Assembly (NCBI GenBank): GCA_000004985.1 | Contig: GG738846.1 | Strand: one strand, 5' to 3' | Length of the DNA: 64,000 nt | Source of the DNA: Naegleria gruberi | Lineage: Eukaryota | Shown: positions 1-64,000 of the stretch, one piece after another | Layout: every line of letters starts with the position of its first letter | How positions within the stretch are numbered: the stretch's first letter is position 1 | Notes under the pieces: model-generated | What the model saw: only the letters and a program-made list of their open reading frames with translations | Database searches by the model: none | Told to the model about the DNA's origin: nothing | Made by a program: the position numbers and the translations under genes

Positions 1-1150
1 TCAATAGATAATAAACAATTGGTCCAATAAATAAGCCTAAAATAAACCATAACCCTGAGATTAGCTTTACCCTATTTTTCAACTTATACCTAGTGTCTCG
101 TTGTTGGGTAATGAGTAAATTAATCTTGTTAAAGTATTTTCTAATGAGCGTTTGGATTTGATTTTCTTTGAACGAACTCTCCAGATTCTTAATCTTTAAA
201 TCTAATTGAGAAAAAGTTGATTTGAGTTGAGTCAACTCATTTTTCAGTTTCACCAAGTTGTAAGAATGATCTATTAAATTGGCAGGATTAACATCTTGGA
301 TGGCACTCTTTGTTGAGTAGTATGAATTTTCACTGGTATTGTCAGAGTGATAATCCTCTATTTCATCTTCATGCTCCACAACATGTGAATACTCGCTTGG
401 TTCTATGATTTTTACGTTTTTAGTATCTGATTTTTCCACGACCGGGGTCTCCACAACTTTCCTAGTGCTGACATAGGCATCACTATTCTTTAAAAACTGT
501 TTTGCAATTTCGAACCATTCACTCAATTTTACATCAGCTAAAGATTTCATGTAATTTTCAATTTTTTCCTTCAAACCCCACATTAACATGTTACTATTGA
601 ATGTACAAATGACATTACCATAAATAATCATACTGTGGTCATTGTATTGTTTGATGGTATATTCTAAATTAGTTTTAGATTTATCTTTCAAATAACTATC
701 CAAAATATCAATATCTACAAATAATTGGCACTTATTTTTGTACAGTATTAGTAATTCCTTAACTCTACATGGCAATTTTGAAGGTATTCCTAGATATGAA
801 ATAAAACTTGGTACATTGATTGCTTGATCATACTCAGTCACTCTCTTTAATTCATAAGTTTTACAAGTTGGATTTTGTTCCATATAATCTATCAATTCTG
901 TATAATTAGAAATAACAGTTTCATCAATGCTCCATTTTTGTGTTACTCTTAAATTACAATTATTTTGAATTTCATGATATTTTAATAAAAAATCATTGTT
1001 AAATATTACACTATCCATTATTTGACATAAATTCTTTTCAACAATAATTTGATGATCAGCTTGTTTTGAATCTCTCTGACTATCATCATGTTCCGACATG
1101 TCTAATGAAGAGGTTGGTTGTCGTTCATTATAGAAGAGGCTTTGTGTCAT
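1..1150 (-). CDS. Tail-anchored coiled-coil membrane protein; single exon; C-terminus runs off the left window edge (partial)
   Basis: Hand translation of the minus strand from ATG (rc of 1148-1150) gives an uninterrupted frame down to position 1: MTQSLFYNERQPTSSLDMSEHDD...NELTQLKSTFSQLDLKIKNLESSFKENQIQTLIRKYFNKINLLITQQRDTRYKLKNRVKLISGLWFILGLFIGPIVYYLL. A hydrophobic C-terminal segment follows a coiled coil, which suggests a SNARE/Sec20-like tail anchor. It is absent from the ORF track because there is no stop inside the window. Confidence 0.5.
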   Translation of the reverse strand, partial: MTQSLFYNERQPTSSLDMSEHDDSQRDSKQADHQIIVEKNLCQIMDSVIFNNDFLLKYHEIQNNCNLRVTQKWSIDETVISNYTELIDYMEQNPTCKTYELKRVTEYDQAINVPSFISYLGIPSKLPCRVKELLILYKNKCQLFVDIDILDSYLKDKSKTNLEYTIKQYNDHSMIIYGNVICTFNSNMLMWGLKEKIENYMKSLADVKLSEWFEIAKQFLKNSDAYVSTRKVVETPVVEKSDTKNVKIIEPSEYSHVVEHEDEIEDYHSDNTSENSYYSTKSAIQDVNPANLIDHSYNLVKLKNELTQLKSTFSQLDLKIKNLESSFKENQIQTLIRKYFNKINLLITQQRDTRYKLKNRVKLISGLWFILGLFIGPIVYYLL

Positions 1151-1423
1151 TTTTATTGTTGTGTTGGTTGGGTGAGAATCTTTTGGTAGAATGACATTCA
1201 AAAAAAACTGATCAATAACAATAAATATTAAACGAAATACGTTATTGTTCTCATCATCATTTGTGAAATTATTATCGGAACATATTAATATTACCTCATC
1301 AATTATCATATTCAATTCCCTCTCTATAATATGTTGCATTTAAAAATATCATGATATAGAACCTGGTATTTTAGGTGAGGTTATGATGATGTTTTTTGTA
1401 GTTCAAAACAGCGCCAAAAAAAA

Positions 1424-4400
1424 ATGAATAGACTCCTCAGTACCTCTCACCAAAGCTCTGAGGCAGATTTAAATTTTGAAATCGGAACCCTCATTGATAA
1501 GGTGGCAACAGCACACTCCCGTTCTAAACAACGTAGTAATTCTGTAACAAAACCAAGGAAGATTAAATTGGCTGAGCCTGTGGAAGCTGCTATTGATAAA
1601 CAAGTAGAGGAGGATTTATTTACCTATCCATTCATATCGTATGTATTTAGTGATACATATTTTATTGGAATATTTATATTGATTTAATAGTAATGATCCA
1701 GCTAGTAATTTAGAAGATGATCAACTTCAGAGAAAATATCCAGTCACCAACTTGAATGCTGAAATAAGATTGAAAAAACAAAAGGAACTTGTAGAGAAAA
1801 TCAGTTTTTCTGAGCACAAATACCAATCCATCTTTGCTTCCTCCTTTCCCCTTAAACCTCTAATTCCATTTTTCAAGTATCTTGTCTCTCCAGTGAAGGG
1901 AAATTATCTTCCTGACCAACATAATATTGTCACAAAGTCTAAATTGCGAATATCATTACCGTACACAGTCGTTTTTGGAATTTCTGAAAGTCCAGTGTTG
2001 TACTATACAGATGTAGATGGTTATGTTGTAAGGGTTGATAATGTAGCCTTCAAGACGATAAAACAAAAACTAACTTATGGAACTACCTCAGATTCTGACG
2101 TGGCTGTTGTCATGAAAAGAGTAAGTATTACTGGAATTAGATAACTAATCTATTTAGTTGGTTCCTGGTGAAGTTACTACCAATGTTGCCTCTCTACTGA
2201 GTGTTAAGCAATTATTAACAATTTTGGATGCTCAAAATACTGGACTCTGTGTTTTCCAAAGATATGTAAAATCGAGTGGAAGCAAAGCATCAGTTGCCAG
2301 GATTATTTGGAATTCAACTAGACCTGTCTCTGGATATGTTCTTTCAAACAAAAAGACCACAACAGATCCATTTGAAAAAGAGGCAACAAATAGGCTATTA
2401 ACAAATACAGATAATGCAAATAATATTGATATTTTCCAATTGAAAGCAGCAGCTTTAGGAAGTATAGGAGTTCAAATGAACAATATTGTAAAATATTTGG
2501 AAAGTTTACCAAAACTTAAATGTAAATTCGAAACATTTGCTGCAGATTTTATCAGAGACGATGATGGGAGGTATTGGTTTATCCAAGCCAAAGCATTTAC
2601 AATTGAGGAAAAAAAGATCAAAAAACCAAGTTCGGAAGAGGAAATTCCAGAGGAAAGAAATATCAAAGCAAAATCATACTATCTCAAAAGTAAAGAGTGC
2701 AAAATGTGTCTCAATCTGTTCCCTCCCACTGATTTGAGTTATTCCATGACTCTAAAGATGATTTATGCTACTGAACAACACTTGAAGAGAAGAGCTGTAA
2801 AATTAGCTTGGTTTGATAGACCTGAATTTAAAGGAACATCAGAAACTTCAAGCTGGTACCAGGAGTTTAAGGTTTGCAAACCATGTTTTGACATGTACTT
2901 ACAAGAGCAAAAGCTTGCCAAAGTTGAGCTCCAGTTTGCAAAGGCAATTGGTATTCCAGTAACTAAGAAAATTAATGACGATGCTTCAATTTTGGAATCA
3001 TTACAGCATAGGTTGTCGAATCAAAAGAGGCTTAATTGCGATACAAAGGAAATGCCAAAAAGTTTATTAATGTACAGATTTATTGTTTACTTGAATGGTA
3101 TGTTGTTTCCCTATTTATTATTCATTTTTGTAATTTCAGAGGTCAGAAATGTTCCAGATAATTTATTAGCAGCTAAGAAAGTTCAACTTAAGGTAAAACT
3201 ATTTGATACTGAATTATGTGTTCCTTTGAAAATGGAAGATGTGGATCCAAAGAAGAAGATTGCAGTTGGAAAATTGAGGGTATTCTACTTTTTCATTAAG
3301 AATCAGACACAATTCAGAGTCTTTCTGAAGAACCAAAGAGACATCAAGGTTGATCTTTGTGTAAATGGAAATGAAGTAATTGGAAAGGCAGTTCTAAATT
3401 TGAAACAATTCGAGAGTGGGTTATTGGACAAGTTGGATTACATGGTCCTTTTTTCTGCTACTGGACTTAAACTTTGTTCCTTGAGAGCAACTATTGGATT
3501 TGTGCAAATGAGTAATAAGGACATTACAAATCTCAAATTGACAGAGTGCAATTCAGGTGTATATATTCCTCCAGCTGATTTTTATACCGCAGATCCTTTG
3601 CCAGACGAGTGGATGGAAATGATTCCAACCCTAAAAACCACAAGAGAGGGAGCAAGAGAGATTGATGAATCAAACAAGAGAGATAGACCACAATCAGCAA
3701 GAACTATGGTTCCAAAACTTGCCACATCCACAATTGAAAGAAGGCCATTCTCAGCCACTCTTCAGAAACGACCAACAACGCCTTCTCAAACTCTCACTAG
3801 AAGAGCAGCCATGAGTGCAACTCCAAGAAATACTTCTTCAACACCTTCCTACGCCAAATCTATCGGAAATTTGAAAAAGAGGCCAGCATCCCACAGTGGA
3901 CAAAGACAAGTTTATAATGGTTCTCAAGTGAGTGACTACTATGATTACACTTCATCAACCTTAACATCAGACCTCAATACCATAACATGGGATGAAAGAG
4001 ATACAAACACAAAGAAACCAACTGGAATTGATGCCTTCTTGGGTAATGTCACTTTTGGAACAGATAACACACCCGAAGTTTACAGGCCAGCCTCAGAGGC
4101 AAGAATGCATTTTGCTCATGATGAGCTTATTTGGGAATGGTCAATTAACCAGTTTACTGTTAAGGATCTCAAATCATCGGTTGACGAATGCTGGATATTA
4201 ACCATAGATATTTTTGGTGTGATGAAAAAGGAATACGAAAGTTTCCAAATTTTTAACGAAGGTCCACTAGTATTTGATATTGAAGATAAGGTTTTCTTGT
4301 CAGCCTCTCGAGACAACCTTAGCAGCTACTTTGACAAGGAAAGGATAATGAAAATAACCTTAAAACAAAAATATGTTAATAGAAATGAAATGGTTGCATT

Positions 4401-4710
4401 GTTTGATTTGAGGCAATTATTGAAAAGAGAGAATGCTCAAATCTTTTTGGAGGCTGCTATTACAGATGCTTCTCATGCAGAAGAGATTAGGTGTGGAATT
4501 GTTGGAGAGGATAGTGATCAAGAAAGTGATGATGAGGAGGAGAAATTAAGCAGAGATGAGATGAAGCTTGGTACGATTTCAACCTATTGCAGTTATACCA
4601 AGATGGCCAAGACGAATGATGTGGCAACTGAAAATGTTGAAGTCTTCCAAATTGAGGAGTATAGTATCACTTGCTTTAAAACTGTACCTGACTGGTTTGA
4701 GAAGAAATAG
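1424..4710 (+). CDS. Large protein (~1060 aa) with a possible divergent tubulin-tyrosine-ligase-like (ATP-grasp) segment; 3 exons: join(1424..1638,1691..2120,2158..4710)
   Basis: Three track ORFs in different frames are joined by GTATGT...TAG (52 nt) and GTAAGT...TAG (37 nt) introns with consistent phases. Motif CVFQRYV...KFETFAADFIRDDDGRYWFIQAKAF resembles the TTL C-terminal signature FELFGFDxxxDxxxxPWLLEVN. The functional call is weak. Confidence 0.55.
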
Positions 4711-4714
4711 TTTA

Positions 4715-5938
4715 TTATTTCTTCAACATTGAGACAACAACCTTGAGAGTTTCTATTGAATTAGGTTTCAATTGAAGTGTTCCGGGTGATGGATTTTTAA
4801 ACAGGTACAGAAATACCATGCCATTAATACCATTATTCTTCAACTTTTCCAACTCTCCTACATCAAACAGATTTCCAATAGCACTCGTCAATAAATTATG
4901 CAAACTTTCTGGATTGAGACGACGTATTTCTGCTTCTTGTTTTTCAGAAAAAAACATTAGTCCTGGTGGCGTTCTAAGATTTTGAACGGCAAGGTTTAAC
5001 GTAATCATTGTACCTTGTTGTAAATTGAAAGGATTCAATTGTAATCCATCATGTTCAAACCAAGAAAGGAATTCTGATCCAGAGACGTTATTAAATCTAA
5101 GCTTTTCCAATTCTCCACAACTCAAAATATCTCCAACAGCCTTGTCAAGTGTTGATACTAGTTTTTCTGCATTCATCATTGACAGTTCAGCTTTAGAAAA
5201 GTTTGACATGTAGCTAGGATCACTCTTCTTGTCAGCTTCATTGTCAATTTGAGTGAGATCCGTTTCATTCACTTCTAATATTGTATTTGAATCCTTTTCT
5301 ACTTCTTTATATTTTTGTGAATTGCAACAGTGTAATTGTAGTCTCCCTAGTAGGCTAGAAATATGACATTCAAAATACTCTACATAGGATGGAATTTCGT
5401 GATTTAGTAGTGTGACATGTTCCGATTTGGGTAATGTATATCTCATATCTTCGTCTGTTAAATTTTTACAATCTATTAATTTCCTCTCATTTATCTTTTG
5501 ACTTGGAACTATATAATTCGTTATTGAAATCTTATATATTTTAACTTTAATTATTCCACACATTGGAGGAACAGTTTTTGTCAACATGTCATCCCACCAA
5601 AATACCAGAGGAAATGATTTATCATTATCAATAATTGAACAAAATACTCTCTTTCCATTTGGAGGAACAAATTGTGTCATTGATTCCTTTACTTCCTTTC
5701 CATTAATATTAAATATAAATATCAAATTTTCATGAGGTAAATTATTTTCCACCAATACACCAAATCTTTTAAGTTTGGATCTATCCTCATCATCCACAAC
5801 TTTACAAAAATATACTTCCTCTCCCGGCCGTTTTGTATGTTCCAATACTTCCCACGTGCGTACATCATCATCCGATCGTTCATCATTTAAATCTTTGACC
5901 ACAACACGTGCCGAGTACATTTCCGAAGCCATCATCAT
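4715..5938 (-). CDS. Hypothetical protein, 407 aa, single exon
   Basis: Long minus-strand ORF starting MMMASEMYSARVVVKDLNDE with an A-rich context upstream of the ATG. I recognise no domain. Its stop lies 4 bp from the stop of the convergent upstream gene. Confidence 0.5.
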   Translation of the reverse strand: MMMASEMYSARVVVKDLNDERSDDDVRTWEVLEHTKRPGEEVYFCKVVDDEDRSKLKRFGVLVENNLPHENLIFIFNINGKEVKESMTQFVPPNGKRVFCSIIDNDKSFPLVFWWDDMLTKTVPPMCGIIKVKIYKISITNYIVPSQKINERKLIDCKNLTDEDMRYTLPKSEHVTLLNHEIPSYVEYFECHISSLLGRLQLHCCNSQKYKEVEKDSNTILEVNETDLTQIDNEADKKSDPSYMSNFSKAELSMMNAEKLVSTLDKAVGDILSCGELEKLRFNNVSGSEFLSWFEHDGLQLNPFNLQQGTMITLNLAVQNLRTPPGLMFFSEKQEAEIRRLNPESLHNLLTSAIGNLFDVGELEKLKNNGINGMVFLYLFKNPSPGTLQLKPNSIETLKVVVSMLKK

Positions 5939-6086
5939 TTTTTTTTCAATTTTTATAATTTTATTCTAAGAGTAAATTCCATTTTTTTCCACTGTAGAAA
6001 AATGCTTGTTTTCTCTTTTTACATCGAACATTTATTGAAATTTACAACATGAATTCCTGACACAGAATATTGCCATCAACAACTTG

Positions 6087-9000
6087 TTAAACCTTCTTTG
6101 ATCTTAATAATAATTGATCAAAACTCATTCTAGGAGCTCTATCTTCTTCATCCTCTTCCTTGATTGAAGATGTGTTTTGAGGTGGTCGAAGAAGTAAAGC
6201 TGATGAGGATGGTCGATTATTTCCATTATTATTATTATTACTTGTAGTCGGTGATGTATGTGGTACCACTAAGGAAATTGGTGGAGAATTTGGAGAAACA
6301 ACAATTTGAGGATCTGTGAAAACATCCCTATCCAAGTTGACCACTATTTCCTCTTCACTGAGAACTATTTGAGAAGTATTAGATGGTGTTGTAGCATTAT
6401 TAGACTTTTCCTTGTTGTAATTTTTCAAAAGAGTTTGATATCTACATCTCTTTCCACATATTATTAAAACATCCATCGAGTGCAACACTGTTGAAAGGGA
6501 CGGATTGGTGTAGGTATATCTGTGTTGCTCCTCTTTTGATTTGTTCATCCGACTTAGAGCCATCAAGATCAAGCCATGCTCATAAAAGTTAGATATCATG
6601 TCAAATACTGTCGATCCAACATAAATGGCATGGACTGGTACTTCAAACAGAACTGATTGATTGTCTCCAGCTACAAATTCATCAGCAATTAATTGATCCA
6701 AGAGTTCAGTAATTCTCTTATTATAGAACGATTGAGCCAAAATTCTTGAAAGGAAGGAAGAAGATGGGAAAATCTTTCCAGAAATATACAAATCAGAAAA
6801 TAAACAAAATCTATCAAATTCATCCAAGTTATGTTCAATAATTCCTCTTTCTTGCAGTGTCATAATTTTTTCATAAGTGGAAACGCCATCGTGTTGAATA
6901 AATTTCAAATTGGAACGATTACACAATTCAATCATGAAAAACTTGTTAGAATCGATAAAATCAATAGATAGTGCTAGCTTAATGGCCTCTGAATCGATAT
7001 TATAATCATTCTGTTCTTGATCTACTGCTTCCTCAGTAATATTATTCTCAATATTGACTAATTTTTCCTCCTGAGTAATGTAGAGGATGGATTTAGAAAG
7101 GTGAGCTCCTGCTTTTCTCAAATCAAAACTTTTTGATGGATTACCACTAATAAAGTACACATTGGAAAAGAATTTGAGCCTTTCATATAAAAAAACAAAG
7201 TACTTGTCAACAAATGGACTCATAAATACTATTTGAGTGAAATAATTTTGTCTTGATAGAGATCTAATGATAGAACAAATGATGGCAGGTTGTTGAAATT
7301 CTCCAATGATTAGAATGTGATCTCTAATGAGAGTAGGGATTCTATAGTTCGTAATTAAAAAGTCTTCCTTTGAACGAGGGATATTGGACACTAGATTATA
7401 GGTCTTTTGAACTTCTGAATAAAATTCACCTTCGAGACGTTTTCGTTCTTCTGGTTTTTTCTGTTTGATAGCTTTTAGTAGGCATCTCTTTTGTAAAAAG
7501 TAAAACTCTGGTGAAATAAGCTTTAGCAGAATCTCCATGTGTAGTGTGCTCAATTCTTCCTCTGATGGTTCATCATGTTTGTCTCTCAAGAGGTAAATGT
7601 CAGCTTTTCTTGATTCTGAGCTGATACTCTTTCTACGAGTACGTGTTGCATTTGCTGCCATCAATAACTTGTTAGGAAGAGTCTTCTTTTCTACAACCTT
7701 CTTTCTATGTTTTTCAGAGATTTTCATTACTTCCTTATTTTCATTTTTGTGAATGCCTTCAAAATCCATCTGCTCCTTAGCCAGATAATCAGCATAGTTT
7801 GGATCATAGAATTCGTCACCCAATTCTTCAATGATTTTTTGGGAATTGTAAATGAAGGGTTTTGCAGTTTTTAGTTTCTTTGTGGTTTTGATCTCTTCAT
7901 CTTCAGAGGATTGGTAATTTGATACTTCCTTTGCATGTTTATGACTTTTGGCAATACAAAAACATCTATCTCCTTCCTTGATTAAATAATTTGTTGGATT
8001 GACTAATATATTTCCATTTACATCCTCCACAGCAAAAATATTAACCTCTGACTTGGTAATCAACAAGAAAGCAGCATCAATAAACAAGCTATTATAAAAA
8101 GCAGGACTAAAATCAACTCTATAAATTTGGCAATTTAGACCTTCAGAGTATTCTAGAATCCACTTATTTTCAATGTATAAATTATCATAAAAATTCTTGG
8201 AACCGTTGGTGATCTCTACAGCACTCATAATATTAAACAGAAATGTTCCAATTCCTGACGAGACAGCGGAAGCTGACAAAACTTTTGAACTGATGGATTC
8301 ATTGCAGACGATAACTTTGGCACCAGCCTTGATCAAATATGGTTTCGATTCTACCAAGTTGATTTGGGCAAATACTTTCAAATTCTTATTGAAATTTCTT
8401 AAAGCTAAGATATGATTTATATAGAAAATGTAAATTGACTACTTACCGATTGTGGTCATTATTATGCTATTGTCTTGTTTTCTAGGATGCCCAATCTTTG
8501 GACTATTCAACAAGATAACTGAATGAGCTGTTGGTATCTCTAATAGTTGCATAATATCAAAATCCATAATGTCACCAGTATAAATGTAAATGTAGGATCG
8601 ATAATTGTTTTTCCTCAATGATTCTCTCAATTGTTCAGAAAGTTCCTTATTCTTGAAAACGCCTATTTTCATTCCAATAATTAGTGAGAATAACTTTCAA
8701 CTTACAAATCAGTTTCTTTGTTTTTTTCTTATTGAATTTGTGAAAGAAATGTTTGATAAAATCCACAACTTCATCATGACGAGCACTGCCCGACACTACA
8801 ACATGCTTTTTAAGAATTAAATTTTTCACCTTGAAAATGTTATCTTCACTGGTGATAATATCATAAATTCCACTCAACTGAAGTGGTATTAGTGAAACAC
8901 CAACCAAAAAGAAGAGAATAACAGCGTATCTAGAAACTGGATTGGATGGTGACTACAACAAGTGTTATCCACAACTAAAATTGAATAAAAACCTACAATA

Positions 9001-10181
9001 TCACCATAACCAATTGTAAAGAGTGTAATTACAATAAAATATAAACAATCGTGGAAGTAAATATCCTTATCTGAAAAGAATGCTTCACACCACTGAAAAA
9101 TTCCTGAAAAGAGTATCAGTAAACAAATTACAGTCAATCCCAATTCAATAACCTTAGCAGCAACAGAGTTAATATCACCCTTTCGAGAAATCTTCTTCAC
9201 CAAAGGAATTACTCTCAACAATCTCAATACTCTCAGTAAACCAACCAATGCATATGTATTTCCTTCCAACCATTCATTACGTTTAAAAGAAACAACAATG
9301 AGCACAAAGGAAGGAATTACCGTAACATAGTCCAAAATTGATAATGGATTAATGAAATAAGTGAGTCTGAATAATTATTCCAATAATTCCAAATTATCAT
9401 CAATTAAATATTACAATTCTTAATTAAATTAACACACATACTTTTCCTTTGAAAGAAAAAAATTAATCACAAAAAACAAAATGAAAAAGGCAATAAAAAC
9501 CAAATCCAAAATACTCAATGATACCAAACGACTTTCAATGTCAATCTGAATATAAGATGCTGCAATATATTCTGCAGCAGAAAGTACAGACAAGAGAGTT
9601 TGAAATAATTCCAATTCCAATTGTACTCCACCCAATCGTTTCTTTATGATATTCTTTCTAGATTTTTTCCATTCAAAAGTACGATTATTACCTATTTTCT
9701 CATTCTGTAGCACAGACTATTTAAGGTTTCATGAATAAAATTCATACTAGATACTCACTTTGTGCACGGCACTATTACTGAACATTTTTTGCATATATCC
9801 CATCATTTGAGAATTGGATACATTTCCATCACTATCAGCAAATGTTATGTGATTGTGTTTTTCTGTTATTAATGTTGGGGTCATGTTATTATCATTGGCA
9901 GTAATAGTAGACTGTTTATGTTGTTGTTGAATAGACGAAGAGAGAGGATCGGAATTTAGAGTTTGTTTGTTTTTATAATGATGATGATGATGATTATTTA
10001 TATGTACAATATCGTGTTGTGGTTGATGATGCGAGAGAGGTGATGAAGGTGGACTCTGTGAAGATGAGCTTGACGTTATTTGATATCTTTCAATAACCAC
10101 CTCCTCTTTAACTTTCTCAATATTATCCAAATCCTCTGTTGATGATCCTAAACAGAGTTGACTCATTTTTTTAGTATCCAT
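6087..10181 (-). CDS. BK/Slo-like K+ channel with TIGYGD selectivity filter and RCK domains, 6 exons: complement(join(6087..8404,8447..8662,8706..8952,8997..9366,9442..9716,9759..10181))
   Basis: Five minus-strand ORFs are stitched by short introns (42, 75, 44, 43, 42 nt) with donors GTGAGT/GTATGT/GTAGGT/GTAAGT/GTAAGT and AG acceptors, and all phases are consistent. The joined protein reads ...TIGYGDISPSNPVSRYAVILFFLVGVSLIPLQLSGIYDII...KKHVVVSGSARHDEVVDFIKHFF... (S6 then RCK1), followed by a long RCK region in the 6087..8404 exon. The N-terminal exon is His/Ser/Gln-rich. The exon 3/4 junction (8997/8952) is the least certain. Confidence 0.7.
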
Positions 10182-10472
10182 TCTCTATTTGAAAACTATG
10201 GTCTCCACTCTCTAATAATATTAAACAAGGGATGATCCTTGTTTAATGTGAACGTTGAAACAGAACATTAGAAGGAACATGGAGAGAGAAAATGAGTATT
10301 AGAATTTTCAATATTTCAAAAGTCCTCTTTCAGACCAGTGATGTTACAATGAGGTGAACAACAAGCTCCAGCCACACCTTGAACAAACAATTTAATTGAC
10401 AAGAAAAGAGATTATGATTGAGATTTCAAATAGATTTTCAATAATTTAAAAAATTAAATTTCTAAAAAAAAA

Positions 10473-11564
10473 ATGTCCGTTACAATCAAATCAACAAGTA
10501 AATGTTTTGGTGGCTTAATTTTGGAGTGTACTCACACTGCTTCTACTGTTCAATGCCAAATGAATTTTCATATTTATAAACCACCAAAGGCATGTTTGGG
10601 TGAAAAGGTTCCTATTGTTGTCTTCTTGTCTGGATTGACTTGTAATGATACTAATTTTATTTTCAAAGCTGGAGCCATGTCCATTGCTTCACAATTGGGA
10701 TTAGCACTTGTATGTCCAGATACAAGTCCAAGAGGTTCTGATGTTGCTTCATCGGATAGTTGGGATTTTGGTCAAGGTGCAGGTAAGAGACAACAAAAAC
10801 ATTTCCGAATTTTAATTTTATATTTGTTTTATATATTTTAATAATGATTATGATGATGAAATGTGTAATGATCATGAAATCAATTGATTCACAATTCTAA
10901 ATATATATATATAGGATTTTATTTAAATGCTACACAAGAACCATGGGCTAAACATTTTAGAATGTATGATTACATTGTCAAGGAGTTGCCTTCTGTTTTG
11001 ATTGAAAATTTTGCAAAGGGTGAAAATGCTTGGCTCTTATTGGATAAGGAAGATCAATTACGTCAAAGTATTTTCGGTCATAGTATGGGGTATGTCAATA
11101 GTGTGTGAATTATTATTTAAATATATTATTTCAAAATATTATTTAGAGGATTGGGAGCTTTAGTTGTTTATTTACGTAATTTGGAATTGTATCATAGTTG
11201 TTCTGCCTTTGCTCCAATTAGTAATCCAACAGATGCTGAATGTGCATGGGGACAAAAGGCTCTCAAGGGTTATTTGGGAGACTCAGAAGAAGCTCGTTCT
11301 ACATTGTGGGTTCAACATGATCCAAGTGTACTTTTGAGTAATTTGACAAATGTTAGTTTGGTGAAGGAAATCTTGGTTGACCAAGGTAGTGAAGACAAAT
11401 TCTTACACTCTAAACAATTGCAAGTTGACAAGTTGGAATCTGCTGCCAAGAAGGTTGGAGCTTCACTCACCTTAAGAATGCAAGAAGGTTATGATCACAG
11501 TTATTACTTTATTCAATCCTTTGTTAAGGATCACCTTGAACATCATGCTAAATTTTTGAATTAA
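10473..11564 (+). CDS. S-formylglutathione hydrolase / esterase D; 3 exons: join(10473..10782,10915..11089,11147..11564)
   Basis: Collinear with esterase D throughout: KCFGGL...VVFLSGLTCNDTNFIFKAG...PDTSPRG...SWDFGQGAG | FYLNATQEPW...FGHSMG | GLGALV...QEGYDHSYYFIQSFV...HHAKFLN. Introns are GTAAGA...ATAG and GTATGT...TTAG with consistent phases. Confidence 0.85.
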
Positions 11565-11597
11565 ATTATGGAAATATTTAGAATTAATATGTTAATT

Positions 11598-13565
11598 TTA
11601 TTCAACACCAAATGTACTAGATTGTAGAGCTTTTTGAATTTGTAATTGCTTATCACGGTGATACTTTTGACATTCAGTAATACGATGTCCTCTACCTTGA
11701 CAATATTTACATTCAACATTCTCCAAATGTGCATAAGGGTCATAAATAGATTGTAAAATTGGTGGAATACGTTGATTTGCCTCTTTCAACAAGTATTTCA
11801 AGTCCAATAAAATTTGTTCAGATTGATTCTTATTGATAAATGTGGTAGCCAGACCTGTTTTACCATTTCTACCAGTTCTACCAATTCTGTGGACATAGTT
11901 TTCAATTTCACGAGGCATGTCAAAGTTAATAACATGTTTTACATTTGGAAAATCGATACCTTTGGAAACAATGTCAGTAGCAACGAGTACATGCTTTTTT
12001 CCTTGTTTGAACGAGTCAATAGCATACTCTCTCTCACTTTGATCCTTACTAGAGTGAATAGAGACTGCTTCTACACCTTTCAATAGTAAATATTCACAAA
12101 TTGTATCAACTTCACTCTTGTTCTGGGAGAAGATCAATACAGGTGGCGGTGTTTTTTGTAGAGCTTGGAGTAGATAGACAATCTTGTCTTCTTCTTGAAC
12201 ATATTCCACTTCTTGAATGACATCCAAATTTACAGCACCAGCTCTACCTACATTTACAATTATTGGTTGGTTCAATGTATTCATGGCAAGATTTTGAATC
12301 TTTTCAGGCATGGTAGCAGAGAAGAACACTTTTTGAATGTGATTATTATTCTTTTCACCACTCTGAGTACTCTCATTATTTTCATTATTCTGTACAAGGT
12401 TCAAGTGTTGGAATATTGTCTTGATATCCTCCTCAAAACCCAAATCAATCAATCTATCTGCCTCATCCATACAAACATATTTACAATCATTGAGTTGAAT
12501 CTTATTTTCATTCAACATTTGAATCAAACGTCCAGGAGTAGCCACAACTATATGTATATAACCTCCACCACTACTATTAGAAGAATAATATCTAGAATTG
12601 GAATTGGATTGATTGAATATTCTCTCTTCCTTGATACCTCCCATACAGAGAGAAACATTGAGCTTAAAGGTTTGGGATCGTTTCTTTTCTTGTTCATTAA
12701 TTCCATTAAAGAAATATTCTATAAATTCAAAGGTTTGCTTTGCTAATTCTCTGTTAGGACAGAGAATTAATCCTAGTGGTCCATTATTTCTCCTTATGCT
12801 TTTAGGTCTCGTTGCATATAAATGCTCATTCAAATAGGAATACATGATGATTGGCAAGGAAAAGACCAAAGTTTTACCCGAACCAGTAAAGGCGATACCA
12901 ATGACATCTCTACCTTCCAATAGACATGGTAATCCTTGCATTTGAATTGGTGTAGGTGTTTCTATATTCTTTTCAAGTAAAAGCTTTAAAAGACATTTTG
13001 GTAATTTTAAATGTTCAAATGTCAAGATTGGTGGAGGAGCACAAACACCATCAACTTGGATGCCAAAATTTTTTCTGATTAAATCCAGTTCTTCTACTGT
13101 TAAATTCCTATAATATTCTGGAACTGTCCAACTATAATTTAATTTACGATTAATGTCACCAGTTAAATTGTTAACAGCACTTAGGAATGATTGATTCATT
13201 AATTCTTTAAGTAATTCATTTTCTTTTTGTTCCAATTTTTCCATGTCTGTTAATTGTGGTTGTGTTTCCTTCAATTCTCTATTCTTTTTCAATAAACTTG
13301 CTGAATTTTTACTAATTTCCTCTACTTGCTCGTTTTTGGTCAATTCTTGTAATAATTTATGTTTTTTATGTGTTGGAATTAAATCCGCATCAAAGTTATC
13401 TTCCTCAACAACTTTTGATCCTGTTGTATTCCGAGATCTTCTTTCCTCTCTCTTTCTTTTCCACTCCAAATAGTGTTGTGATGATGCTTCATCTTGTTGC
13501 TTTTCTTCACCATCAAAACTATTGCTGGCAACCATCTGCCTCTCTTTGTCGTCTGTTGTTGGCAT
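11598..13565 (-). CDS. DEAD-box RNA helicase of DDX41/Abstrakt type with C-terminal CCHC zinc knuckle, 655 aa
   Basis: Q-motif TPIQMQGLP, Walker A AFTGSGKT, DEAD, SAT-like, HRIGRTGR, and a terminal CKYCQGRGHRITECQ zinc knuckle. Single exon. Confidence 0.85.
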   Translation of the reverse strand: MPTTDDKERQMVASNSFDGEEKQQDEASSQHYLEWKRKREERRSRNTTGSKVVEEDNFDADLIPTHKKHKLLQELTKNEQVEEISKNSASLLKKNRELKETQPQLTDMEKLEQKENELLKELMNQSFLSAVNNLTGDINRKLNYSWTVPEYYRNLTVEELDLIRKNFGIQVDGVCAPPPILTFEHLKLPKCLLKLLLEKNIETPTPIQMQGLPCLLEGRDVIGIAFTGSGKTLVFSLPIIMYSYLNEHLYATRPKSIRRNNGPLGLILCPNRELAKQTFEFIEYFFNGINEQEKKRSQTFKLNVSLCMGGIKEERIFNQSNSNSRYYSSNSSGGGYIHIVVATPGRLIQMLNENKIQLNDCKYVCMDEADRLIDLGFEEDIKTIFQHLNLVQNNENNESTQSGEKNNNHIQKVFFSATMPEKIQNLAMNTLNQPIIVNVGRAGAVNLDVIQEVEYVQEEDKIVYLLQALQKTPPPVLIFSQNKSEVDTICEYLLLKGVEAVSIHSSKDQSEREYAIDSFKQGKKHVLVATDIVSKGIDFPNVKHVINFDMPREIENYVHRIGRTGRNGKTGLATTFINKNQSEQILLDLKYLLKEANQRIPPILQSIYDPYAHLENVECKYCQGRGHRITECQKYHRDKQLQIQKALQSSTFGVE

Positions 13566-13657
13566 TTTTTTTTAATTTTTTAAAGGCTTTTGTTTCTTGT
13601 TACTCCCTGTTCAATTTAACGTTGATAATTTATTAATAATGGTGAGAGATTTACATC

Positions 13658-15277
13658 TCAACATAATAGTAAACAATATTTTAACATGTAAAACCATTCA
13701 TCTCTTTCAAATTCATTACTAAATTCAAAAAGCCACTTTTTCTTTTCAGTTCTATCATTAATTGTTAAGGTATTAAGTGATGAAATTGAAATATTCTTTT
13801 TCGGATTGTCATTAATGGTCAAGTAGCATAAATTGGAAAGTTCAATCTCTTCGAGTGGTTTCATTTCATTGTGAAATATGTCATTACTTGACCCATCTGC
13901 ATTGAATAGAATTAGTTTAAATTTTTGATTGGAAGAGTGAACAAGTAGAATGTGTCTCTTCTTCAATTTACTGTTTTGGAAAAAGCTCTTTACATCCTTC
14001 TTATAGGCAGAACCTTGTTTCAGTATGGAAAATTTGAAAGCTTCATTAAATGTATTAGAATTCTTATTGATTAGATAGTGTGTGAGAGATTTTAATGATG
14101 ACAAGTTTAAAGTTTGATTAGTATTTGGAATTTGACTATAAATATCATTTCCAAATAATGATTCAAATAATTCTGATGCTGAATCATCTATATTACATGT
14201 TGTTGATTCAATGGATGGAATTTTAATCCATTGATTATCCTTATTAATTACAGAAATGAGTGGAATAGGACTTTGAATAATTTGACTATGTTGATCTATT
14301 GATGATAAACCTCCTCCAATCATTGAATCCAGAATGTTAGTATTATTATTATTAGTAGTAGTATTGGGAGTAGCAGTATTATTTGTGCTATCAATACAAG
14401 TAGTGGTGGTATTGGAAAATACTCTCGAAGAAATGAAATACTCTCCATTATCAATATGATTTTCATTGATATAATCTGAGAGGAGATTGAAAATATTTTG
14501 TGAATTTTTACATTCTTGTAAACTTGTTTCCAATAATTCTTGTTTATCAAAATAGGAAAGATATTTTGGCAATTGATTTTTAGCAATAATGTAATGATCA
14601 GGGATATTTGCATTCGTTAAACTATTGATAAATAATAATGTTGACGAAATAAAACGAATCATTAATTTAAACAAATGATTAACTTGTTCTTCACTTTCCA
14701 TAGATTCGTTATTTACCACCTTCTTCAGTGCATCAAGCTTTTTGAAAAAGCTTTCCACCTTGTATTTCATAAAAACATCCAATCCGATAGAACTTTTCAT
14801 TATTGGATGAACCATTGCCTCGAGTGGAATATTTCTATGAGGAGGAGTAATGACCTCTCTCGTAAATGGATCTATTTAATATATTATTAATAATATATTT
14901 CAATGATTATATTTTGGATCAAGATTTGAATAATAATAAAATGCATTTTCAAAAATATAATATATTGTTGTATGATTTGTAGTTGTAGAATTTAAATATT
15001 TACCTGTCTTGTTGGTTTTTATCCAATCTAGAATTTTACTTTTTTCATAAATTCTTCCATTCAACAAGGCTGGTTCTACAAATATTGTTTCAGTTAGGGA
15101 ACAAATGAAATGCACCGGTGTATCAAAGTCATCACTGAAAAACTCCTCCAAAGTTGACATGCTTGTTTTTTTTGCTTTGAACTGTGAAACGTACAGCCAC
15201 CTGATGCTTGACATTTTGATTTTGGTGCACATTGAACTTGTATTACCATTGTAATGTACTCGAGGTTTATTAAACAT
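13658..15277 (-). CDS. U-box domain protein with C-terminal PH-like region; 2 exons: complement(join(13658..14871,15004..15277)). The start may instead be the ATG at 15160
   Basis: The U-box consensus spans the junction: DDFDTPVHFICSLTETIFVEPALLNGRIYEKSKILDWIKTNKT | DPFTREVITPPHRNIPL. The intron GTAAAT...AATAG (132 nt) keeps phase. The C-terminus ...WLFEFSNEFERDEWFYMLKY is PH-domain-like. The first in-frame ATG is only 5 bp downstream of the Vps15 stop. Confidence 0.55.
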
Positions 15278-15281
15278 ATTA

Positions 15282-18200
15282 TTACTTCCAAACCTTAAGT
15301 ATACCATCTCTAGAGCTTGTCAATAGTAATGGTTGGAAGTGGCCTTTAGATACACCAGAGACAATCTTGATATCAGTAATTGTATCCAAATGATGAGTTT
15401 GTACAGGTTGAGAGAATGTTCCTCCCCTTCTACTGGCACTTGTAGATGTCAGAATATCACCCTTATTGAATGGAACAGCTTCTTCTGAGTAAACTGTGTA
15501 CTTGTCTTCCTTTTTGGCAGAATAAATAAATGCTTGTTGCTGTTGTTGAGCTCCACTGACAACATAACTTTGCTCAATAGTGTTAGTATCCCAGAATCTG
15601 ATAATACCGTCACTACTTCCAGAATAGAATGAGCCATCAAATTCATTGACATATAATGCATTTACATCAAAAGTTGGTTCTTCTTGGAAGTGTTTTGTTC
15701 TGTCCTTCATAATTTTACGAATTTCTCCAATAGCAAATCTATCACTTACACCAGTCAAATTTGATGTTACTGTAGTGGCATTTGTAGTCATTGGATTGGT
15801 ATTTGGAGTAGTGTTATTACTCTTTTGCTTTCTAGAACTATCAGAACATCTGAATTTGAGTAAGGTAGATTGAGTTTCCAAATTCCACAAATCTACTTCT
15901 CTATTTTGTGATGCAATATATACAGAAGGTGCCATACTGGAGGTTTTTTGGAGTGGAGATGCTTTACAAATTCTATTGATGGCACTTTCAGTAATTCTAT
16001 TATTTGTTACACTTATTTGATATCTCAAATCCCACAAAGTTACATAACCTCTCTTTGTGGAGGATAAGATCCAAGGCTCATTCATATCACCACAACAAAT
16101 TTCAGAAATTGGTCCTTGTTCAAGTGATTGTTTTGATTTCCATGAGAATGCCTCTCTTTCACATCTTGGATCAATACCAACAATAATACCATTTTGATTA
16201 CCACACACCAAGAGTGGTTGTTGATGATTTTGGAACGGTCTGATAACATTAATAGAAGCCTCTTGAGTCTTGGCTGTTTGTACAAATTTGGCACCAGAAT
16301 CGCCAATAGTTATAGTATACATGGTTGTACCCAAATCAGCACTGAATACGTGAATCCAACCCTTATCTGTACATGCTGCAATCAATGGTGAAGAAACATT
16401 CAATATACCCACTGAATTAACTCTACCTCCTCCCTGAATGATTGTATAGGTCATTTTCGAGTTCATGGCAAAGTCTCTCTCAGTACTTGTCAAGTCCCAT
16501 AATCTAACAGTGCCATCATTACCACCTGTTACAAACCAGCACAAACTATCGTGAACAGATATTTCATTAATAGATCCCTTGTGCTCTGTAGATTGACCAA
16601 ATAAATTACCATTTGGTCTCCACTTGGCAATATTGGCTGATTTGAGAGGTGAAGTTACAGAGGAGAGGTTAGAGGTGGCGCCAACAGGATTACTTGTGGA
16701 TGGATTACCAGATGATTGATTTGTTTTGAGTGGAAGAGTTTCTTCATCTTTCTTCTTACTACTTGGTTGTTTACCTGTGGAATTAGTTGATGCAGATGAA
16801 TTACTTGCAGAAGGAATGGAAAAGAATGTATTCCATTCGTTATTATATTGTTTGGATTGTGCTGATTTGGATGCTGTTTGATTATTAACAATTGAGCTCG
16901 ATTGTAAAGTAATGTAAGGACTTTCTATTGGTGTGAAATGACTTGTAAGTGGTAAGTTCAATTTGATAATATTGCTCGAATTGGAGTTATTAGAATCCAT
17001 ATTTTCTCCTGTATTTTCCCAACTCTTGGATTGTATGGCCATGGCAACTTGTGAAAGATATGGTTTGATAATCTCTAATTTTTTCAAGTCCTCTTCTGAA
17101 ATGTTTGGTATTTTGGATGATATCAAAAGTGAGAAGGATTCAAATTTTTGTTGAGAATTCAAATCTTCCATTAAAATCTTGATAGACTTGTCAAAAATGT
17201 CTCTTTGAAGCGATTGTTTCAAACTTTCCAAAAGTGAATATTCATAAACTAGGAGAATATCGTGCTCTAAATGAGGTTTTAAAATTTCAATCAAGAAGCA
17301 ACTAGTATCTGCCAATCCCAAAGTCTTACTAGCAGCAGAAAAGAATGCAACACTATTATATCTTATCCAAGTATTTGGATGGTAAAGTAAAAATGAAACC
17401 TTCTTGGCAATATCTACAATTGTTGATTTTTCAAACATTTGCAACTCACACAAAGTTACCAATCCATTAAGAGCTTGGTCAATAACAAACTCTTGTACAT
17501 CGTACAATGCTTGCATAATACAAGGTAAAATAAATTCCTTCAATGAAGTTGGACCAACATATACAGAAATGCCAACAATTTGTTCAAAAAAGGCATGTCT
17601 CAGTCTCCATTGACGAGAGTTTAAGAATGTAATGACCATAGGTAGTACAAAATCGTTTGTCTTTCTCCTACCATAAAACATACAAAATGGTGTAATATTC
17701 TTTAAAAGTGCTACCTTCACAGGTGTACATTGATCCATAGAAAGTTCAAGAACAATCGAGGCAATTTCATCCTGTAATGAATTCAAATCAGTATCATAAG
17801 TTCCCTTTACCATAACTTGGGTAGTCATATTTTGTTTGATGATCTGACTCATTTCCAAAAATCTTCTTGCTTGATAAGCGAGTAATGGCAAATTTTCAGC
17901 AAAAGTGACACGAACCAAATCTGACTTGTCAGTTGAAATTATTCTCAGTGCTGGTAGAATGTAATCATTAAATAAATTGGACTCACTAGCTGAAAATGCT
18001 GTTATTTTTGCGAGAATATAAGTAAGAGTGTCTATAGCTTTTGATTTAACAAGTGGGGCCTGATCATTCAAAAGTGAACATGTGTATGGAATGAGTCTTT
18101 CCAATTTGGTATAGTTGGATGAAAAATCAGCTAACTTTTTCATTAAATCTAAACCTTGAACACGAACACTAACACTTTGAGCATTTCTTACACTGGAACA

Positions 18201-19742
18201 AAGTAGAGTGGCAATAATTTCAATTCCTTCATGAGAGTTGATTTGACTACTTTCAGATTTTTGAGTTAACTTTCTTCTTTCAACAAGCTTTTCAATGATA
18301 TTATTATTGGTGGATTTTTCTTGTTGCTTTGTACTTGTCAATCCAACATTGGTCTCTGAAAGATTCCTTTCTCCAAATGCTTGCGTATTTTGAATAAGGT
18401 CTAGCAAGGAATTCTTATGAACCATAGATCCACCACTACTACTACTACTTTCAGAATTTTGAGTGTTATTACTTGAAGAATGATTACTTGATAAAGTAAT
18501 TGTAGAGGATGTGTTGTTAGATAAGGTATTTTCTTGAGTTTCATTTTCAGAAATTTTAGAAATAATCATATCATACATATTCTCAATAGTTTGTATTCTC
18601 TTGTCACAATTCTTTTCTAACATTTGTATCATTACACTTTCATGAATAAATTTAAAATAATTTGGGAATATTCTTGGAGTGTACTTTTTAATGTACTCCT
18701 CTGCTGAAAATCTCTTATTAGGATCTAAATCTAACATATGTGATATCATTTCTCTTACATCCTTATCATCGATTCTTTCCATTAATTTTGAAAAGTGTTC
18801 AGTATCTCCCTTTCTATATGCAAGTAATTGTGAATAATCAAAGAGAGCTTCTCCATCAAGAAAGAGTTGTGCAATAACACATCCAACACTGAATATGTCC
18901 ATCTTTTCTGTTAATTCTTCACCATTATTAGGATTGACATTTGTTGAAGATTGAGTATTTTCTTCGATTACAGTAACACTTTGATCAACTCCATTAATGT
19001 CAACCATAATAAAAGATGAATCTCTTGCCAATCTATTACTTGAATTTGGTGCAAGTCCATTGTTATTATTTAAATAAATATTAGTGTTTGTGTTTGAAGA
19101 AGGACAAAAACGTTCAGGAGCCAACAAACAAATTCTTCTTCCCGATGTATCAAAATAATAGGAAAAGAATGATGGATCATCATCAGGTATTCTAGAAGGT
19201 TTAAAAGGAGCCAAATCAGTTAAAAAGACCCAATCCCACGCTGTTAATATAATATTATCAGCTTTTAAATCTCCATGATAAATTCCCAATTTGTGTATTT
19301 GTTTCAACCCTTCAAGTATTTGAAAAGCGATCCAACGTTTTCCAATAGAACTAAAAAACGGTCTAGTACTAATTCTATCAGCCAAATTACTATAACAAAA
19401 TTGTCTCACCAAATAACCAGCCTTGTCAGTTTCTACCATTCTATTATAACTTAAAACATTTGGTTGTGATCGGAGACTAAGTTTTTCATTGAGTAGTTTT
19501 AATTTTGCATGATGGGGTGCCAACGCCAGTGGTGGATCATCTTCCTTTTTCAAATATACTTTAACAACGACTGGCATACCCTCTTCAGTCCAACATTGCA
19601 CACTTTTTAATAATCTACCTCCTCCTAATGTGTGATCTTGAACCAATCCCTCGGCCAAATCCTGCAAGTGGAGTTCTTGAAGAGATCCACTCACGGCCAA
19701 TTGATTATTTCCCATTTTTTTAAATTTAATATTTATTTTCAA
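15282..19742 (-). CDS. VPS15: Vps15 (PI3-kinase regulatory subunit 4) protein kinase, 1486 aa, single exon
   Basis: N-myristoylation-type start MGNNQ, kinase-like domain (HGDLKADNIIL...DLAPF), central HEAT-like helical region, and C-terminal WD40 repeats (...LTSSRDGILKVWK). Confidence 0.85.
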   Translation of the reverse strand: MKINIKFKKMGNNQLAVSGSLQELHLQDLAEGLVQDHTLGGGRLLKSVQCWTEEGMPVVVKVYLKKEDDPPLALAPHHAKLKLLNEKLSLRSQPNVLSYNRMVETDKAGYLVRQFCYSNLADRISTRPFFSSIGKRWIAFQILEGLKQIHKLGIYHGDLKADNIILTAWDWVFLTDLAPFKPSRIPDDDPSFFSYYFDTSGRRICLLAPERFCPSSNTNTNIYLNNNNGLAPNSSNRLARDSSFIMVDINGVDQSVTVIEENTQSSTNVNPNNGEELTEKMDIFSVGCVIAQLFLDGEALFDYSQLLAYRKGDTEHFSKLMERIDDKDVREMISHMLDLDPNKRFSAEEYIKKYTPRIFPNYFKFIHESVMIQMLEKNCDKRIQTIENMYDMIISKISENETQENTLSNNTSSTITLSSNHSSSNNTQNSESSSSSGGSMVHKNSLLDLIQNTQAFGERNLSETNVGLTSTKQQEKSTNNNIIEKLVERRKLTQKSESSQINSHEGIEIIATLLCSSVRNAQSVSVRVQGLDLMKKLADFSSNYTKLERLIPYTCSLLNDQAPLVKSKAIDTLTYILAKITAFSASESNLFNDYILPALRIISTDKSDLVRVTFAENLPLLAYQARRFLEMSQIIKQNMTTQVMVKGTYDTDLNSLQDEIASIVLELSMDQCTPVKVALLKNITPFCMFYGRRKTNDFVLPMVITFLNSRQWRLRHAFFEQIVGISVYVGPTSLKEFILPCIMQALYDVQEFVIDQALNGLVTLCELQMFEKSTIVDIAKKVSFLLYHPNTWIRYNSVAFFSAASKTLGLADTSCFLIEILKPHLEHDILLVYEYSLLESLKQSLQRDIFDKSIKILMEDLNSQQKFESFSLLISSKIPNISEEDLKKLEIIKPYLSQVAMAIQSKSWENTGENMDSNNSNSSNIIKLNLPLTSHFTPIESPYITLQSSSIVNNQTASKSAQSKQYNNEWNTFFSIPSASNSSASTNSTGKQPSSKKKDEETLPLKTNQSSGNPSTSNPVGATSNLSSVTSPLKSANIAKWRPNGNLFGQSTEHKGSINEISVHDSLCWFVTGGNDGTVRLWDLTSTERDFAMNSKMTYTIIQGGGRVNSVGILNVSSPLIAACTDKGWIHVFSADLGTTMYTITIGDSGAKFVQTAKTQEASINVIRPFQNHQQPLLVCGNQNGIIVGIDPRCEREAFSWKSKQSLEQGPISEICCGDMNEPWILSSTKRGYVTLWDLRYQISVTNNRITESAINRICKASPLQKTSSMAPSVYIASQNREVDLWNLETQSTLLKFRCSDSSRKQKSNNTTPNTNPMTTNATTVTSNLTGVSDRFAIGEIRKIMKDRTKHFQEEPTFDVNALYVNEFDGSFYSGSSDGIIRFWDTNTIEQSYVVSGAQQQQQAFIYSAKKEDKYTVYSEEAVPFNKGDILTSTSASRRGGTFSQPVQTHHLDTITDIKIVSGVSKGHFQPLLLTSSRDGILKVWK

Positions 19743-19853
19743 AACACGCTTTTATTTGTTTCGAATTCATAATGCACTGCTCACGTTTATTCAAATAAGA
19801 CAAAAGCTAGCTAAAAATTTACAGTTTTAATACATTATTGGATCGTCTATTAA

Positions 19854-21407
19854 TTAATTTATTGAAGATTCCCAAGTTTTATCTTTGGCATGGAATTTCA
19901 AACTCAAATCCAACTGTATCATGTCTTGAATCTTTTTATCACAATTCTTAATTTCAATGATATTGTTGGAAGTAGAAATGCCACAACTTGGTGCAAACTT
20001 AGTTGGATGAATTTGAACTGATAAATTATTCAATTCTCCAATTCTATCATTCTTGATTGAAAATTGATTGCTAGAGTTTAGAATTATATTATCATTAATC
20101 GTTACTTGGTCCAAAACATTGATCTGCTCAGATTTCATTTCCAATGTGTTATTATTGTACAATAAAGTTATATCCAAACTATATACATATTCGGGTATAT
20201 CAATAATAAAATTATCAATAACCTTTCCCATCAAACGAGAAAAAAGCTCATCAGATTTACATCTAATAACTAAATTAGCATTATCATTGAAAGGAGTCAA
20301 TTGTAGATTGCAAATAATTAACTTATGATCATCATTCATAGTAACAAGAGAATTAACAGGCTCTACAGATAACTTGGTACCCACAGCAAGTACAAGTGTT
20401 GAATTTTCAACAAATTTAACTGCCTTTTTCCACAATTTTTCAGATAACTTTTCTCCAAAGTTTACTATCAAATCCTTAAGTGGTCCTCCACACTGTTCAC
20501 ACTTGTTTACAGTAAGGTGATCATCTTTGAAATTTTCATTCCTATTCAAAATATTCCTGTAAATACTTTCACTTGTAGGGTGAACAATAATATCTTGTCT
20601 AATAAATGTCTTGTCACATTTTTCGCAATGCTCTTTATAGCTATTGCCATGAATTTCAATAGTATCACTTTCACTGATACCACTCTTCCAATGGAGATTG
20701 TCACTATTCTGTGTGATAATATATTTGATATATCCCATGTCGTACAGTTTTTTAATGGACATATGGGTAAGAGTTGGAAAATATTTCAAATTATCACTAT
20801 CATTTGAATTTTTGGTGGTATCATCTTGTTTTAACCAAATACCATCCTTTCCTCTGTAGGTCTTTAAGCCAGCAGATGAACTTATTCCAGCACCTGTAAA
20901 TAAACAAATTTTTCCCTTATGCTCTTTAAACAAGTCTCCCAAGTGAGCTATCTTAGGTCTGAGAAATTCGTCATCCTCCTCAAATTCTACGTCACTATCA
21001 TAATCATTCTTTTCCAAATCACTATCACAATCCCTATCCTTCTTTTTTTTCTTTTTAGAGGATGAATCTTTCAGTGAATTCTTTCGTTTCTTTGGTGTTG
21101 TGTTTGATTTTACTGAACTTTCTGGTGTTTTTACAGTTTTTGATTCAGTTTTTTTTGGAGTAGGGTTGGATGTTTTCTTCTTTTTGGTTGGAGTTGTGTT
21201 GTAGACTGGTGAGTCACCATCGGAAGGGATGTTCTCCTCCTTCTTTGATTTGCTCTTTTTCTTATTCGATTTTACCCCTGTATCAATGTTCTCAGCTTTT
21301 GGTTTTTTAGAAGAAGAAGACGGTGTTTTGTCTGTAGTAGAGTTTGACTTTTTTCTCCTGGCTGTTCTGGGAGTTGTTGGTGTTGTGGCTGTTTGCTTTT
21401 CACTCAT
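19854..21407 (-). CDS. Sir2-family NAD-dependent deacylase, class IV (SIRT6/7-like), with K/S/T-rich N-terminal and long C-terminal extensions
   Basis: GAGISSSAGLKTYRGKDGIW, QNSDNLHWKSG, HGNSYKEHCEKCDK...CEQCGG zinc ribbon. The N-terminus is low-complexity S/T/K-rich. Confidence 0.8.
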   Translation of the reverse strand: MSEKQTATTPTTPRTARRKKSNSTTDKTPSSSSKKPKAENIDTGVKSNKKKSKSKKEENIPSDGDSPVYNTTPTKKKKTSNPTPKKTESKTVKTPESSVKSNTTPKKRKNSLKDSSSKKKKKKDRDCDSDLEKNDYDSDVEFEEDDEFLRPKIAHLGDLFKEHKGKICLFTGAGISSSAGLKTYRGKDGIWLKQDDTTKNSNDSDNLKYFPTLTHMSIKKLYDMGYIKYIITQNSDNLHWKSGISESDTIEIHGNSYKEHCEKCDKTFIRQDIIVHPTSESIYRNILNRNENFKDDHLTVNKCEQCGGPLKDLIVNFGEKLSEKLWKKAVKFVENSTLVLAVGTKLSVEPVNSLVTMNDDHKLIICNLQLTPFNDNANLVIRCKSDELFSRLMGKVIDNFIIDIPEYVYSLDITLLYNNNTLEMKSEQINVLDQVTINDNIILNSSNQFSIKNDRIGELNNLSVQIHPTKFAPSCGISTSNNIIEIKNCDKKIQDMIQLDLSLKFHAKDKTWESSIN

Positions 21408-21775
21408 TTTTCTTTTTTCCTTTAATATTTAAATTCTATTATTCATTTTCCCGCCTTTTTCATTTGAGTGCATAAATTTAAGTATTATTAATTGTTTGCT
21501 ATTGTTTAGTGGAGAATTGTCATCTTGTCAGACCGTATTGAAAATTAATTTAACAATATTACTTGTGTTTCATATCAAAATAATTTATGAAGGTTAAATA
21601 TTGATAGGTTCTCTTCAATTGTTATTTATTTATCATTAACAATACATGTGAGAGATTGGAGAGCGGAACAAAATTCAAGTCGTCAGCACACAAGGGAATC
21701 TAGGCGCGGTCTTGCATTTTGTAAAATACTGGTTGATTTTTGCGTTTAAAAAAATTTAAACAACCTCTAAAAAAA

Positions 21776-22740
21776 ATGTTGAGAAGACAAACCTCTACTT
21801 TCCTCGCCAAGTAAATATCACATTTATTTTTTTAATTGTATGACTAACACATTTGTGCTGCTATCTTTTTAAAATATAAATTTGCGCTCGCTTCCTACTA
21901 TTAAACAACAATAGCGCTTTGAAGCAACAAAAGACCTACGGTTTTGCTACCTATGCCACAGCTACTCAAGCTGCTACTTTGGATGAAACTGTCAGAAAGG
22001 TTTTGAAGCCAGAAGTTTTGAAGGTCATTGAAGCCAAGACTGACTCTCTCTTGATCAAAAAATTGAACTTCTTGGGTAGATACTTTGTCTGCAGATTGAA
22101 CGTTGCCAGCAAGTTGATCTTGAATTCCTTGTCTCAAGAAAACTGCTTCAGAATTATTGTTAACGAATTGGATGATCCATGGGAATACTACTGGAAGCAA
22201 GTTAGAAAGAACGGTAAGGACTCTCAAAAGTGGTTGGAAAGCTTGAGGGAAGTTAAGGACTTGCCAATGATTGCTGATAGATGTTGGAGAAACATGTTGC
22301 TCTCTGGTGTTTATCCAACTACTGAACACTTCAACACTTATCTTGATGTCTTGGCCAATACAAATGACAACTTCTACCTCCACGATACTTTCGATGATTT
22401 GAAGAGAAGAAACCCATATCAAAAGCCTGATGCTGCTACCTTCAACACCATGTTGGACAACTACATTAGACATCAAGATGGTCAAAGAGCCCTCGTCCAA
22501 TTGGAATACATGAAATCAAAGAATATTGCTGTTGATGCTTCCTTGGAAGGTAAGCTTAAGGAACTCGTTGCTACCTATGATCACGAAAAGGGTGCCGCTT
22601 GGGCTTTGGACAGAGGTGCTGATAAGCCAGAATTCGAAGTTAAGAAGGAACAAGCTTTAGAAAAGAATCAAAACAAGATTTCTGATAACTTGGAAAGATA
22701 CATCCAACCAGACTTCTCCAAGTTGGTTGTCCAAGAGTAA
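21776..22740 (+). CDS. Unknown protein, probably abundant and mitochondrial-targeted with PPR-like helical repeats; 2 exons: join(21776..21810,21915..22740)
   Basis: A 35-nt first exon MLRRQTSTFLA(N) ends in the GTAAAT donor and the acceptor lies at 21913-14. Exon 2 has strongly biased yeast-like optimal codons. Helical repeat motifs (ATFNTMLDNYIRHQDGQRALVQLEYMKSKNI) are present. I cannot assign a function. Confidence 0.5.
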
Positions 22741-23165
22741 ATTCATTGACATGCCATCACCATCACTTTTTGTATTTAAATTGAGGGACTAAGGTTCCGG
22801 GAGGTCCCGTCATTGGGAGTTTTAACATCGTTCAATTGAAAAATAAACGCTTCATTAAACATAAATTATTTAAAAATAATGTAATTATTATCTTGAAAAT
22901 TAAAATAAATATATTTGAAAATTAAACACTCCAAGTGGCTTTATGTTTATTGTTGAAAATAGAATACAGAGGTTGATAATCAAAACTACTTGTTGATGTT
23001 CTCGAAAACCATTAATTGATTGAACCGCTAAAACACGTTACAGTAGTAGATTTGAAAAAACCAAGTTTAAAAAAAAATAAAACCACTAACTACAGTCCCT
23101 CAATTTGATAATTGTGGTTTTGCAACAGCTTTTCCTAAGGTATAACAACAATAAGAACAAACATC

Positions 23166-23795
23166 ATGTATAGTACAACAAATTCAGAGGAATTTTCCAA
23201 CAAGTTCCAACGATCTCTAGATGGTCCAAACAACCATAACATCTTTCCTAGACAATCCCCTTCCAATCATAATACGGATCCAAACTTGATGAGAACCACC
23301 CAATTGTTCCATTCAACAATTAATAGTAAATCAGTTACACTTCATAAGGGAACAGGTGGAGGTTTTCAAACAAACAATTTACCATTTCGCCCAACTGATA
23401 ATGAAATTCCTGTTCAACCAGTGACAAGATGGAGAGACAGACTCATTGATCCTAATTGCCATCCATCAGATTTGTCAATGTCTCAATCAGCATTTAATAA
23501 GAAGGCTAGTTTATACAAGGAGAAGGAACATGCAGATGTTTTGGTTGAGACTTTAAAGAAATCAGCAGGGTATCAATCAAAAGTTGAGGATGATCCTCTC
23601 TTATCATCACATCCAACAGGATACAAGAGCAATTTTAAATCAAAGAACATTGTATCTGGGCAGGATTACCCAGATCATGTTGACTTACCAACCAGACAGC
23701 ATGTTAGTGAAATGAAACAAAACTATACTTTTGGAGATCCTTATCAATTCAATTCATTTATGGACACTATTAAGAGTTCTAACGTAGAGTACTAA
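23166..23795 (+). CDS. Hypothetical protein, 209 aa
   Basis: ORF with an ATG in a plausible context. I recognise no domain, and an upstream exon is possible. Confidence 0.4.
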   Translation: MYSTTNSEEFSNKFQRSLDGPNNHNIFPRQSPSNHNTDPNLMRTTQLFHSTINSKSVTLHKGTGGGFQTNNLPFRPTDNEIPVQPVTRWRDRLIDPNCHPSDLSMSQSAFNKKASLYKEKEHADVLVETLKKSAGYQSKVEDDPLLSSHPTGYKSNFKSKNIVSGQDYPDHVDLPTRQHVSEMKQNYTFGDPYQFNSFMDTIKSSNVEY

Positions 23796-23989
23796 TCCTT
23801 AAAGGACTATCGAATCAGAAAAAATCATTGGATAATATCTAATGATTTACTTGATGATTCCTTGATTCCTTTTGAATTAAACTTGATTGTAAATAATCAC
23901 CACAATAAATAATTCGGAATTTTGTTTCACGTTCTCCGAATGTGGTTTATTGTTGGTGGGAACGTAAAATTGAAACGGTGTGAAAAAAA

Positions 23990-25362
23990 ATGTCATCTAT
24001 TGTATCCGCTATTACTCAACATTCTAATCAATTGTTAATCCTCGGCTTGGGTGCTGCTTTGGGTTTTGCTGTCTCAAAGACTTGTTGCACTAAAAAGTGT
24101 ACAAGAGGTACTGGAGCTTGTAAGTCTGCCACCACTACTCCATCATCATCAACAACAACAACAACAACTCCATCAACTCCATCATCATCAAAGGGTCCAG
24201 TTGTTGATTACTCCAAGAAGACCAAGGAAGAAATCATTGCTGAATTCAAACAAGTTTTCACTGAATTAAAGCAATTTGTTTTGGAAGATATCAAGGCTAA
24301 CTATGAAGTTCCAGAAGAAAATATCCAATATGTTGAAAGAGTAGGTATTTATATTATTCTCACAGTGTTATTTATCATCACACACTTTACATTAAAATAA
24401 CTACAACATAATTTAAATATATTTAGGTACTTGAATATAACGTTCCTCATGGTAAATTGAATCGTGGATTGGCTGTTGTTGATACTTTGTTGATTTTGAA
24501 TAATTATCAAATTTCTCAAGAAGATTTCAAGTTGGCTAGTATTTTGGGTTGGTGTATTGAATTCCTCCAAGCATTCTTCTTGATTGCTGATGATATTATG
24601 GATGCTAGTGTTACTAGACGTGGTCAACCTTGTTGGTATAAATTGAATGATGTCAAGATGACTGCTTGTAATGATTACTTGATTGTTGAATCTCAAATTT
24701 ACATTATTTTGAAGAAGTATTTCAAAAATGATTTATATGTACCACTCGTTGATTTGTTCCATCAAGTCAGTTATATGACTGAATTGGGTCAATTGCACGA
24801 TTTGAGATCTCTCCCACCAAACGTTGATAAGAATTCTTCTGATGAAATTCCATTCCATACTTTCACTATTGAAACTTATTCATTGATTGTCAAGTACAAG
24901 ACTGCTTTCTACAGTTTCTACTTGCCATTGTACTGTGGTTTGATTTTGAGTGGTAAATTGGATGAAAATATTAGAAAGCAAACTTTGGATATTTCAATTG
25001 CTATGGGTGAATACTTCCAAATTCAAGATGATTATTTGGATTGTTATGGTGATCCAGAACACATTGGTAAGATTGGTAGAGATATTGAAGATTGTAAATG
25101 TTCATGGATGGTTGTTAATGCTTTAAAGTTGGCCAATGAAGAACAATTGACTGTCCTCAAGTCTAACTATGGTAAGGAAGAACCAGAAAAGGTTAAATTG
25201 GTTAAGGAATTGTATGCTCAATTGAATTTGGAACAATTGTACAAGGATTATGAAAAGTCTGCTATTGAATCTATGAATCAATTGATTGCCAAGGTTCCAG
25301 AAGTTATCAATAAGGATATTTACAAGACATTGTTGTCTAAGATTGCTAATAGAACCAAGTAA
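23990..25362 (+). CDS. Farnesyl diphosphate synthase with unusual N-terminal hydrophobic/Cys-rich/poly-Thr extension; 2 exons: join(23990..24340,24427..25362)
   Basis: FARM motif LIADDIMD and SARM motif FQIQDDYLDCYGDPEHIGKIGRDIEDCKCSW. Intron GTAGGT...TTTAG (86 nt). The junction reads ...IQYVERV|LEYNVPHGKLNRG, as in FPPS. The first ~75 aa are LLILGLGAALGFAVS, then CCTKKCTRGTGACK, then TTTPSSSTTTTTTPSTPSSS. Confidence 0.8.
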
Positions 25363-25437
25363 ATGAATAGATTGTTTTTTAAAATCGAAATGTGTTTTAT
25401 TTTACAACTTCTTAATTGAGTATTTCAAAGTCATTCA

Positions 25438-28400
25438 TTACACCTTATAACCAATTCTATTCTCCAACCACAAGTTTCTTGCCATTTCTGCAGATGGTCT
25501 TCTTTCATAATTCTTATCCAACATGATCATTACAAAATCAATAATGGCATTCACATCAATGGTTTGACCATTCACTATCACAGTATTATTATTACTTGGG
25601 GTAGCTAATAAGTTTTGACTACTTCCACTATTTGCACTGAGTGGCAAGTTACCAGCATTCAACGATTCCATAAAGGCCAAAGTCAATCTCTCTCTAATTT
25701 CCTTACCACCATTGAGGATAGAAATTCTTACAGTAGTTTGGAAATCTCTTGTTATCATGATATAAAATACACATCCCAATCCATAGATATCAGTTTTAGA
25801 TACATCTTTCACTTCACCAGCAAATAATTCTGGACTTTGGAACAATTCTGTACCAACAATACTTGTTTTTGTAATTACATTTTCAATATCTCCCTTTGCT
25901 AATCCAAAATCTGATAGAACAACATGATCTTGTGATTTTAAAAGGAAGTTTTCTGGTTTGATATCTCTGTGATAGACTTGTCTCTGATGAATATATTCAA
26001 TACTTGATAACATTTGTCGCATATAATTCAAAATTCTATTAATTGGTAAATTAGATTTCAAATTCAATAAATAAGATTGGAAATCACCCATTTCTAAAAA
26101 TGGCATTGTAAAACACCATTTTTCAAAATTACCAATATTAGTTTCAAATATTTCATAGACAGGTAAAATATTTTCATGATTCAATTTGGACATTTGAATA
26201 AATTCAACATTATTTCCCTCTTCTCTTGGTAAAATCTTCAAGGCAAGTATCTTTTTATCTTCACTCTGTAAATCACAAACTTTGAAAACACTTCCAAAAC
26301 CACCAAAACCAATCTTTTTCAATACTTCATATCTATTGATTAGAACATTCTTCTTGGTCTTTTTAACTTGATTTCCATTATTAGAAGTACTACTCTTCTT
26401 AATATTATTATACAATTTGACTAGATTTGAGATTTCTGTATTATCAGAGAGTGGTTTGATAAAGTAATTATAAATTAAATCTAGATTTGACTTTTCAAAT
26501 ATGAGTTTAAAGTATTCTTCAACATTTGGAATGGAGTTTTTGAGTTTTGGTAAAAGATTTGCATTAGAGAATAATCTAACATTGATAAAATCGGTCCACT
26601 TTTCATAAAATCTATTATGATTACCATTATAATTTGTAACTGACATTGGTAAAAAGTAAATATTAACAAATTTGGTATAGTCAATATTTGAAATTTCTTG
26701 TAAATAGTTTGCCATATACTCAAATATGGTAATCTTCATTTCAGTATCAAGTATTGTTGAAAATGATGCTAAACATAAACATTCCAAATAAATATTGGAA
26801 TTAAAATTATACTTTCTGATATATTTTAAAAATTCAAAAATATCCAACACTCTCTTCTTATGGAATGGTCTAAACATTTCAATTTCGGAAACCAATGGAT
26901 TGATACATTGTAATTTATCAAATTCTCCATTAAGTGTTGAATTAATCATACTTAATATAATGTTAATAGTTTCTTGATTATTTTCAGAGATGGAGAGCAT
27001 TTCTGTAAAGAGATTGTCATTATTACAAGACCAATAAATGATCAAGTAGAAGAATGTATAAATTTTCTTTCTTAATTCCATTGAATTGGTATATAATTGT
27101 TCACTCTTTGGTTTAGTTTCCATTTCTTTCAAATACTTTTTACAATCGGCCATTAATTGAATATCAGAGTTGAGTAAAATTGGACCAAATTGACAAAGTT
27201 GATAAAATAAATTAATAATAACTGGAGTACTCAACTCATTATTGACAATGATAGTATTTTCAAATAATCTACCAATTTGAACCAATAGTGGAATGTAATT
27301 CTTATCTTTCTGAATATTCTCCTTAATGAGAGGTATGGTAATTTTAATGAGAATAGAATTGATAAGATTAACATTAAATGTTTGGAAACATTTGGATTTG
27401 AGAATGTTTGAATATACATTGAATTTTTCAGTTTGTGAAATTTCAATTTCGAATAGGTTCTTTAAGAATGCTTCAAACTCTTCATAGGTCAGAATTTCAA
27501 ATAAAATATCAAATACAGAGACAGTGAGTGATTTCATCAAATTACCCTTCACAACAGCAACATTTGGTAAGTTGGTTGCATTGAGGTTTAGAATGAGTAG
27601 TAATTTAGAAACGAGTGAATTAAATTGTTCTTTAAATTCAATAATTTCTTTGGTTTGCTTTGTTTGCTTCTTCTTTTCCTGTTGGGAACTATTCTTCTTT
27701 TTCAACATGATCATAACAAGTGAGAATGATTGAATGGCATGATAAATAGTCTTGTAGTGGATTTCATTATTAGAAATTGAAGTAGAGTTATTCTTTGAAA
27801 TCATTGAGAGAGTATTTAACGATTCTTGTAATCTATCATTGAGATAGATTAAAACAGATTGATAAACTTTTTCATTAATTGGAATCTTGTAAATGATTTG
27901 TTCAAATAATAGTTCAGAATTTTTAAAATATTGACCAATGAAATAGAATAGAGATTCCAAAGTCTTCAATCGAATATGTGGATCATCAAAGTAAAATTCC
28001 AAAATTGAAAACAATGAAATGAATAACCCATTTGCATGTAAAACACATTCCTTATAGGTAATCTTCTTTTTTACAACTTCAATCAATTCAAGTATTGAAA
28101 TATTCTTGATAATGAATTGCTTCCACAGGAAGAATATTTGTAAATAGTTGTTATGCGGTATTGTTGAAATGAAGAATGTAAAACTCATTTTGATATTATT
28201 CTTTTCAGGTTTTGATTTCTTCAATTCAGGTAAAATACTTAAAATATTAGCTCTCGATGATAAATTACCATATAAAGTATTGGATGAATTCTTTTGTGGC
28301 TTGTATAGTTCAATAAGTTTCAATTTTTCAAAATTCATAATTGATTCATTATCTGTAAACTTGTAAAAACCAACAAGTGCTGGTTCATCTTCAATTTCAT

Positions 28401-30534
28401 ACTTATTTCCCCTGCTCGAATTGTTAATGTTATAAATATAGAGATATAGATATAAATTATCAAAACTCTCAACATTGGAAGCATCAATGTGAAAAGGTTC
28501 AAAGAATTTTGGATTTGTTTTTTTACAGAACAAGTAACTTGTATAGTGATAGGGTCCATCAATATTATCCATCAATTTACCAGATCTAATCTTGATTGGA
28601 TCATTTTCATTATTTCTATAAAGTGGAATAAATCTTCCCTCCTTTGTTTGATTATTCTTCACTTCAAATAATCGAATAACTACGAGTGGATTCTTGGATT
28701 TTATCATTGAAGATGAAAATGTAGCTCTATCCATTGATGGATAAATATCACATCTATTTTCTAAGAATGAATAATTGGTTCTAATTTCATTCTTTGTATT
28801 GATTGAAAACCAATTAATAGGTTTAGCTGTTGTAAGTCTTTGAAATTGTGGCTGATCATTTAAAATTATATCATAATCACCCTTATAAAATACAAAATTA
28901 ACATTTAACTGATCTTTCAATTGTTTACATTCAGTTCCAATTGTTTTGTAAGAGTAGAGTGAAGTTGGAGCACTCTGTACACTAGTTGTTGATAATTCAT
29001 TAATGAGAGATGTTAAAGTTGTGGAAGAACCTGCATTTGGTGAGCTAAGGGCTGATGAGGTAGAACCTGTTGTTATTGTTGTACTGGTGGTGGAACCTGA
29101 TGTGAATGGTGATAGTGTTGTTGATGCATTTGTTGTTGATATTGTTGTTGATGGAGCACTGCTGCCCATTAGAAGATTACCAAGTGAAGAGGCATTACTG
29201 GTGGAGGATGAATTTAAACCGAGAAGTTCACTCGAAGAGGATGGGTTATTTCCACCCATGATAGATCCCTTTCTTCCAATTGTATTGTTATTATGAGATG
29301 TTGTTGTTGTATTGTTATTACTATTTGAATTGTCACTAGTTGAAGAAGTATTCGAATCTTCATCTTCTAACAGATAGGTTGGTTTAACACTTAAACGTTT
29401 ACCAACATGTTGAGCAGCAATAACAGCATGTAACATTGTAAATTTCTTTTCATGAGTCTTTTCATAAAATTCACAAGATTTTGTTATGGATTGACCATTT
29501 GATAATTCTCTAATAGTATCATGATCGAATGGAATTGCACAAACAGCAAGAGGTCTCCTCAAGTGTGTAATATCTGAATCATCTTTTGCAGGATTGTAAT
29601 TATACATGAAATTTTGACTATTATTATCAATATTTGATAGTAAACTAGTAGAATTATTATTAGAAATTGATGTCTTTGTAATATTATACTTTTTAAAGGC
29701 TCTACCTATTAGAAATATATCATCCTTTAATAAATAGGATCCAGTAACATCTCTAAATAAACAAATTCTGTTTCTACCACTGTCAGATGAAATTGCTACA
29801 GTTTCCGATATAAATCTTGCTTCATTTAAACTATAAAGTGTAAAATCAATTTCAATATTTTCCTCACTCTGAGCAGAAAATATATGAAAATCAAAAACAA
29901 CCATCAATTGAAAAGTATCATTAATAGAAATGTTCAATTTCTTTGTACTTTCTTCCACATTATCCAAATCTGAATTTCCATCATTGACATTTAATGATGA
30001 TGATCCACTGCTATTGTTATTGGATGAAGAATTACCACTACCAATACTACCATTACTTGTATTGAGTGATGATGATGCTGATGCTGACGAGGTTGAATTT
30101 GATGAAGATCCAGCACCATTAGTATTCATCTTTTTAGATAGGGTATTCAAAACTTTATCTTTAAAGGAGAGACTCTTCTTCTTTTCATTGGTAGTACCAG
30201 CCCCCATTGGACTAGAAGAGGAGGGTGATGTTTGTTGTTGTTGTTGTTGTTGATGTTTGTTTCTCCTTCTTCTATAATTGAGTGTTACAAGTTTTAAATG
30301 TTGTTTATCATTGATAAATTCTTCAAGGAATGATCGACCATGATTAGTTTCATTCTCAATTTCATTGATGCTATCAATGATGGAAATATAGGGAGAAGTA
30401 GAATTATTTTCATTATTATTATTACTTGAATTGCTGAAACTTTGTCTCAGTGTGTTGTTATTGAAGGAGGAACCACCACTGCCACCAGTGTAGGATGGAA
30501 GTAAATGTGGTGAGGTTCCTGAGATCTTTCTCAT
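25438..30534 (-). CDS. Giant multidomain protein (1698 aa) with C-terminal Ser/Thr protein kinase domain and long helical/low-complexity N-terminal region
   Basis: Kinase motifs GFGGFGSVFKV, ALKIL, HRDIKPENFLL, DFGLAK, SPE and DIYGLGCVFY lie in the last ~300 aa. Upstream are Asn/Ser/Thr/Gln homopolymers and a long helical repeat region. Single exon. Confidence 0.75.
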   Translation of the reverse strand: MRKISGTSPHLLPSYTGGSGGSSFNNNTLRQSFSNSSNNNNENNSTSPYISIIDSINEIENETNHGRSFLEEFINDKQHLKLVTLNYRRRRNKHQQQQQQQTSPSSSSPMGAGTTNEKKKSLSFKDKVLNTLSKKMNTNGAGSSSNSTSSASASSSLNTSNGSIGSGNSSSNNNSSGSSSLNVNDGNSDLDNVEESTKKLNISINDTFQLMVVFDFHIFSAQSEENIEIDFTLYSLNEARFISETVAISSDSGRNRICLFRDVTGSYLLKDDIFLIGRAFKKYNITKTSISNNNSTSLLSNIDNNSQNFMYNYNPAKDDSDITHLRRPLAVCAIPFDHDTIRELSNGQSITKSCEFYEKTHEKKFTMLHAVIAAQHVGKRLSVKPTYLLEDEDSNTSSTSDNSNSNNNTTTTSHNNNTIGRKGSIMGGNNPSSSSELLGLNSSSTSNASSLGNLLMGSSAPSTTISTTNASTTLSPFTSGSTTSTTITTGSTSSALSSPNAGSSTTLTSLINELSTTSVQSAPTSLYSYKTIGTECKQLKDQLNVNFVFYKGDYDIILNDQPQFQRLTTAKPINWFSINTKNEIRTNYSFLENRCDIYPSMDRATFSSSMIKSKNPLVVIRLFEVKNNQTKEGRFIPLYRNNENDPIKIRSGKLMDNIDGPYHYTSYLFCKKTNPKFFEPFHIDASNVESFDNLYLYLYIYNINNSSRGNKYEIEDEPALVGFYKFTDNESIMNFEKLKLIELYKPQKNSSNTLYGNLSSRANILSILPELKKSKPEKNNIKMSFTFFISTIPHNNYLQIFFLWKQFIIKNISILELIEVVKKKITYKECVLHANGLFISLFSILEFYFDDPHIRLKTLESLFYFIGQYFKNSELLFEQIIYKIPINEKVYQSVLIYLNDRLQESLNTLSMISKNNSTSISNNEIHYKTIYHAIQSFSLVMIMLKKKNSSQQEKKKQTKQTKEIIEFKEQFNSLVSKLLLILNLNATNLPNVAVVKGNLMKSLTVSVFDILFEILTYEEFEAFLKNLFEIEISQTEKFNVYSNILKSKCFQTFNVNLINSILIKITIPLIKENIQKDKNYIPLLVQIGRLFENTIIVNNELSTPVIINLFYQLCQFGPILLNSDIQLMADCKKYLKEMETKPKSEQLYTNSMELRKKIYTFFYLIIYWSCNNDNLFTEMLSISENNQETINIILSMINSTLNGEFDKLQCINPLVSEIEMFRPFHKKRVLDIFEFLKYIRKYNFNSNIYLECLCLASFSTILDTEMKITIFEYMANYLQEISNIDYTKFVNIYFLPMSVTNYNGNHNRFYEKWTDFINVRLFSNANLLPKLKNSIPNVEEYFKLIFEKSNLDLIYNYFIKPLSDNTEISNLVKLYNNIKKSSTSNNGNQVKKTKKNVLINRYEVLKKIGFGGFGSVFKVCDLQSEDKKILALKILPREEGNNVEFIQMSKLNHENILPVYEIFETNIGNFEKWCFTMPFLEMGDFQSYLLNLKSNLPINRILNYMRQMLSSIEYIHQRQVYHRDIKPENFLLKSQDHVVLSDFGLAKGDIENVITKTSIVGTELFQSPELFAGEVKDVSKTDIYGLGCVFYIMITRDFQTTVRISILNGGKEIRERLTLAFMESLNAGNLPLSANSGSSQNLLATPSNNNTVIVNGQTIDVNAIIDFVMIMLDKNYERRPSAEMARNLWLENRIGYKV

Positions 30535-30803
30535 TATTTTTTTTTTAATTTCACAAAGAGTTCAATGACATTTGAAGTGATCTCTCTCTTTTTCAAAGAA
30601 GCCTTCAATTTTTAAGGGGACAAGTTATCGTTTTTTCAAATACTGGTAGGTTTGATGAGATGTGCAGAGGAAATAAGACTTTATTAAAAAAAGACACTTT
30701 GAAGAATGGATTTCAGTTAAGCAGCAGATTAAAGTGTAATTATTACACACAAATTATTCTATAGACTACTACTACTCATTTGAATATATTGGGAATAAAA
30801 CTT

Positions 30804-31706
30804 TTATTTTTCATTTGTTGAACTATTGTTCAATAAGCATTGTTGCATTAATTGATTTAATTTAGAACAACCATCAATACATAAATCCATAGCTTCACCA
30901 ATTTTCTGATAACTCATATCACCAACTTGAGATAATTGAGTTACTTGATTTAAATTGGACATGTAAGCACAAACCATACCACCACTTGCATATTTATATT
31001 CCAAATTAGTTGGATCAACAATAATATGACCTTCCAATTCGCTTGTTGTACAAGCACTAACCATATCATACATTTCAATGCCAGCATTTGCAAGAGCTAA
31101 ACTAGCACAACTAATAGCAGCACTCAAAGCACTTCCATCATCTTGTAAAATAAAACAATATACATCAATAACACTCTTTGGATATTTATCCAATCTAATT
31201 GAAACCTCCAAAGCTTCACGTAAATGAATAGAATTTTCAACATGATGTCTCCTATTATTATTACTTGAATTATTTAAAAATGTTGATTGATTATTTGAAG
31301 ATTGATAAGCAAAATTAGCAACTCTATATTCACATTGTATTGCTCCGATATCACTAAATTCATTCCTGGCACTGATTTGTCTTGGTCCATAGACTGAACA
31401 AATTACTTTAGTTCCATTTTGATATTCCATATAGGCACTTCCACGTGCTTGTTTTATCACTCCAACTTGCATGAATACATTACGGAATTTATCACATGTA
31501 CGATTATCTTGTCTTTTTCCTGTTTCTATATTAATTAAATTTTTACTACTAGTAGCATTGTTATTATTAATAGTGGTATTATTATTCTTTGTTGTATTAT
31601 TGTTTGATGGATAGATTGGTCTCACCGAAAGTGCAGGAGGCTGATTCAAGAGTGAAGCTGTTGATGTTGGATTTAAAATATTGGTAATGCTGCTACTTGA
31701 TGACAT
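30804..31706 (-). CDS. Exosome RNase-PH-domain subunit (Rrp41/Mtr3-like)
   Basis: GSAYMEYQNGTKVICSVYGPRQ and ...DVYCFILQDDGSALSAAISCASLALANAGIEM are typical of RNase PH exosome subunits. Poly-N insertions are present. Confidence 0.65.
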   Translation of the reverse strand: MSSSSSITNILNPTSTASLLNQPPALSVRPIYPSNNNTTKNNNTTINNNNATSSKNLINIETGKRQDNRTCDKFRNVFMQVGVIKQARGSAYMEYQNGTKVICSVYGPRQISARNEFSDIGAIQCEYRVANFAYQSSNNQSTFLNNSSNNNRRHHVENSIHLREALEVSIRLDKYPKSVIDVYCFILQDDGSALSAAISCASLALANAGIEMYDMVSACTTSELEGHIIVDPTNLEYKYASGGMVCAYMSNLNQVTQLSQVGDMSYQKIGEAMDLCIDGCSKLNQLMQQCLLNNSSTNEK

Positions 31707-31855
31707 TTTTTAAAAATTTATTTTCACATTCTTATTTGAACAATCTTAAAGTTGTTAGACACAATTCTTTAAATATTTAAATGTAAAATTAATATATTTA
31801 TTCATATTAATTCATTATTTAATACATTGTTTTTTAAAATTTATTTTTGAAACAT

Positions 31856-32692
31856 TTATTGTTTAGTATTATTATTATTTGGAGTTGTGGATCTACAACG
31901 ATCAAATGATGGGAAATTACAACCAGCAAATACTGCCACAAGGGCAATAATAACTAAAATACAAATACAAATAATTGAAAGGATAATAATTCTCTTTTTC
32001 ATGGAACTTTTCAATTTTCTAGATTTTCCTCTGAAACCATATGCTTGATCTTGTAATTGTTCTGTTCTTTCTACGAGAGTTTCTAATTTTTCTCCTCTCT
32101 CAATAACTTTGTCAATATTTGAAATCATTACATCTTTGGTGGCATCTATTTGATTTTTAAGTTTGTAAATTTTATCATTTTCAAAATTATTGTAATGAGC
32201 CATTCTATCTTTAATAATACTTGAAACAGCCTTATAGGTTTGATTTCCAAAACTGTTGTTACTAAAACCTTGTCTCTTAAATTGTGTTTCTACATCATCA
32301 ATAAAATTATAACAAATTCTCATTGGACATTCTGCATCGGAACAAACAAGAAAAAGATATTTGTTATCCACAACTTTGTAATGAAAATTAAATGTTGCTT
32401 GTGTTAGTGTTCGTTTGTGATTAACATGAGAAATCTTTTCTCCAATACTTAGACAAGTTTGTCTAATAATTTGAGCGTGTTGATGACTTGTCCCTGAAAA
32501 ACTTCCAACAAAATTTCCATTACTTATTGTCAATCCACGAAAATATTCTCCAATTAAAATACACGATGATGATGAATCGGTAGAGGAAGCATTAGGATTT
32601 GATGTATAATATTCAGATGAATCAATGGCATCCTTGAAAACAGATATGAGTCCATAAACAAGTTGTGCCGGAGAAGAGGAGGATGAAGACAT
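31856..32692 (-). CDS. Longin-domain R-SNARE (VAMP7-like)
   Basis: Longin domain (...TFNFHYKVVDNKYLFLVCSDAECPMRICYNFIDDVETQF), R-SNARE motif (IDKVIERGEKLETLVERTEQLQDQA), and a C-terminal TM segment plus Cys-rich tail. Confidence 0.75.
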   Translation of the reverse strand: MSSSSSSPAQLVYGLISVFKDAIDSSEYYTSNPNASSTDSSSSCILIGEYFRGLTISNGNFVGSFSGTSHQHAQIIRQTCLSIGEKISHVNHKRTLTQATFNFHYKVVDNKYLFLVCSDAECPMRICYNFIDDVETQFKRQGFSNNSFGNQTYKAVSSIIKDRMAHYNNFENDKIYKLKNQIDATKDVMISNIDKVIERGEKLETLVERTEQLQDQAYGFRGKSRKLKSSMKKRIIILSIICICILVIIALVAVFAGCNFPSFDRCRSTTPNNNNTKQ

Positions 32693-32934
32693 TTTTTGAT
32701 CGTTGTTTTTGTGTGCTATCTTAGAGAGTTAATTAGAACCTCAACAACCACACAGTATTAAAATTTCTCTCACTCAAAATGTACCAAGTTTTGACGGTGT
32801 AACAATCCATCCTCGAGAAAATGTTTCAAAGTAACAACGTTTAAAAACAATACAAAATAAATTCAGAAAGGATTTAAGGATGTGAAAGAGGATAAATTTA
32901 TATGACCTCGGTTGGATATTTGAATAGTAATTAA

Positions 32935-33044
32935 AGGTTCTTAATTTAAAAAAAACAGACAAACAATGTTTCTTATTTGATACTATAGTAATGAACAAGT
33001 ATTCTTGTGTTGGGATTATTTATAATCTAATTTGTGGAAAAGGG
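32935..33044 (+). pseudogene. Relic copy of the lipid-kinase promoter-proximal region plus exon 1, with no splice donor and a stop after 24 codons
   Basis: About 110 bp are near-identical to 36822..36918 and 38953..39049 (...tcttatttgatactatagtaatgaacaagtattcttgtgttgggattatttataatc[t/c]aatttgtggaaaag) apart from a 12-bp indel. After ggaaaag the GT donor is replaced and the frame ends: MNKYSCVGIIYNLICGKGIQGMPC*. Confidence 0.5.
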
Positions 33045-35612
33045 ATTCAAGGAATGCCCTGTTGATTTTGGATAACGTTTTTAAGAATTTGTTATTATTG
33101 GATTTGCAAAATTATATTCTCCAAACAAGATTAATGAAAGTCCTAGCCTAGTTTAAAGATGGGAGGGTAAGAGGAATCTTGGTATTCATTTATTTAGACG
33201 ATTATTAAATCATTCAAAAGATCAGTTTATCTTGATTAGTTCTAAAGGATTTAGAAAAATTTGATTCCTCATTCAAAAAGACAAACGTTGCGAAAAAAAG
33301 AAACCTCTTCTCCACTCATGTGTAAAATAATATTCTCTCCCCACTCGTGGGAAATGTAATGTTTTTTAAAAGAAAACCAATAATAAACCAATAAATAAAG
33401 CCCATTCTACAACTTCTACCTATTAGGTAGTATGTAACTTGGTTGCTGCTTTATTCAACAACAACAAACCTCAAAAAACCAAATCCACTACCAAAACAAA
33501 AACACTTCCAAATATTTCCACTACAACAATAAAACACCTTACCTTCTCTTCATGAATGCCTATAGCTATTTCCATCAAGAAATTACTTAAGGATATGTTT
33601 ATTAGTAGAGATGGTAATTAGTTGTACACTTTTGTAAATAGAAAGGAAGTTTAATGAACAACAATACAATAGTTTTAAATCACCTCATCCTAACAAGAAT
33701 ATAATGAGAAAAGTGAAAAAAACTTACCCAGCAACGATAATTCCATAGCCTTAACAAGAGAAGGGATTGGAATAAGAAGAATTATAATAAAAATAGTACC
33801 GTGGATCTTAGAAATCACAATTTGAAGAATCAGTAAAGCCCAATATTTCGTAATTTTCTAACCAACACCCCTAAATTTCTACCTCTCCTCCCCACTTGTA
33901 CTCTTTTTGCATACCTAGGAGTTTTGTTAGACGTTTATTAAAGTTTAGTAAAAATTTTAGAAGACAAAAAGATTACAGCTTTAAATTAAAGGTTTATCAA
34001 CAAAATAAAGTGTCGTTTCTGAAATACTAAATTTATTCTTCTCACACGCGTGTAGATTAATTCGCAAGAATAATAATAATAAATAATGATTGAGGATATC
34101 AACTTTTGTATAATATATAAACTCTAATACTTCTAATGGTTGCAACTAGCCTAAAAAACCATCTACTCAATTCAAAAAACTTTAAAAAACCATAAAAACA
34201 AATCTGAAATATCTGTAGTGCTTTAAATTTAAAATAAACACACAAATCATATAAAAAATTGTTAAAATTTTCATATATTTGATTAAGAAACCAGGTTAAT
34301 AATGATCCTATCTTGTTCCTGATAATGATATCCACTTAATATCTACCAAGCAATACTACAAAAGCTATTGCTTTACATAATTGGCTATCCAAATGGAAAT
34401 GTCATTTGACCAAATTATCTGTCACCTAATTGGATATGATTAAATGAAATCCAATAAAATAATAAATTATTAAAAAATTATTGACTTACTAGCCTACATA
34501 AGCTTAACGCTTACTGCGAATAAATAAGTATGTTAATATATTTCTAGAGAATGAAAATTCATTCCAATTTCCAACTCTCAGTACATTGAAGGGCTGGTAA
34601 AATTGTTTCAAATAACTTTAAGCATCATTGGATACTTTGAATCTAGCATCATCAGAACTTGTAAAAGAGTTTCATTTGAGTTTTTCAATCACGAAATCTT
34701 TCGAAAGCTCTGGTCTTTTGAACTCCTCAACTTTTCTTGGCTTGATGATTGTAAGGTTCAAGTTTTTTCTCTTTCTGGGTGGAGTGATGTTTTTCTGGAT
34801 TTTTTCTTGTTTCACACTTTTTTTCTTGTTCCTGTTTAATTCTTAATTCAGAATATGGTGTTTCATTAAGATTTTCTTCTACTTCCTCAACATCTTCCGT
34901 TCCATCAACAATAGAATCAGCAAGATTAGGGAATGTTTTAACTTCAGCAAATGCAGTAAAGAAAAAGTTGACATCAGGAAAAAGAAAGCTTCAATAAATG
35001 TGCAGGAAAGGTTTAAACATTTCTTGAATTATGCTCAAACAAATTTCAAAAATTGCTCAAACATTTTTCAAACCACTTTTTTAAAAAGGCGCCTTTTTAT
35101 TTCTTTTTGACTTTTCCGAAAATCTAATCTTCTTAATTAGGTTGAAGATTTTTAAAAATTAATGGTCTTTTTTATTTTATATTACTTTAAACCTAGAAAC
35201 TCTATTAAACGCTATGAGGAATGGATTTGTTTTCGATTGTAACTTACAAAATAAAGTGAATATTTTCGCTTATTAAGTATATCAGAACCACCTTGATTCC
35301 GAGTTGTTAAAAATTTTCGATGCTCAAAAAATTATTAGAAATGTCTGGCAATAACAAAAAAAGAAATCCACAAAAGAAACAACACTCTCCAAGTTCAAGA
35401 CTTGCTCAATAAAGATTTACATCCTTCAAACACCATACTAAACCAAACGGTACTAAGATCCACCATTGATTGATACTGGTGATGTTAAAGACTGTATTTA
35501 CCTCAACCATTACCATAATCACTACCTTCAAAATCAGCAATAATTGAGAATACTACAAACAAATTATCATCCTCGAATGTTGCTTTATCCAGGATCATCA
35601 ATCACCTAATAA

Positions 35613-35940
35613 ATCAAAGAACCCCAAGATATTGTCAATAGCGTACACCAAGAAAAGGTTATGCCGACAATAGCGTAACCTTTTCTTAGTGACGAATCAA
35701 AGAACCCCAAGACATTGTGGCAAAGATCTGAAACACTGTTGTGTGATATCTTTGAAAAACCATCCGCTCTTAGTTGGTGCTTACTTCATTTTTAGAATTT
35801 TTGTAAATTCTCCTTGTCGAATAGATAAACGAAAGTCAAATGAAACGAAAGATATTTAATCAGAGGATTTCCTCTTACTACGATGATCATAGAACCGGCA
35901 GCTAACAGTCAATGGCATAACCTTTTCTTAGTACGTTATC
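35613..35940. repeat. Palindrome/direct-repeat cluster (16-bp inverted-repeat hairpin plus twice-repeated 27-bp unit) with copy-A-specific 200-bp insertion; homolog in copy B at 37938..38075
   Basis: Copy B holds a perfect inverted repeat ctaagaaaaggttatg-N10-cataaccttttcttag (37983..38024) flanked by two copies of atcaaagaaccccaagatattgtcaat and a third copy of the right arm. In copy A the second unit is split at attgt|caat by 35719..35918. Confidence 0.5.
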
Positions 35941-36127
35941 ACTTTATCAAGACGTTTTGTTCGTTTAATGGAAACATGTTTTTCTTTTCCCCGGTCAACA
36001 ATTTTGATCCAAATATTCCCTTCCTAATACTTATTTCCTTTGGATCATAAAAATTTTCTGTATAATAAGTTTTCTCCTTTTCATCAAACATTGGTTTCAG
36101 TGATCGTTCAAACTCATCCAATGACAT
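35939..36127 (-). CDS. Small 62-aa ORF inside the repeat unit; intact in copy A, frameshifted in copy B. Doubtful gene
   Basis: MSLDEFERSLKPMFDEKEKTYYTENFYDPKEISIRKGIFGSKLLTGEKKNMFPLNEQNVLIK. The copy B homolog (~38090..38280) terminates early after ...TENFYEIKGNKY*. Confidence 0.15.
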   Translation of the reverse strand: MSLDEFERSLKPMFDEKEKTYYTENFYDPKEISIRKGIFGSKLLTGEKKNMFPLNEQNVLIK

Positions 36128-36866
36128 AACAAAATGTATTTCGAAGTTGTCTTAGATGTAATGTCAATCTTGTTGCGTAGGTTCGAAATATTGTTGGCAC
36201 ACAAAAGAACAATCATCAAACAAAGGTTCGTTGATGTGGAGTTTTATAATTTTAGTAGTAATTTTTTTTTGATCAATATCAAAATTGGGATTCTCTTAAT
36301 ATGCAATACCTTAAAACTCGTCTTACAATCCTAAAACTAAATACTTTATAGTGAGTGGTAATATAATTTCTCCTCTATTCAAATGTATCAAACAAAAAAC
36401 TGCTCTGAATAAATCTTAATACCTAAAAACAGCAATAACAAGGCTACAAACTACCTAAGAATAGGTAGATGTTATAGTGTGAGGAATTCCATAACTCAGA
36501 AAGCGAGAATATTAATATCCAATATCTATCCCAAACCGCTTTTTTAGGATATGGCTTTTTAAAAAGGGCAATCTGGTTGAATTTTTACTTATTTATGGCT
36601 ATGGAATTTTATAAAATATATTGTTTCTAGGGATGTAGTGACATGTGTCCTCCTACCAATAATCCAATAACAATATCAACCACTATTAAGGATTTTTGGA
36701 ACAATTTTACGTATTGTGGTAAATTTCTAGATTTGTAAATTAAAAGAAATATCTAGAAATTTATTTGACCTCAGTAATTACATTTATATGTTATGCAATG
36801 GTAATTAATTTAAAAAAAAAAGACAAACAATTCTGCAAACATTGTTTCTTATTTGATACTATAGTA

Positions 36867-37534
36867 ATGAACAAGTATTCTTGTGTTGGGATTATTTATA
36901 ATCCAATTTGTGGAAAAGGTACCTATTTTATTAGTTGATCATCACGATCCATTATTACTTTATAAAAACAATTTCAATTAAACCTTAAATTGTATAATAA
37001 TTGATTTAAAGGAAAGGCAGAAGATGTTTTCCAACGAATAATATTTCCCAAATTGCATGATCATTTCACAACTAAAAATCAAATTCCGATGCAGTACATG
37101 AAAACCCAATGCAGAGATGATGGCGTGAGATGTGCATTTGAATTGGTGACCAAATATCAATGTGATTTACTTTTTGGAATTGGAGGTGATGGCAGTCTGG
37201 GAAGTGTACTAAACGGATTGATTTTAGGTTGTCTACATTTGAATCCAAATGTTCTCAACTCAGAGGAATCATCAAGGCAACTCCCAGTCCATTTAGGAGT
37301 AATACCCAGTGGTACAGGAAATGATTTTGTTAGAACTCTATTGGAAACATCTGGAGATTACTATTTGGACATAGTTGATGGTTTTGAAAATGGATATTTT
37401 GAGGATAGTGTCAGTAAAATTGTGGACATGATCATTTCTGATAGCAAGACGATACCTATTGATGTTGGAAGAATGGATTATACTCCATCATCAATTGATG
37501 AGGAATTTTCTAATGGGAATGATACGACTGGAGG
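36867..37534 (+). CDS. Sphingosine/ceramide-kinase-like lipid kinase (DAGK catalytic domain), copy A, truncated by gap: join(36867..36918,37012..37534)
   Basis: Exon 1 MNKYSCVGIIYNPICGK ends in a GTACCT donor. After a 93-nt intron, exon 2 reads GKAEDVFQRIIFPKLHDHF...LLFGIGGDGSLGSVLNGL...VIPSGTGNDFVRTL. The sequence stops at the N-run. Confidence 0.6.
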
Positions 37535-37584
37535 NNNNNNNNNNNNNNNNNNNNNNNNNNNNNNNNNNNNNNNNNNNNNNNNNN
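37535..37584. other. Assembly gap (50 N) between the tandem repeat copies
   Basis: A run of exactly 50 N. Confidence 0.95.
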
Positions 37585-39664
37585 AATAGAGTGAATATTT
37601 TCGCTTATTAAGTATATCAGAACCACCTTGATTCCGAGTTGTTAAAAATTTTCGATGCTCAAAAAATTATTAGAAATGTCTGGCAATAACAAAAAAAGAA
37701 ATCCACAAAAGAAACAACACTCTCCAAGTTCAAGACTTGCTCAATAAAGATTTACATCCTTCAAACACCATACTAAACCAAACGGTACTAAGATCCACCA
37801 TTGATTGATACTGGTGATGTTAAAGACTGTATTTACCTCAACCATTACCATAATCACTACCTTCAAAATCAGCAATAATTGAGAATACTACAAACAAATT
37901 ATCATCCTCGAATGTTGCTTTATCCAGGATCATCAATCACCTAATAAATCAAAGAACCCCAAGATATTGTCAATAGCGTACACTAAGAAAAGGTTATGCC
38001 GACAATAGCATAACCTTTTCTTAGTGACGAATCAAAGAACCCCAAGATATTGTCAATGGCATAACCTTTTCTTAGTACGTTATCACTTTATCAAGACGTT
38101 TTGTTCGTTTAATGGAAACATGTTTTTCTTTTCCCCGGTCTACAATTTTGATCCAAATATTCCCTTCCTAATACTTATTTCCTTTGATTTCATAAAAATT
38201 TTCAGTATAATAAGTTTTCTCCTTTTCATCAAACACTGGTTTCAATGATCGTTCAAACTCATCCAATGACATAACAAAATGTATTTCGAAGTTGTCTTAA
38301 ATGTAATGTCAATCTTGTTGCGTAGGTTCGAAATATTGTTGGCACACAAAAGAACAATCATCAAACAAAGGTTCGTTGATGTGGAGTTTTATAATTTTAG
38401 TAGTAATTTTTTTTGATCAATATCAAAATTGGGATTCTCTTAATATGCAATACCTTAAAACTCGTCTTACAATCCTAAAACTAAATACTTTATAGTGAGT
38501 GGTAATATAATTTCTCCTCTATTCAAATGTATCAAACAAAAAACTGCTCTGAATAAATCTTAATACCTAAAAACAGCAATAACAAGGCTACAAACTACCT
38601 AAGAATAGGTAGATGTTATAGTGTGAGGAATTCCATAACTCAGAAAGCGAGAATATTAATATCCAATATCTATCCCAAACCGCTTTTTTAGGATATGGCT
38701 TTTTAAAAAGGGCAATCTGGTTGAATTTTTACTTATTTATGGCTATGGAATTTTATAAAATATATTGTTTCTAGGGATGTAGTGACATGTGTCCAATAAC
38801 AATACATCAACCACTATTAAGGATTTTTGGAACAATTTTACGTATTGTGGTAAATTTCTAGATTTGTAAATTAAAAGAAATATCCAGAAATTTATTTGAC
38901 CTCAGTAATTACATTTATATGTTATGCAATGGTAATTAATTTAAAAAAAAAAGACAAGCAATTCTGCAAACATTGTTTCTTATTTGATACTATAGTAATG
39001 AACAAGTATTCTTGTGTTGGGATTATTTATAATCCAATTTGTGGAAAAGGTACCTATTTTATTAGTTGATCATCACGATCCATTATTACTTTATAAAAAC
39101 AATTTCAATTAAACCTTAAATTGTGTAATAATTGATTTAAAGGAAAGGCAGAAGATGTTTTCCAACGAATAATATTTCCCAAATTGCATGATCATTTCAC
39201 AACTAAAAATCAAATTCCGATGCAGTGCATGAAAACCCAATGCAGAGATGATGGCGTGAGATGTGCATTTGAATTGGTGACCAAATATCAATGTGATTTA
39301 CTTTTTGGAATTGGAGGTGATGGCAGTCTGGGAAGTGTACTAAACGGATTGATTTTAGGTTGTCTACATTTGAATCCAAATGTTCTCAACTCAGAGGAAT
39401 CATCAAGGCAACTCCCAGTCCATTTAGGAGTAATACCCAGTGGTACAGGAAATGATTTTGTTAGAACTCTATTGGAAACATCTGGAGATTACTATTTGGA
39501 CATAGTTGATGGTTTTGAAAATGGATATTTTGAGGATAGTGTCAGTAAAATTGTGGACATGATCATTTCTGATAGCAAGACGATACCTATTGATGTTGGA
39601 AGAATGGATTATACTCCATCATCAATTGATGAGGAATTTTCTAATGGGAATGATACGACTGGAG
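37585..39664 (+). repeat. Tandem duplication copy B, continuous with the complete lipid-kinase gene
   Basis: Homology to copy A starts immediately after the gap (aatagagtgaatattttcgc...) and ends at ...gatacgactggag. Confidence 0.8.
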
Positions 39665-40239
39665 TGAAACTGAAAGATTGTAATGAGATGATGAAAAGCC
39701 GATTCTTCCTTAATGCATCAACGATTGGTATTGGTCCAGAGATTTTAAAGAGTGTCAATGATCCAAATTCTTTCCTTCCTAAGAGTTTACAATATTATAT
39801 TCAACCAATATTGAAAGAGTTCACATATAAAAATCCACTACTTGAATTGGATATTACAAGCGAAAAGAAGATTTGCAAAAAGATGCAACTAGTCATTGTT
39901 TCCAATGGGAGGTATGTCAATAACGGATTCAAAATGAATCCATTTGCAAGTTTAACCAATAACCAACTTGATTTGTGCATTGTTGAGGATGTTGGTGTAT
40001 TTGATTTACATCTTTTCTATTACCTCAAATATGGAACTCATTTGAATTATCCTAAAGTCATTATGGAAAGCACAAAAAGTCTCACTGTTGATACTAAAGA
40101 ATGTGTATTCGTTGAATGTGATGGTGATGTTATTGGGATGTTACCAGTGATGTACAAAGTAATGCCATCAGTGGTGAATGTTCTGGTTCCAAAAAGTTTC
40201 ACCCCAACAGCTGCAAATAATAAATTAAATATTAATTAA
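38998..40239 (+). CDS. Sphingosine/ceramide-kinase-like lipid kinase (DAGK catalytic domain), copy B, complete: join(38998..39049,39143..40239)
   Basis: Same exon 1 and intron as copy A. The GGDGS and SGTGND motifs are present, and the C-terminal half (LVIVSNGRYVNNGFKMNP...ECDGDVIG) fits the DAGK_cat/SphK fold. Confidence 0.7.
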
Positions 40240-40412
40240 TTAAAACAACACTCGGTGCTTTAATGATCTTCAACCGATGAGCGTTAAATTCTGGCGTGTA
40301 TTCTTCGGTAAAAGTTTTTATTGTAAAATATCCCATTTGTTAGGGTGAGCAAAATTGAAAAAATTCTTGTTGAAAAAAAAAGACAGTCACTCTATCTTCC
40401 ACTCCACTCACT

Positions 40413-41456
40413 ATGTCTACCTCTTTCATTTATAAGGGTCAATTGACCGGTCACAACGGTATGTTGATAACACAATTTTAATACTGATGAACATTATATA
40501 TTTGCTTCCATACATTTAATACAAATTATTAATATGTATAATTATTATTAATATAATATTTTTCTAAAGGTTGGGTCACTTGTTTGTCCACCTCTGCTGC
40601 CAATCCAAACATCTTGGTTTCTGGTTCCCGTGATAAGTCTATTGTTGTCTGGGAATTGACTAAGGAACAAGGTGCTTATGGTGTTCCAAAGAGATCCCTC
40701 ACTGGTCACGCTCACTATGTCTCTGACATCTGTATGACCGCTGATGCTCAATATGTCTTGTCTGGTTCTTGGGATAAGACTCTCAGATTGTGGAATTTGA
40801 GCAATGGTAACTGTGAAAGAAACTTCTTGGGTCACACCAACGATATCTTGTCTGTTTCCTTCTCTCACGATGACAGACAAATCGTCTCTGGTTCCCGTGA
40901 TAAGACCATCAAGTTGTGGAACACTTTGGGTGAATGCAAGTACAACATTACCGATAAGGGTCACAAGGAATGGGTCAGTTGTGTTAGATTCGTTGCCAAC
41001 AAGGAAAAGCCATTGATCATTTCTGCTGGTTGGGACAAGATTGTCAAGTTGTGGGATTTGTCCACTTGTACCTTGAACACCAATTTGGTTGGTCACACTG
41101 GTTACATTAACTCTGTCTGTGTTTCTCCTGATGCTTCCTTGTGTGCTTCTGGTGGTAAGGACGGTGTTGCCGTTTTGTGGGATTTGACTAAGGGTGAACA
41201 CTTGTATCACTTGCCTTTGGATGGTAACGATGTTATCAATGCTTTGGCTTTCTCCCCAACTAAGTACTGGTTGTGTGCTGCTACTGATAATTGTATCAAG
41301 ATCTGGGACCTCCAATCCAAGACTGTCCTCGCTGAATTGGTTCCTGAATCAAAGGGTAACAAGAAGCCAGCTTGTATTTCTCTTGCCTGGTCTGCTGATG
41401 GTACTACTTTGTTCTCTGGTTACACTGATAACACCATCCGTGTCTGGGGTTGTTAA
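40413..41456 (+). CDS. RACK1: RACK1 (G-beta-like WD40 protein); 2 exons: join(40413..40458,40570..41456)
   Basis: [15 protein letters not shown](G)|[29 protein letters not shown]... is collinear with RACK1 along seven WD repeats. The intron is GTATGT...CTAAAG (111 nt). Codons are strongly biased. Confidence 0.9.
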
Positions 41457-41629
41457 ATTGTCTCCTTATTAGCTAATAAAATATTAAATTCCTAAAACAC
41501 ACTCGTAATTTTAATATTGGTGGTTTTCGTTTAAATTTACCCTTAATTGTTTATTGAAAATTTTAAAAAGAACAGTCATTCAAATCAATCTACAAGCGTC
41601 ACAACAAGAGATATTAAAAACAATTTAAA

Positions 41630-43674
41630 ATGTCATCAACACTATCACCAGCAACATCAAATCGTATGGAAAGGGATGCCATGGCTAGTGCTCAAGCCAA
41701 ACAAAAGATGGTTTCGTTTCATAAGAATTTATTGAGCCCTACAACAATTTCGCAAGACGAAAGTAAGAGAAGAAAATCCTCACCTCCACCCATACTTAAA
41801 AAAGAACCGAATCAAGAATTACCCAGAAAGAGAATACTCTCAATCGCAAGCGGTACGGATGAATTACATAAGCAGTCGGCAAGTGGTCTCATTTCCAATC
41901 TAGTCTCACAATTAGAAAAACAGGGAAAAACAACTGAGCAAAGTGTTGTTGTAAACAACAATTCAAAACCAATTTCAAAAAAGCTAAATGAAATGAGTAA
42001 TGAAAATTCATCATGTTCAATTAATGGTGTGATGCAACTTGTTTCTGATATTGTAAAATTATGTGAATTTTTAAAAGATTCAAAATTGAAAAAAAATGGA
42101 CAATTAATTTATGACAGATTATCTCATATTAAGGTAAGTTTTGTTTTTTTACATTACGGACTCTAAAATTAAAATTACAGGATGAAATTACAAATTGGGA
42201 TAAGAAAATTGATGAAAATGATGAAAAAATTTCCAAGGCTATTCATTTATTGAAATCTCAACTTGGTGATGTCTATCAATTATTGTTGAAAATACAAAAG
42301 AGTAATTGGTTTGTAGATTTGAGATTTGCAAAAAAGGCCAAAAAATTAACAAATGAATTAGATAATGTGACAACGTTATTGGGTTTAAGTATTTCCTATC
42401 TTAAATCTTCAAAGGAAACTATTGATATTAATGTTTATGAGGTTGACCATAGAAATAACTTGGCATTGGAAGGTGACAAGTATTATTTAGGACATGGAGT
42501 GAGTCAAAATTATGAAACAGCTTTCAACTTCTATTTACAAGCAGCCAATCTAGACGAACCAAGATGTCAATACATTATTGGGACTATGCACATTGAAGGA
42601 AAGGGAATTGAGCAGAATGGAAGAAAAGGAGTCAAATGGATTCTCAAATCTTCAATGCAAAATTACGCAGATGCTCTTAATCAGATGGGTATTTACTATG
42701 AGAAGGGATTCATTGTTGAAGTTAATTATCCACTTGCAGCAAAATTCTATTGTAAAGCTAGTCAATTGTCACATTTGGATGGTATGACAAATTATGCCGC
42801 TTTCCTTAGACAAGGAAAAGGAACTGAGAAGAATATTCAAAAAGCACTATCACTTCTCATAAAGGCTTGTGAGAAGAATTACGATAAGGCTCAAAATGAA
42901 TTGGGATTCATGTACTATAAGGGATTAGGAGTTGATCAAAATACAAAGCAAGCAGTTGAATTATTTACAATGGCAGCAGATAGGGGGAATGCGGTAGCTC
43001 TGAATAATCTTGGAATATCCTATGAGGATGGCATGGGTGTGGTTAGAGATTATGCCAAGGCAACTGTGTGTTATGAACAATCTGTAGAGCTTGGTAATGT
43101 AAATGCACTCAACAATTTAGGATATATTAAATTGTTACAACATGATTATGAGAGTGCATTGGATTTGTTTCATAAGGCAGCTGATAGATGTAGTGCAGAT
43201 GCCATGTATAATCTTTCAAATGTTTACAGAAAGGGATTAGGGGTGAGTGCAGACATTTCAATCTCAATCAAATATTTACACAAAGCTGCTGCTAATGGTC
43301 ATGTCAAATCTCAAAAAATGTTGGGAGATTTGTTCTATTCTGGTTTGGAAAATGTTGTCGAGAAGGATAAGAAACAAGCAGCAAGCTTCTACTATAAGGC
43401 TGGTGTTAATGGTGATGCAGAGAGTTGTAACTCTCTTGGATGCATGTATGAGGATGGATGTGAAGATGTTTTAGAGAGAAATGAAGAAACAGCTTTTAAA
43501 TGGTTCAGAAAAGCCTCTGATTTGGGCTCAGAGAATGGAATGGTCAACCTGGCGAGCATTTACGAGAGGAGAAACCAAACAGATCAAGCTGTCAAGCTTC
43601 TCAAAAGAGCTTCATCACTGGGTAATCAAAAAGCACTTGAAAAATTAGAATCCTTCTCCAAGTTCAATATGTAA
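41630..43674 (+). CDS. Sel1-like repeat (SLR/TPR-like) protein, ~665 aa; 2 exons: join(41630..42133,42181..43674)
   Basis: Exon 1 ends ...SHIK at a GTAAGT donor, followed by a 47-nt intron ending TTACAG. Exon 2 has at least 8 Sel1-type repeats (YYLGHGVSQNYETAFNFYLQAA..., GIYYEKGFIVEVNYPLAAKFYCKAS..., FMYYKGLGVDQNTKQAVELFTMAAD...). Confidence 0.65.
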
Positions 43675-43839
43675 TTTTTCTAAAATATTTCCAAAGTTGT
43701 AAAATATAATAATTGTGTATTTAAATTATATCCAAAATATTGTCGTCATTTTTAAATATCGTTTCCATATGAAGCAGTTCTTCTTTTTAATGAACATCCA
43801 CAACATTATTCCATACTATTAACAGTGAATAAATCAAAA

Positions 43840-44304
43840 TTATTTTTCTTTTGGAAGTTCTCCTTCTTTGATCTTGTCAATAAATTGATTCATCTTGGTT
43901 GGGGTTGGCAATAATCCAGGATGGTGTTGGAAATACTTTTCCTTAAATTCTTTGACCTTTATATCTCTTTGATACTGTGTATTATAAGTAATAGATGATG
44001 GATTTGGTTAGATTAATGAAAATTTTAATATGATGATAATAGTAATTTATTAGTAAATAATTTCAAATTATATGTTATTTCTCTAATCAAGTAAAATCAT
44101 AATACGTACCGAAACGGTTTCCAAATATTCATAGTCCTCTCTTGAAATGTTATTGAAAATATAAATTGCGGAGAACATAATACCAGCCAAAGCAAAACCC
44201 ATAACACCAGTCTTGGCAATAATTCTCGGAATAAACTTCTTCTCCAATTGTTTGAACATTTCAGGAGTAATCTCTGGTGGTGTTTGTTGTTGGTGTGGAT
44301 TCAT
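43840..44304 (-). CDS. Small single-pass membrane protein (~110 aa), possibly a COX16-like mitochondrial assembly factor; complement(join(43840..43974,44110..44304))
   Basis: Exon 1 MNPHQQQ...KTGVMGFALAGIMFSAIYIF...EYLETVS ends at a GTACGT donor. A 135-nt intron with a CACAG acceptor is followed by exon 2 YQRDIKVKEFKEKYFQHHPG...ELPKEK*. The functional guess is weak. Confidence 0.45.
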
Positions 44305-44518
44305 TTTTATTATTATTTGTAAATTCAATTAATTATATAAATATTATTATAAATATTATTTAATCAACAACAGTTTCATGCGTTTTAACATCAAAAACTG
44401 CTAACATTTGTAATAATACACTTCAATTACAAACCCGTTACATTTTCATTAGATTTAATTCTTCTAATCTCATCCCATTCTTTCTTCATCACATAAAAAT
44501 TTGAATATTGAAAAAAAA

Positions 44519-46309
44519 ATGGCCAACAAGAATAACAAGAAGGAAAAGACAATTGTTGAAAAGGTAGAAGAACAAGTTGTGGATGATGCTTCCAGTTCTT
44601 CTTCGGAAGAGGAAATTCCACAAGAAGAAATTGATGAAAAACAAATTATTGACAAGGTTGAATCTACACTCGAAGATGATCCATTGAACAGAATCAAAAA
44701 ATCAAATGATGAAGATTTGGATGATAAAGATAAATTCTTGAAGAGTTTCCTCTTTAAACAAGGATGGATTTTTGATTACGAAAAGAATGGTGATAGATAT
44801 AAACAACAAGCTCATGATTTGGACAAGGGAGATATGTTGGATGATCAATTTAATGAGTTAGATATTGAATCTCAAAGAATTAATTTAGAAAATTCAAAGA
44901 TTGGTACTAATCTTCCAGAAAAACAAGTTGAAGAAGATAATGAAGAAGAGGAAGAAGAGGAAGAAGAACCAAAAGAATCAGAAGAAATCAAAAATATTGA
45001 ACCCACCTCCACTTCTACACCATCAGAAAAAACTGAAAAATCTGACAGTGAATCCGAAAATAGTGAATCTGATGATGCTTCAAGTGATTCAGATGAAGAT
45101 TCTGACAGTTCTGATGATAAAAAAGAACACAAATCAGAACGTGAAAGAAAGGATTCTAAAAAGAAGAGAAAGAGAAAAGCCAAGAATGAAAAGATTAAAG
45201 AACAAATCGAGTCTGTAAAGAAGGAATATAACGAAAAGGCTGAAAAGATTAAAAAGGAAATTTTGGAACTCGTCTTTAAATTAAAGGATTTGATTAAGGG
45301 TGATGGATCAATTGTAGATAAATTAAAAATCTCAAAGAATGATGATGTCGATCAAGTTTGGGAATTAGTTGAAAAGAAAAAAGTTATTGAAGAATTTGCC
45401 AAGTCAGAAGCAGAAGAGGACGACGATGATTTTATGGAAGATGATGAAGGAGATGCTAATTTGGATAGTCCAATCAAAATTAAGAGAAAGATTAATAGAC
45501 TCTTTGAAAATTACTATGATTCATTCTTTGAGGATGTAAATGCAGCAACTGGTGACACTTACAAATTTAAATACAAGAATGTTGACAAGACTTCTTGCGG
45601 ATTATCAGTTGATGATATTCTCAATTTGGAAGATGATGATTTGGATAAAATTGTACCAATCAAACATTTGGTAAGATACGATTACAAGGAACCAGATAAC
45701 AAGATTAAAAAGGATATCCACTTCAAGTTGAAAGAAATTAAGACTGAAAAGGGATTGTTAAAAAAGAAAGATGAAAGAGCGCTCAGATTCAAGACTGGCA
45801 GCTTTACAGGAAGTGGTATCAAGGATAAGAAGAAGAATAATAATCAAAAAGATGAAACTGAAAAGAAAAATCCAAAGAGTAACAACAACAGACAAAACAA
45901 GAAGGATAGAAATGAAGGTGATTCCTCTGAGCAAACTAGGCAACACAACAACAAGCACGAAAAGAAGCCTCGACAAGATAAGAAGAGAAAGCAACAAGAA
46001 ACCTCTACTACACCTTCTGAAACCAAGGACTCAACCAAGCAACCAATGTTGAAGAAAAAGAAGGTTGACATTTCCAAATTCGCTGATAAAGATAGCTACA
46101 GTCAGGAGAAGGATTATGTACCAATGAAGAATACTAATGTTCCAAAGAAACCAAAGCAACAACCAATAGTGGAGAAGCCTGTAGTGGTGCCAATAAGTGA
46201 AGCAACTACTACTTCAGAGCAAAACCCAGACATGAAAAAGAAGAGAAAGAGAGGTAAGGGTGGTAAAAAGAAGGGTAATACAAATGCTGTTGAAACCTCA
46301 GAGGAATAA
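44519..46309 (+). CDS. Acidic/lysine-rich nucleolar-type protein, KRI1-like (ribosome biogenesis)
   Basis: N-terminal FLKSFLFKQGWIFDYEK, a long D/E/S and K-rich middle, and a C-terminal block YKFKYKNVDKTSCGLSVDDILNLEDDDLDKIVPIKHLVRYDYKEP that resembles the KRI1 C-terminal domain. The ATG is at 44519; the track ORF starts at an upstream TTG. Confidence 0.5.
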   Translation: MANKNNKKEKTIVEKVEEQVVDDASSSSSEEEIPQEEIDEKQIIDKVESTLEDDPLNRIKKSNDEDLDDKDKFLKSFLFKQGWIFDYEKNGDRYKQQAHDLDKGDMLDDQFNELDIESQRINLENSKIGTNLPEKQVEEDNEEEEEEEEEPKESEEIKNIEPTSTSTPSEKTEKSDSESENSESDDASSDSDEDSDSSDDKKEHKSERERKDSKKKRKRKAKNEKIKEQIESVKKEYNEKAEKIKKEILELVFKLKDLIKGDGSIVDKLKISKNDDVDQVWELVEKKKVIEEFAKSEAEEDDDDFMEDDEGDANLDSPIKIKRKINRLFENYYDSFFEDVNAATGDTYKFKYKNVDKTSCGLSVDDILNLEDDDLDKIVPIKHLVRYDYKEPDNKIKKDIHFKLKEIKTEKGLLKKKDERALRFKTGSFTGSGIKDKKKNNNQKDETEKKNPKSNNNRQNKKDRNEGDSSEQTRQHNNKHEKKPRQDKKRKQQETSTTPSETKDSTKQPMLKKKKVDISKFADKDSYSQEKDYVPMKNTNVPKKPKQQPIVEKPVVVPISEATTTSEQNPDMKKKRKRGKGGKKKGNTNAVETSEE

Positions 46310-46384
46310 ACGTGACATTATTTATTAATTATTTCAACACATGCATTTTTGATAATAAATTAGTTTATTTTGTACACTTTTTAT

Positions 46385-48532
46385 CTAAACATTAATGTGC
46401 TCCAGTAAATTACAGTCATAGTTGAACTGTTTTGTAGAGTTACCATTGTTGATTGTTAGGTGAATACTAGAGTCCACGCATGAAATATCAATATCATACC
46501 CTTCTTGGTGTATCGAGTTATTGCTTGATATTATTGTTTGCCTAATATTAAGAGATAAGGATTCAAACTCTTCCTTTTCATCTTCGTTCAATTTACATTT
46601 TGTGATATTGATAATTCTCTTTGGATTGGATTTAGATCTTAGTATTTTGATTTCCTTAACGAACAAGCTCATGAACTGTATCAGACTAGACATTGTAGGA
46701 ACAATGGTTGGAAGGTATGCATTATGATTATACTTCTTGACAACATTTACAATGTGACATTCAATCAATTTGAATAGATTATTCTCCACCTCATCATACC
46801 CCTTGCTAAGTACAAAGGCAGGAGGTGTAATGCTGATATTATTGATTGTAAAGTCTTTTGGATGAAACTTGATATTGACTCCAAGCTTTTTGGATTCGTA
46901 TGGGAAACTGAAATGCAATGTGGAGTGTTTTCTATCTACAGTAAAAGGTACAAACTTTGTCTTGAATAGGTTCAACAAGTTTGGATGAGAAATGAGTAAA
47001 TCTTGTGCAGAAATTGTAAATCTCTGTGTGGATCTTCTCTTTCTAAACTTGATTTCATTAGATGACTTTTCAGATGAAATGATAATACTTGAAGGCTTGA
47101 CTTCCCTAGTTGTTGTGGTGGTTGTTGGGATAACTCTATCTGATTTGATAGTTTGTGGTTGGACAATAATTTCTGTCTTTTTCTTTTCCATAATTTTCTT
47201 TTCGCGTTGTTGAGCCACTTCTGATTGCAGATTTTGAAGCAAGTATTCATAGTGTTGAATGTATTGATCAACATATTTGATTTGATCATCAAGTTTGAGG
47301 ATATCCTTATTCAGTAAATCCTGTTGAACGTTTTGTAATTCTGATTTGATTTTCAATTTTTCAATAGTGGCTCCAGTCTTTGCAGTTTGGATTGAATAAC
47401 GAACATTGTTCTGAATATCTAAATTCTTTGGTCTAGTCATGACACTTCTGATAATCTTTGGTTCATTATATTTGAAAGCATCTTCCTTATCTAAAATTTC
47501 CTTCTCCATTACCTCAATCTTTTTTCTAGTTTGTGTAACAACTTTTTGTAACGATTCATTAGATATCTTTGCTGTAGTGTATTTGGAAATGATCTCTTCA
47601 CTTGGCAAATTAATATTCAAGCTCTTTCTACTTTGTGGGATGATTGACTTTCTGTCAGTAATAGTTGTGAGGAATCTAATCGACAAATGTGACCAAAAAT
47701 CAGAAAGAGTGTACTTTGCATTCTCATCAACTTCATCTGCATCCATAAGAATACTATTAGAAAGGTTCTTGAAAATTGAGAAATAGTCTGGCATTACAAT
47801 GTCAGCATTCGATGTCATCAAAATACTGTTATTCTTGGTAGTAGGAACACTGGTGATACTATTAGCTGCAAAGGTGGATGATGCTGGTACTATTGCAAGT
47901 AAAGAATCATTGATTTGAGAATTGTTATTCGAAATTGGTTGAGAGATTGATCTATCCATTAATGAAAAATTAACATCACCATCCTCGTCATCGTCATCAT
48001 ATCCAAATAAGAAGGAGGCATCTGGTATTGCTGGAGCAGGAGTTGGATCATATTCTTCATGGTGCGTGGAGCTTACGGTTTGGGAAGAGGTCATTTGTAA
48101 CAAGTTGAAAGAGGGTTTGTGACTTGAAGGTTGTTTAGAGTTTTGGCCTCCATTAGAGGATGAGACAATAAGAGAGCTAGCAGTACTTGTGGATGGTTGA
48201 GATTTCTTCGTGGAATCGTCAATAATGGAGACATTTCCATTGATGATAGTGGTAAATTCCATTGTTTGATCTTCATAAACCATTCCATTATCATTTACAT
48301 AGTCAGTAAAATCCATTGTTACATTTTCATCATCACCATCAAATAAATTCTTGTTAAGCGATTTTTTTCTAAATTGTGTTGGACTTTTTGCAGGTTCAAA
48401 GACTTGCACTTCTGGATTTTTTGTTGAGAAGGATACACGTCTTATTCTCTTCTTGTCCTGCTTTATTGGAGGTGAGGAAAGATGAATGGAGGATGCTGTA
48501 AAGGTCTTGCGTGGGTTGCCCTTTCTTTTCAT
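46385..48532 (-). CDS. KNL1/Spc105/Spc7-like kinetochore scaffold protein, 715 aa
   Basis: N-terminal PP1-docking RRVSF motif (KRIRRVSFSTKNPEVQVF, compare human KNL1 RRVSFADTIKVF), MELT-like motifs (VTMDFTDYV, QTMEFTTII), and C-terminal coiled coils. Confidence 0.45.
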   Translation of the reverse strand: MKRKGNPRKTFTASSIHLSSPPIKQDKKRIRRVSFSTKNPEVQVFEPAKSPTQFRKKSLNKNLFDGDDENVTMDFTDYVNDNGMVYEDQTMEFTTIINGNVSIIDDSTKKSQPSTSTASSLIVSSSNGGQNSKQPSSHKPSFNLLQMTSSQTVSSTHHEEYDPTPAPAIPDASFLFGYDDDDEDGDVNFSLMDRSISQPISNNNSQINDSLLAIVPASSTFAANSITSVPTTKNNSILMTSNADIVMPDYFSIFKNLSNSILMDADEVDENAKYTLSDFWSHLSIRFLTTITDRKSIIPQSRKSLNINLPSEEIISKYTTAKISNESLQKVVTQTRKKIEVMEKEILDKEDAFKYNEPKIIRSVMTRPKNLDIQNNVRYSIQTAKTGATIEKLKIKSELQNVQQDLLNKDILKLDDQIKYVDQYIQHYEYLLQNLQSEVAQQREKKIMEKKKTEIIVQPQTIKSDRVIPTTTTTTREVKPSSIIISSEKSSNEIKFRKRRSTQRFTISAQDLLISHPNLLNLFKTKFVPFTVDRKHSTLHFSFPYESKKLGVNIKFHPKDFTINNISITPPAFVLSKGYDEVENNLFKLIECHIVNVVKKYNHNAYLPTIVPTMSSLIQFMSLFVKEIKILRSKSNPKRIINITKCKLNEDEKEEFESLSLNIRQTIISSNNSIHQEGYDIDISCVDSSIHLTINNGNSTKQFNYDCNLLEHINV

Positions 48533-48721
48533 TTTTTTGTTAAAATATTTGATAACAATTAGATTATTTTTGGATTTAAAAATTTGTGAAACGGCTTTTT
48601 TGGCGGGAAATTATCCCTCTCATTTTTCTACTATATTTAAAATTGTTAAAATTCTTAATTTGACTTGAAGATTGTTCTAATAAATTTTGTACAAAATTCT
48701 CAAATGATTGAGTAGATCGAT

Positions 48722-50013
48722 TTATTGAGTACCGCATTGAACGCCTTGTCCTCCACGACGTTCATATTCATCATCACTATCGTATTGGCTCTTGTGGTCA
48801 TTATTTTGAGAAAGGTCAGCTTCTTGCAAAAAGACTTCTTCTACATTGTCAGCTGATTCATCCATGACATCAGCAGCATTAGCCTTCTTACCCAAAATAG
48901 AGGAGAGTTGTTGGTGGAGCTTTTCTGGAATTTGTTCTGGGAATTCAACTTCAAATTCAATGTACAAGTTACCCTTTTGGAATGGGGATCTGTGGATTGG
49001 GAAACCTTCCTTAGCAATTTGCATAACCATACCTGGTTTAATAATTTGGTTTGGTTTCGATCGGACAATAAGAGTTCTACCATCCAAATGCTTTACGCTA
49101 AATTCAACACCTGTCAAGGCTTCCAACAAGTTAATCTTCTTCTTAATATGTAAATTATTTCCTTGTCTAGTGAAAACATGATGTGGCTTTTGTTGAACAA
49201 TAAATACAATATCACCTGGAAGAACGTCTGGTCTTTCGTCAGCTTCTCCTTCAAAAACGATTTGTTGTTGTTCCTTCATTCCAGGATCAATGTGAACTTC
49301 CAAAACTTTAACGTCATTAGTGACCTTATTTCCTTGACAATCTTTACAAATAAACTTCTTATCAATTGATTTACCAGTTCCTTCACAAACGTCACAAGGA
49401 GTGACAAATTGTTGAACAAATCCTGGTCCCATACTTCTAGTAACAACCTTTTTACCTTTACCTTGGCATGATTTACAAGTTACAACAGCGTCATCTTTAG
49501 TGGCACCAGAACCCTTACAAGAGGTACAGATACGAGTTCTAGTAACTCTAATCTTTCTAGTAGCACCATTGTATAAATCTTCCAAAGAAACTTGAATTTC
49601 GTGAGCAATAGTCTTACCCTTCTTTGGTCCGGATTGACGAGATCTACCACCTCCACCAAAGAATCCGAAACCGTCTTCACCAGCACCGAAAATGTGGCTG
49701 AAAATATCAGTTGGATCAGTAAATCCACCCATACCACCTCCTTTGAGACCTTCTTCACCATATTGGTCATAAATCTTTCTCTTTTGATCATCTGTAAGGA
49801 CTTCATAAGCATGGGCGATATCCTTAAAACGTTCTTCGTATTCTTCCTTCTTATCTTCTGGTGCTCTAATTTAAAATTTAATATTCAATAATCTATCAAT
49901 ACATACCTATCAGGGTGGTATTTGAGAGCAAGTTTCTTGTATGCGGAACGAATTTCTTGGGTACTGGCAGTTTTAGCAACACCTAAAAGTTCATAATAAT
50001 CAGAGCTTGACAT
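48722..50013 (-). CDS. Type I DnaJ/Hsp40 (Ydj1/DNAJA-like); 2 exons: complement(join(48722..49865,49907..50013))
   Basis: Exon 1 [35 protein letters not shown](R), then a 41-nt GTATGT...TTAG intron, then [38 protein letters not shown], a G/F region, four CxxCxGxG zinc-finger repeats, and a C-terminal domain. Confidence 0.85.
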
Positions 50014-50621
50014 TGTTTATATATATTCTCGTTGGTTATTTTTTTTGAAGAGGAAATTCGTGTGTTGTCCTATTGAATTGTATCACAAGCGCCAAAATGT
50101 ATTCCATCAGCCTTGGGTTATTTTTGTTAGTGTGATTACCTTCATTCCGAATGCACAAAGGAATTTTGTTTGGTTGAAGGAAATTTTGCACTCTTTATTT
50201 TTTGTAAGGATCATCCACTTTCCGTAGTATTCCGGAGTGAATGGCATGAACAACTTGAAGACAAATGTCCTTCTTGTTGTAGCAATCAAATTACTCTTAT
50301 TATAAATAATTATTAATAATAATTAAATAGAATAATTGCAAATATTTAACATCAATAATTATTGAGTTATTTATTAATTTAGAATTTTAGCAGCTTATTT
50401 TAGTTAACAAGTTTACTCCATCTATTATCACCAGTGTTAATATTCAAAATCAAATATTGAAACTAAAGGTGTAATGATAAAGTTATTGCTTTCGGAATAA
50501 AAAGAGACTTTACTTGAAGGAAACAAATTGATTGAGAGTCGATCCGTTATTATTAAAGCCTTCAACAAAGCAATTCCACCATTAAAAAAATATTGCAATA
50601 CATATTTTCAATAACATCACC
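50014..50621. promoter_or_regulatory. Shared divergent promoter region of DnaJ (minus) and Hsp10 (plus) with GAA/TTC heat-shock-element-like repeats
   Basis: The two chaperone genes sit head-to-head 608 bp apart. A repeated motif TGAAG(A)GGAAATT[C/T] occurs at ~50043 and ~50178. Imperfect nGAAnnTTCn arrays occur at ~50043-50058, ~50140-50150 and ~50226-50240. Confidence 0.3.
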
Positions 50622-50969
50622 ATGTCTTCCGTAAGTTTTCAAATTGCAATTTGTGATAATTAATTCCGGAATGTGTTTGAATTGATAAAACAGTCAATCC
50701 GTAAATTAATTCCACTCTTCGATAGAGTCATTGTCAAGAGAATCAAGGTTGAACAAGTTGCCCAAATTCAAGGTATCTATGTTCCAGAATCCACCAAGTC
50801 AAAGAACAATCCAGAAGCTGAAGTTATTGCTGTCGGTGATAAGGCTAGTTTGACTGTTGGTGATAGAGTTTTGCTTCCTGAATATGATGGTGCTAAAGTC
50901 AAGTTTGATGGTGACCAATTCGACGTTTACAGAGAAGATGAAATCATCGCAAAGGTCACACAAAAATAA
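50622..50969 (+). CDS. Hsp10/chaperonin 10 (mitochondrial GroES homolog); 2 exons: join(50622..50630,50694..50969)
   Basis: A 9-nt first exon MSS is followed by GTAAGT...AAAACAG (63 nt), then SIRKLIPLFDRVIVKRIKVEQ...IAVGDKASLTVGDRVLLPEYDGAKVKFDGDQFDVYREDEIIAKV. Confidence 0.85.
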
Positions 50970-50985
50970 ACAATTTTGAAGAGTT

Positions 50986-52401
50986 TTATTCCCATAATTC
51001 AATAGTTACAATTTCAATACTGTCATCATCTCCAAATTTACATCTTACATTGACAGCATCAATTCTAAATCCATACAATTTGTCATCTCTTTTCTTCCTC
51101 ATGTATACAGGTCTTGGATCACTTTGTAAAACTTGAATGATAGCTCTTTTGATTTCATCTATTGATTTGTAAAAGGAAAGTTTAGGTAACAAAGTTTGTA
51201 GTTCTATTTCTGATTGTTGTGAAAACTTGATTTTTGATTCATCAATTTTTTGAACAAATAAATCATCTTGAATCCATTCTGGAACTCTGGTTTCTGTAAT
51301 GCTATCGTATCTTCCAATGTATGGTTTAATATCTATAATTGGTGTGCCATCTATTAAATCAGCACCACTAAGATAAATATACTTTCCTTCAATCTTTTCA
51401 ATTTTGGCTACACTTAATCCAATACTATTAGGTCTATGAGGCGTTCTGGTAGCATAAATTCCAACCTTACCATTTCCATTCATACGAGGAGGTCTAATCT
51501 TTACCTTATCTTGGCTTTCCAATGAATTTTCATGAAAAACAAACATGATGATGCAATGACTGAAATTTTCCAATCCATCCAAAGCCATGTGACCTTGTGG
51601 TATTGTCACTTCTAATTTTCCTTTACTGGAATCGACAAGACCAAATTGTCTTGGACATCCATTCTTTGTGGGAAATACCGAATGAAAAATACCAATAGAT
51701 TTCATTGAAAAGGAATAGGTTTTTGTTTTGTTATCGTAACCAGAAATGACTTCATTGTGGAGAGATTTTCCCTCTTCTTTTGTTTCTTCTGTTATTGATG
51801 ATGAAGAGGAAGTTGATGGCTCTTTCACTTTGGAAGCGATTGTTTTACGATTGAGTTTTCCGGCATAGTGAGAAGGAATATAACCCATATAGACTTGATC
51901 ATTAGGTTGTTCCATGTTGTGGGACAATACAATATCTGAATCTTGATTGTTTTCATCCCCTTCTATATGAGAAATATCTCTTTTTACCCCTTTTTTCTCC
52001 TTTTTCTGTTTTGAAATACTTGTCCAAAGTGATGGTGCAATAATAACATGTCTCCATTCTCCTTTCTCAAATTCTTCAATAGAAAATAATTTTGTTCCCT
52101 TTTCCAAACATTTCAAAATAACATCATCATTACTTTCCAAATTATTTGGGATTTTTCCATATAATTTACAAGGTTTTTGGATAATATGGGATGGTTCAAT
52201 ATCGGAAATGCTCTTTTCAAATTCTTGAACACTATTTTCCTCCGATCCAAGTAGTACTTCTTGCTGTGAAGACTCTCTATCGAGAGAAATATATTTCATA
52301 GCAAGGGGATAATATTGACAAATGTTTTTTAAAAATTGCTTTTCGGAAGAGACATTTTTGAATTGTACTAGACGAAAGAGAGACTGTTTGGTTGTGTTCA
52401 T
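50986..52401 (-). CDS. TrmO/TsaA-family tRNA (m6t6A37) methyltransferase homolog with ~230-aa N-terminal extension
   Basis: TsaA-like core GCPRQFGLV...HCIIMFVFHE...GIYATRTPHRPNSIGLSVAKIEKIEGKYIYLSGADLIDGTPIIDIKPYI. Confidence 0.6.
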   Translation of the reverse strand: MNTTKQSLFRLVQFKNVSSEKQFLKNICQYYPLAMKYISLDRESSQQEVLLGSEENSVQEFEKSISDIEPSHIIQKPCKLYGKIPNNLESNDDVILKCLEKGTKLFSIEEFEKGEWRHVIIAPSLWTSISKQKKEKKGVKRDISHIEGDENNQDSDIVLSHNMEQPNDQVYMGYIPSHYAGKLNRKTIASKVKEPSTSSSSSITEETKEEGKSLHNEVISGYDNKTKTYSFSMKSIGIFHSVFPTKNGCPRQFGLVDSSKGKLEVTIPQGHMALDGLENFSHCIIMFVFHENSLESQDKVKIRPPRMNGNGKVGIYATRTPHRPNSIGLSVAKIEKIEGKYIYLSGADLIDGTPIIDIKPYIGRYDSITETRVPEWIQDDLFVQKIDESKIKFSQQSEIELQTLLPKLSFYKSIDEIKRAIIQVLQSDPRPVYMRKKRDDKLYGFRIDAVNVRCKFGDDDSIEIVTIELWE

Positions 52402-52638
52402 TTTTTTGAAGTGGTAATAAATTAAAACATTTATTTTCTAAAACAAATATTTAATAAAATTGTTTAAAACATTCATTTTGAATATTGGTTTAAATAAAAA
52501 TGTTAGAAATAATAGTTTAAAGTAATTTAAAATATAGATACTAATTAAGTCTAACGATTCAAAATTTAACTCAATATTAAAAAGGAAACTCCATGAAATT
52601 CTCTTTCTAAGTACTAGATAGAGTTATCATAGAGAATA

Positions 52639-55600
52639 TTACTTTTTGGATATTTCTTTTTCCAAATCTTCCAAAAACGCCTCACTCTTTTCCAATAAAT
52701 ATTGTAGACATTCTGCACTGGCTTGTTTCTTTGCCAATTTTATACTTGGACCTCTACCAGTGAAAGTCTTTTCGAATATTGTTATTGAAAAATCAGCTAC
52801 CATGTTGAAAGGTGGGTTGGGTTTTTTAGATTCTTCCATATACCATTTTTCAGATTTATCAAGTCTATTAAAGACGAATTGCTGTAACAATTCGTTCAAT
52901 ACAGATGAGGAATCTCTAGTAATATTTGTGGATATGAATGTAACGATTGGATTGTTTGGGTTTCCAACAATTTCCGTAACATTACTATTCATGGATACTT
53001 CATTTTCAGCTTCTGTGAATATTTCATCCATAAAATTTTTCCATAAAAATTCATCATAAATTAATTTAACAGTATCCAAATCGTAATGACTGTCAACAAA
53101 TAAGGCCCCTGCCAAACTTTCAAACACATCACTTAGCATTTTTACATATTCACCATCATCTTTCGAGTGAACAACTTGTTGGGCAATATGATTTCCACTA
53201 AAAATAATATAATTTTGAAGTTGATTTTCTATGCATAGATTGGCAAAATTCTTATTCATTACAATCTTCTCTCGAAGCTTGCTCATCATTCCTAGGGAGA
53301 AGCTAGAATTTTTGTGAAATTTTTCGAATATTTTGCTAGTTACTATCAAACCTAAAACAGAATCACCTAAAAATTCAAGTCTTTCATAATTGAATACTCC
53401 ATTGTATGATGGGTGAATAAATGCTTCAAGTAGTAATCCTGAATTTTCAAATTGAAAATTGAGTTTCTCTGTAAGCTTATATAAATCAATTTTCAATTTT
53501 TCAAAATGGTTTCTTAACAGTAATTTTTGATTCATAAAAATATCCTCTGAGCCACTTATTTCTCCTTTTGGTAATGATACTCCAACCAAACCCAAAAATC
53601 TATTAATTTGCTCTAGAGATCCACCGAATATATGATAGCAAAACCCAATAATGCTCTCAACAACATCAGCCAGTACCTTATATTCGGCTTCAATATTTGT
53701 TTCATCAGCAAATTTGTTTGATTTGAAACCACCAATATTTTGAACCAGTTGACTGGTATTTAATGGCTCTGTAATGATAAATAGAGGAAGGCGTGTATTT
53801 CGTGCAACAGAGGCTAGGAAATAGTTGCTGACAAACTTGTGTTGCAGTTGTGAAAGAGAACCAGAGCTATATAACGGAAATTCATGGTAGATGTGTTTGC
53901 TGACAATATATTTCAGTATGCTGTCTCCAAAAAATTCGAGTTTTTCATAGTTTGCTCCTACTTGAGATCGCTTTGCTGTAAGTGCCTCCTCCAACAACTC
54001 GAATGCTTCAAGGGTTTTACCATCTTCAAGTAATGTAGCATCAACTATTGGTTGGAAAAGCTCAAACTGTTTGGAAAATATTGATGTTATCAATCTATTG
54101 TAATATCTATACAAAAATTCTGGAGCTAGCTTTAAAAATCTAAGCATTTCAATAGTGAAGGAGCAAGCAGTTAAGAATTCTGGAACCAGAAAAATATTTT
54201 GATGTTCAACTTGTGTTGAACCCAAAGTAGAAAATCTTGGTTGATAGGCTCTTAATAATGGTTGTTGAGGCCTCTCAATTTCCAAACCCCATTTTTCCTT
54301 ATAATAAGTTTTGTAATCTGGGAAATCCTCTGTATCGAAATGGCTTTTTGGATTCTTGTCGAATTCAATGTTTTGAAGTAGATATACTCTATGGTTGTAA
54401 ATAGTTTCCAAAATCATATTTTTCAGTATATTTTCTGCCTCTTTACCATGGTGTTGAATAATATCCAAGACTGGAACATCTATAAAATGTTGTTGAGCTT
54501 GTTTGGGAATAATAAAAAATGTCCAATCTTGAAGGTTTCTTTGTTTTTGGTCTGGAAAGGAAATTTTCGCAACCTTGTTAAACATAAATTCATGGTATTC
54601 AAAACATTTCAAAATATAATCATTATCAACGGTTGTGGATTCCATTTTCTTAATTGTAATATGTCTACCACCATTCATTCGAAAGTTAAGAAGTCCCAAT
54701 TCTTCAAGATCAGAATCAATTTCATTAGGAATTATAAATTGAAAATCTGTAGCATTGTTGTCCAGAAATATATCATAAATATAAACACAATGGGAGGGAT
54801 TATCAGTTTGGATTGAGTTGAGTTTCTTTTCTCGCCAATTGAATATTTCAGGCATCTGAGGCAAAAGAGTGGCCATTGATGCTGGTGATGCAAATTCAGC
54901 TTCTGTAGAAGCAAACACGTATTTTGAGTATCTTGGAAAGAGACTATCATCCAACTCCTTGTACTTGTGAAGTAATTGGACAGCTTTGAAGGCGCAATAT
55001 CTTTTAGATACGAGTTTGTTGAGTCTGTACTGGGCAGGATCATCCTCATGATTATTAGAAATACTAAAAACAGGGACAGGGCAGTTAGTTGGAAAGGTTA
55101 TTTCTGTAACAAAAAAAGGACCATCGGCGTAGATTGAAAACTTTGGTTTTTTTTCATCTATTGATTGATTAGGAAAAACAGCACAGTATTGGTTATACAG
55201 CCTTATACTATTGTTAAGAGTAAGCTTTGCCTTGGAGGGTGTTTCATATATTAGGATATCTTCAATTTCTGAATTATTGGGAGTATCGTCGGATATTTGG
55301 GTCAACATTTTTTCTTGAAGTCTTTTACCATTTTTGCATAACTCTTGTTGAGTTAAATCCGTTGAATTGACCATCATTATAAATTTACTCTCCTGTTTTC
55401 TTGCTCTACCTCTACTTTGAATGTAGGCTCTCAAAAAATCTGTAAACTTGTCAAAACGAATTACCAGATTGCATGCAGGCACATCAAACCCTTCCTCTAC
55501 TACATTGGTGCAGAAAAGGCACTTGAGTTCTCCTGATCTGAATCTTTCTGTTTTACTCTTTTGTTCAAATCCTGTGTTTTTCTTAAATCCAAGTTTTGTC

Positions 55601-56946
55601 CTTACAGAGAGAGCATTATGTCCTATTATAAAATCGCAAGGCAATCCTTTCTTGGCAAAATATCTGGATAATAAAATTGCTGTATGTCTTCTTTCACAGA
55701 AAACAATACATCTCATTTGGTTAGTTGTATTGTTTTCTGGAAAATGTTCATTCAGAACCTCCTCCAATAATTTCAATTTTCTACTTGGTGATGGTTTTGG
55801 AAATATTTTTTCTATTTTGTTAGTAAGCTTGTTTCGTACACTCTCACTAACAATTATCTCAAATTCTTGATTCTTTTTTAATTGTTGATAGGATGAATCG
55901 CTACTAAAAGAAACTAATTCACTTGTAGATAAACTTTGATTCTCTTGTTTCCTTTCTTCTATATGATCAAATATTATAGTTAGATAGTCTTTCAAGCATG
56001 AGGAACCTAGATTGTCTAGAATGTAATTAAAATCGTTAAAAAGTATCCTCGATATTTCAATAATATCCTTTGTTTGTATGGTTGAAAATTTGGTTAGGTT
56101 TTCTACAATCAAAGTACAAAAATCTTTCAAATCATCAATTTTAGTACTTTCTGAATTAGTTGATTCATATGTGAGAATAATTTCATTTGGTAAATTAGTG
56201 TGTTCTCTTAGTTCGCTATAGAGTTCATCCTCAGAAGATATAGTAGTCAATTTACAATCTAGGTATGCCTCAAGTTTTTGTTTCTGAAGATTAGCCTTTG
56301 TTTCATTCAAAGATCTAATAGCAGAAGCTGTCATTCCAAATATTTTTGGTCTTTTTTCTACTTGCTTAATGGTGTGATAGTATTGAGTCATGATTACTTT
56401 ATAAGGATGATCACCATCTCCACAATGGTGACATTCATCAATAATCAATAGAGAAATGGATTCCATTTCAATTATATTATGAGTTAATAAATTTTGTAAG
56501 AATGCAGCAGTAGTAACAATAACTTTCTTTTTTTTCAATTCCTTGTTTGAACGTAGCTTGTTCAATAATCCTGAATCACCCACATAACAGGCCACCATTC
56601 CATCAATATTTTTCGAAATATTATCGATTGACTTGGAATCCTGTTGTTCTAATCTCTCTGTCTCCAGATACTTTAGGGTGCTTCTTATGTGTTCTGCTTG
56701 CTGATTTACAAGTATACGGTTTTCAGCAATAAAGACTAACTTTTTATCATTTTGTTCAGTTTCGTTGAGCATATAATCTATCAACATGATTGCAACCATT
56801 GTTTTTCCAGTACCTGTATCAAGAACAATTGCAACATTTCCCTTTTTTGCCCTTTCAAATAAATCCAATTGATACCTTCTTGGTTTTGTTTTTAGAGGTT
56901 TTTCTTTAACATCAGAAGTTTCCGTTGTTGTGGGCTGTGACAACAT
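52639..56946 (-). CDS. Dicer-like endoribonuclease (DEAD/DExH helicase, helicase-C, dimerization domain, RNase IIIa, RNase IIIb, dsRBD); no recognisable PAZ; 1435 aa
   Basis: Helicase motifs YQLDLFERAKKGNVAIVLDTGTGKTMVAIML and DECHH, plus helicase-C. Two RNase III signatures, EKLEFFGDSILKYIVSKHIYHEF and ERLEFLGDSVLGLIVTSKIF, are followed by a C-terminal dsRBD (...PPFNMVADFSITIF...RGPSIKLAKKQASAECLQYL). Confidence 0.85.
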   Translation of the reverse strand: MLSQPTTTETSDVKEKPLKTKPRRYQLDLFERAKKGNVAIVLDTGTGKTMVAIMLIDYMLNETEQNDKKLVFIAENRILVNQQAEHIRSTLKYLETERLEQQDSKSIDNISKNIDGMVACYVGDSGLLNKLRSNKELKKKKVIVTTAAFLQNLLTHNIIEMESISLLIIDECHHCGDGDHPYKVIMTQYYHTIKQVEKRPKIFGMTASAIRSLNETKANLQKQKLEAYLDCKLTTISSEDELYSELREHTNLPNEIILTYESTNSESTKIDDLKDFCTLIVENLTKFSTIQTKDIIEISRILFNDFNYILDNLGSSCLKDYLTIIFDHIEERKQENQSLSTSELVSFSSDSSYQQLKKNQEFEIIVSESVRNKLTNKIEKIFPKPSPSRKLKLLEEVLNEHFPENNTTNQMRCIVFCERRHTAILLSRYFAKKGLPCDFIIGHNALSVRTKLGFKKNTGFEQKSKTERFRSGELKCLFCTNVVEEGFDVPACNLVIRFDKFTDFLRAYIQSRGRARKQESKFIMMVNSTDLTQQELCKNGKRLQEKMLTQISDDTPNNSEIEDILIYETPSKAKLTLNNSIRLYNQYCAVFPNQSIDEKKPKFSIYADGPFFVTEITFPTNCPVPVFSISNNHEDDPAQYRLNKLVSKRYCAFKAVQLLHKYKELDDSLFPRYSKYVFASTEAEFASPASMATLLPQMPEIFNWREKKLNSIQTDNPSHCVYIYDIFLDNNATDFQFIIPNEIDSDLEELGLLNFRMNGGRHITIKKMESTTVDNDYILKCFEYHEFMFNKVAKISFPDQKQRNLQDWTFFIIPKQAQQHFIDVPVLDIIQHHGKEAENILKNMILETIYNHRVYLLQNIEFDKNPKSHFDTEDFPDYKTYYKEKWGLEIERPQQPLLRAYQPRFSTLGSTQVEHQNIFLVPEFLTACSFTIEMLRFLKLAPEFLYRYYNRLITSIFSKQFELFQPIVDATLLEDGKTLEAFELLEEALTAKRSQVGANYEKLEFFGDSILKYIVSKHIYHEFPLYSSGSLSQLQHKFVSNYFLASVARNTRLPLFIITEPLNTSQLVQNIGGFKSNKFADETNIEAEYKVLADVVESIIGFCYHIFGGSLEQINRFLGLVGVSLPKGEISGSEDIFMNQKLLLRNHFEKLKIDLYKLTEKLNFQFENSGLLLEAFIHPSYNGVFNYERLEFLGDSVLGLIVTSKIFEKFHKNSSFSLGMMSKLREKIVMNKNFANLCIENQLQNYIIFSGNHIAQQVVHSKDDGEYVKMLSDVFESLAGALFVDSHYDLDTVKLIYDEFLWKNFMDEIFTEAENEVSMNSNVTEIVGNPNNPIVTFISTNITRDSSSVLNELLQQFVFNRLDKSEKWYMEESKKPNPPFNMVADFSITIFEKTFTGRGPSIKLAKKQASAECLQYLLEKSEAFLEDLEKEISKK

Positions 56947-57178
56947 ATTTGCTTCTGTTGGTGTTTCTTGTTATTTTTTTCTTCCTTGGAAAAGAAATCA
57001 AATCGAGAGTTCCCAACTCAAAAACCAACTTGTCTTATTACTGAATGTAAAATTATTTTGATATTAATTTATTTAGAGAATGTTTTTGACGTTAATTGTC
57101 AGTAAATTTGTTTTTGTCCAATACAAGCTGCTAATTTGAAGGTGAATTAATTGATTGGGAAGTATGTAATCAAAAAAA

Positions 57179-58348
57179 ATGTCGGAAGGAAATCCATACA
57201 AACAAGCTGCCAAAGCTATCAAAGCAAAAGGACTTTTGAAATTAAAATTCTATTGTCAAATGTGTCAAAAGCAGTGTAGGGATGCAGCAGGATTTAAAGC
57301 ACATACACTGAGTGAAGGTCATCAGAGGCAAATGCAAATCTTCCGATCCAATCCAGCAAAATTTATTAATCAATTCAGTGATGAATTTAAGAGGGGATTT
57401 TTGGATATTCTTAAAACTAGACACGGAAAAAAACAAGTTCAAGCACTCAGGGTATATAATGAATATATTAATGATAAACATCACATACACATGAATTCAA
57501 CTCAATGGACCTCACTTGGTTCATTTGTAAAATATTTGGGGAAAACTGGAATTTGTAAAGTAACCTATGATGAGGAGAAGGAAACTTGGTTTTTGCAATA
57601 TATTGGATCGGAATCAAATTTGTACAATACACCAAATGGATCTTCTATTGAAAATGATGATGTTCTGGATGAAAAGAGAAAATTTGAACTCTACGAAAGA
57701 CAGTTCAAAGCTCTGAAAGAATTGGAGGAACAAGCTGATGAAATTATAAAAGAGGAAGAAATTGAAAATAATAAGGATTCTTCGAATCAGAAACCAGTAT
57801 TTAGTGGATTTTCTCTCTCCTCTAAAAAACGGCCAAATCCTTCTAGTGCTGAATCTTCTCAAACAATAGAAAATCCCTCTGAAGAATCAGTTAAGATAGA
57901 GCAACCTGTGGCATTCTCGAATACTACGAATATTGATCTCAACTCAACTGATGTACAGTCATTTAAAAAGATGAAAACCAGTAGAGATGAGGGGATATCT
58001 AGTGGTTGGTTGAAAACAGGTATCATTCTCAAAATTGTGGATAAATCATCTGAATTTTATAATGAGAAGGCACTTGTGCTTAAAACTTTAAAGAAGAAAC
58101 GTGTTGCACAAGTAGAATTATTGAGCGACCAGTCGAAATTAGTCGAAGTTTCACAAGACAATCTCCAAACAGTAATTCCAAAAGTTGGAGCAAAAGTAAT
58201 GATTCTCAAGCACGAGACCATGAGGGGTAAAAGTGCCACTCTTACACATGTAGATTTTGACAAGGCGAGTGCCACAGTACTAGTGGATGGAGTTCTTGGT
58301 GATAACCAACTCATTTTGGGTTATGATGACTTTTCTAAAATATTCTAA
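57179..58348 (+). CDS. KIN17: KIN17 DNA/RNA-binding protein (C2H2 zinc finger, winged helix, tandem KOW/SH3-like)
   Basis: CQMCQKQCRDAAGFKAHTLSEGHQRQM zinc finger, then the KIN17 mid domain, then a C-terminal GWLKTGIILKIVDK... KOW-like tandem. Confidence 0.8.
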   Translation: MSEGNPYKQAAKAIKAKGLLKLKFYCQMCQKQCRDAAGFKAHTLSEGHQRQMQIFRSNPAKFINQFSDEFKRGFLDILKTRHGKKQVQALRVYNEYINDKHHIHMNSTQWTSLGSFVKYLGKTGICKVTYDEEKETWFLQYIGSESNLYNTPNGSSIENDDVLDEKRKFELYERQFKALKELEEQADEIIKEEEIENNKDSSNQKPVFSGFSLSSKKRPNPSSAESSQTIENPSEESVKIEQPVAFSNTTNIDLNSTDVQSFKKMKTSRDEGISSGWLKTGIILKIVDKSSEFYNEKALVLKTLKKKRVAQVELLSDQSKLVEVSQDNLQTVIPKVGAKVMILKHETMRGKSATLTHVDFDKASATVLVDGVLGDNQLILGYDDFSKIF

Positions 58349-58516
58349 GCATGATCTAATTAATGAATGAACTAATTTAAATAACTCAACTCAATAATTA
58401 TTATTGTCAATTAATTGTTCAACTATTCATTGAAAGACAACATCATTTCTTATTGCCATCAACAAAAAATTTGATTCAAAAAAAATTTCAATAAAAATTG
58501 AATTTAAAAAAAAATC

Positions 58517-60694
58517 ATGACTTCCTCCTCTGTAGATGTTTCATCGCTCGGCTCCACTTGTTGGGAACCAAGCTTGAACGGAACAATTAGAAACTTTGCC
58601 ACGATATCCCAAAATAATAACCAAATCAACATTTATTCAGGAGAAAATTCACAACTTTTGCTTCAATTAAATCTTCCTTTGGACTTGCAAAGTAAATTTA
58701 CTTCAATGAGTTGGATTTCTCTCAACTCTAGCGTTGCTAGTGATGATGAAAAGAAGAAGAAAACACACAAAACATACATCCTTGCTGGTACACAAGATGG
58801 AAAAATTATAGCTTTTGATACCGAAAGAGGAAGACTCGTAAAAAGTATACAATTATCACCAACAACATCATCATCAGTATCTCCAATTTTAAATGTTAAT
58901 TGTCCTGATGGAAATAGAATTTTTGCAGCTCTTGCACCTAATCTCATTGCAGGAACTCATTTCCTTTCAAAGTCCAATAATACCAAGGTTGATTTACACA
59001 AAATTTGTTTCGAAGATATTACTTGTTTGAGTGAAAATTGTGGTCACTTGAATGGTGCTGATGTTTTCGCTATTGCAAATTCTGGAAAGACTCAACTATT
59101 CCAAGTTAACACACAACAACGTGTTTGTGATTTCCAAGGTCATGAAAATGGTGCTAACCAAATTTTATTTATTCATTCTGATTTACTTTTGACAAGATCA
59201 AAGGATGATAGAATTGTTAACTTGTATAATTTAAGCAATATAATGTCAAGCTCTAGTTCTAATGGTTTAAATACTTCAAACTTTATTGAACAATTGATGA
59301 CTACATCATCAAATCACTCGGAATTAATTGCTCCTAATAAGGTTTTCACTTTGGATGCTAATGTAGTAGCTATTGATGGCTTCTATCGTTCTAAAAAGTA
59401 TTTGGATATTGCTGCTGTTTCTCATGCTGGATTGTTAACTTTATTCAGAGTTAAACCATCTGAAAAATCAACTTATGATATTATTTCTAAAGCTACTGTC
59501 AAGTGCCATCTTTCTAAAGGATTTGGTAAGGTCATTTCTGCCAAATTCATCGATGAATCACGTATAATTTTGGCTATGGGATCACCACTCTTCCCTAATA
59601 TTCAAGTTTTGGACTATTCTTCCACTGATAAGGATCAAGAAAACTTTTTATTCTTAGAAAAGGATCTCGTCATAGATGAGCAACCTATTGTTGCTGGAAC
59701 AAAGGACAACAAATTGATTGGTAGCAAAGGAAGTACCTACTCTAGTAATATGGTTTTGGGTGTTGCTAACATGGAATCTGCCAATGCTAGATTTGCCCAA
59801 ACCTTATCAACAACTGAAGGTTCTCAAAAGTCTTTCCAAGATATTCTCTCCCAACAAACATCTACATCCACCAAGAAGGATATGACTCTCTCTGAAGCTG
59901 GTGTTCCAGTTATGAAACTCAACTCATCTTTAATAACAGCATTGAAGAGTCATGATGTTGGAATGATTTCAAAATGCTTGGCTCACTCTGACTTTGATTT
60001 AATTGAATCTACAGTACAAAACCTTTCGGCAACATTTGCAATCAAGTTATTGGATGTCATTATCGAATTATATGGAGATTTCTCACAATCAAGAGATACT
60101 TTAATCTTTTGGCTTAGATCCTTGTTGGTTAACCATACATCACACATAATGTCACAAAAAGATATCATTGAAAGATTGTCTCCAATTTACCACTCAATAG
60201 ATTCAAGACTGCGAATGCTCCCATCTTTAATGGACTTGTCAGGAAGATTGGATTTATTACTTTCTATTGGTGGATATGCCAAGGTTGATTTTGATACAAC
60301 TGATAATATTTCAGCTGCTGCTAAGGCTAAGGCTAAGAAGTTCACAATTGTGGAGAAGGACGAAGATAGTGAAGATGAAATTATTGAAATGATTCAAGCA
60401 TCATATAATAAGAAATCTTCTGGGGATGATGACTTTGATGTAATTGACGATGATAATGATGACAGAGATGAAGAAATTTTGAAAGGAATGGAGGACGAAA
60501 ATAAGAAGGGTTGGTTTGCTGATATGAATAGTGATGATGAAATGAGCGAGGAAGAAAGAGAATTAAATGAACTTTTAAAGAGAGAAGAACAAGTAATGAA
60601 ATCTAGAGGTTCTTCTAATGATGACGAGGATGACGATGATGAAGATGACGATGAAATGCAAGATGACATGCAAGATGATGAAGACGATGAATAA
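58517..60694 (+). CDS. WD-repeat protein with Utp12/Dip2-type C-terminal domain (Utp5/WDR43-like SSU-processome component) and acidic tail
   Basis: N-terminal WD-like repeats, then C-terminal ...ATFAIKLLDVIIELYGDFSQSRDTLIFWLRSLLVNHTSHIMS...LPSLMDLSGRLDLLLSIGG (Utp12-like), then a poly-D/E tail. Confidence 0.5.
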   Translation: MTSSSVDVSSLGSTCWEPSLNGTIRNFATISQNNNQINIYSGENSQLLLQLNLPLDLQSKFTSMSWISLNSSVASDDEKKKKTHKTYILAGTQDGKIIAFDTERGRLVKSIQLSPTTSSSVSPILNVNCPDGNRIFAALAPNLIAGTHFLSKSNNTKVDLHKICFEDITCLSENCGHLNGADVFAIANSGKTQLFQVNTQQRVCDFQGHENGANQILFIHSDLLLTRSKDDRIVNLYNLSNIMSSSSSNGLNTSNFIEQLMTTSSNHSELIAPNKVFTLDANVVAIDGFYRSKKYLDIAAVSHAGLLTLFRVKPSEKSTYDIISKATVKCHLSKGFGKVISAKFIDESRIILAMGSPLFPNIQVLDYSSTDKDQENFLFLEKDLVIDEQPIVAGTKDNKLIGSKGSTYSSNMVLGVANMESANARFAQTLSTTEGSQKSFQDILSQQTSTSTKKDMTLSEAGVPVMKLNSSLITALKSHDVGMISKCLAHSDFDLIESTVQNLSATFAIKLLDVIIELYGDFSQSRDTLIFWLRSLLVNHTSHIMSQKDIIERLSPIYHSIDSRLRMLPSLMDLSGRLDLLLSIGGYAKVDFDTTDNISAAAKAKAKKFTIVEKDEDSEDEIIEMIQASYNKKSSGDDDFDVIDDDNDDRDEEILKGMEDENKKGWFADMNSDDEMSEEERELNELLKREEQVMKSRGSSNDDEDDDDEDDDEMQDDMQDDEDDE

Positions 60695-60721
60695 ATTCTC
60701 TTTTTCAAAATATTTAATATT

Positions 60722-61901
60722 TCAAAAAATTATATTAGGCATTGTTGGAAAGGATGTTAGAGGATTTCTCCAACCACATTGCCACTTATTATTGGTATGT
60801 TTGAGGAATTTGTCAGTGGATTTTTCTCCAATATGTCTAAAAAACAATCTGTCAGAAACAGTTGATTTGCACTTGCTAAGAATTGGATGTTTAATACAGT
60901 CATTCCAATTTCCCAGTAAACATGATTGTAGAGTCACATCTTGAGGAATGGGTGATAATGAGCCATCTGACATTCTGATTAATCTTCCATTTTCTAAGGT
61001 TGGTTCACTTTTTAACATTTCTGATAGGTAAGGTAGAAGACTAGCTTTAACAAGTATTGAACTCCCACCTATTATTATGATCGACAACATTATTAAAAAC
61101 AACACAAAACATACCTGTTGCCATGAAAAGACCACAAAAATCTGAAGAGAAACTCTTTGAAATTCTCAAAGCATTAATCATCTTTTTAAAATGTCCATCA
61201 CAGAAAGGAAAATCATCCTCCAACAATAAAACATAATGGTCATTCAACTCTTCCTCTGAAAATGTTGTCCTCATATGATAATATGTTTCTCTAAAGAGGG
61301 AAGAAACATGTTGAAGTTGCTTGAAAATAATTGGAGCATTCTTGAGTGGAAAATAATGCTCCTTATACGAAAAGTAAAGAGGAATTTCTGGAGAAATGAA
61401 TGGAACATGTTCAATCTCTGATTTTGGAAGTGTAACCCTAGTTTTAAATTGATCATAATATGTCTCCGATCCACGATATTCAAAAACCTCCTCTATTTGA
61501 TCTGTATCATTTAAAATCATTCCATTTTGTTTCATAAATTTAAAGAAGGAATATTGTTTAATTTGTCTCAAATCATCGAACGTTTCATATAAATTTACAT
61601 GAGATTCTCCAAAATGATTCAGTAGAAACATGTCTACAGATACATTTGAATCCTTTCCTTTTGTAAAATTCTCAAATTCATTAGCAATTGATAATATTGT
61701 CCTTGTCAATTCCTTTTCACCTCTTGATTCATATCTCGGAGCAGATAAAAGTGCAATAGTGATATGTAAATGATGATCACTCTGAACAATATTAAATCTT
61801 GAATTAAATTTCATCTCCACACTCCAAACACTCCAATGCGATACACAAATCATCACTGAAAATAATAGACATGTCAGTACTTGAATGACGATATTTGGCA
61901 T
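60722..61901 (-). CDS. Signal-anchor secretory-pathway protein, possibly glycosyltransferase-like; 2 exons: complement(join(60722..61068,61115..61901))
   Basis: Two overlapping minus ORFs in different frames are joined by a GTATGT...AATAG intron (46 nt) with phase kept (...FMATG|GSSILVKASLL...). The N-terminus MPNIVIQVLTCLLFSVMICVSHW is a signal anchor. The functional call is weak. Confidence 0.45.
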
Positions 61902-62082
61902 TTTTTTTTGTAAGCTTTATCATCTAATAAATATTGAGTTTTAAATCATGATCAGCTATTTTTCACTTCCACAATCAAAAGACTGCCACACTTGTGTTCT
62001 ACAACTCCATAATTGTGGTAAAATTTAACTTTGTGAAAAAGATTTCTAAGGTTTTTAAAATCTTTTTTTCAGATTTAAAAAA

Positions 62083-63690
62083 ATGGATACACACCCAAAT
62101 GGGCAATCTAACAAATCCGAGCCAATGATAAATACAACAAGAGAAATCACAGTGAATTCTTCGGAAAATGGCAAACTAAAAGTACAAAATCTGTGGATTT
62201 TGATAGTGGTGATTGGAATTTTATTTAGGATTGTTCTTGCCTTTTATCAACCACATTCGGGAAAGTCAACACCTCCAATGTTTGGAGATTTCGAAGCTCA
62301 GAGACATTGGATTGAAGTTACATCTAATTTACCAATATCTGAGTGGTATTTTTATGATTTGGAATATTGGGGATTGGATTATCCTCCTCTCACTGCATTT
62401 CATCACTATTTGATGGGTAAAGTAAATGGATACCTAAATCTATGTGATGGTTGTTTTGAGTTTATGACATCGAGAGGTAATCAGAATGTTTCAGTGATTA
62501 TGTTCATGAGAATTTCTGTAATATTGATGGATTTATTATTATACATTCCTGTCTGTTTATTATTGTTGAAATTGATATTCAAATTAAGAAGAATTATGGA
62601 CACTACATTAGATACTAGTTTTGGAATTGAAATTTTTTGGATGATATGTTGTCCCTCTTTAATGATGATAGACCATGGACATTTCCAATATAATAGTATA
62701 TTTTTAGGATTTACAATAATTGCCATTTATATGCTAATGAAATATTTAGAGGAGAATCATGTGATTCACTTGTCATTGGCCTCAATGTCATTTGTTTTCT
62801 CAATTTCATACAAACAAATGTCACTCTATTATTCCCTTCCCTTCTTTTTCTTCATTTTGGCTCTCACTATTAGAGAACCAAAAAGATTCCTTATTGTAGC
62901 ATTGTCTGTAATATTTTCATTTGGTTTAATGTTTGGACCTTTCATTTTACAAAAGAATGGCACTGAAATATTTTTACAAGTTATTCACAGAATGTTTCCA
63001 TTCAAGAGAGGACTTTTTGAAGATAAGGTGGCAACATTTTGGTGCTCCACATCCATGTTTATCAAATGGAATGTCTTATTTGGAGAAAAATTGGTCAAGC
63101 TTTCAACCATTCTGACTTTTCTTTTCTCCCTTCCATCCTGCATTCACTTGCTTTTTATTACAATGAAAAGATCCACCAATTCTGCTCTATTTTTGAGCAG
63201 AATATTTGTAACTAGTGTTACAATTGTCTCATTCTCCTTTTACATGTTCTCTTATCAAGTTCATGAAAAGACAATTCTGGTTCCTCTCATTCCTAGCATT
63301 GTGTTATATTGTTTGGATGTAAAGGGATTGCGCCAATATGTCCCACTCCTCAATATTGTTGCATGCTTTAGCATGTATCCATTGTTTATCAAGGATAAGC
63401 TCACCCTTGCATATTATGTCATTCAATTAGTTTCCATCTCAATTACTTTCATGGATTTTCATTCCTTATCCAAAATCTCCCAAGTTGTTTCTATTTTCAG
63501 TATTTTGGGAATGATTGGTATTCACATTCTTCTTGATTATGCAAAGCCACCAATGAGATATCCAGACTTGTTTACCTTGTTTTGCACAACATTTAGTTTT
63601 ATTCACTTTGTACTCTTCTTTATTAAGGCATATTATGTGCAACTTTTTGGGTTGCGGGATAATAGTGCCTGTCATGAAAAATCTAATTAA
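62083..63690 (+). CDS. ALG6: ALG6/ALG8-family dolichyl-P-Glc alpha-1,3-glucosyltransferase (GT57); closest to ALG6
   Basis: GDFEAQRHWIEVTSNLPISEWYFYDLEYWGLDYPPLTAFHHYL and a multi-TM body. Single exon, 535 aa. Confidence 0.8.
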   Translation: MDTHPNGQSNKSEPMINTTREITVNSSENGKLKVQNLWILIVVIGILFRIVLAFYQPHSGKSTPPMFGDFEAQRHWIEVTSNLPISEWYFYDLEYWGLDYPPLTAFHHYLMGKVNGYLNLCDGCFEFMTSRGNQNVSVIMFMRISVILMDLLLYIPVCLLLLKLIFKLRRIMDTTLDTSFGIEIFWMICCPSLMMIDHGHFQYNSIFLGFTIIAIYMLMKYLEENHVIHLSLASMSFVFSISYKQMSLYYSLPFFFFILALTIREPKRFLIVALSVIFSFGLMFGPFILQKNGTEIFLQVIHRMFPFKRGLFEDKVATFWCSTSMFIKWNVLFGEKLVKLSTILTFLFSLPSCIHLLFITMKRSTNSALFLSRIFVTSVTIVSFSFYMFSYQVHEKTILVPLIPSIVLYCLDVKGLRQYVPLLNIVACFSMYPLFIKDKLTLAYYVIQLVSISITFMDFHSLSKISQVVSIFSILGMIGIHILLDYAKPPMRYPDLFTLFCTTFSFIHFVLFFIKAYYVQLFGLRDNSACHEKSN

Positions 63691-64000
63691 AACAAACATT
63701 TAACATTTCTTCAACAGACAATACTTTTTCTCTGATTTTACCAGTCTTTACGCCTTCTTCAGTTTCGTGTCTTTCCAACTTTTTGTATTGCTCAAAGGTA
63801 ATATATTGAGTAGACTTGGATTGAAGGTGAGCAATAAGTTTAGAATAGGAGTCAACTGTGGATGAAGAAATTTTTGATTCAGAATAATCAGATAAAATAC
63901 TTCCAACAGTCTCTTCAGCATCATAAATATTCGATAAAATTACGCCAGATGGACCCCTCTTCAACCAGCCACAAACGTAAGTACCCTTTACAACTTGACT
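63683..64000 (-). CDS. Adrenodoxin/ferredoxin-NADP+ reductase (ARH1/FDXR-like), 3' end only; continues beyond the right window edge
   Basis: The minus-strand frame reads ...VVKGTYVCGWLKRGPSGVILSNIYDAEETVGSI..., which matches the FDXR C-terminal GxYxxGWxKRGPxGVI motif. The stop is at 63683-63685. Confidence 0.55.
   Translation of the reverse strand, partial: SQVVKGTYVCGWLKRGPSGVILSNIYDAEETVGSILSDYSESKISSSTVDSYSKLIAHLQSKSTQYITFEQYKKLERHETEEGVKTGKIREKVLSVEEMLNVCFN

What the first reader, a model, noticed from the sequence alone, without database searches (positions are those of the whole stretch)
11598..21407. Operon-like array of four co-oriented genes with 5–112 bp spacers
Four minus-strand genes lie head-to-tail: the class-IV sirtuin, Vps15, the U-box/PH protein and the DDX41-like helicase. 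Stop-to-ATG distances are 112 bp (sirtuin to Vps15), 5 bp (Vps15 to U-box, or 122 bp if a later Met is used) and 92 bp (U-box to DDX41). Such spacers leave essentially no room for independent polyadenylation signals plus promoters. This suggests polycistronic transcription, promoters embedded in upstream coding sequence, or extreme UTR overlap.
Basis: seen in the sequence. Interest (0 to 1): 0.55.

Follow-up and report, generated by a model that had tools for sequence, protein, structure and literature searches.

The report
Ordinary tight gene spacing in Naegleria
Four unrelated housekeeping genes of the amoeba Naegleria gruberi do sit head-to-tail with only 92-138 bp between them, but this is the normal gene packing of this very gene-dense genome, and nothing here points to an operon.

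Summary
The window is Naegleria gruberi nuclear DNA. The four minus-strand genes are real: a SIRT6/7-like sirtuin, Vps15, a U-box/PH protein and DDX41. Two of the three reported spacers are wrong.

**Corrected spacers**
- Sirtuin to Vps15 is 138 bp, not 112.
- Vps15 to U-box is 121 bp, not 5.
- U-box to DDX41 is 92 bp, as reported.

**Why the 5-bp gap is an artefact**
- Homologues start at the Met of 15160.
- The 39-codon upstream extension scores as non-coding.
- A 99.7%-identical strain carries a stop codon inside that extension.

**Why the array is not special**
- Runs of four or more co-oriented genes arise in 88% of random orientations of the window's 28 genes.
- Other tandem spacers in the window are 148-269 bp. 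Convergent stops lie -8 to 75 bp apart in five of six pairs. Divergent starts lie 84-368 bp apart.
- The array's spacers match half a divergent gap plus half a convergent gap.
- None of the three junctions is conserved in N. lovaniensis, N. fowleri or Willaertia.
- The spacers have no trans-splice-acceptor-like signal. Each has an AATAAA and the genome-typical A-run before the ATG.

The best reading is independent, compact transcription units. No transcript data could be checked.

The parts
19854..21407 (-). Sirtuin gene (517 aa, single exon), the first gene of the co-oriented run. It has a Lys/Ser-rich N-terminal extension and a SIR2 domain.
   Evidence: ORF. Pfam SIR2 7e-28. Best solved relatives are SIRT7 (7e-31) and SIRT6.
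21447..21454 (+). E2F-like site TTTCCCGC (GCGGGAAA on the gene strand), 40-47 nt upstream of the sirtuin ATG. It is a candidate gene-specific promoter element.
   Evidence: TTTSSCGC gives 4 matches in the window against 0.69 expected, and 0 of 100 shuffles reach 4. Three lie upstream of assigned starts and the fourth is probably upstream of the DnaJ gene. Its function is inferred, not tested.
19716..19853 (-). Sirtuin to Vps15 spacer, 138 bp, 23% GC. AATAAA at 19786-19791 (63 nt after the stop) and A-run at 19716-19721 directly before the ATG.
   Evidence: No substitution in the 99.7%-identical contig L005.
15282..19715 (-). Vps15 (PIK3R4) gene, 1477 aa, single exon. It starts MGNNQ (an N-terminal Met-Gly, the residue pair that N-myristoylation requires).
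   Evidence: The identical 1477-aa protein P0126 is called on contig L005. 71% identity to N. lovaniensis Vps15.
15161..15281 (-). Vps15 to U-box spacer, 121 bp. AATAAA at 15266-15271 (11 nt after the Vps15 stop) and A-run at 15166-15173.
   Evidence: Homologue starts. Coding score 0.01 per codon and a TGA created by the strain SNP at 15262. 3 SNPs in 121 nt against 11 in 4434 nt of Vps15 CDS. Coordinates.
13658..15160 (-). U-box/PH-like gene, 456 aa. Exon 1 is 15004-15160, the intron is 14872-15003 (132 nt, GT..AG), and exon 2 is 13658-14871.
   Evidence: Splice reconstruction. U-box PF04564 at 32.6 bits spans the intron. Alignment to N. lovaniensis P0122 and Willaertia P0125. The NCBI N. gruberi model P0121 (385 aa) lacks exon 1.
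13566..13657 (-). U-box to DDX41 spacer, 92 bp, 24% GC, 51% A. AATAAA at 13629-13634 (24 nt after the stop), TTTAAAAAATTA 19 nt before the ATG, and A-run at 13566-13573.
   Evidence: The same 12-mer lies 22 nt before the Willaertia DDX41 ATG, which sits in a divergent promoter region.
11598..13565 (-). DDX41-type DEAD-box helicase gene (655 aa, single ORF), the last gene of the run.
   Evidence: Pfam DEAD and Helicase_C. Homologues are named DDX41/RH35. 100% identical to the partial N. gruberi model P0001, apart from 15 aa that the model spliced out.
10473..11564 (+). Flanking convergent esterase gene (two exons). Its stop lies 33 bp from the DDX41 stop and closes the run at its 3' end.
   Evidence: Pfam Esterase on both ORF pieces. 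Distances.
21776..22740 (+). Flanking divergent PPR-repeat gene. Its ATG at 21776 follows an A-run, and its intron is 21811-21914. The ATG lies 368 bp from the sirtuin ATG and closes the run at its 5' end.

Best explanation
This is a chance run of four functionally unrelated, independently transcribed genes in the gene-dense nuclear genome of Naegleria gruberi.

**Proposed mechanism (inferred).** Each gene has its own small promoter and a short, A-rich 5' leader within the last 50-100 bp or so before its ATG. Each upstream mRNA ends within a few tens of nucleotides of its stop codon, and an AATAAA is present in every spacer. A spacer of 92-138 bp therefore holds a 3' end and the next promoter back-to-back, or slightly overlapping.

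**Shown here**
- Gene structures and spacer lengths.
- The same tight spacing in all orientations across the window.
- No conservation of gene order in relatives.
- No trans-splice-acceptor-like signals.

**Inferred**
- The positions of transcription starts and poly(A) sites.
- That the A-run and TTTAAA-like elements belong to the core promoter or leader.
For: 1. **Organism.** The window is N. gruberi. N. fowleri is noted for a gene density in the prokaryotic range (PMC9465069).

2. **Spacing across the window**.
  - Tandem spacers form one continuous series: 92, 121, 138, 148, 149, 168, 173, 189, 194, 237 and 269 bp.
  - Convergent stop-to-stop gaps are -8, 4, 33, 75, 75 and 352 bp.
  - Divergent ATG-to-ATG gaps are 84 (uncertain), 181, 232, 291 and 368 bp.
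  - Half the median divergent gap (about 116) plus half the median convergent gap (about 27) is about 143 bp. This matches the array's 92-138 bp.

3. **Related species.** Annotated loci of N. fowleri, N. lovaniensis and Willaertia show the same pattern. Tandem gaps run from 19 to 1458 bp with a median of 229. One run has 4 co-oriented genes with 64-200 bp gaps and another has 7 co-oriented genes.

4. **Orientation.** There are 13 runs among 28 genes (mean 2.15). A run of four or more is expected in 88% of random orientations. A preprint reports about 2 genes per directon in Heterolobosea.

5. **Synteny.** None of the three junctions is conserved.
  - In N. lovaniensis the U-box gene lies between a purple acid phosphatase and a phosphodiesterase.
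  - In N. lovaniensis Vps15 lies next to a divergent guanylate cyclase.
  - N. fowleri and Willaertia DDX41 have other neighbours.

6. **Start regions.** The internal genes look like genes at divergent promoters. 16 of 21 starts have a run of six or more A within 60 nt upstream, including all four array genes. TTTAAAAAATTA lies at -19 before N. gruberi DDX41 and at -22 before Willaertia DDX41, which heads a divergent pair.

7. **3' signals.** AATAAA lies 11, 24 and 63 nt after the Vps15, U-box and sirtuin stops. AATAAA within 70 nt of a stop is modestly enriched: 9 of 26 against 5.0 in shuffles, P about 0.02. In the other loci it is 7 of 34 against 3.3.

8. **Promoter elements.** E2F-like sites are enriched, and three of the four lie upstream of assigned starts. 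This fits short gene-specific promoters close to the ATG.
Against: - No transcript evidence could be obtained. The only extra N. gruberi-like sequence found (L005) is genomic, because it runs into the U-box intron.
- The array holds the three shortest of the window's 11 tandem spacers. The nominal probability is 1 in 165 before allowing for the fact that it was selected for shortness.
- No shared, positioned promoter motif beyond A-runs and TTTAAA-like words could be demonstrated with 21 starts.
- AATAAA is absent after more than half of the stops, so it is not established as the poly(A) signal in this organism.
- The gene models for the rest of the window are my own ORF-based approximations.
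Confidence: 0.85

Rival explanations
1. Transcription units overlap and read through without forming a functional operon. Termination after the sirtuin, Vps15 and U-box genes is leaky, so a fraction of transcripts run into the next gene as bicistronic by-products, as described for closely spaced yeast genes. Each gene still makes its protein from its own monocistronic mRNA.
For: - The spacers are short (92-138 bp) and are the shortest tandem spacers in the window.
- In yeast, bicistronic transcripts are associated with shorter intergenic spacers (PMC8573964).
- Convergent genes in this window end 4-75 bp apart or overlap. 3' ends must therefore often extend into neighbouring genes.
Against: - There are no transcript data.
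- AATAAA is present early in each spacer.
- This reading would be a quantitative side-effect of compaction and not a distinct feature of this locus.
- It does not conflict with the main explanation.
Confidence: 0.1
2. The array is a true polycistronic unit. One promoter upstream of the sirtuin gene drives a four-gene precursor. The precursor is either resolved into single mRNAs by spliced-leader trans-splicing plus polyadenylation, as in Euglenozoa and nematodes, or translated as a polycistron, as in green algae.
For: - The four genes are co-oriented with spacers of 138 bp or less.
- Naegleria belongs to Discoba, the group that also contains the polycistronic Euglenozoa.
- A recognisable transcription-factor site (E2F-like) lies upstream of the first gene, and none was found in the internal spacers.
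Against: - No polypyrimidine-AG acceptor lies upstream of the internal ATGs. Those regions are 41-51% A.
- No Rfam family, including the spliced-leader RNAs, matches in the window. This is a weak test.
- Heterolobosea show about 2 genes per directon and no shortening of spacers within directons.
- Gene order is not conserved in three related genomes.
- The spacers are not shorter than half a divergent gap plus half a convergent gap.
- Translation of downstream ORFs from an unprocessed polycistron is implausible. 31, 95 and 37 ATG triplets precede the Vps15, U-box and DDX41 starts. Green-algal polycistronic genes, by contrast, are small and closely spaced (PMC7896298).
- The four genes have no functional link.
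Confidence: 0.03
3. The promoters of the downstream genes lie inside the coding sequence of the upstream genes, so the spacers hold only UTRs.
For: - The 92-bp spacer must hold the U-box 3' end as well as the DDX41 promoter and leader.
- The shortest divergent gaps (84-181 bp) show that regulatory sequences are very compressed, and some may extend into ORFs.
Against: - Divergent pairs show that two complete promoters fit in about 180-370 bp of non-coding DNA.
- No motif was tested or found inside the upstream coding ends.
- With the corrected starts, every spacer is at least 92 bp.
Confidence: 0.1

Closest known systems
Gene-dense protist genomes with monocistronic genes, short UTRs and very small promoters (Naegleria itself; from my own knowledge also Giardia, Entamoeba, Trichomonas and microsporidia)
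   Same: - Intergenic gaps of tens to a few hundred bp in every orientation.
- Convergent genes that almost abut.
- AT-rich or A-rich sequence directly before the start codon.
- Unrelated neighbouring genes and gene order that is not conserved.
- High gene density is documented for N. fowleri (PMC9465069).
   Different: Nothing found here departs from this pattern. Transcription starts and poly(A) sites in Naegleria were not available to me, so the promoter size is inferred from spacing only.
Polycistronic transcription units of Euglenozoa (kinetoplastid PTUs) and nematode operons with spliced-leader trans-splicing
   Same: Co-oriented, functionally unrelated genes with short spacers. Naegleria is in the same supergroup (Discoba) as Euglenozoa.
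   Different: - The run has only 4 genes, no more than chance gives.
- There is no acceptor-like signal.
- The spacers are not shorter than expected from divergent and convergent gaps.
- Gene order is not conserved.
- Heterolobosea as a group show no directon expansion (10.64898/2026.07.29.740908).
Polycistronic mRNAs of green algae (PMC7896298) and bicistronic read-through transcripts of budding yeast (PMC8573964)
   Same: Closely spaced colinear ORFs in a eukaryote that has no known spliced leader.
   Different: - Green-algal polycistronic genes are small, and their loci are often conserved across species.
- Here the upstream ORFs are 456-1477 codons long, with 31-95 ATG triplets before the next start, and the adjacency is not conserved.
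- Yeast-type read-through cannot be excluded, but it would be noise and not an operon.

Membership tests
Eukaryotic operon / polycistronic transcription unit (SL trans-splicing type) | Co-oriented gene clusters longer than random orientation gives | tested here: not met
   A run of 4 among 28 genes. 88% of random orientations give a run of four or more. The window's mean run is 2.15. Heterolobosea have about 2 genes per directon.
Eukaryotic operon / polycistronic transcription unit (SL trans-splicing type) | Spacers inside the cluster clearly shorter than those of independently transcribed tandem genes (bimodal distribution) | tested here: not met
   The tandem series is continuous: 92, 121, 138 then 148-269 bp. 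The array values match half the divergent gap plus half the convergent gap, about 143 bp. The sample is small (11 junctions).
Eukaryotic operon / polycistronic transcription unit (SL trans-splicing type) | Trans-splice acceptor (polypyrimidine tract plus AG) upstream of downstream ORFs, and a spliced-leader RNA | tested here: not met
   No run of 8 or more pyrimidines followed by AG in any spacer. The last 50 nt before each ATG are 26-40% pyrimidine. There is no Rfam match in the window. The rest of the genome was not searched for an SL RNA gene.
Eukaryotic operon / polycistronic transcription unit (SL trans-splicing type) | Gene order conserved among relatives | tested here: not met
   N. lovaniensis U-box and Vps15 loci, N. 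fowleri DDX41 locus and Willaertia DDX41 locus, each with 10 kb on both sides. None contains another gene of the array.
Eukaryotic operon / polycistronic transcription unit (SL trans-splicing type) | A multi-gene primary transcript is observed | not testable with these tools
   No N. gruberi transcript sequences were reachable. L005 is genomic.
Compact monocistronic gene organisation of a gene-dense protist genome | Short intergenic distances regardless of gene orientation | tested here: met
   Window medians are 168 bp tandem, 54 bp convergent and 232 bp divergent. The annotated loci of related species are similar.
Compact monocistronic gene organisation of a gene-dense protist genome | Every gene, internal or at a divergent promoter, has the same kind of sequence before its start codon | tested here: met
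   16 of 21 starts have AAAAAA within 60 nt upstream, including all four array genes. The DDX41 proximal 12-mer is shared with Willaertia.
Compact monocistronic gene organisation of a gene-dense protist genome | Candidate 3'-end signal after each stop codon | tested here: inconclusive
   AATAAA lies 11, 24 and 63 nt after the three internal stops. Genome-wide it is only modestly enriched (9 of 26 against 5.0), and it is not established as the signal in Naegleria.
Compact monocistronic gene organisation of a gene-dense protist genome | Mapped transcription start and poly(A) site for each gene | not testable with these tools
   Needs CAGE, 5' RACE or long-read RNA data.

The most novel reading that the evidence does not exclude
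The tightest tandem gene pairs of Naegleria, including this array, might be routinely co-transcribed and then cut into single mRNAs. That would be an incipient form of the polycistronic expression that became universal in its Discoba relatives, the Euglenozoa.
Probability: 0.04. Interest if true: 0.7.

Novelty: already known. Interest (0 to 1): 0.12.

Why it matters
As it stands, this matters little. It illustrates the known gene density of Naegleria genomes.

It has some practical value for annotation:
- The public N. gruberi models for two of the four genes are incomplete. The U-box exon is missing, and DDX41 is partial with a false intron.
- Taking the first in-frame ATG creates false near-zero spacers.

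If co-transcription were real, it would bear on how polycistronic transcription arose in Discoba. The evidence here points the other way.

Tried and rejected
- **Exact-sequence look-ups.** Searches for the window's DDX41 and sirtuin proteins and for the NCBI DDX41 model, made to fetch N. gruberi contigs or transcript assemblies, found nothing on record.
- **Contig L005.** The one N. gruberi-like contig found was hoped to be a transcript. It is collinear with the genome into the U-box intron, so it is genomic DNA of another strain.
- **Promoter motif discovery.**
  - Searches on 21 upstream regions gave only A-runs and TTTAAA-type words. TTTAAA is enriched against shuffles but not positioned: 10 proximal against 8 distal.
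  - ACAATTA (8 of 21) and TGTGAAA (6 of 21) do not survive correction for the number of 7-mers tested.
- **Cross-species upstream comparison.** This gave one suggestive shared 12-mer for DDX41 and nothing for Vps15 or the U-box gene.
- **RNA searches.** Rfam and tRNA scans of the window found nothing.
- **Literature.**
  - Searches on Naegleria UTR lengths, transcription starts, trans-splicing and bicistronic transcripts found no direct study.
  - The N. gruberi genome paper (PubMed 20211133) is not held.
- **Rejected reading.** The U-box gene does not have a genuine N-terminal extension that abuts Vps15.
Full report
**What the window is.** The 655-aa ORF at 11598-13565 (minus strand) is identical to the partial NCBI protein 'predicted protein [Naegleria gruberi]', apart from 15 residues that the gene model spliced out. 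Next come N. fowleri (60% identity) and Willaertia magna (50%). The window is about 32% G+C, has long ORFs under the standard code, and has occasional short GT..AG introns. It is nuclear DNA of the heterolobosean amoeba N. gruberi.

**The four genes.** All lie on the minus strand.
- Sirtuin, 21407-19854, 517 aa. Its best solved relatives are SIRT7 and SIRT6.
- Vps15, 19715-15282, 1477 aa, starting MGNNQ. It has a kinase domain, a VPS15 helical domain and WD40 repeats.
- U-box/PH-like protein, 15160-13658, 456 aa, with a 132-nt intron at 15003-14872 that splits the U-box. PF04564 scores 32.6 bits. PH scores 21.5 bits, below its cut-off.
- DDX41-type helicase, 13565-11598.

The run is closed at its 3' end by a convergent esterase gene whose stop lies 33 bp from the DDX41 stop. 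It is closed at its 5' end by a divergent PPR gene whose ATG at 21776 lies 368 bp from the sirtuin ATG.

**Checking the spacers.** The U-box to DDX41 gap is 92 bp, as reported. The sirtuin to Vps15 gap is 138 bp, not 112.

The 5-bp gap between Vps15 and the U-box gene does not stand. It depends on an in-frame ATG at 15277. Five results place the real start at 15160, which gives a 121-bp spacer.
- The N. lovaniensis and Willaertia homologues begin MSSLEEFFSDD, aligned to the Met at 15160.
- N. lovaniensis has in-frame stops just upstream of its ATG.
- The 39-codon stretch scores 0.01 per codon on a codon-usage log-odds. Real coding windows score 0.45 +/- 0.18 and spacers -0.03.
- A 4986-bp ENA metagenome contig (L005) is 99.7% identical and collinear with the window. 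It carries a C>T change at 15262 that makes codon 6 of the stretch a TGA.
- That contig has 3 substitutions in these 121 nt against 11 in the 4434 nt of Vps15 coding sequence, 9 of them at third codon positions.

The ATG at 15160 also has the A-run that precedes nearly every start in the window, and 15277 does not. The AATAAA that follows the Vps15 stop by 11 nt lies inside the supposed extension.

**Is the array unusual?** I built an approximate gene map of the whole window from long ORFs, codon-usage scores and Pfam hits.

Orientation gives no signal.
- About 28 genes form 13 same-strand runs with a mean of 2.15 genes.
- Three runs have four or more genes, with 1.6 expected.
- In simulation, 88% of random orientations contain at least one run of four or more.

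Spacing gives at most a weak signal.
- The 11 well-defined tandem spacers are 92, 121, 138 (the array), then 148, 149, 168, 173, 189, 194, 237 and 269 bp.
- The array is therefore at the short end of one continuous series, not in a class of its own. It was also chosen for being short.

Other orientations are just as tight.
- Convergent stops are -8, 4, 33, 75, 75 and 352 bp apart.
- Divergent starts are 84 (uncertain), 181, 232, 291 and 368 bp apart.
- Suppose each gene needs about half a divergent gap upstream (about 116 bp) and half a convergent gap downstream (about 27 bp). A tandem pair of independent genes should then sit about 143 bp apart. The array's 92-138 bp fits that expectation. 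This removes the premise that such spacers leave no room for separate signals.

Annotated loci from relatives show the same pattern.
- N. fowleri has four co-oriented genes with gaps of 64-200 bp.
- N. lovaniensis has seven co-oriented genes in a row.
- Over 21 tandem junctions the gaps run from 19 to 1458 bp, with a median of 229.

**Signals in the spacers.** All three spacers are AT-rich (23-34% G+C) and A-rich on the gene strand. None has a pyrimidine run followed by AG that could serve as a trans-splice acceptor.
- Each spacer has an AATAAA after the upstream stop, at +63, +11 and +24. Across the window, AATAAA within 70 nt of a stop occurs at 9 of 26 genes against 5.0 in dinucleotide shuffles (P about 0.02). 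In the related loci it occurs at 7 of 34 against 3.3. It is a plausible 3'-end signal, but not a universal one.
- Sixteen of 21 starts have six or more A within 60 nt upstream, including all four array genes. Many annotated starts in the related species do too.
- The DDX41 start is preceded by TTTAAAAAATTA at -19. The Willaertia DDX41 start, which lies in a divergent promoter region, has the same 12-mer at -22. This is suggestive only, because the sequence is of low complexity.
- The E2F consensus TTTSSCGC occurs four times in the window against 0.69 expected (0 of 100 shuffles reach four). Three sites lie upstream of assigned starts, and one of these is 40 nt before the sirtuin ATG. The fourth is probably upstream of the DnaJ gene. 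This suggests that gene-specific promoter elements sit very close to start codons in this genome.
- I could not define a general promoter motif from so few genes.

**Comparative evidence.** None of the three junctions is conserved, and tblastn confirms it.
- In N. lovaniensis the U-box gene lies between a purple acid phosphatase and a phosphodiesterase.
- In N. lovaniensis Vps15 lies beside a divergent guanylate cyclase and a small convergent gene.
- In N. fowleri and Willaertia, DDX41 has unrelated neighbours.

The four proteins share no pathway.

**Literature.**
- A 2026 preprint on 59 Discoba species reports about 2 genes per directon for Heterolobosea and Jakobida. It also reports no heavy tail of long directons and a ratio of about 1 between inter- and intra-directon intergenic lengths, in contrast to Euglenozoa (10.64898/2026.07.29.740908).
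- N. fowleri is noted for a gene density in the prokaryotic range (PMC9465069).
- I found no study of Naegleria transcription starts, UTR lengths or spliced leaders.

**Mechanism.** The best-supported reading is four independent transcription units packed end to end. The upstream mRNA ends within tens of nucleotides of its stop. A compact promoter and a short A-rich leader fill the rest of the spacer. For the 92-bp spacer, the two probably overlap a little.
- Occasional read-through into the next gene is possible, as in closely spaced yeast genes (PMC8573964). It would be a by-product of compaction.
- A functional polycistron is unlikely. There is no acceptor-like signal. Between 31 and 95 ATG triplets lie between each ORF start and the next, so scanning ribosomes could not reach downstream ORFs. 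Green-algal polycistronic genes, by contrast, are small and closely spaced (PMC7896298).

**Limits.**
- No transcript data were available, so transcription starts and poly(A) sites are inferred.
- The gene map outside the array is approximate.
- The sample of junctions is small.

**Verdict.** The operon reading is not supported. The feature is ordinary for this genome.

Noticed in passing
window 35250-37534 and 37585-39700, gap 37535-37584: A block of about 2.1-2.3 kb is present twice in tandem at 95-100% identity, directly flanking a 50-N assembly gap. It includes the 5' part of the diacylglycerol-kinase-like gene (37053-37534 matches 39184-...). This is probably an assembly artefact of two alleles, or possibly a recent tandem duplication.
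   Followed up: partly
window 13658-15160 and 11598-13565: The public N. gruberi protein models for two of the four genes are incomplete. The 'pleckstrin-like' model P0121 (385 aa) starts at 14815 and lacks the U-box exon. The DDX41 model P0001 (483 aa) is partial and removes 15 in-frame residues as a false intron.
   Followed up: yes
window 4710/4715, 11564/11598, 63683-63690: Convergent genes end 4 bp and 33 bp apart, and one pair of ORFs overlaps by 8 bp at the stops. The 3' UTRs of opposite-strand genes must therefore overlap or run into each other's coding sequence.
   Followed up: partly
window 1411-1418, 21447-21454, 48603-48610, 50089-50096: E2F-consensus sites (TTTSSCGC) are over-represented: 4 against 0.69 expected. 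Three lie upstream of assigned start codons. These are the divergent pair at the left end of the window, the sirtuin, and the 715-aa gene at 46385-48532. The fourth is probably upstream of the DnaJ gene.
   Followed up: partly
window-wide, directly upstream of start codons (e.g. 13566-13573, 15166-13573, 19716-19721): Nearly every gene has a run of 6-10 A immediately or a few nt before its ATG. The same is seen at many annotated starts in N. fowleri, N. lovaniensis and Willaertia. It is useful for choosing start codons in this genus.
   Followed up: partly
L005 (ENA ERZ929261, run ERR1078381), matching window 19934-14959: A contig from a data set labelled 'metagenome' is 99.7% identical to N. 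gruberi here, so a very close strain was present in that sample. Substitution density is about ten times higher in the Vps15 to U-box spacer than in the Vps15 coding sequence. The last 10 nt of the contig do not match the window.
   Followed up: partly
window 32700-35250: About 2.5 kb downstream of the longin-SNARE gene start has no ORF above 80 codons apart from a short high-scoring piece at 34727-34990 (minus strand). It has no tRNA or Rfam match. It may hold an intron-rich or unannotated gene.
   Followed up: no
L004 (N. lovaniensis PYSW02000010.1) 7179-9687: The precomputed Pfam list for the purple acid phosphatase gene next to the U-box homologue includes PF07282 (Cas12f1-like TNB), alongside the phosphatase domains. 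This is an odd combination and was not examined.
   Followed up: no

Follow-up and report, generated by a model that had tools for sequence, protein, structure and literature searches.

A predicted N-terminal membrane anchor on the farnesyl-diphosphate synthase of Naegleria gruberi and its heterolobosean relatives

Described farnesyl-diphosphate synthases and their N-terminal extensions

The location of farnesyl-diphosphate synthase (FPPS), whether in the cytosol, the peroxisome or the mitochondrion, has been argued over for decades. Characterised FPPS enzymes are soluble. They begin near residue 77–85 of the N. gruberi enzyme, whose residues ~77–428 align end to end with eukaryotic type-I FPPS (plant FPS2 7BUX, avian 1FPS and human FDPS; E 4e-94 to 1e-79), and the preceding 76-residue module of anchor, Cys cluster and linker is without counterpart in any solved structure. 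The statement of the sequence-only reading that FPPS is normally soluble holds for the characterised enzymes, but TM-like N-termini are frequent among homologue clusters, being found in about 36 of the nearest 120 and in 26 of 119 full-length representatives at 50% identity.

N-terminal extensions that send FPPS to an organelle, as proposed here, are described for Dictyostelium FDPS (PTS2) and plant FPS1L (mitochondrial presequence). Both are, however, soluble import signals, and the N. gruberi enzyme carries neither type. The PTS2 pattern (R/K)(L/V/I/Q)xx(L/V/I/H/Q)(L/S/G/A/K)x(H/Q)(L/A/F), scanned in strict and loose form, gave no match in six heterolobosean N-termini; the stretch AITQHSNQL of N. 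gruberi agrees at eight of nine positions, but the essential basic first residue is missing and the stretch is not conserved. A mitochondrial presequence was also rejected: the four Naegleria and Willaertia proteins lack Arg throughout their first 30 residues and have a hydrophobic moment (muH) of 0.07–0.12.

More similar in layout are the stramenopile FPPS (Haslea HoPTS1, Nannochloropsis and Dinobryon), in which one to three hydrophobic segments and a linker precede the FPPS domain, as in N. gruberi. HoPTS1, the TM-bearing enzyme of the diatom Haslea, is reported to be probably an ER-membrane protein and a source of FPP for sterols. In the NJ tree the stramenopile proteins grouped in a clade of their own, and their anchors have YFGGAMY and PASCD..FDVP motifs and, unlike those of Heterolobosea, no basic C-terminal flank; the YFGG tetrapeptide is shared by Acrasis alone. 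A common origin of the two kinds of anchor was rejected (hhalign probability of 0.7% between the anchor profiles), and a word-indexed search with the three-TM domain of Dinobryon returned only three fragments. For a TM-bearing FPPS there is one diatom precedent, about a quarter of nearby clusters have N-terminal hydrophobic segments, and on sequence grounds the heterolobosean anchor appears to be a distinct type. The literature searched made no explicit mention of an anchor on Naegleria FPPS or of an FPPS tethered to the mitochondrial outer membrane.

Gene structure and catalytic domain

The FPPS gene of N. gruberi consists of two exons separated by an 86-nt phase-0 intron, and its product is a 428-aa type-I FPPS. 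The features of the locus are as follows.

23930..23938, + strand: motif CGTTCTCCG, non-coding and conserved; candidate promoter or 5' element
23980..23989, + strand: motif GTGAAAAAAA, adjoining the start codon and including an in-frame TGA; kept in three Naegleria species
23990..24340, + strand: exon 1, codons 1–117, a single uninterrupted ORF; anchor, Cys/basic cluster, linker and first conserved FPPS helices
24341..24426, + strand: intron of 86 nt, phase 0, GTAGGT...TTTAG
24427..25362, + strand: exon 2, codons 118–428 plus TAA; catalytic core
24589..24603, + strand: FARM DDIMD, D172–D176; invariant columns
25027..25041, + strand: SARM DDYLD, D318–D322

The start codon is the ATG at 23990; the intron opens with the donor GTAGGT at 24341 and closes with the acceptor ..TTTAG, whose last base is 24426. 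An in-frame TGA at 23981–23983 lies upstream of the ATG, so the ORF has no possible 5' extension. Motif CGTTCTCCG occurs once in the window (the whole stretch of DNA analysed, 64 kb) and also precedes the orthologous ATG of N. lovaniensis (L001 2850) and Naegleria sp. (L002 629, L004 187), with CGTTCTCCG first and a spacing to GTGAAAAAAA of 43–54 nt in every case. No tRNA genes were found within the 64-kb window.

Exon 1 is missing from the NCBI model, XP_002682719.1; this partial sequence of 310 aa, 100% identical, starts at LEYNVPHGK and covers exon 2 only. Exon 1 belongs to the FPPS of N. gruberi. Its splice sites, ORF and exon layout in orthologues bear this out, and its translation is exactly that of the sequence-only reading. 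N. lovaniensis, Naegleria sp. L002 and Willaertia have the end of exon 1 at an identical phase-0 intron position (after ..YVER or ..YIER), and Acrasis has it at roughly the same place; this position and a start reading 'MS' are kept across four genera. Used by itself as a query, exon 1 retrieved nothing but the identical ORF of N. gruberi.

The extension might instead lie outside the functional protein, as an artefact of the gene model or upstream of the true start of translation or transcription, and it is left out of the NCBI and JGI model. This is extremely improbable, as exon 1 also codes ~45 residues of conserved FPPS helices required for the fold. The earlier reading had named transcripts starting downstream, for example at an internal Met near KEEIIAEF, as a refutation of the extension; after M1, the frame has no second Met before the FARM DDIMD in N. 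gruberi, N. lovaniensis and the third Naegleria species, so such a start could not yield a working enzyme. Also against an artefact are the retention of the anchor in six species of Heterolobosea, one of them Percolomonas, whose entry gives no genomic contig (presumably a transcriptome-derived MMETSP translation), the purifying selection on the anchor and the conserved motifs 5' of the ATG. Moreover, independent authors used the same full-length sequence: Suppl. Data 2 of Horvathova et al. 2021 (PMC8134430) already prints an FPPS identical to the spliced model. The N. gruberi reference gene model should gain 118 codons.

The catalytic domain was matched by PF00348 at residues 113–382 (E=3.7e-73, 246 bits; Pfam cut-off 27). 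The motifs GKLNRG, RRG, KT and C-terminal R-x-K, the last of which closes the active site, are present, and G126, K127, R130, R181, R182, K275, T276 and R426 were invariant in an alignment of 65 sequences. F167 and F168 lie at -5 and -4 before the FARM, within LQAFFLIADDIMD; aromatic residues at -4/-5 are the chain-length signature of type-I eukaryotic FPPS, limiting the product to C15. The N. gruberi enzyme is predicted to be active and catalytically a standard type-I FPPS.

The N-terminal extension and its conservation

The translation reads MSSIVSAITQHSNQ / LLILGLGAALGFAVS / KTCCTKKCTRGTGACK / S-T-P tract / ..KEEIIAEFKQVF, and was divided as follows.

23990..24031, + strand: residues 1–14, MSSIVSAITQHSNQ; short N-flank of net charge 0, predicted non-cytosolic
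24032..24076, + strand: residues 15–29, LLILGLGAALGFAVS; hydrophobic core of the predicted signal anchor, 15 residues
24077..24124, + strand: residues 30–45, KTCCTKKCTRGTGACK; basic, Cys-rich juxtamembrane segment with C32, C33, C37 and C44
24125..24193, + strand: residues 46–68; low-complexity S/T/P spacer
24194..24340, + strand: residues 69–117; beginning of the conserved FPPS fold, with the GPxVDYSKK strand and then helices A and B

The core LLILGLGAALGFAVS had a KD15 of 2.26, a muH of 0.12 and an <H> of 0.60. When the 75-residue extension was shuffled 20000 times, the observed 15-residue hydropathy maximum was reached in only 31 cases, so the hydrophobic clustering is above chance. The flank before the core has a net charge of 0, the 15 residues that follow the core sum to +4 and residues 30–45 to +5; K30 directly abuts the C-terminal end of the core. 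For the N. lovaniensis orthologue, AF2 confidently places residues 9–33 in an isolated helix (pLDDT 80–88), leaves the linker disordered (pLDDT <50 in the region matching the spacer) and models the catalytic core at pLDDT >95.

The same anchor layout was found in N. lovaniensis, the third Naegleria species and Willaertia, and an anchor is also present in Acrasis and Percolomonas, hence in all six heterolobosean FPPS. With four relatives included, a comparable hydrophobic segment occurs in each of the ten members of the heterolobosean-like clade, with an uncharged core of ~15–28 residues (15–16 in the three Naegleria), an N-flank charge of ~0 and a C-flank charge of +1 to +4. All six heterolobosean proteins have a charge difference qC-qN of +1 or more (N. 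gruberi qN 0, qC +4), and the hydrophobic moment is 0.07–0.12 in five of them and 0.30 in Percolomonas. The dN/dS of the anchor (~0.3–0.4), compared with the linker (~0.5–1.2, near neutral) and the core (~0.1), shows purifying selection on the anchor. Hydropathy, shuffles and conservation across the clade together confirm the anchor-like segment that had been noticed in exon 1, and its insertion into a membrane is predicted.

The Cys cluster that had been noticed is present, but the metal-binding role suggested for it was rejected: only the CC pair (C32/C33) is common, and only within Naegleria, where three species keep it. With conservation limited to that pair, the cluster is unlikely to be a metal site. 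A juxtamembrane or in-core Cys occurs in eight of the ten clade members, Willaertia and P0009 being without any Cys. The CC pair is a candidate S-acylation site.

The linker also exists as reported. It is partly coded by (CAA)6.3 at 24150–24168 and (CAACTCCAT)2.2 at 24165–24184, and the alignment showed a 23-residue insertion in the N. gruberi spacer that is missing in other Naegleria. The poly-Thr tract is a trinucleotide-repeat expansion specific to N. gruberi, and this part of the linker has no counterpart in the orthologues. A match to Pfam New_glue (E=0.004; 17 bits, cut-off 31) was rejected as a low-complexity artefact.

After the spacer, N. gruberi and N. lovaniensis agree at G69, P70, V72, D73, Y74, S75, K76 and K77; elsewhere DYSK alone is kept in Willaertia and VDFGKK stands in the third Naegleria. 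The dN/dS of residues 69–117 is ~0.1–0.2.

Cellular location of the enzyme

The fractionation proteomics of N. gruberi was obtained by others (PMC8134430). In its Suppl. Data 2, XP_002682719.1 belongs to the putative mitochondrial cluster as one of 946 proteins, with 17 unique peptides, the cluster being defined with 376 mitochondrial markers. The MS database entry was the 310-aa partial model (35.9 kDa), and the 17 FPPS peptides therefore all come from the part outside the extension; peptides encoded by exon 1 include GPVVDYSK, EEIIAEFK, QFVLEDIK and ANYEVPEENIQYVER. Over the OptiPrep fractions, log2 LFQ was 27.26/28.65/30.42 for FPPS and 24.80/26.50/28.19 for Tom40. Squalene synthase, HMG-CoA synthase and HMG-CoA reductase share the cluster. 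From the lightest fraction, FPPS and squalene synthase rise by 1.2–1.4 log2 units versus 2.0–2.8 for matrix proteins. A remark of the authors beside FPPS reads 'in plant mitochondria', and their predictors called the protein secretory (MultiLoc S84, TargetP S65). The putative mitochondrial cluster could include mitochondria-associated ER. The suggestion of the earlier reading that isoprenoid synthesis is membrane-tethered or organelle-targeted agrees with this co-fractionation, the insertion itself being predicted.

The enzyme is probably tethered to the surface of an organelle and not soluble. Drawing on the gene structure, conservation and sequence properties analysed here and on the co-fractionation reported by others, we infer its insertion, topology, host membrane and acylation, and consider it moderately likely that an N-terminal signal anchor which is not cleaved fixes FPPS to the mitochondrial outer membrane, the catalytic domain lying on the cytosolic side. 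The first ~76 residues would form the anchor module. The uncharged residues 1–14 would cross the membrane, residues 15–29 would span it, and the basic residues 30–45 would be held at the cytosolic face, where the CC pair may be acylated. The flexible, fast-evolving S/T/P spacer would keep the dimeric FPPS domain in the cytosol beside the membrane, most likely the mitochondrial outer membrane, and FPP would be supplied near the co-fractionating squalene synthase.

Tom20, Tom70 and OM45 are similarly built, with a short, moderately hydrophobic, Gly/Ala-rich N-terminal segment, then positive charge and a cytosolic bulk. The likeness is physicochemical only: there is no sequence homology, the passenger of FPPS is a metabolic enzyme and the rules come from outside Heterolobosea. 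Microsomal P450 anchors also have a similar layout (short N-terminus, hydrophobic segment, basic halt-transfer, hinge and cytosolic catalytic domain) but are far more hydrophobic, with a KD19 of ~2.5 versus 1.0–1.8 in the heterolobosean FPPS. Among the reference anchor sequences compared, KD19 is 1.83 in TOM20, 1.07 in Tom70, 1.88 in OM45 and 2.5–2.6 in P450 ER anchors, so the heterolobosean values fall in the range of the first three and below P450, which favours the mitochondrial outer membrane type.

Another short-chain prenyltransferase, the membrane-bound trans-GGPPS pB318L of African swine fever virus (ASFV), has an N-terminal TM helix (residues 1–21) followed by a basic motif, a layout like that predicted for the N. 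gruberi FPPS; the two anchors of its dimer were termed 'pincers', and it was seen on the ER and the mitochondrial outer membrane. It differs in being a viral GGPPS, in its basic motif being an NLS, and in having neither a Cys cluster nor an S/T/P spacer.

The main rival to the outer-membrane model is the same uncleaved anchor placed in the ER (P450-like type III), perhaps at mitochondria-associated ER or with a dual location in ER and mitochondria; we regard it as possible but unlikely. FPPS would then adjoin the squalene synthase, dolichol and sterol enzymes of the ER. Squalene synthase is classically an ER tail-anchored enzyme, and S-acylation of juxtamembrane Cys is typical of proteins exposed to the ER and Golgi. 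The double location of pB318L and the probable ER membrane location of HoPTS1 also speak for the ER, as do the secretory calls on the full-length protein and the co-clustering of squalene synthase with FPPS, both rising less steeply than matrix proteins (PMC8134430). Against it, FPPS falls inside a cluster set by mitochondrial markers, classical ER marker strings (Sec61, calreticulin, PDI and OST) were absent from the examined part of Suppl. Data 2, and the anchor hydropathy is well under that of the classical ER anchors.

The co-fractionation would also fit an FPPS inside the mitochondrion, fixed in its inner membrane or exposed to the intermembrane space, where mitochondrial precursors would give FPP for ubiquinone and haem A/O. 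Plants possess a mitochondrial FPPS isoform, and the HMG-CoA synthase and reductase of the same cluster both have presequence-like N-termini (PMC8134430). This location is nevertheless improbable: there is no Arg-rich amphipathic presequence (the first 30 residues contain a single Lys and no Arg; muH 0.12), a bipartite stop-transfer signal would require one before the TM segment, and the charge distribution leaves most of the protein on the side it is inserted from.

Highly improbable, finally, is a cleavable signal peptide that would release FPPS into the secretory lumen, with an O-glycosylated S/T/P tract and Cys in disulfides. The 15-residue h-region, A-V-S at -3..-1 (which obeys the signal-peptidase rule), the mucin-like linker and the 'S' calls of TargetP and MultiLoc point that way. 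However, a signal peptide has the opposite charge order to an uncharged n-region with +4 straight after the putative site, other species do not keep the -3/-1 pattern (..LFLY|KK in N. lovaniensis, ..FALF|KK in the third Naegleria) and the orthologues are without the poly-Thr tract. No supply of IPP and DMAPP is known in the ER lumen. The mitochondrial co-fractionation (PMC8134430) is a further argument against this reading.

Some of these observations also weigh against the outer-membrane model: the core of only 15–16 residues in Naegleria, the fit of AVS at -3..-1 to a signal-peptidase site, the secretory predictor calls (PMC8134430) and the probable ER location reported for HoPTS1, the only studied TM-bearing FPPS. 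The disagreement between a 'secretory' prediction and mitochondrial fractionation makes this FPPS a useful test case for localisation predictors.

FPPS is a bisphosphonate target, and the genus Naegleria includes the pathogen N. fowleri; recombinant Naegleria FPPS would be better designed without the first ~70 residues. A broader and rather speculative proposal, which we think has a small chance of being right, is that Heterolobosea organise isoprenoid synthesis around the mitochondrion, with HMG-CoA synthase and reductase inside, and FPPS (N-anchor) and squalene synthase (tail anchor) on the outer membrane as a cytosol-facing channelling pair; membrane-anchored FPPS would be widespread and possibly ancestral (Discoba, stramenopiles, about a quarter of FPPS clusters), and the soluble animal, fungal and plant enzymes derived. 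The location of FPPS sets where FPP can be drawn on for sterols, ubiquinone, dolichol and protein prenylation, and an integral-membrane FPPS conserved across a protist phylum, its mitochondrial association being backed by independent proteomics, if true, would be a concrete, testable case of surface-tethered FPP synthesis.

Gene structure and the N-terminal extension

The farnesyl-diphosphate synthase (FPPS) gene consists of two exons, with the start codon 194 nt from the stop codon of the upstream gene. The following features were located in the window:

23981–23983, + strand: in-frame stop codon TGA upstream of the start codon
23990, + strand: start codon ATG
24341, + strand: intron donor GTAGGT, up to which the exon 1 reading frame is open
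Up to 24426, + strand: AT-rich intron of 86 nt, ending in TTTAG
24427–25362, + strand: exon 2, in phase with exon 1, with stop codon TAA at 25360–25362

The product has 428 amino acids, matches PF00348 at residues 113–382 (E = 3.7e-73) and has all hallmarks of type-I FPPS: GKLNRG, the first DDxxD motif (FARM) as DDIMD at residues 172–176 with the FF pair at −5/−4, RRG, KT, the second motif (SARM) as DDYLD at residues 318–322, and the C-terminal R-T-K. Alignment to all solved FPPS structures begins only at residue ~77–85 (best match 7BUX, 4e-94), and residues 1–76 are therefore an addition; their composition is exactly that proposed in the sequence-only reading, namely a hydrophobic anchor, a Cys cluster and a poly-Thr linker.

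The uncharged core (residues 15–29; hydropathy over 15 residues 2.26) is non-amphipathic (hydrophobic moment 0.12), with a net charge of 0 on its N side and of +4, together with four Cys, in the next 15 residues. When the extension was shuffled 20000 times, an equally hydrophobic 15-mer appeared in only 31 cases. The succession of core, basic C-flank and polar linker is common to all six heterolobosean FPPS and four close relatives, and Cys adjoins or ends the core in 8 of these 10. Of the features first described, the anchor is conserved across the Heterolobosea; of the Cys cluster, a CC pair is kept in the three Naegleria; the poly-Thr tract, coded by the repeats (CAA)6 and (CAACTCCAT)2, is not present in other Naegleria. 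The dN/dS values were about 0.3–0.4 for the anchor, 0.5–1.2 for the linker and 0.1–0.16 for the catalytic core, with small counts and synonymous sites near saturation. AlphaFold2 predicted for the N. lovaniensis orthologue a helix at residues 9–33 (pLDDT 80–88), disorder at 33–38 (pLDDT <50) and, for the core, pLDDT >95.

Separately, Willaertia FPPS (P0004, locus L005) carries at residues ~180–200 a 17-residue Cys/Lys-rich insertion (..PSCKKACEKVCAGKQQAEK..), which sits in a surface loop after KHYFK and is not in any other aligned sequence. The FPPS gene is preceded by an ORF of ~205 aa (23166–23795, + strand) and is convergent with a 1698-aa ORF (25438–30534, − strand) that has long tracts of Asn/Ser/Thr and, at its C-terminus, a protein-kinase domain; the stop codons are 75 nt apart. 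N. lovaniensis and the third Naegleria have the same gene order. The window has an assembly gap of 50 N at 37535–37584.

Authenticity of exon 1

Exon 1 is genuine, on four lines of evidence. The two-exon layout is common to the orthologues of N. lovaniensis (406 aa), the third Naegleria (SRA run SRR15442181), Willaertia magna (416 aa) and Acrasis kona (393 aa), all of which begin with MS and have the intron at the matching position (phase 0, after ..Y(V/I)ER). A single exon 1 ORF covers the extension and ~45 residues of conserved FPPS helices. No in-frame Met stands between M1 and FARM in any of the three Naegleria, and a downstream start, the objection foreseen at the outset, is therefore incapable of giving a working enzyme. 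Two non-coding motifs, spaced 43–54 nt apart, precede the ATG in the three Naegleria:

Window: CGTTCTCCG at 23930–23938, GTGAAAAAAA at 23980–23989
N. lovaniensis, locus L001: 2850 and 2904
Third Naegleria, loci L002 and L004: 629 and 672; 187 and 230

The remaining intergenic DNA 5' of the Naegleria genes is unalignable, and in Willaertia and Acrasis neither motif was found 5' of the gene. Both may serve this gene specifically, as elements of its promoter or 5'-UTR.

Exon 2 matches, at 100% identity, the record 'predicted protein, partial [Naegleria gruberi]' (XP_002682719.1 / EFC49975.1), which has 310 aa starting with LEYNVPHGK; exon 1 is therefore missing from the reference model, with 118 codons absent in total. 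As the fourth line of evidence, other authors independently used this model: the sequence given for XP_002682719.1 in Supplementary Data 2 of Horvathova et al. 2021 (PMC8134430) is exactly this full-length FPPS. An artefactual extension is extremely improbable. An ENA assembly has the two exons as distinct ORFs, P0147 (136 aa) and P0296 (301 aa).

Distribution and precedents

A TM-like N-terminal segment is present in about 36 of the 120 nearest 90%-identity FPPS clusters and in 26 of 119 apparently full-length 50%-identity representatives. In the NJ tree these sequences form two groups, heterolobosean-like, with one hydrophobic segment per protein, and stramenopile-like (Nannochloropsis, Dinobryon), whose members have one to three segments together with the motifs YFGGAMY and PASCD..FDVP; homology between the two anchor types was not detected (hhalign 0.7%). 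The stramenopile-like group is large (P0047, P0049, P0056, P0057, P0072, P0073 and others, including Dinobryon; 470–520 aa), and its N-terminal domain of ~130 residues has up to three hydrophobic segments, with the conserved YFGGAMY and PASCD..FDVP..LP ahead of the catalytic core. No published description of this domain was found.

Literature precedents for organelle-targeted or membrane-anchored FPPS-type enzymes are few: the ASFV GGPPS pB318L, which has a TM segment at its N-terminus and is located on the ER and mitochondrial outer membrane, and Dictyostelium FDPS, peroxisomal via PTS2. No description of the Naegleria anchor, or of any FPPS tethered to the outer membrane of mitochondria, was found. 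The enzyme is standard and the targeting signal is of a known class; for FPPS, their combination had not been discussed before.

Targeting signal and subcellular location

PTS2 was not found in the extension. The nonapeptide AITQHSNQL (residues 7–15; window 24008–24034) fits PTS2 at 8/9 positions, lacks the essential basic first residue and is not kept in other Naegleria; the resemblance is probably fortuitous. From its sequence, the N-terminus has the layout of an uncleaved signal anchor with a putatively cytosolic C-terminal domain; we infer that it inserts into a membrane in this orientation and that the CC pair is S-acylated. A cleaved signal peptide would agree with the secretory predictions of Horvathova et al. 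(MultiLoc S84, TargetP S65), but the charges run opposite to those of secretory signal peptides and the N. gruberi −3/−1 pattern is not conserved, and this reading is very unlikely. Hydropathy over 19 residues (1.0–1.8) agrees with that of signal anchors of the mitochondrial outer membrane (TOM20, Tom70, OM45; 1.07–1.88), and P450 ER anchors have much higher values (about 2.5); this comparison is a lead and not a test.

In the fractionation of N. gruberi by Horvathova et al. on OptiPrep gradients, 946 proteins were assigned as putatively mitochondrial by a LOPIT-like PCA that used 376 mitochondrial markers. XP_002682719.1 is among them; 17 unique peptides were detected, and coverage of the partial model was 61.6%.

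Log2 LFQ in OptiPrep 10–15%, 15–20% and 20–30% (PMC8134430)
FPPS (XP_002682719.1): 27.26, 28.65, 30.42
Tom40: 24.80, 26.50, 28.19
HslU: 26.84, 29.32, 31.00
Squalene synthase: 26.39, 27.56, 29.03

A location inside mitochondria would also agree with this clustering; an Arg-rich amphipathic presequence was sought in the extension and not found, and we consider this location improbable. Anchoring in the ER or in mitochondria-associated ER membranes, or a dual location, would fit the secretory predictions; Sec61, calreticulin, PDI and oligosaccharyltransferase strings were absent from the portion of Supplementary Data 2 covered, the first rows of a truncated table of the mitochondrial cluster; this option is regarded as possible, at a lower likelihood. 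We favour, with moderate confidence, a signal-anchored FPPS in which the N-terminal segment would be the anchor and would hold the catalytic domain on the cytosolic side; the outer membrane of the mitochondrion is its most probable site. The membrane-tethered or organelle-targeted isoprenoid synthesis first suggested was essentially the right interpretation of a real feature.

Part of the evidence was already published, uncommented, in a supplement; the authors' sole remark on this FPPS is 'in plant mitochondria', and their main text does not take it up. The mitochondrial cluster also includes squalene synthase (XP_002681803.1), HMG-CoA synthase (XP_002683507.1; TargetP mitochondrial 86) and an HMG-CoA reductase of soluble type, which lacks the customary multi-TM domain (XP_002668160.1; MultiLoc mitochondrial 95). 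The clustering of these three enzymes with FPPS hints at a mitochondrion-centred isoprenoid pathway.

What the first reader, a model, noticed from the sequence alone, without database searches (positions are those of the whole stretch)
25438..30534. 1698-aa single-exon protein: C-terminal Ser/Thr kinase fused to a huge helical and low-complexity body
A canonical eukaryotic protein-kinase domain occupies only the last ~300 aa. Upstream are ~1400 aa with Asn/Ser/Thr/Gln homopolymers (QQQQQQQ, NNNSSGSSS, TSTTITTGSTSS) and a long alpha-helical repeat region. One conserved-looking block (ICLFRDVTGSYLLKDDIFLIGRAFKKYN...KFTMLHAVIAAQHVGKRL) could be a C2/DHR-like or regulatory module. I do not recognise this combination as a standard kinase family.
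Basis: partly seen in the sequence, partly recalled or inferred. Interest (0 to 1): 0.5.

Follow-up and report, generated by a model that had tools for sequence, protein, structure and literature searches.

The report
DOCK-like scaffold fused to a kinase
This is a real 1,698-residue gene of the amoeba Naegleria gruberi that joins an apparently active Ser/Thr kinase to a long body that looks like a very diverged DOCK-type (Rho-GEF family) scaffold without its GEF domain; I found no description of this architecture, public annotation holds only a kinase fragment, and the DOCK link rests on moderate evidence.

Summary
Window 25438-30534 (-) is one uninterrupted 1698-codon ORF with a canonical protein-kinase domain at aa 1400-1698, Asn/Ser/Thr/Gln low-complexity tracts, two beta-rich blocks and a roughly 560-aa helical region.

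The organism is Naegleria gruberi. Its public annotation holds only a 198-aa kinase fragment of this gene.

The 1,400-aa body is conserved (52-79% identity) in three other, unnamed and presumably Naegleria-related sequence sets. In two of them an intron lies inside the kinase G-loop region, so body and kinase belong to one transcript there. An exhaustive HMMER search of 1.84 billion proteins found no other relative of aa 530-1396.

Three lines point to a DOCK-A/B-type scaffold:
- A low-confidence AlphaFold model of aa 530-1396 has DOCK5 as its top hit in Foldseek (E 8.5e-6).

There is no DHR-2 (GEF) domain; the kinase sits where it would be. My best reading is a membrane- or cortex-targeted scaffold kinase derived from a DOCK gene (about 0.65). 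It is a new variant of known kinds, of moderate interest.

The parts
25438..30534 (-). Complete CDS, 1698 codons plus stop, no intron in this genome
   Evidence: The 198-aa public N. gruberi fragment P0002 maps to aa 1398-1595 (window 25750-26343) at 100% identity.
29950..30534 (-). aa 1-195: N-terminal region, mostly Ser/Asn/Gln low complexity; no SH3 or other domain detected
   Evidence: No orthologue sequence covers it, so its conservation is unknown.
Beta-rich, followed by two helices, with an internal low-complexity loop at aa 283-315. DOCK_N-like.
   Evidence: Pfam DOCK_N PF16172 is the best hit, E 2.4e-4, 20.7 bits (cut-off 27), aa 211-252 on profile positions 141-184, once the loop is removed. 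DOCK5 223-364 hits profile positions 138-234 of the same family. The reversed sequence and 9 shuffles give no DOCK_N hit, best E 0.12. Smith-Waterman against DOCK5 223-420 scores 53, p = 8e-4. The VIAAQ/VIAAK segment gives p = 0.04. Strands are seen in the model.
28954..29349 (-). aa 396-527: Ser/Thr/Asn low-complexity linker
   Evidence: only 35% identity to the orthologue, against 67-79% in the flanking blocks.
28105..28953 (-). aa 528-810: block 2. A highly conserved lead-in (aa 528-590) followed by a beta-rich module in the position of a DOCK DHR-1 C2 domain.
   Evidence: 79% and 67% identity to L001. Strands in both models. hhalign and a DHR-1 HMM built from DOCK1/2/5/8 both pair RCDIY with RNDIY and YHYTSYLFCKKTNPKFFEPFHI with EYKSVVYYQVKQPRWxETVKV, but not significantly (E 0.44; P 0.01-0.03, shuffles 0.08). 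No Pfam DOCK-C2 hit.
26434..28104 (-). aa 811-1367: all-helical solenoid with one low-complexity insert (aa 941-975). DOCK ARM/TPR-like by fold search.
26338..26433 (-). aa 1368-1399: poorly conserved basic/low-complexity linker
25441..26337 (-). aa 1400-1698: eukaryotic protein-kinase domain with all catalytic motifs and a low-complexity insert at aa 1622-1654
   Evidence: Pfam Pkinase E 4e-41. Motifs: GFGGFGSV 1409-1416, Lys1433 (ALKIL), Glu1444, HRDIKPEN 1522-1529, DFG 1542-1544, SPE 1567-1569, DIYGLG 1582-1587, Arg1678/1679. 75-79% identity to orthologues.

Best explanation
This is one genuine Naegleria gruberi gene for a large scaffold kinase.

Shown:
- The ORF is real and conserved.
- In the two orthologue contigs that cover the junction, the exon encoding the body runs into the kinase G-loop, so body and kinase are one polypeptide.
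- The kinase keeps every catalytic motif of an active, activation-loop-regulated (RD) Ser/Thr kinase.
- The body consists of two conserved beta-rich modules and a ~560-aa alpha-solenoid, separated by fast-evolving low-complexity linkers.

Inferred, with moderate support:
- The body is a very diverged DOCK-A/B-type scaffold, in the order DOCK_N-like module, DHR-1-position beta module, ARM/TPR solenoid.
- It has lost the N-terminal SH3/ELMO-binding part.
- The GEF domain (DHR-2) has been replaced by the protein-kinase domain at about the ARM/DHR-2 boundary.

Inferred from what these modules do in DOCK proteins, not tested:
- The beta modules would bring the protein to membranes or the cell cortex.
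- The solenoid would bind partners or restrain the kinase.
- The output would be phosphorylation of local substrates instead of Rac/Cdc42 nucleotide exchange.
For: Gene and fusion:
- ORF of 1698 codons.
- Orthologues L001 and L003 have GT..AG introns just after or within the G-loop (SVFK|V and GFG|S). The spliced products are uninterrupted.
- L003 shares the downstream polyprenyl-synthase neighbour with the window.

Active kinase:
- Pkinase E 4e-41, all motifs present, 75-79% conserved.

DOCK origin:
- Pfam-wide scan of block 1 gives DOCK_N as the best family, E 2.4e-4. Ten reversed or shuffled controls give nothing better than E 0.12.
- A targeted alignment to the real DOCK5 sequence lines up E-x-E...LY...FISE, F-x-D...L...I-x-L and LRRP in the same order, p = 8e-4.
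- From the DHR-1-like start (aa ~594) to the end of the solenoid (~1367) is ~773 aa. In DOCK5, from the DHR-1 start (449) to the last residue I read (1142) plus about 75 aa to DHR-2 gives a similar length; that last boundary is from my own knowledge of DOCK2.
- Naegleria encodes Dock and Zizimin proteins (PMC3620097), so a parental gene is available.
Against: - Both AlphaFold models are low confidence (mean pLDDT 41.6 and 35.6, with an alignment of only 2 sequences). The tool itself warns that matches from such models can be meaningless.
- The model of the N-terminal half (aa 196-930) did not recover DOCK: best E 0.13, and the DOCK8 DHR-1 ranked only 23-24 at E 1.1.
- The DOCK_N hit is one 42-residue stretch below Pfam's gathering score. 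It appears only after I removed the low-complexity loop, and not with the loop in place or in a longer construct.
- No Pfam DOCK-C2 or TPR_DOCK hit appears for any construct or orthologue.
- phmmer of DOCK5 against the protein, and hhalign of the family profiles, are not significant.
- An unbiased phmmer of block 1 against the PDB does not list DOCK5.
- Exhaustive phmmer of aa 530-1396 finds no DOCK protein.
- Membrane targeting, partners and substrates are pure inference.
Confidence: 0.65

Rival explanations
1. The body is a lineage-specific orphan scaffold of Naegleria and close relatives (beta modules plus a generic alpha-solenoid) with no common ancestry with DOCK. The DOCK signals would be chance or generic fold resemblance picked up from poor models. 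It would still be a real scaffold kinase.
Confidence: 0.27
2. The long ORF is an annotation or assembly artefact: two neighbouring genes (an unknown protein and a small kinase) read through, as the 198-aa public kinase model might suggest.
For: The public N. gruberi record holds only a 198-aa partial kinase (P0002). No public protein matches the body.
Against: There is no stop or frame break over 5.1 kb in a 30% G+C genome. In two independent related assemblies the body exon itself encodes RYEILKKIGKGGFG(SVFK), and the rest of the kinase follows after a GT..AG intron, giving uninterrupted proteins. P0002 begins and ends inside the kinase domain (aa 1398-1595), so it is a domain-only partial model and not a gene boundary.
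Confidence: 0.03
3. The kinase domain is catalytically dead or decaying (a pseudokinase) and the protein acts only as a scaffold.
For: The spacing between the beta3 Lys (1433) and the alphaC Glu (1444) is unusually short, 11 residues against about 18-19 in CDK2 or PKA (own knowledge). There is a low-complexity insert in the C-lobe.
Against: All catalytic residues are present (G-loop, Lys, Glu, HRD, Asn, DFG, SPE, Arg). The kinase is one of the two best-conserved parts of the protein (75-79% identity).
Confidence: 0.05

Closest known systems
DOCK-A/B subfamily Rho-GEFs (DOCK1/DOCK180, DOCK2, DOCK5)
   Different: No DHR-2 GEF domain, which is the feature that defines the family; a protein-kinase domain sits in its place. 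No N-terminal SH3/ELMO-binding region. Sequence similarity is below every family cut-off. Long low-complexity inserts. Known only from N. gruberi and three unnamed, presumably Naegleria-related, assemblies.
Class III PI3K Vps34 and other PI3Ks (C2, helical domain, then a C-terminal kinase)
   Same: Analogy of layout only: a membrane-binding beta-sandwich, a helical scaffold and a C-terminal phosphotransferase in one chain.
Solenoid-containing ePKs such as Vps15 (encoded 6 kb away in this window) and LRRK2/ROCO kinases
   Same: A protein kinase fused to a large alpha-solenoid that serves as a scaffold or regulator.
   Different: Vps15 has the kinase at the N-terminus followed by HEAT and WD40 repeats. 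ROCO kinases carry ROC-COR GTPase modules. Neither has DOCK_N or C2-like modules, and neither matches the body.
Kinase-domain relatives: bacterial PknB-type STKs, CDKs, MARK/CaMK
   Same: Best solved-structure matches are S. aureus PknB-type (4eqm, 84 bits), CDK2 and MARK3. The best non-orthologous database hits are ~35% identical STKs, mostly from metagenomes.
   Different: No family is clearly closest (scores 70-84 bits for several groups). The domain therefore belongs to no named ePK family on this evidence; no phylogeny was computed.

Membership tests
DOCK (CZH) family of Rho-GEFs | DHR-2 catalytic GEF domain (Pfam DHR-2 lobes A, B and C) | tested here: not met
   No DHR-2 family in Pfam scans of the full protein, of sub-blocks or of orthologues, even at E <= 10. 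The solenoid is followed, after a 32-aa linker, by the kinase domain, which leaves no room for lobes B and C.
DOCK (CZH) family of Rho-GEFs | DHR-1 C2 domain (Pfam DOCK-C2 PF14429) | tested here: inconclusive
   A beta-rich conserved block lies at the expected position. hhalign and a DOCK1/2/5/8 HMM align the expected motifs, but at P 0.01-0.4. There is no Pfam DOCK-C2 hit for five constructs, while the DOCK5 control scores E 5e-61. The DOCK8 DHR-1 ranks only 23-24 in Foldseek.
DOCK-A/B subfamily | DOCK_N region (Pfam PF16172) upstream of DHR-1 | tested here: inconclusive
   It is the best Pfam hit of block 1, E 2.4e-4, 20.7 bits, but below the gathering score of 27 and covering only profile positions 141-184 of 387. 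Controls are clean. Targeted Smith-Waterman against DOCK5 gives p = 8e-4. It is not found when the low-complexity loop is left in.
DOCK-A/B subfamily | ARM/TPR solenoid between DHR-1 and DHR-2 (Pfam TPR_DOCK PF23554) | tested here: inconclusive
DOCK-A/B subfamily | N-terminal SH3 domain and helical ELMO-binding region | tested here: not met
   aa 1-195 are mostly low complexity and give no SH3 or other Pfam hit.
Eukaryotic protein kinase (ePK) superfamily | Pkinase fold above Pfam's cut-off | tested here: met
   PF00069, E 4e-41, 141.5 bits (cut-off 31.7), aa 1402-1686; 2418 solved kinase chains matched.
Eukaryotic protein kinase (ePK) superfamily | Catalytic motifs of an active kinase (GxGxxG, VAIK Lys, alphaC Glu, HRD, DFG, APE) | tested here: met
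   GFGGFG, K1433, E1444, HRDIKPEN, DFG and SPE are all present and invariant in the orthologues. Enzyme activity itself cannot be tested with these tools.
A named ePK group or family (CMGC, CAMK, AGC, NEK and so on) | Clear closest relationship to one group | tested here: inconclusive
   The best PDB scores are spread over PknB-type, CDK, MARK and GRK (69-84 bits). Non-orthologous database hits are <= 35% identical. No phylogeny was computed.

The most novel reading that the evidence does not exclude
A 'DOCK-kinase': in Naegleria gruberi and its closest known relatives a DOCK180-type gene kept its DOCK_N, DHR-1-like and ARM scaffold but exchanged the GEF domain (DHR-2) for an active Ser/Thr kinase. 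A targeting platform normally used to activate Rac at membranes would then deliver phosphorylation instead. I know of no DOCK-family protein with a kinase output, and two literature searches combining DOCK with Naegleria turned up none.
Probability: 0.6. Interest if true: 0.6.

Novelty: new variant of a known kind. Interest (0 to 1): 0.5.

Why it matters
If the DOCK origin holds, this is a natural domain swap. It would show that the DOCK N-terminal scaffold (membrane-targeting beta modules plus ARM solenoid) is a reusable localisation platform that works independently of GEF activity, and it would give a handle on what that poorly understood scaffold does by itself.

It also matters in two practical ways:
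- The N. gruberi gene is under-annotated: 198 of 1698 residues are in the public protein set. Kinome and domain-architecture surveys of Naegleria therefore miss it.
- The family seems restricted to Naegleria-like amoebae. If the relatives seen here turn out to include pathogenic species, which was not established, a lineage-specific active kinase would be worth knowing about.

If the DOCK link fails, it is one more lineage-specific scaffold kinase of a protist and of modest interest.

Tried and rejected
- My initial guess of a dictyostelid origin (AT-rich, homopolymer tracts) was wrong. The kinase search returned a 100%-identical N. gruberi fragment.
- Pfam on the whole protein and on untrimmed sub-blocks found only Pkinase.
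- A word-indexed search of the body returned only P0001.
- A word-indexed search of block 1 returned nothing.
- An exhaustive phmmer search of aa 530-1396 returned only P0001.
- Profile or phmmer searches against PDB sequences gave no DOCK hit, only chance hits.
- hhalign of the Naegleria profiles against DOCK profiles was not significant in local mode and uninformative in global mode.
- phmmer of DOCK5 against the protein with filters off was not significant.
- Segment-wise Smith-Waterman tests of the solenoid against the DOCK5 TPR region gave p = 0.33, 0.05 and 0.95.
- Pfam scans of five trimmed versions of block 2 and three solenoid pieces gave no DOCK-C2 or TPR_DOCK hit.
- The second AlphaFold model (aa 196-930) was poor and its Foldseek search uninformative.
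- The afdb50 fold library was not available.
- Two metagenome scans found no orthologue.
- The window protein and P0002 are not in the gene-position index.
- Considered and rejected: a read-through of two genes, because the orthologue introns tie body and kinase together; and a PI3K-like protein, because the kinase is an ePK and no PI3K appears among the listed fold matches.

Full report
**1. The observation**

The window contains one ORF on the minus strand, 25438..30534, of 1698 codons starting with ATG. Stop codons make up 6.3% of all codons across the six frames of this 30% G+C window, so an open frame of this length cannot arise by chance (ln P about -111).

Pfam finds a protein-kinase domain at aa 1402-1686 (E 4e-41) and no other significant family. 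Low-entropy tracts lie at aa 11-69, 125-202, 280-315, 381-527, 941-975, 1368-1401 and 1622-1654.

**2. Organism and annotation**

I first took the sequence for a dictyostelid. A search with the kinase domain corrected this. Its top hit is a 198-aa 'predicted protein, partial [Naegleria gruberi]', 100% identical, on a 1.0-Mb contig (P0002). P0002 maps to aa 1398-1595, which lies inside the kinase domain.

The full 1698-aa product is not in the gene-position index, and nothing in the protein collections matches the body from N. gruberi itself. The public protein set therefore appears to hold a domain-only model, with about 1,500 residues unannotated.

The neighbours are ordinary eukaryotic genes: Vps15, a Dicer-like protein, a BK-type channel, a DEAD helicase, an exosome RNase PH subunit, a longin SNARE, farnesyl-diphosphate synthase and Utp12.

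**3. Relatives, and proof of the fusion**

- The body (aa 530-1396) has exactly one relative in a word-indexed search of 5.8 billion clusters.
- It has the same single relative in an exhaustive HMMER search of 1.84 billion representatives. That relative is P0001, from a 7.6-kb Logan contig (L001).
- The kinase search added P0003 (ENA, L002) and P0004 (Logan, six runs, L003-L007), which are 69-71% identical.
- L003 carries a 604-aa body fragment upstream of the kinase. It also has a polyprenyl synthase downstream on the opposite strand, as in the window.

In L003 and L001 the exon that encodes the body continues into kinase subdomain I (RYEILKKIGKGGFG...). It is then interrupted by a GT..AG intron at slightly different positions: GFG|S, about 54 nt, and SVFK|V, about 205 nt. 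Splicing gives uninterrupted proteins. Body and kinase are therefore one gene product there, and N. gruberi simply lacks this intron.

Identity between N. gruberi and L001, by region:

| Region | Identity |
|---|---|
| Lead-in to block 2 (aa 528-590) | 79% |
| Beta block 2 (aa 591-810) | 67% |
| Solenoid, first part (aa 811-940) | 69% |
| Solenoid, second part (aa 976-1367) | 57% |
| Kinase (aa 1400-1698) | 75% |
| Long low-complexity linker (aa 396-527) | 35% |

The structured blocks are thus under constraint and the homopolymer tracts are not. Two scans of JGI metagenome contigs found no further orthologue.

**4. The kinase**

All motifs of an active RD-type Ser/Thr kinase are present, and they are invariant among the four sequences: GFGGFG, Lys1433, Glu1444, HRDIKPEN, DFG, a Thr/Ser-rich activation loop ending in SPE, DIYGLG, and the subdomain XI Arg.

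- The closest solved structures are spread over PknB-type, CDK, MARK and GRK kinases, at 69-84 bits.
- The closest non-orthologous database hits are only ~35% identical.

I therefore cannot place it in a named family; I computed no tree. The Lys-to-Glu spacing (11 residues) is shorter than usual; this comparison rests on my own knowledge.

**5. The body**

Neither the word-indexed search of block 1 nor the exhaustive search of aa 530-1396 links the body to any known family. Pfam on untrimmed blocks is empty.

Both AlphaFold runs could use only a two-sequence alignment and are low confidence, with mean pLDDT 41.6 for aa 530-1396 and 35.6 for aa 196-930. They agree on secondary structure:

- strands in aa ~208-335, followed by two helices;
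- strands in aa ~545-730;
- helices only from ~785 to ~1380.

By eye, block 2 resembled the DOCK DHR-1 C2 domain and block 1 resembled the region upstream of it in DOCK180-type proteins. I treated this as a lead. To test it I read real DOCK1, DOCK2, DOCK5 and DOCK8 sequences out of PDB alignments.

**6. Tests of the DOCK lead**

*For:*

- (a) The model of aa 530-1396, searched with Foldseek against the PDB, has DOCK5 as its only hit with E <= 1e-3 (8xm7_B, E 8.5e-6, 902 columns). Apart from a second DOCK5 entry at rank 2, the remaining hits are generic solenoids at E >= 3e-3.
- (c) On the non-overlapping block 1, with the internal low-complexity loop (aa 283-315) removed, a scan of all 24,736 Pfam families gives DOCK_N as the best hit. 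It scores E 2.4e-4 for aa 211-252 on profile positions 141-184, and the DOCK5 control hits positions 138-234 of the same profile. The reversed sequence and nine shuffles give nothing better than E 0.12 and no DOCK_N hit.
- (d) Smith-Waterman alignment of block 1 to DOCK5 223-420 lines up the E-x-E..LY..FISE, F-x-D..L..I-x-L and LRRP motifs in order. The score is 53 and p = 8e-4 from 20,000 shuffles. None of 135 windows from other ORFs of this window reaches that score.
- (e) The VIAAQ/VIAAK segment and the VKGNLMKSL/IKGAALKYL segment follow in the right order, at p = 0.04-0.05.
- (f) Naegleria is reported to encode both Dock and Zizimin proteins (PMC3620097).

*Against:*

- The models are poor.
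- The N-terminal-half model does not recover DOCK.
- No construct hits Pfam DOCK-C2 or TPR_DOCK.
- The DOCK_N hit is short, sub-threshold, and depends on trimming.
- hhalign, phmmer and a small DHR-1 HMM are not significant.
- An unbiased phmmer search of block 1 against the PDB does not list DOCK.

*Weighing:* three signals from two non-overlapping regions and three different methods name the same family in the correct order. I put common ancestry with DOCK-A/B scaffolds at about 0.65-0.75.

**7. What it is not**

The feature that defines DOCK proteins, the DHR-2 GEF domain, is absent. No Pfam DHR-2 lobe is found, and the solenoid is followed directly by the kinase. The SH3/ELMO-binding N-terminus is absent too. 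The protein must therefore not be filed as a DOCK GEF. At most it is a DOCK-derived scaffold with a different output domain.

**8. Mechanism (inferred)**

- By analogy with DOCK proteins, the beta-sandwich modules would bring the protein to membranes or the cortex. In DOCKs, DHR-1 binds phosphoinositides; this is established knowledge of the family.
- The solenoid would hold partners or restrain the catalytic domain.
- The kinase would be activated by activation-loop phosphorylation and would phosphorylate local substrates.

None of this was testable here. What is shown is the gene, the fusion, the conservation pattern and the intact catalytic motifs.

**9. Verdict**

This is a real, conserved, under-annotated gene that appears restricted to N. 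gruberi and a few close relatives, and its architecture is undescribed as far as I could find. The kinase is a member of the ePK superfamily. The body is most likely a diverged DOCK-type scaffold, which makes this a new variant of known kinds rather than something categorically new. Interest is moderate (0.5), and would be higher if a confident structure or a deep-profile search confirms the DHR-2-to-kinase swap.

Noticed in passing
window 25750-26343 (-): The only public protein matching this gene is a 198-aa 'predicted protein, partial [Naegleria gruberi]', which covers just aa 1398-1595 of the kinase domain. The other ~1,500 residues of the ORF appear unannotated in the public protein sets searched.
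   Followed up: yes
L003 ~1783-1834; L001 ~4466-4671; L001 just upstream of 164: The orthologues have GT..AG introns in the kinase G-loop region at two slightly different positions (GFG|S and SVFK|V), whereas N. gruberi has none. In L001 the frame also closes 3 codons before the conserved KFTMLHAV, which suggests another intron there that N. gruberi lacks.
   Followed up: partly
window 15282-19742 (-): A 1486-aa ORF with an N-terminal Pkinase domain, a VPS15-like helical domain and WD40 repeats, i.e. a Vps15 orthologue. It is a second solenoid-bearing kinase only ~6 kb from the gene studied, and is unrelated to it.
   Followed up: partly
window 52639-56946 (-): A 1435-aa single ORF with a full Dicer architecture: helicase, Dicer dimerisation domain, PAZ, two RNase III domains, and a weak dsRBD hit below Pfam's cut-off.
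   Followed up: no
window 23990-24400 and 24457-25362 (+): The farnesyl-diphosphate (polyprenyl) synthase appears to be split by a short intron. Its first exon encodes a hydrophobic stretch (LLILGLGAALGFAV) and a Ser/Thr-rich linker, which suggests a membrane-anchored or targeted form. The same gene lies next to the kinase gene in L003-L006 (synteny).
   Followed up: no
window 2158-4710 (+) and 46385-48532 (-): Two long ORFs (850 and 715 aa) with no Pfam family at E <= 0.001; possibly further lineage-specific proteins.
   Followed up: no
L001 5756-7466 and L002 1263-2973: In these two related contigs the kinase gene is followed by two ORFs of ~362 and 200 aa with no Pfam hit on record, instead of the polyprenyl synthase. 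Gene order downstream therefore differs between the relatives.
   Followed up: no
window 26182-26244 (-), aa 1431-1451: Only 11 residues separate the beta3 lysine from the putative alphaC glutamate, which implies a shortened alphaB/alphaC region in the kinase N-lobe. It is conserved in all orthologues.
   Followed up: no

What the first reader, a model, noticed from the sequence alone, without database searches (positions are those of the whole stretch)
35253..39664. Tandem ~2.3-kb duplication of the lipid-kinase 5' region, with the assembly gap exactly at the copy boundary
Copy A (35253..37534) and copy B (37585..39664) align at high identity, with scattered substitutions, small indels and one 200-bp indel. 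Each contains ~1.6 kb of upstream sequence plus exon 1 and ~520 bp of exon 2 of a sphingosine-kinase-like gene. The 50-N gap sits precisely where copy A would either continue into the gene or jump back to the repeat start. The locus is therefore either a genuine tandem partial or complete gene duplication, or a haplotype/repeat mis-assembly. The divergence between copies (substitutions, indel, frameshift in the small ORF) argues for two real, non-identical copies.
Basis: seen in the sequence. Interest (0 to 1): 0.6.

Follow-up and report, generated by a model that had tools for sequence, protein, structure and literature searches.

The report
Probable false duplication at assembly gap
The two near-identical 2.1–2.3 kb copies on either side of the 50-N gap are most likely the two parental versions (haplotypes) of a single stretch of the Naegleria gruberi genome, laid side by side by the assembler, so this is probably not a real gene duplication.

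Summary
Window 35250-37534 (copy A) and 37585-39665 (copy B) align end to end at 99.3% identity, apart from a 191-bp indel, a 15-bp indel and four 1-2 bp indels. They flank the only N-run in the 64-kb window. The window is Naegleria gruberi NEG-M, a heterozygous organism whose draft assembly has 1977 contigs in 784 scaffolds.

The best explanation (about 0.85) is an assembly artefact of a known kind: "duplicated overlapping contigs", also called false heterotype duplication. The homology runs to the last base of the left contig and from the first base of the right contig. All 18 non-tip differences lie in the central 1448 bp, and both ends (399 and 438 bp) have none. Two of the 14 substitutions sit within 5 bp of the contig tips. 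Copy A's coding part is intact, with one missense change. A and B differ about as much as two N. gruberi isolates differ nearby.

A real tandem duplication with its junction hidden in the gap cannot be excluded from sequence alone (about 0.1).

The gene is a genuine two-exon, 382-aa DAGK_cat + YegS_C lipid kinase conserved in Heterolobosea. A separate, real relic copy of its promoter and exon 1 lies at 32894-33043.

The parts
35250..37534 (+). Copy A: the last 2285 bp of the left contig (proposed haplotype 1). It holds 1617 bp upstream, exon 1, the intron and 523 nt of exon 2 of the lipid kinase.
   Evidence: aligns to 37585-39665 at 99.3%. The homology runs to the final base before the N-run.
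37535..37584 (.). Scaffold gap of 50 N, the only N-run in the 64-kb window.
37585..39665 (+). Copy B: the first 2081 bp of the right contig (proposed haplotype 2). It continues without a break into the rest of the kinase gene.
   Evidence: The independent contig L001 is collinear with 38890-40406 across the point where copy A stops.
35717..35907 (+). 191-bp segment present in A and absent in B. It is unique in the window, bounded by a 2-bp GT repeat, and lies inside a small local direct/inverted repeat cluster. It is the difference most likely to have blocked merging of the two haplotypes.
36648..36662 (+). 15-bp segment present in A and absent in B.
35255..35648 (+). Left terminus of the overlap with no A/B differences. 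The span from the contig-2 start to the first non-tip variant is 399 bp.
37097..37533 (+). Right terminus of the overlap with no A/B differences. The span from the last variant to the contig-1 end is 438 bp.
36867..37534 (+). Kinase 5' part in copy A: exon 1 at 36867-36918, intron at 36919-37011, exon 2 from 37012 to the contig end. It is in frame, the splice sites are intact, and there is one missense difference (Tyr46 versus Cys46).
38998..40239 (+). Complete kinase gene: exon 1 at 38998-39049, intron at 39050-39142, exon 2 at 39143-40239. The product is 382 aa with DAGK_cat + YegS_C domains.
   Evidence: The exon-1-encoded VGIIYNP..GKG motif aligns with the Willaertia and N. fowleri homologues.
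32894..33043 (+). Relic third copy of the promoter-proximal region plus exon 1. It is a real, older partial duplication and is not part of the A/B artefact.
   Evidence: It is present in the independent contig L002.

Best explanation
This is an assembly artefact: a false heterotype duplication of the 'duplicated overlapping contigs' type. N. gruberi NEG-M is heterozygous. At this locus its two haplotypes differ by about 0.6% substitutions plus a 191-bp indel and a 15-bp indel. Reads crossing these indels could not be merged, so the assembler attached one haplotype version to the left flank (contig 1, ending at 37534) and the other to the right flank (contig 2, starting at 37585). Each contig ran on into the shared, variant-free sequence only as far as its last haplotype-anchored read reached. 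The scaffolder then placed the two contigs in order with a 50-N spacer instead of overlapping them by about 2.2 kb. On this reading the real genome has one copy. The kinase gene is single at this locus, and 'copy A' and 'copy B' are its two alleles, including a Tyr46/Cys46 polymorphism. Shown here: the geometry, the difference pattern, the tip errors, the intact coding sequence and the organism. Inferred: the assembler's behaviour and single-copy status, because no reads were available.
For: (1) Geometry. The homology reaches 0 bp from both contig ends, and the contigs are adjacent on one scaffold across the only gap in 64 kb. This is the definition of a duplicated overlapping contig pair. By a mate-pair test, 5698/5947, 13159/13571 and 1094/1366 such pairs were classed as mis-assemblies in three Sanger-era vertebrate assemblies (PMC2864568). 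[quoted passage not shown]
(2) Difference pattern. All 18 non-tip differences lie within the central 1448 bp (about 1 per 80 bp). The terminal 399 and 438 bp have none, P about 1e-4 under uniform placement. Both tips are shorter than my assumed Sanger read length (about 600-800 bp), as expected if each contig ends with its last haplotype-anchored read.
(3) Tip errors. Two of the 14 substitutions are at the last base of contig 1 and the fifth base of contig 2 (P = 0.002). The independent contig L001 has the copy-B base at the first of these, which suggests thin coverage at the tips.
(4) Left flank. The first four bases of contig 2 (AATA) match the left flank of copy A (35250-35253), not the sequence that ends the unit (ACTG).
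(5) Coding sequence. The 575 coding nt of copy A are in frame with intact splice sites and one missense change.
(6) Divergence. A and B differ by 0.58% substitutions plus 6 indel events. Contigs from another isolate differ from the window by 0.3-0.4% substitutions plus 2-5 indels, so the A/B difference is in the allelic range.
(7) Mosaic. L001 carries the B, A, B states at the three discriminating sites it covers, as expected for segregating, recombining alleles.
(8) Organism. It is N. gruberi NEG-M, reported as heterozygous (PMC9928731). The assembly has 1977 contigs in 784 scaffolds (PMC6125883).
(9) No second product. No second, truncated or junction-bearing kinase protein appears among 5.8 billion proteins.
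Against: No reads, mate pairs or depth data were available, so single-copy status is inferred and not shown. An assembler can also break contigs at the boundaries of a true tandem repeat. A variant-free zone spanning a true junction would itself make a gap there more likely, so evidence items 1 and 2 are weaker than their raw P values suggest. The locus does carry one real, older partial duplication of promoter plus exon 1 (32894-33043), so duplication has happened here. A 6-bp AGTGAA occurs near both outer limits (35255-35260 and 39663-39668), which could be junction microhomology; my rough estimate of the chance probability is 0.05-0.1. The convention behind the 50-N gap length in this assembly could not be checked.
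Confidence: 0.85

Rival explanations
1. A genuine recent tandem partial duplication with a unit of about 2.3 kb and its junction hidden in the 50-N gap. Copy A would be a 5'-truncated-gene fragment: promoter, exon 1 and the first 523 nt of exon 2, encoding most of the DAGK_cat domain and lacking YegS_C. The intact gene would follow it.
For: The two sequences really are distinct: a 191-bp indel, a 15-bp indel and 12 substitutions. Assemblers also break at true repeat boundaries. A real older duplication of the promoter/exon-1 module exists 3.9 kb upstream. AGTGAA occurs near both outer limits.
Against: This needs both contig ends to stop at, or just short of, the junction. It gives no reason why all 18 differences avoid the terminal 399/438 bp unless one invokes ascertainment. 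Contig 2 begins with flank-type AATA, not unit-end ACTG. Copy A shows no decay in its coding part. No truncated or junction product is present in any database searched. Base rates for this geometry strongly favour artefact.
Confidence: 0.1
2. A larger true duplication, for example of the whole kinase gene plus upstream sequence, in which the gap is badly undersized. The gap would hide the rest of gene copy A and the upstream part of unit B.
For: It cannot be excluded from sequence, because the visible homology is limited by the contig ends on both sides.
Against: It requires at least about 0.6 kb of coding sequence plus further intergenic sequence inside a gap written as 50 N. No second near-identical kinase protein or gene fragment is seen in the window or in the databases; the 90% cluster has only the NCBI and ENA versions of one gene. 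The only N. gruberi paralogue found is 38% identical and on another scaffold.
Confidence: 0.03
3. A homotype false duplication: one haplotype assembled twice because of sequencing errors.
For: There are errors at the contig tips.
Against: A 191-bp unique insertion, a 15-bp indel and 12 internal substitutions are not read errors. An independent isolate shares states with both A and B, so the variants are biological.
Confidence: 0.02

Closest known systems
Duplicated overlapping contigs (DOCs) of Kelley & Salzberg 2010 (PMC2864568), equivalent to the false heterotype duplications of Ko et al. 2022 (PMC9516828)
   Same: There are two adjacent contigs on one scaffold separated by an assembly gap. 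The end of one aligns to the start of the next right up to the contig ends, at over 98% identity. The differences are true polymorphisms (SNPs plus indels). The source is a heterozygous organism with an older draft assembly. A gene's 5' exons appear duplicated as a result.
   Different: The diagnostic read-level criteria (half depth, mate-pair compression, haplotype-specific k-mers) could not be applied here. Both studies were on vertebrates, not a protist.
True recent tandem segmental or partial-gene duplication
   Same: Two head-to-tail, non-identical copies are present in the assembled sequence, and the locus has an older real partial duplication.
   Different: No junction sequence is visible. 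The limits of the copies are set by the contig ends and not by any sequence feature. The differences avoid both ends. The truncated copy shows no decay.
YegS/BmrU/DgkB-type soluble lipid kinases (Pfam DAGK_cat PF00781 + YegS_C PF19279)
   Same: The gene in the unit has both domains above the Pfam cut-offs, the GGDGS nucleotide-binding motif and the conserved C-terminal ECDGD/E motif. The nearest solved structures are DgkB 2qv7 and BmrU 3t5p.
   Different: It is only about 23-36% identical to the bacterial members and carries eukaryote-specific insertions. It belongs to a heterolobosean clade (Willaertia 42%, N. fowleri 41%, N. gruberi paralogue 38%). Its substrate is unknown.

Membership tests
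Duplicated overlapping contigs / false heterotype duplication | Two contigs placed adjacently on one scaffold with an assembly gap between the duplicated segments | tested here: met
   The 50-N run at 37535-37584 is the only gap in the window, and it lies exactly between A and B.
Duplicated overlapping contigs / false heterotype duplication | The alignment runs to within about 10 bp of the facing contig ends, at 96% identity or more over at least 400 bp | tested here: met
   The alignment reaches 0 bp from both ends: 2077 aligned columns at 99.3%. The criteria are from PMC2864568.
Duplicated overlapping contigs / false heterotype duplication | The differences are biological (haplotype-specific) variants and not read errors | tested here: met
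   There are 191-bp and 15-bp indels and 12 internal substitutions. An independent isolate carries a mix of A and B states.
Duplicated overlapping contigs / false heterotype duplication | About half the flank read depth on each copy, and 1-copy k-mers | not testable with these tools
   No reads were available.
Duplicated overlapping contigs / false heterotype duplication | Mate-pair or long-read distances fit better when the two contigs are merged | not testable with these tools
   No mate-pair or long-read data were available.
Duplicated overlapping contigs / false heterotype duplication | The source genome is heterozygous | tested here: met
   The organism was identified as N. gruberi NEG-M. 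Heterozygosity is reported for N. gruberi, and Naegleria is described as 'mainly a heterozygous diploid' (PMC9928731). No quantitative value was obtained, because the primary paper is not held.
True tandem duplication | A junction sequence joining the unit end to the unit start | tested here: inconclusive
   The junction position falls in the gap. Contig 2's first bases, AATA, match the left flank and not the unit end. No junction-bearing truncated kinase protein exists in the protein collection.
True tandem duplication | Two copies present in an independent assembly of the species | tested here: inconclusive
   Only short contigs from one other sample exist. L001 covers 38890-40406 once, as a single mosaic contig. 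Nothing covering the rest of the unit could be recovered.
YegS/BmrU/DgkB-type lipid kinase (DAGK_cat + YegS_C) | Both Pfam domains above the gathering score | tested here: met
   YegS_C scores 67.4 bits (cut-off 27) and DAGK_cat 56.7 bits (cut-off 23.6).
YegS/BmrU/DgkB-type lipid kinase (DAGK_cat + YegS_C) | Glycine-rich GGDG(T/S) nucleotide-binding motif and conserved C-terminal acidic motif | tested here: met
   G75 G76 D77 G78 and E342, D344, G345 are invariant in the alignment with homologues.
YegS/BmrU/DgkB-type lipid kinase (DAGK_cat + YegS_C) | Lipid kinase activity and substrate | not testable with these tools
   This needs an enzyme assay.
   The PDB sequence search at E <= 0.01 returns only bacterial DgkB/BmrU/diacylglycerol-kinase chains. 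Named database relatives are 'YegS/Rv2252/BmrU family lipid kinase' or 'diacylglycerol kinase (ATP)'. The superfamily (DAGK_cat) is the same, so the label is loosely acceptable.

The most novel reading that the evidence does not exclude
The duplication is real. On this reading NEG-M carries a very young tandem copy of the promoter plus the first 191 codons of a heterolobosean YegS-like lipid kinase. Together with the older relic promoter/exon-1 copy at 32894-33043 and the structural difference that another isolate shows at the same module edge, this would make the locus a recurrent hotspot for 5'-end gene duplication, possibly expressing a truncated DAGK_cat-only protein.
Probability: 0.1. Interest if true: 0.3.

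Novelty: not a real feature. Interest (0 to 1): 0.1.

Why it matters
If it is an artefact, the practical value is curation. The N. gruberi reference at this position should be collapsed by about 2.3 kb. The two 'copies' then yield a phased pair of alleles: 12 SNPs, 6 indels and one Tyr46/Cys46 polymorphism. The kinase gene model (NAEGRDRAFT_62024, 339 aa) should be extended to 382 aa by adding exon 1. It is also a caution against counting gap-flanked near-identical repeats in this assembly as gene gains. If the duplication were real, it would be an ordinary young partial gene duplication of modest interest.

Tried and rejected
(1) I concatenated all stop-to-stop ORFs of 45 aa or more from 33044-36900 (1513 aa) to fish out gene calls on independent contigs and any transposon or pseudogene homology. 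There were no hits at E <= 0.01. So no more independent contigs could be recovered, and there is no sign that the unit or the spacer is a mobile element.
(2) A scan of JGI metagenome contigs for relatives of the kinase found none. A junction-pattern scan there was therefore judged pointless and was not run.
(3) Looking up the NCBI protein P0034 to see the record's own gene calls returned 'not on record'.
(4) The primary genome paper (Cell 2010) and the 2011 review are not held. PRJEB11402 is not mentioned in any held paper. I therefore have no quantitative heterozygosity figure, no confirmation of the sequencing or assembly method, no gap-size convention, and no information on which strain ERR1078381 is.
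(5) Rfam and tRNA scans of 32500-40500 found nothing credible.
(6) Recent horizontal transfer of the kinase was suggested by the bacteria-only hits in the word-indexed search. I rejected it after the exhaustive search found heterolobosean homologues at 38-42%.
(7) A coding versus non-coding comparison of substitution density (1/575 versus 11/1506) is not significant (P = 0.20), so it does not discriminate.
Full report
**What is in the sequence**

The window has a single N-run, 37535-37584 (50 N), and only one large internal repeat. Window 35250-37534 (copy A) aligns with 37585-39665 (copy B). A gapped global alignment gives 2063 matches and 14 mismatches (99.3%). The indels are:
- a 191-bp segment present only in A (35717-35907)
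- a 15-bp segment present only in A (36648-36662)
- four 1-2 bp indels

A starts at 35250, and the '200-bp indel' is 191 bp.

**Organism and gene**

Exact look-up shows that the exon-2 product is the N. gruberi protein XP_002682720 / NAEGRDRAFT_62024, on a 1.0-Mb scaffold. The upstream neighbour is NAEGRDRAFT_29713. The gene has two exons:
- exon 1 at 38998-39049
- a 93-nt GT..AG intron
- exon 2 at 39143-40239, giving a 382-aa product

The exon-1-encoded VGIIYNP..GKG segment aligns with the N-termini of the Willaertia magna and N. fowleri homologues. The 339-aa NCBI model therefore lacks its true N-terminus.

Pfam finds DAGK_cat and YegS_C above their cut-offs. The nearest solved structures are bacterial DgkB and BmrU. 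A word-indexed search saw only bacterial relatives at about 23% identity. The exhaustive search then found homologues in Willaertia (42%), N. fowleri (41%) and an N. gruberi paralogue on another scaffold (38%). The gene is thus a resident heterolobosean lipid kinase. It is 'sphingosine-kinase-like' only at superfamily level.

**Geometry of the repeat**

Copy A ends at the last base before the gap, and copy B begins at the first base after it. The left limit of the repeat (35250) is simply where contig 2 begins. The right limit (39664/5) is simply where contig 1 ends. No sequence feature marks either limit.

This is the 'duplicated overlapping contigs' configuration of Kelley & Salzberg. Heterozygous sequence is split into two contigs, each carrying homozygous sequence on the opposite side, and the two are placed adjacently. 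In their three affected Sanger-era assemblies, 5698/5947, 13159/13571 and 1094/1366 such pairs were classed as mis-assemblies by mate pairs (PMC2864568). [quoted passage not shown]

N. gruberi is reported as heterozygous (PMC9928731). Its assembly has 1977 contigs in 784 scaffolds (PMC6125883).

**Pattern of differences**

- **Central clustering.** Leaving out the two tip mismatches, all 18 difference events lie between 35649 and 37096, about one per 80 bp. The terminal 399 bp and 438 bp have none. Under uniform placement this has probability about 1e-4. It is what haplotype splitting predicts: the bubble closes where a long variant-free stretch begins, and each contig overhangs into that stretch by less than one read (I assume Sanger reads of about 600-800 bp).
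- **Tip errors.** Two of the 14 substitutions lie at the very last base of contig 1 (37534, G versus T) and at the fifth base of contig 2 (37589, G versus A); P = 0.002. An independent contig carries T at the first of these. The contig tips therefore look like thinly covered read ends.
- **Left flank of contig 2.** Its first four bases (AATA) match the flank to the left of copy A, not the sequence ACTG that precedes the right limit. This suggests that the molecule behind contig 2 continued leftwards into the same flank as copy A.

**Coding content and level of divergence**

Copy A's 575 coding nucleotides are in frame with intact splice sites. They differ from B by one missense change, Tyr46 versus Cys46. 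Cys is the state in N. fowleri and in the paralogue.

A and B differ by 0.58% substitutions and six indel events. Two contigs from another sample, ENA ERR1078381, cover neighbouring parts of the same locus:
- L001 differs from the window by 0.40% substitutions and 2 indels.
- L002 differs from the window by 0.31% substitutions and 5 indels.

The A/B difference is therefore within the range of allelic variation. At the three discriminating sites it covers, L001 reads B-type, A-type, B-type. That is expected if these are recombining alleles at one locus, although a collapsed consensus of two copies could look the same.

**What cannot be excluded**

Assemblers also break at the edges of true repeats. 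A variant-free zone across a true junction would itself favour a gap there. The geometry and the clean termini are therefore strong evidence but not proof. A true tandem duplication with its junction inside the gap remains possible (about 0.1). So does a larger duplication hidden in an undersized gap (about 0.03).

Two points speak for a real duplication:
- The locus has a real older partial duplication of promoter plus exon 1.
- A 6-bp AGTGAA occurs near both outer limits (35255-35260 and 39663-39668). My rough estimate is that this arises by chance with probability 0.05-0.1.

A homotype, error-driven duplication is excluded by the large indels and by the sharing of variants with another isolate.

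**Searches for independent evidence that failed**

- ORF translations from 33044-36900 have no match among 5.8 billion proteins.
- JGI metagenomes hold no relative of the kinase.
- The NCBI protein's position is not on record.
- The primary genome paper is not held.
- No truncated or junction-bearing kinase product exists in the protein collection. The 90% cluster holds only the NCBI and ENA versions of one gene.

**Verdict**

The duplication exists in the assembly, but most likely (0.85) not in the organism. It is best read as two haplotypes of one heterozygous segment laid in tandem across a scaffold gap, which is a known kind of artefact. Interest is low. The useful outputs are a correction to the reference, a phased allele pair and an improved gene model. 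Long reads or a simple PCR would settle the question.

Noticed in passing
window 32894-33043: This is a relic third copy of the kinase's promoter-proximal region plus exon 1. It is 97.6% identical over the last 84 bp and weaker upstream, and has a 12-bp deletion in the 5' leader. It ends exactly at the 3' end of exon 1, has lost the GT donor (GGGATT), carries Pro13Leu, and reads into a stop after 24 codons. It lies next to the 5' end of the divergent longin/synaptobrevin gene. It is present in the independent contig L002 (99.1% collinear with 31826-34063), so it is a real, older partial duplication.
   Followed up: partly
L001:1-151 versus window 38890 (= 36759 in copy A): The independent N. 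gruberi contig matches the window at 99% from 38890 rightwards, but its first 151 bp match nothing in the 64-kb window. The breakpoint coincides within about 5 bp with the left edge of the promoter/exon-1 module that is also duplicated at 32894. This is either a structural polymorphism just upstream of the kinase promoter or a chimeric MEGAHIT contig.
   Followed up: partly
window 33044-36866: About 3.8 kb between the relic exon-1 copy and the real exon 1 has no ORF with any homologue among 5.8 billion proteins, no tRNA and no Rfam match. The UniProt accessions of the two flanking genes are consecutive (D2UZQ4 and D2UZQ5), which suggests nothing is annotated between them. By my recollection N. 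gruberi is gene-dense, which would make such a spacer unusually long. Together with the roughly 150-bp direct repeats at its two ends, it might be an old insertion.
   Followed up: partly
window 38998-40239 (NAEGRDRAFT_62024): The public gene model (339 aa, starting at MQCMKT) misses exon 1 and the first 26 codons of exon 2. A 382-aa two-exon model restores the conserved N-terminal (V/I)G(V/I)IYNP..G motif seen in the Willaertia and N. fowleri homologues.
   Followed up: yes
window 35612-35935 and 37947-38076: There is a small cluster of direct repeats (AATCAAAGAACCCCAAGATATTGT, twice, 83 bp apart) and 19-nt inverted repeats (CACTAAGAAAAGGTTATGC / GCATAACCTTTTCTTAGTG). The inverted repeat is a perfect hairpin with an 8-nt loop in copy B and is 89% complementary in copy A. 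The 191-bp A-only segment is inserted inside this cluster and is bounded by a GT dinucleotide on each side. Its function is unknown.
   Followed up: partly
window 34675-34990, minus strand: Two overlapping reading frames give a lysine/glutamate-rich, coding-looking stretch (..VDGTEDVEEVEENLNETPYSELRIKQEQEKK.. then ..KQEKIQKNITPPRKRKNLNLTIIKPRKVEEFKRPELSKDFVIEKLK*). They are separated by a frameshift. This may be a decayed gene fragment, but no homologue was found.
   Followed up: partly
ENA run ERR1078381 / ERZ929261 (loci L001, L002): An assembly filed as a 'metagenome' contains N. gruberi nuclear contigs about 99% identical to NEG-M, including the paralogous kinase (P0186). It is a potential independent source for checking this and other gap-flanked repeats in the reference.
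   Followed up: no
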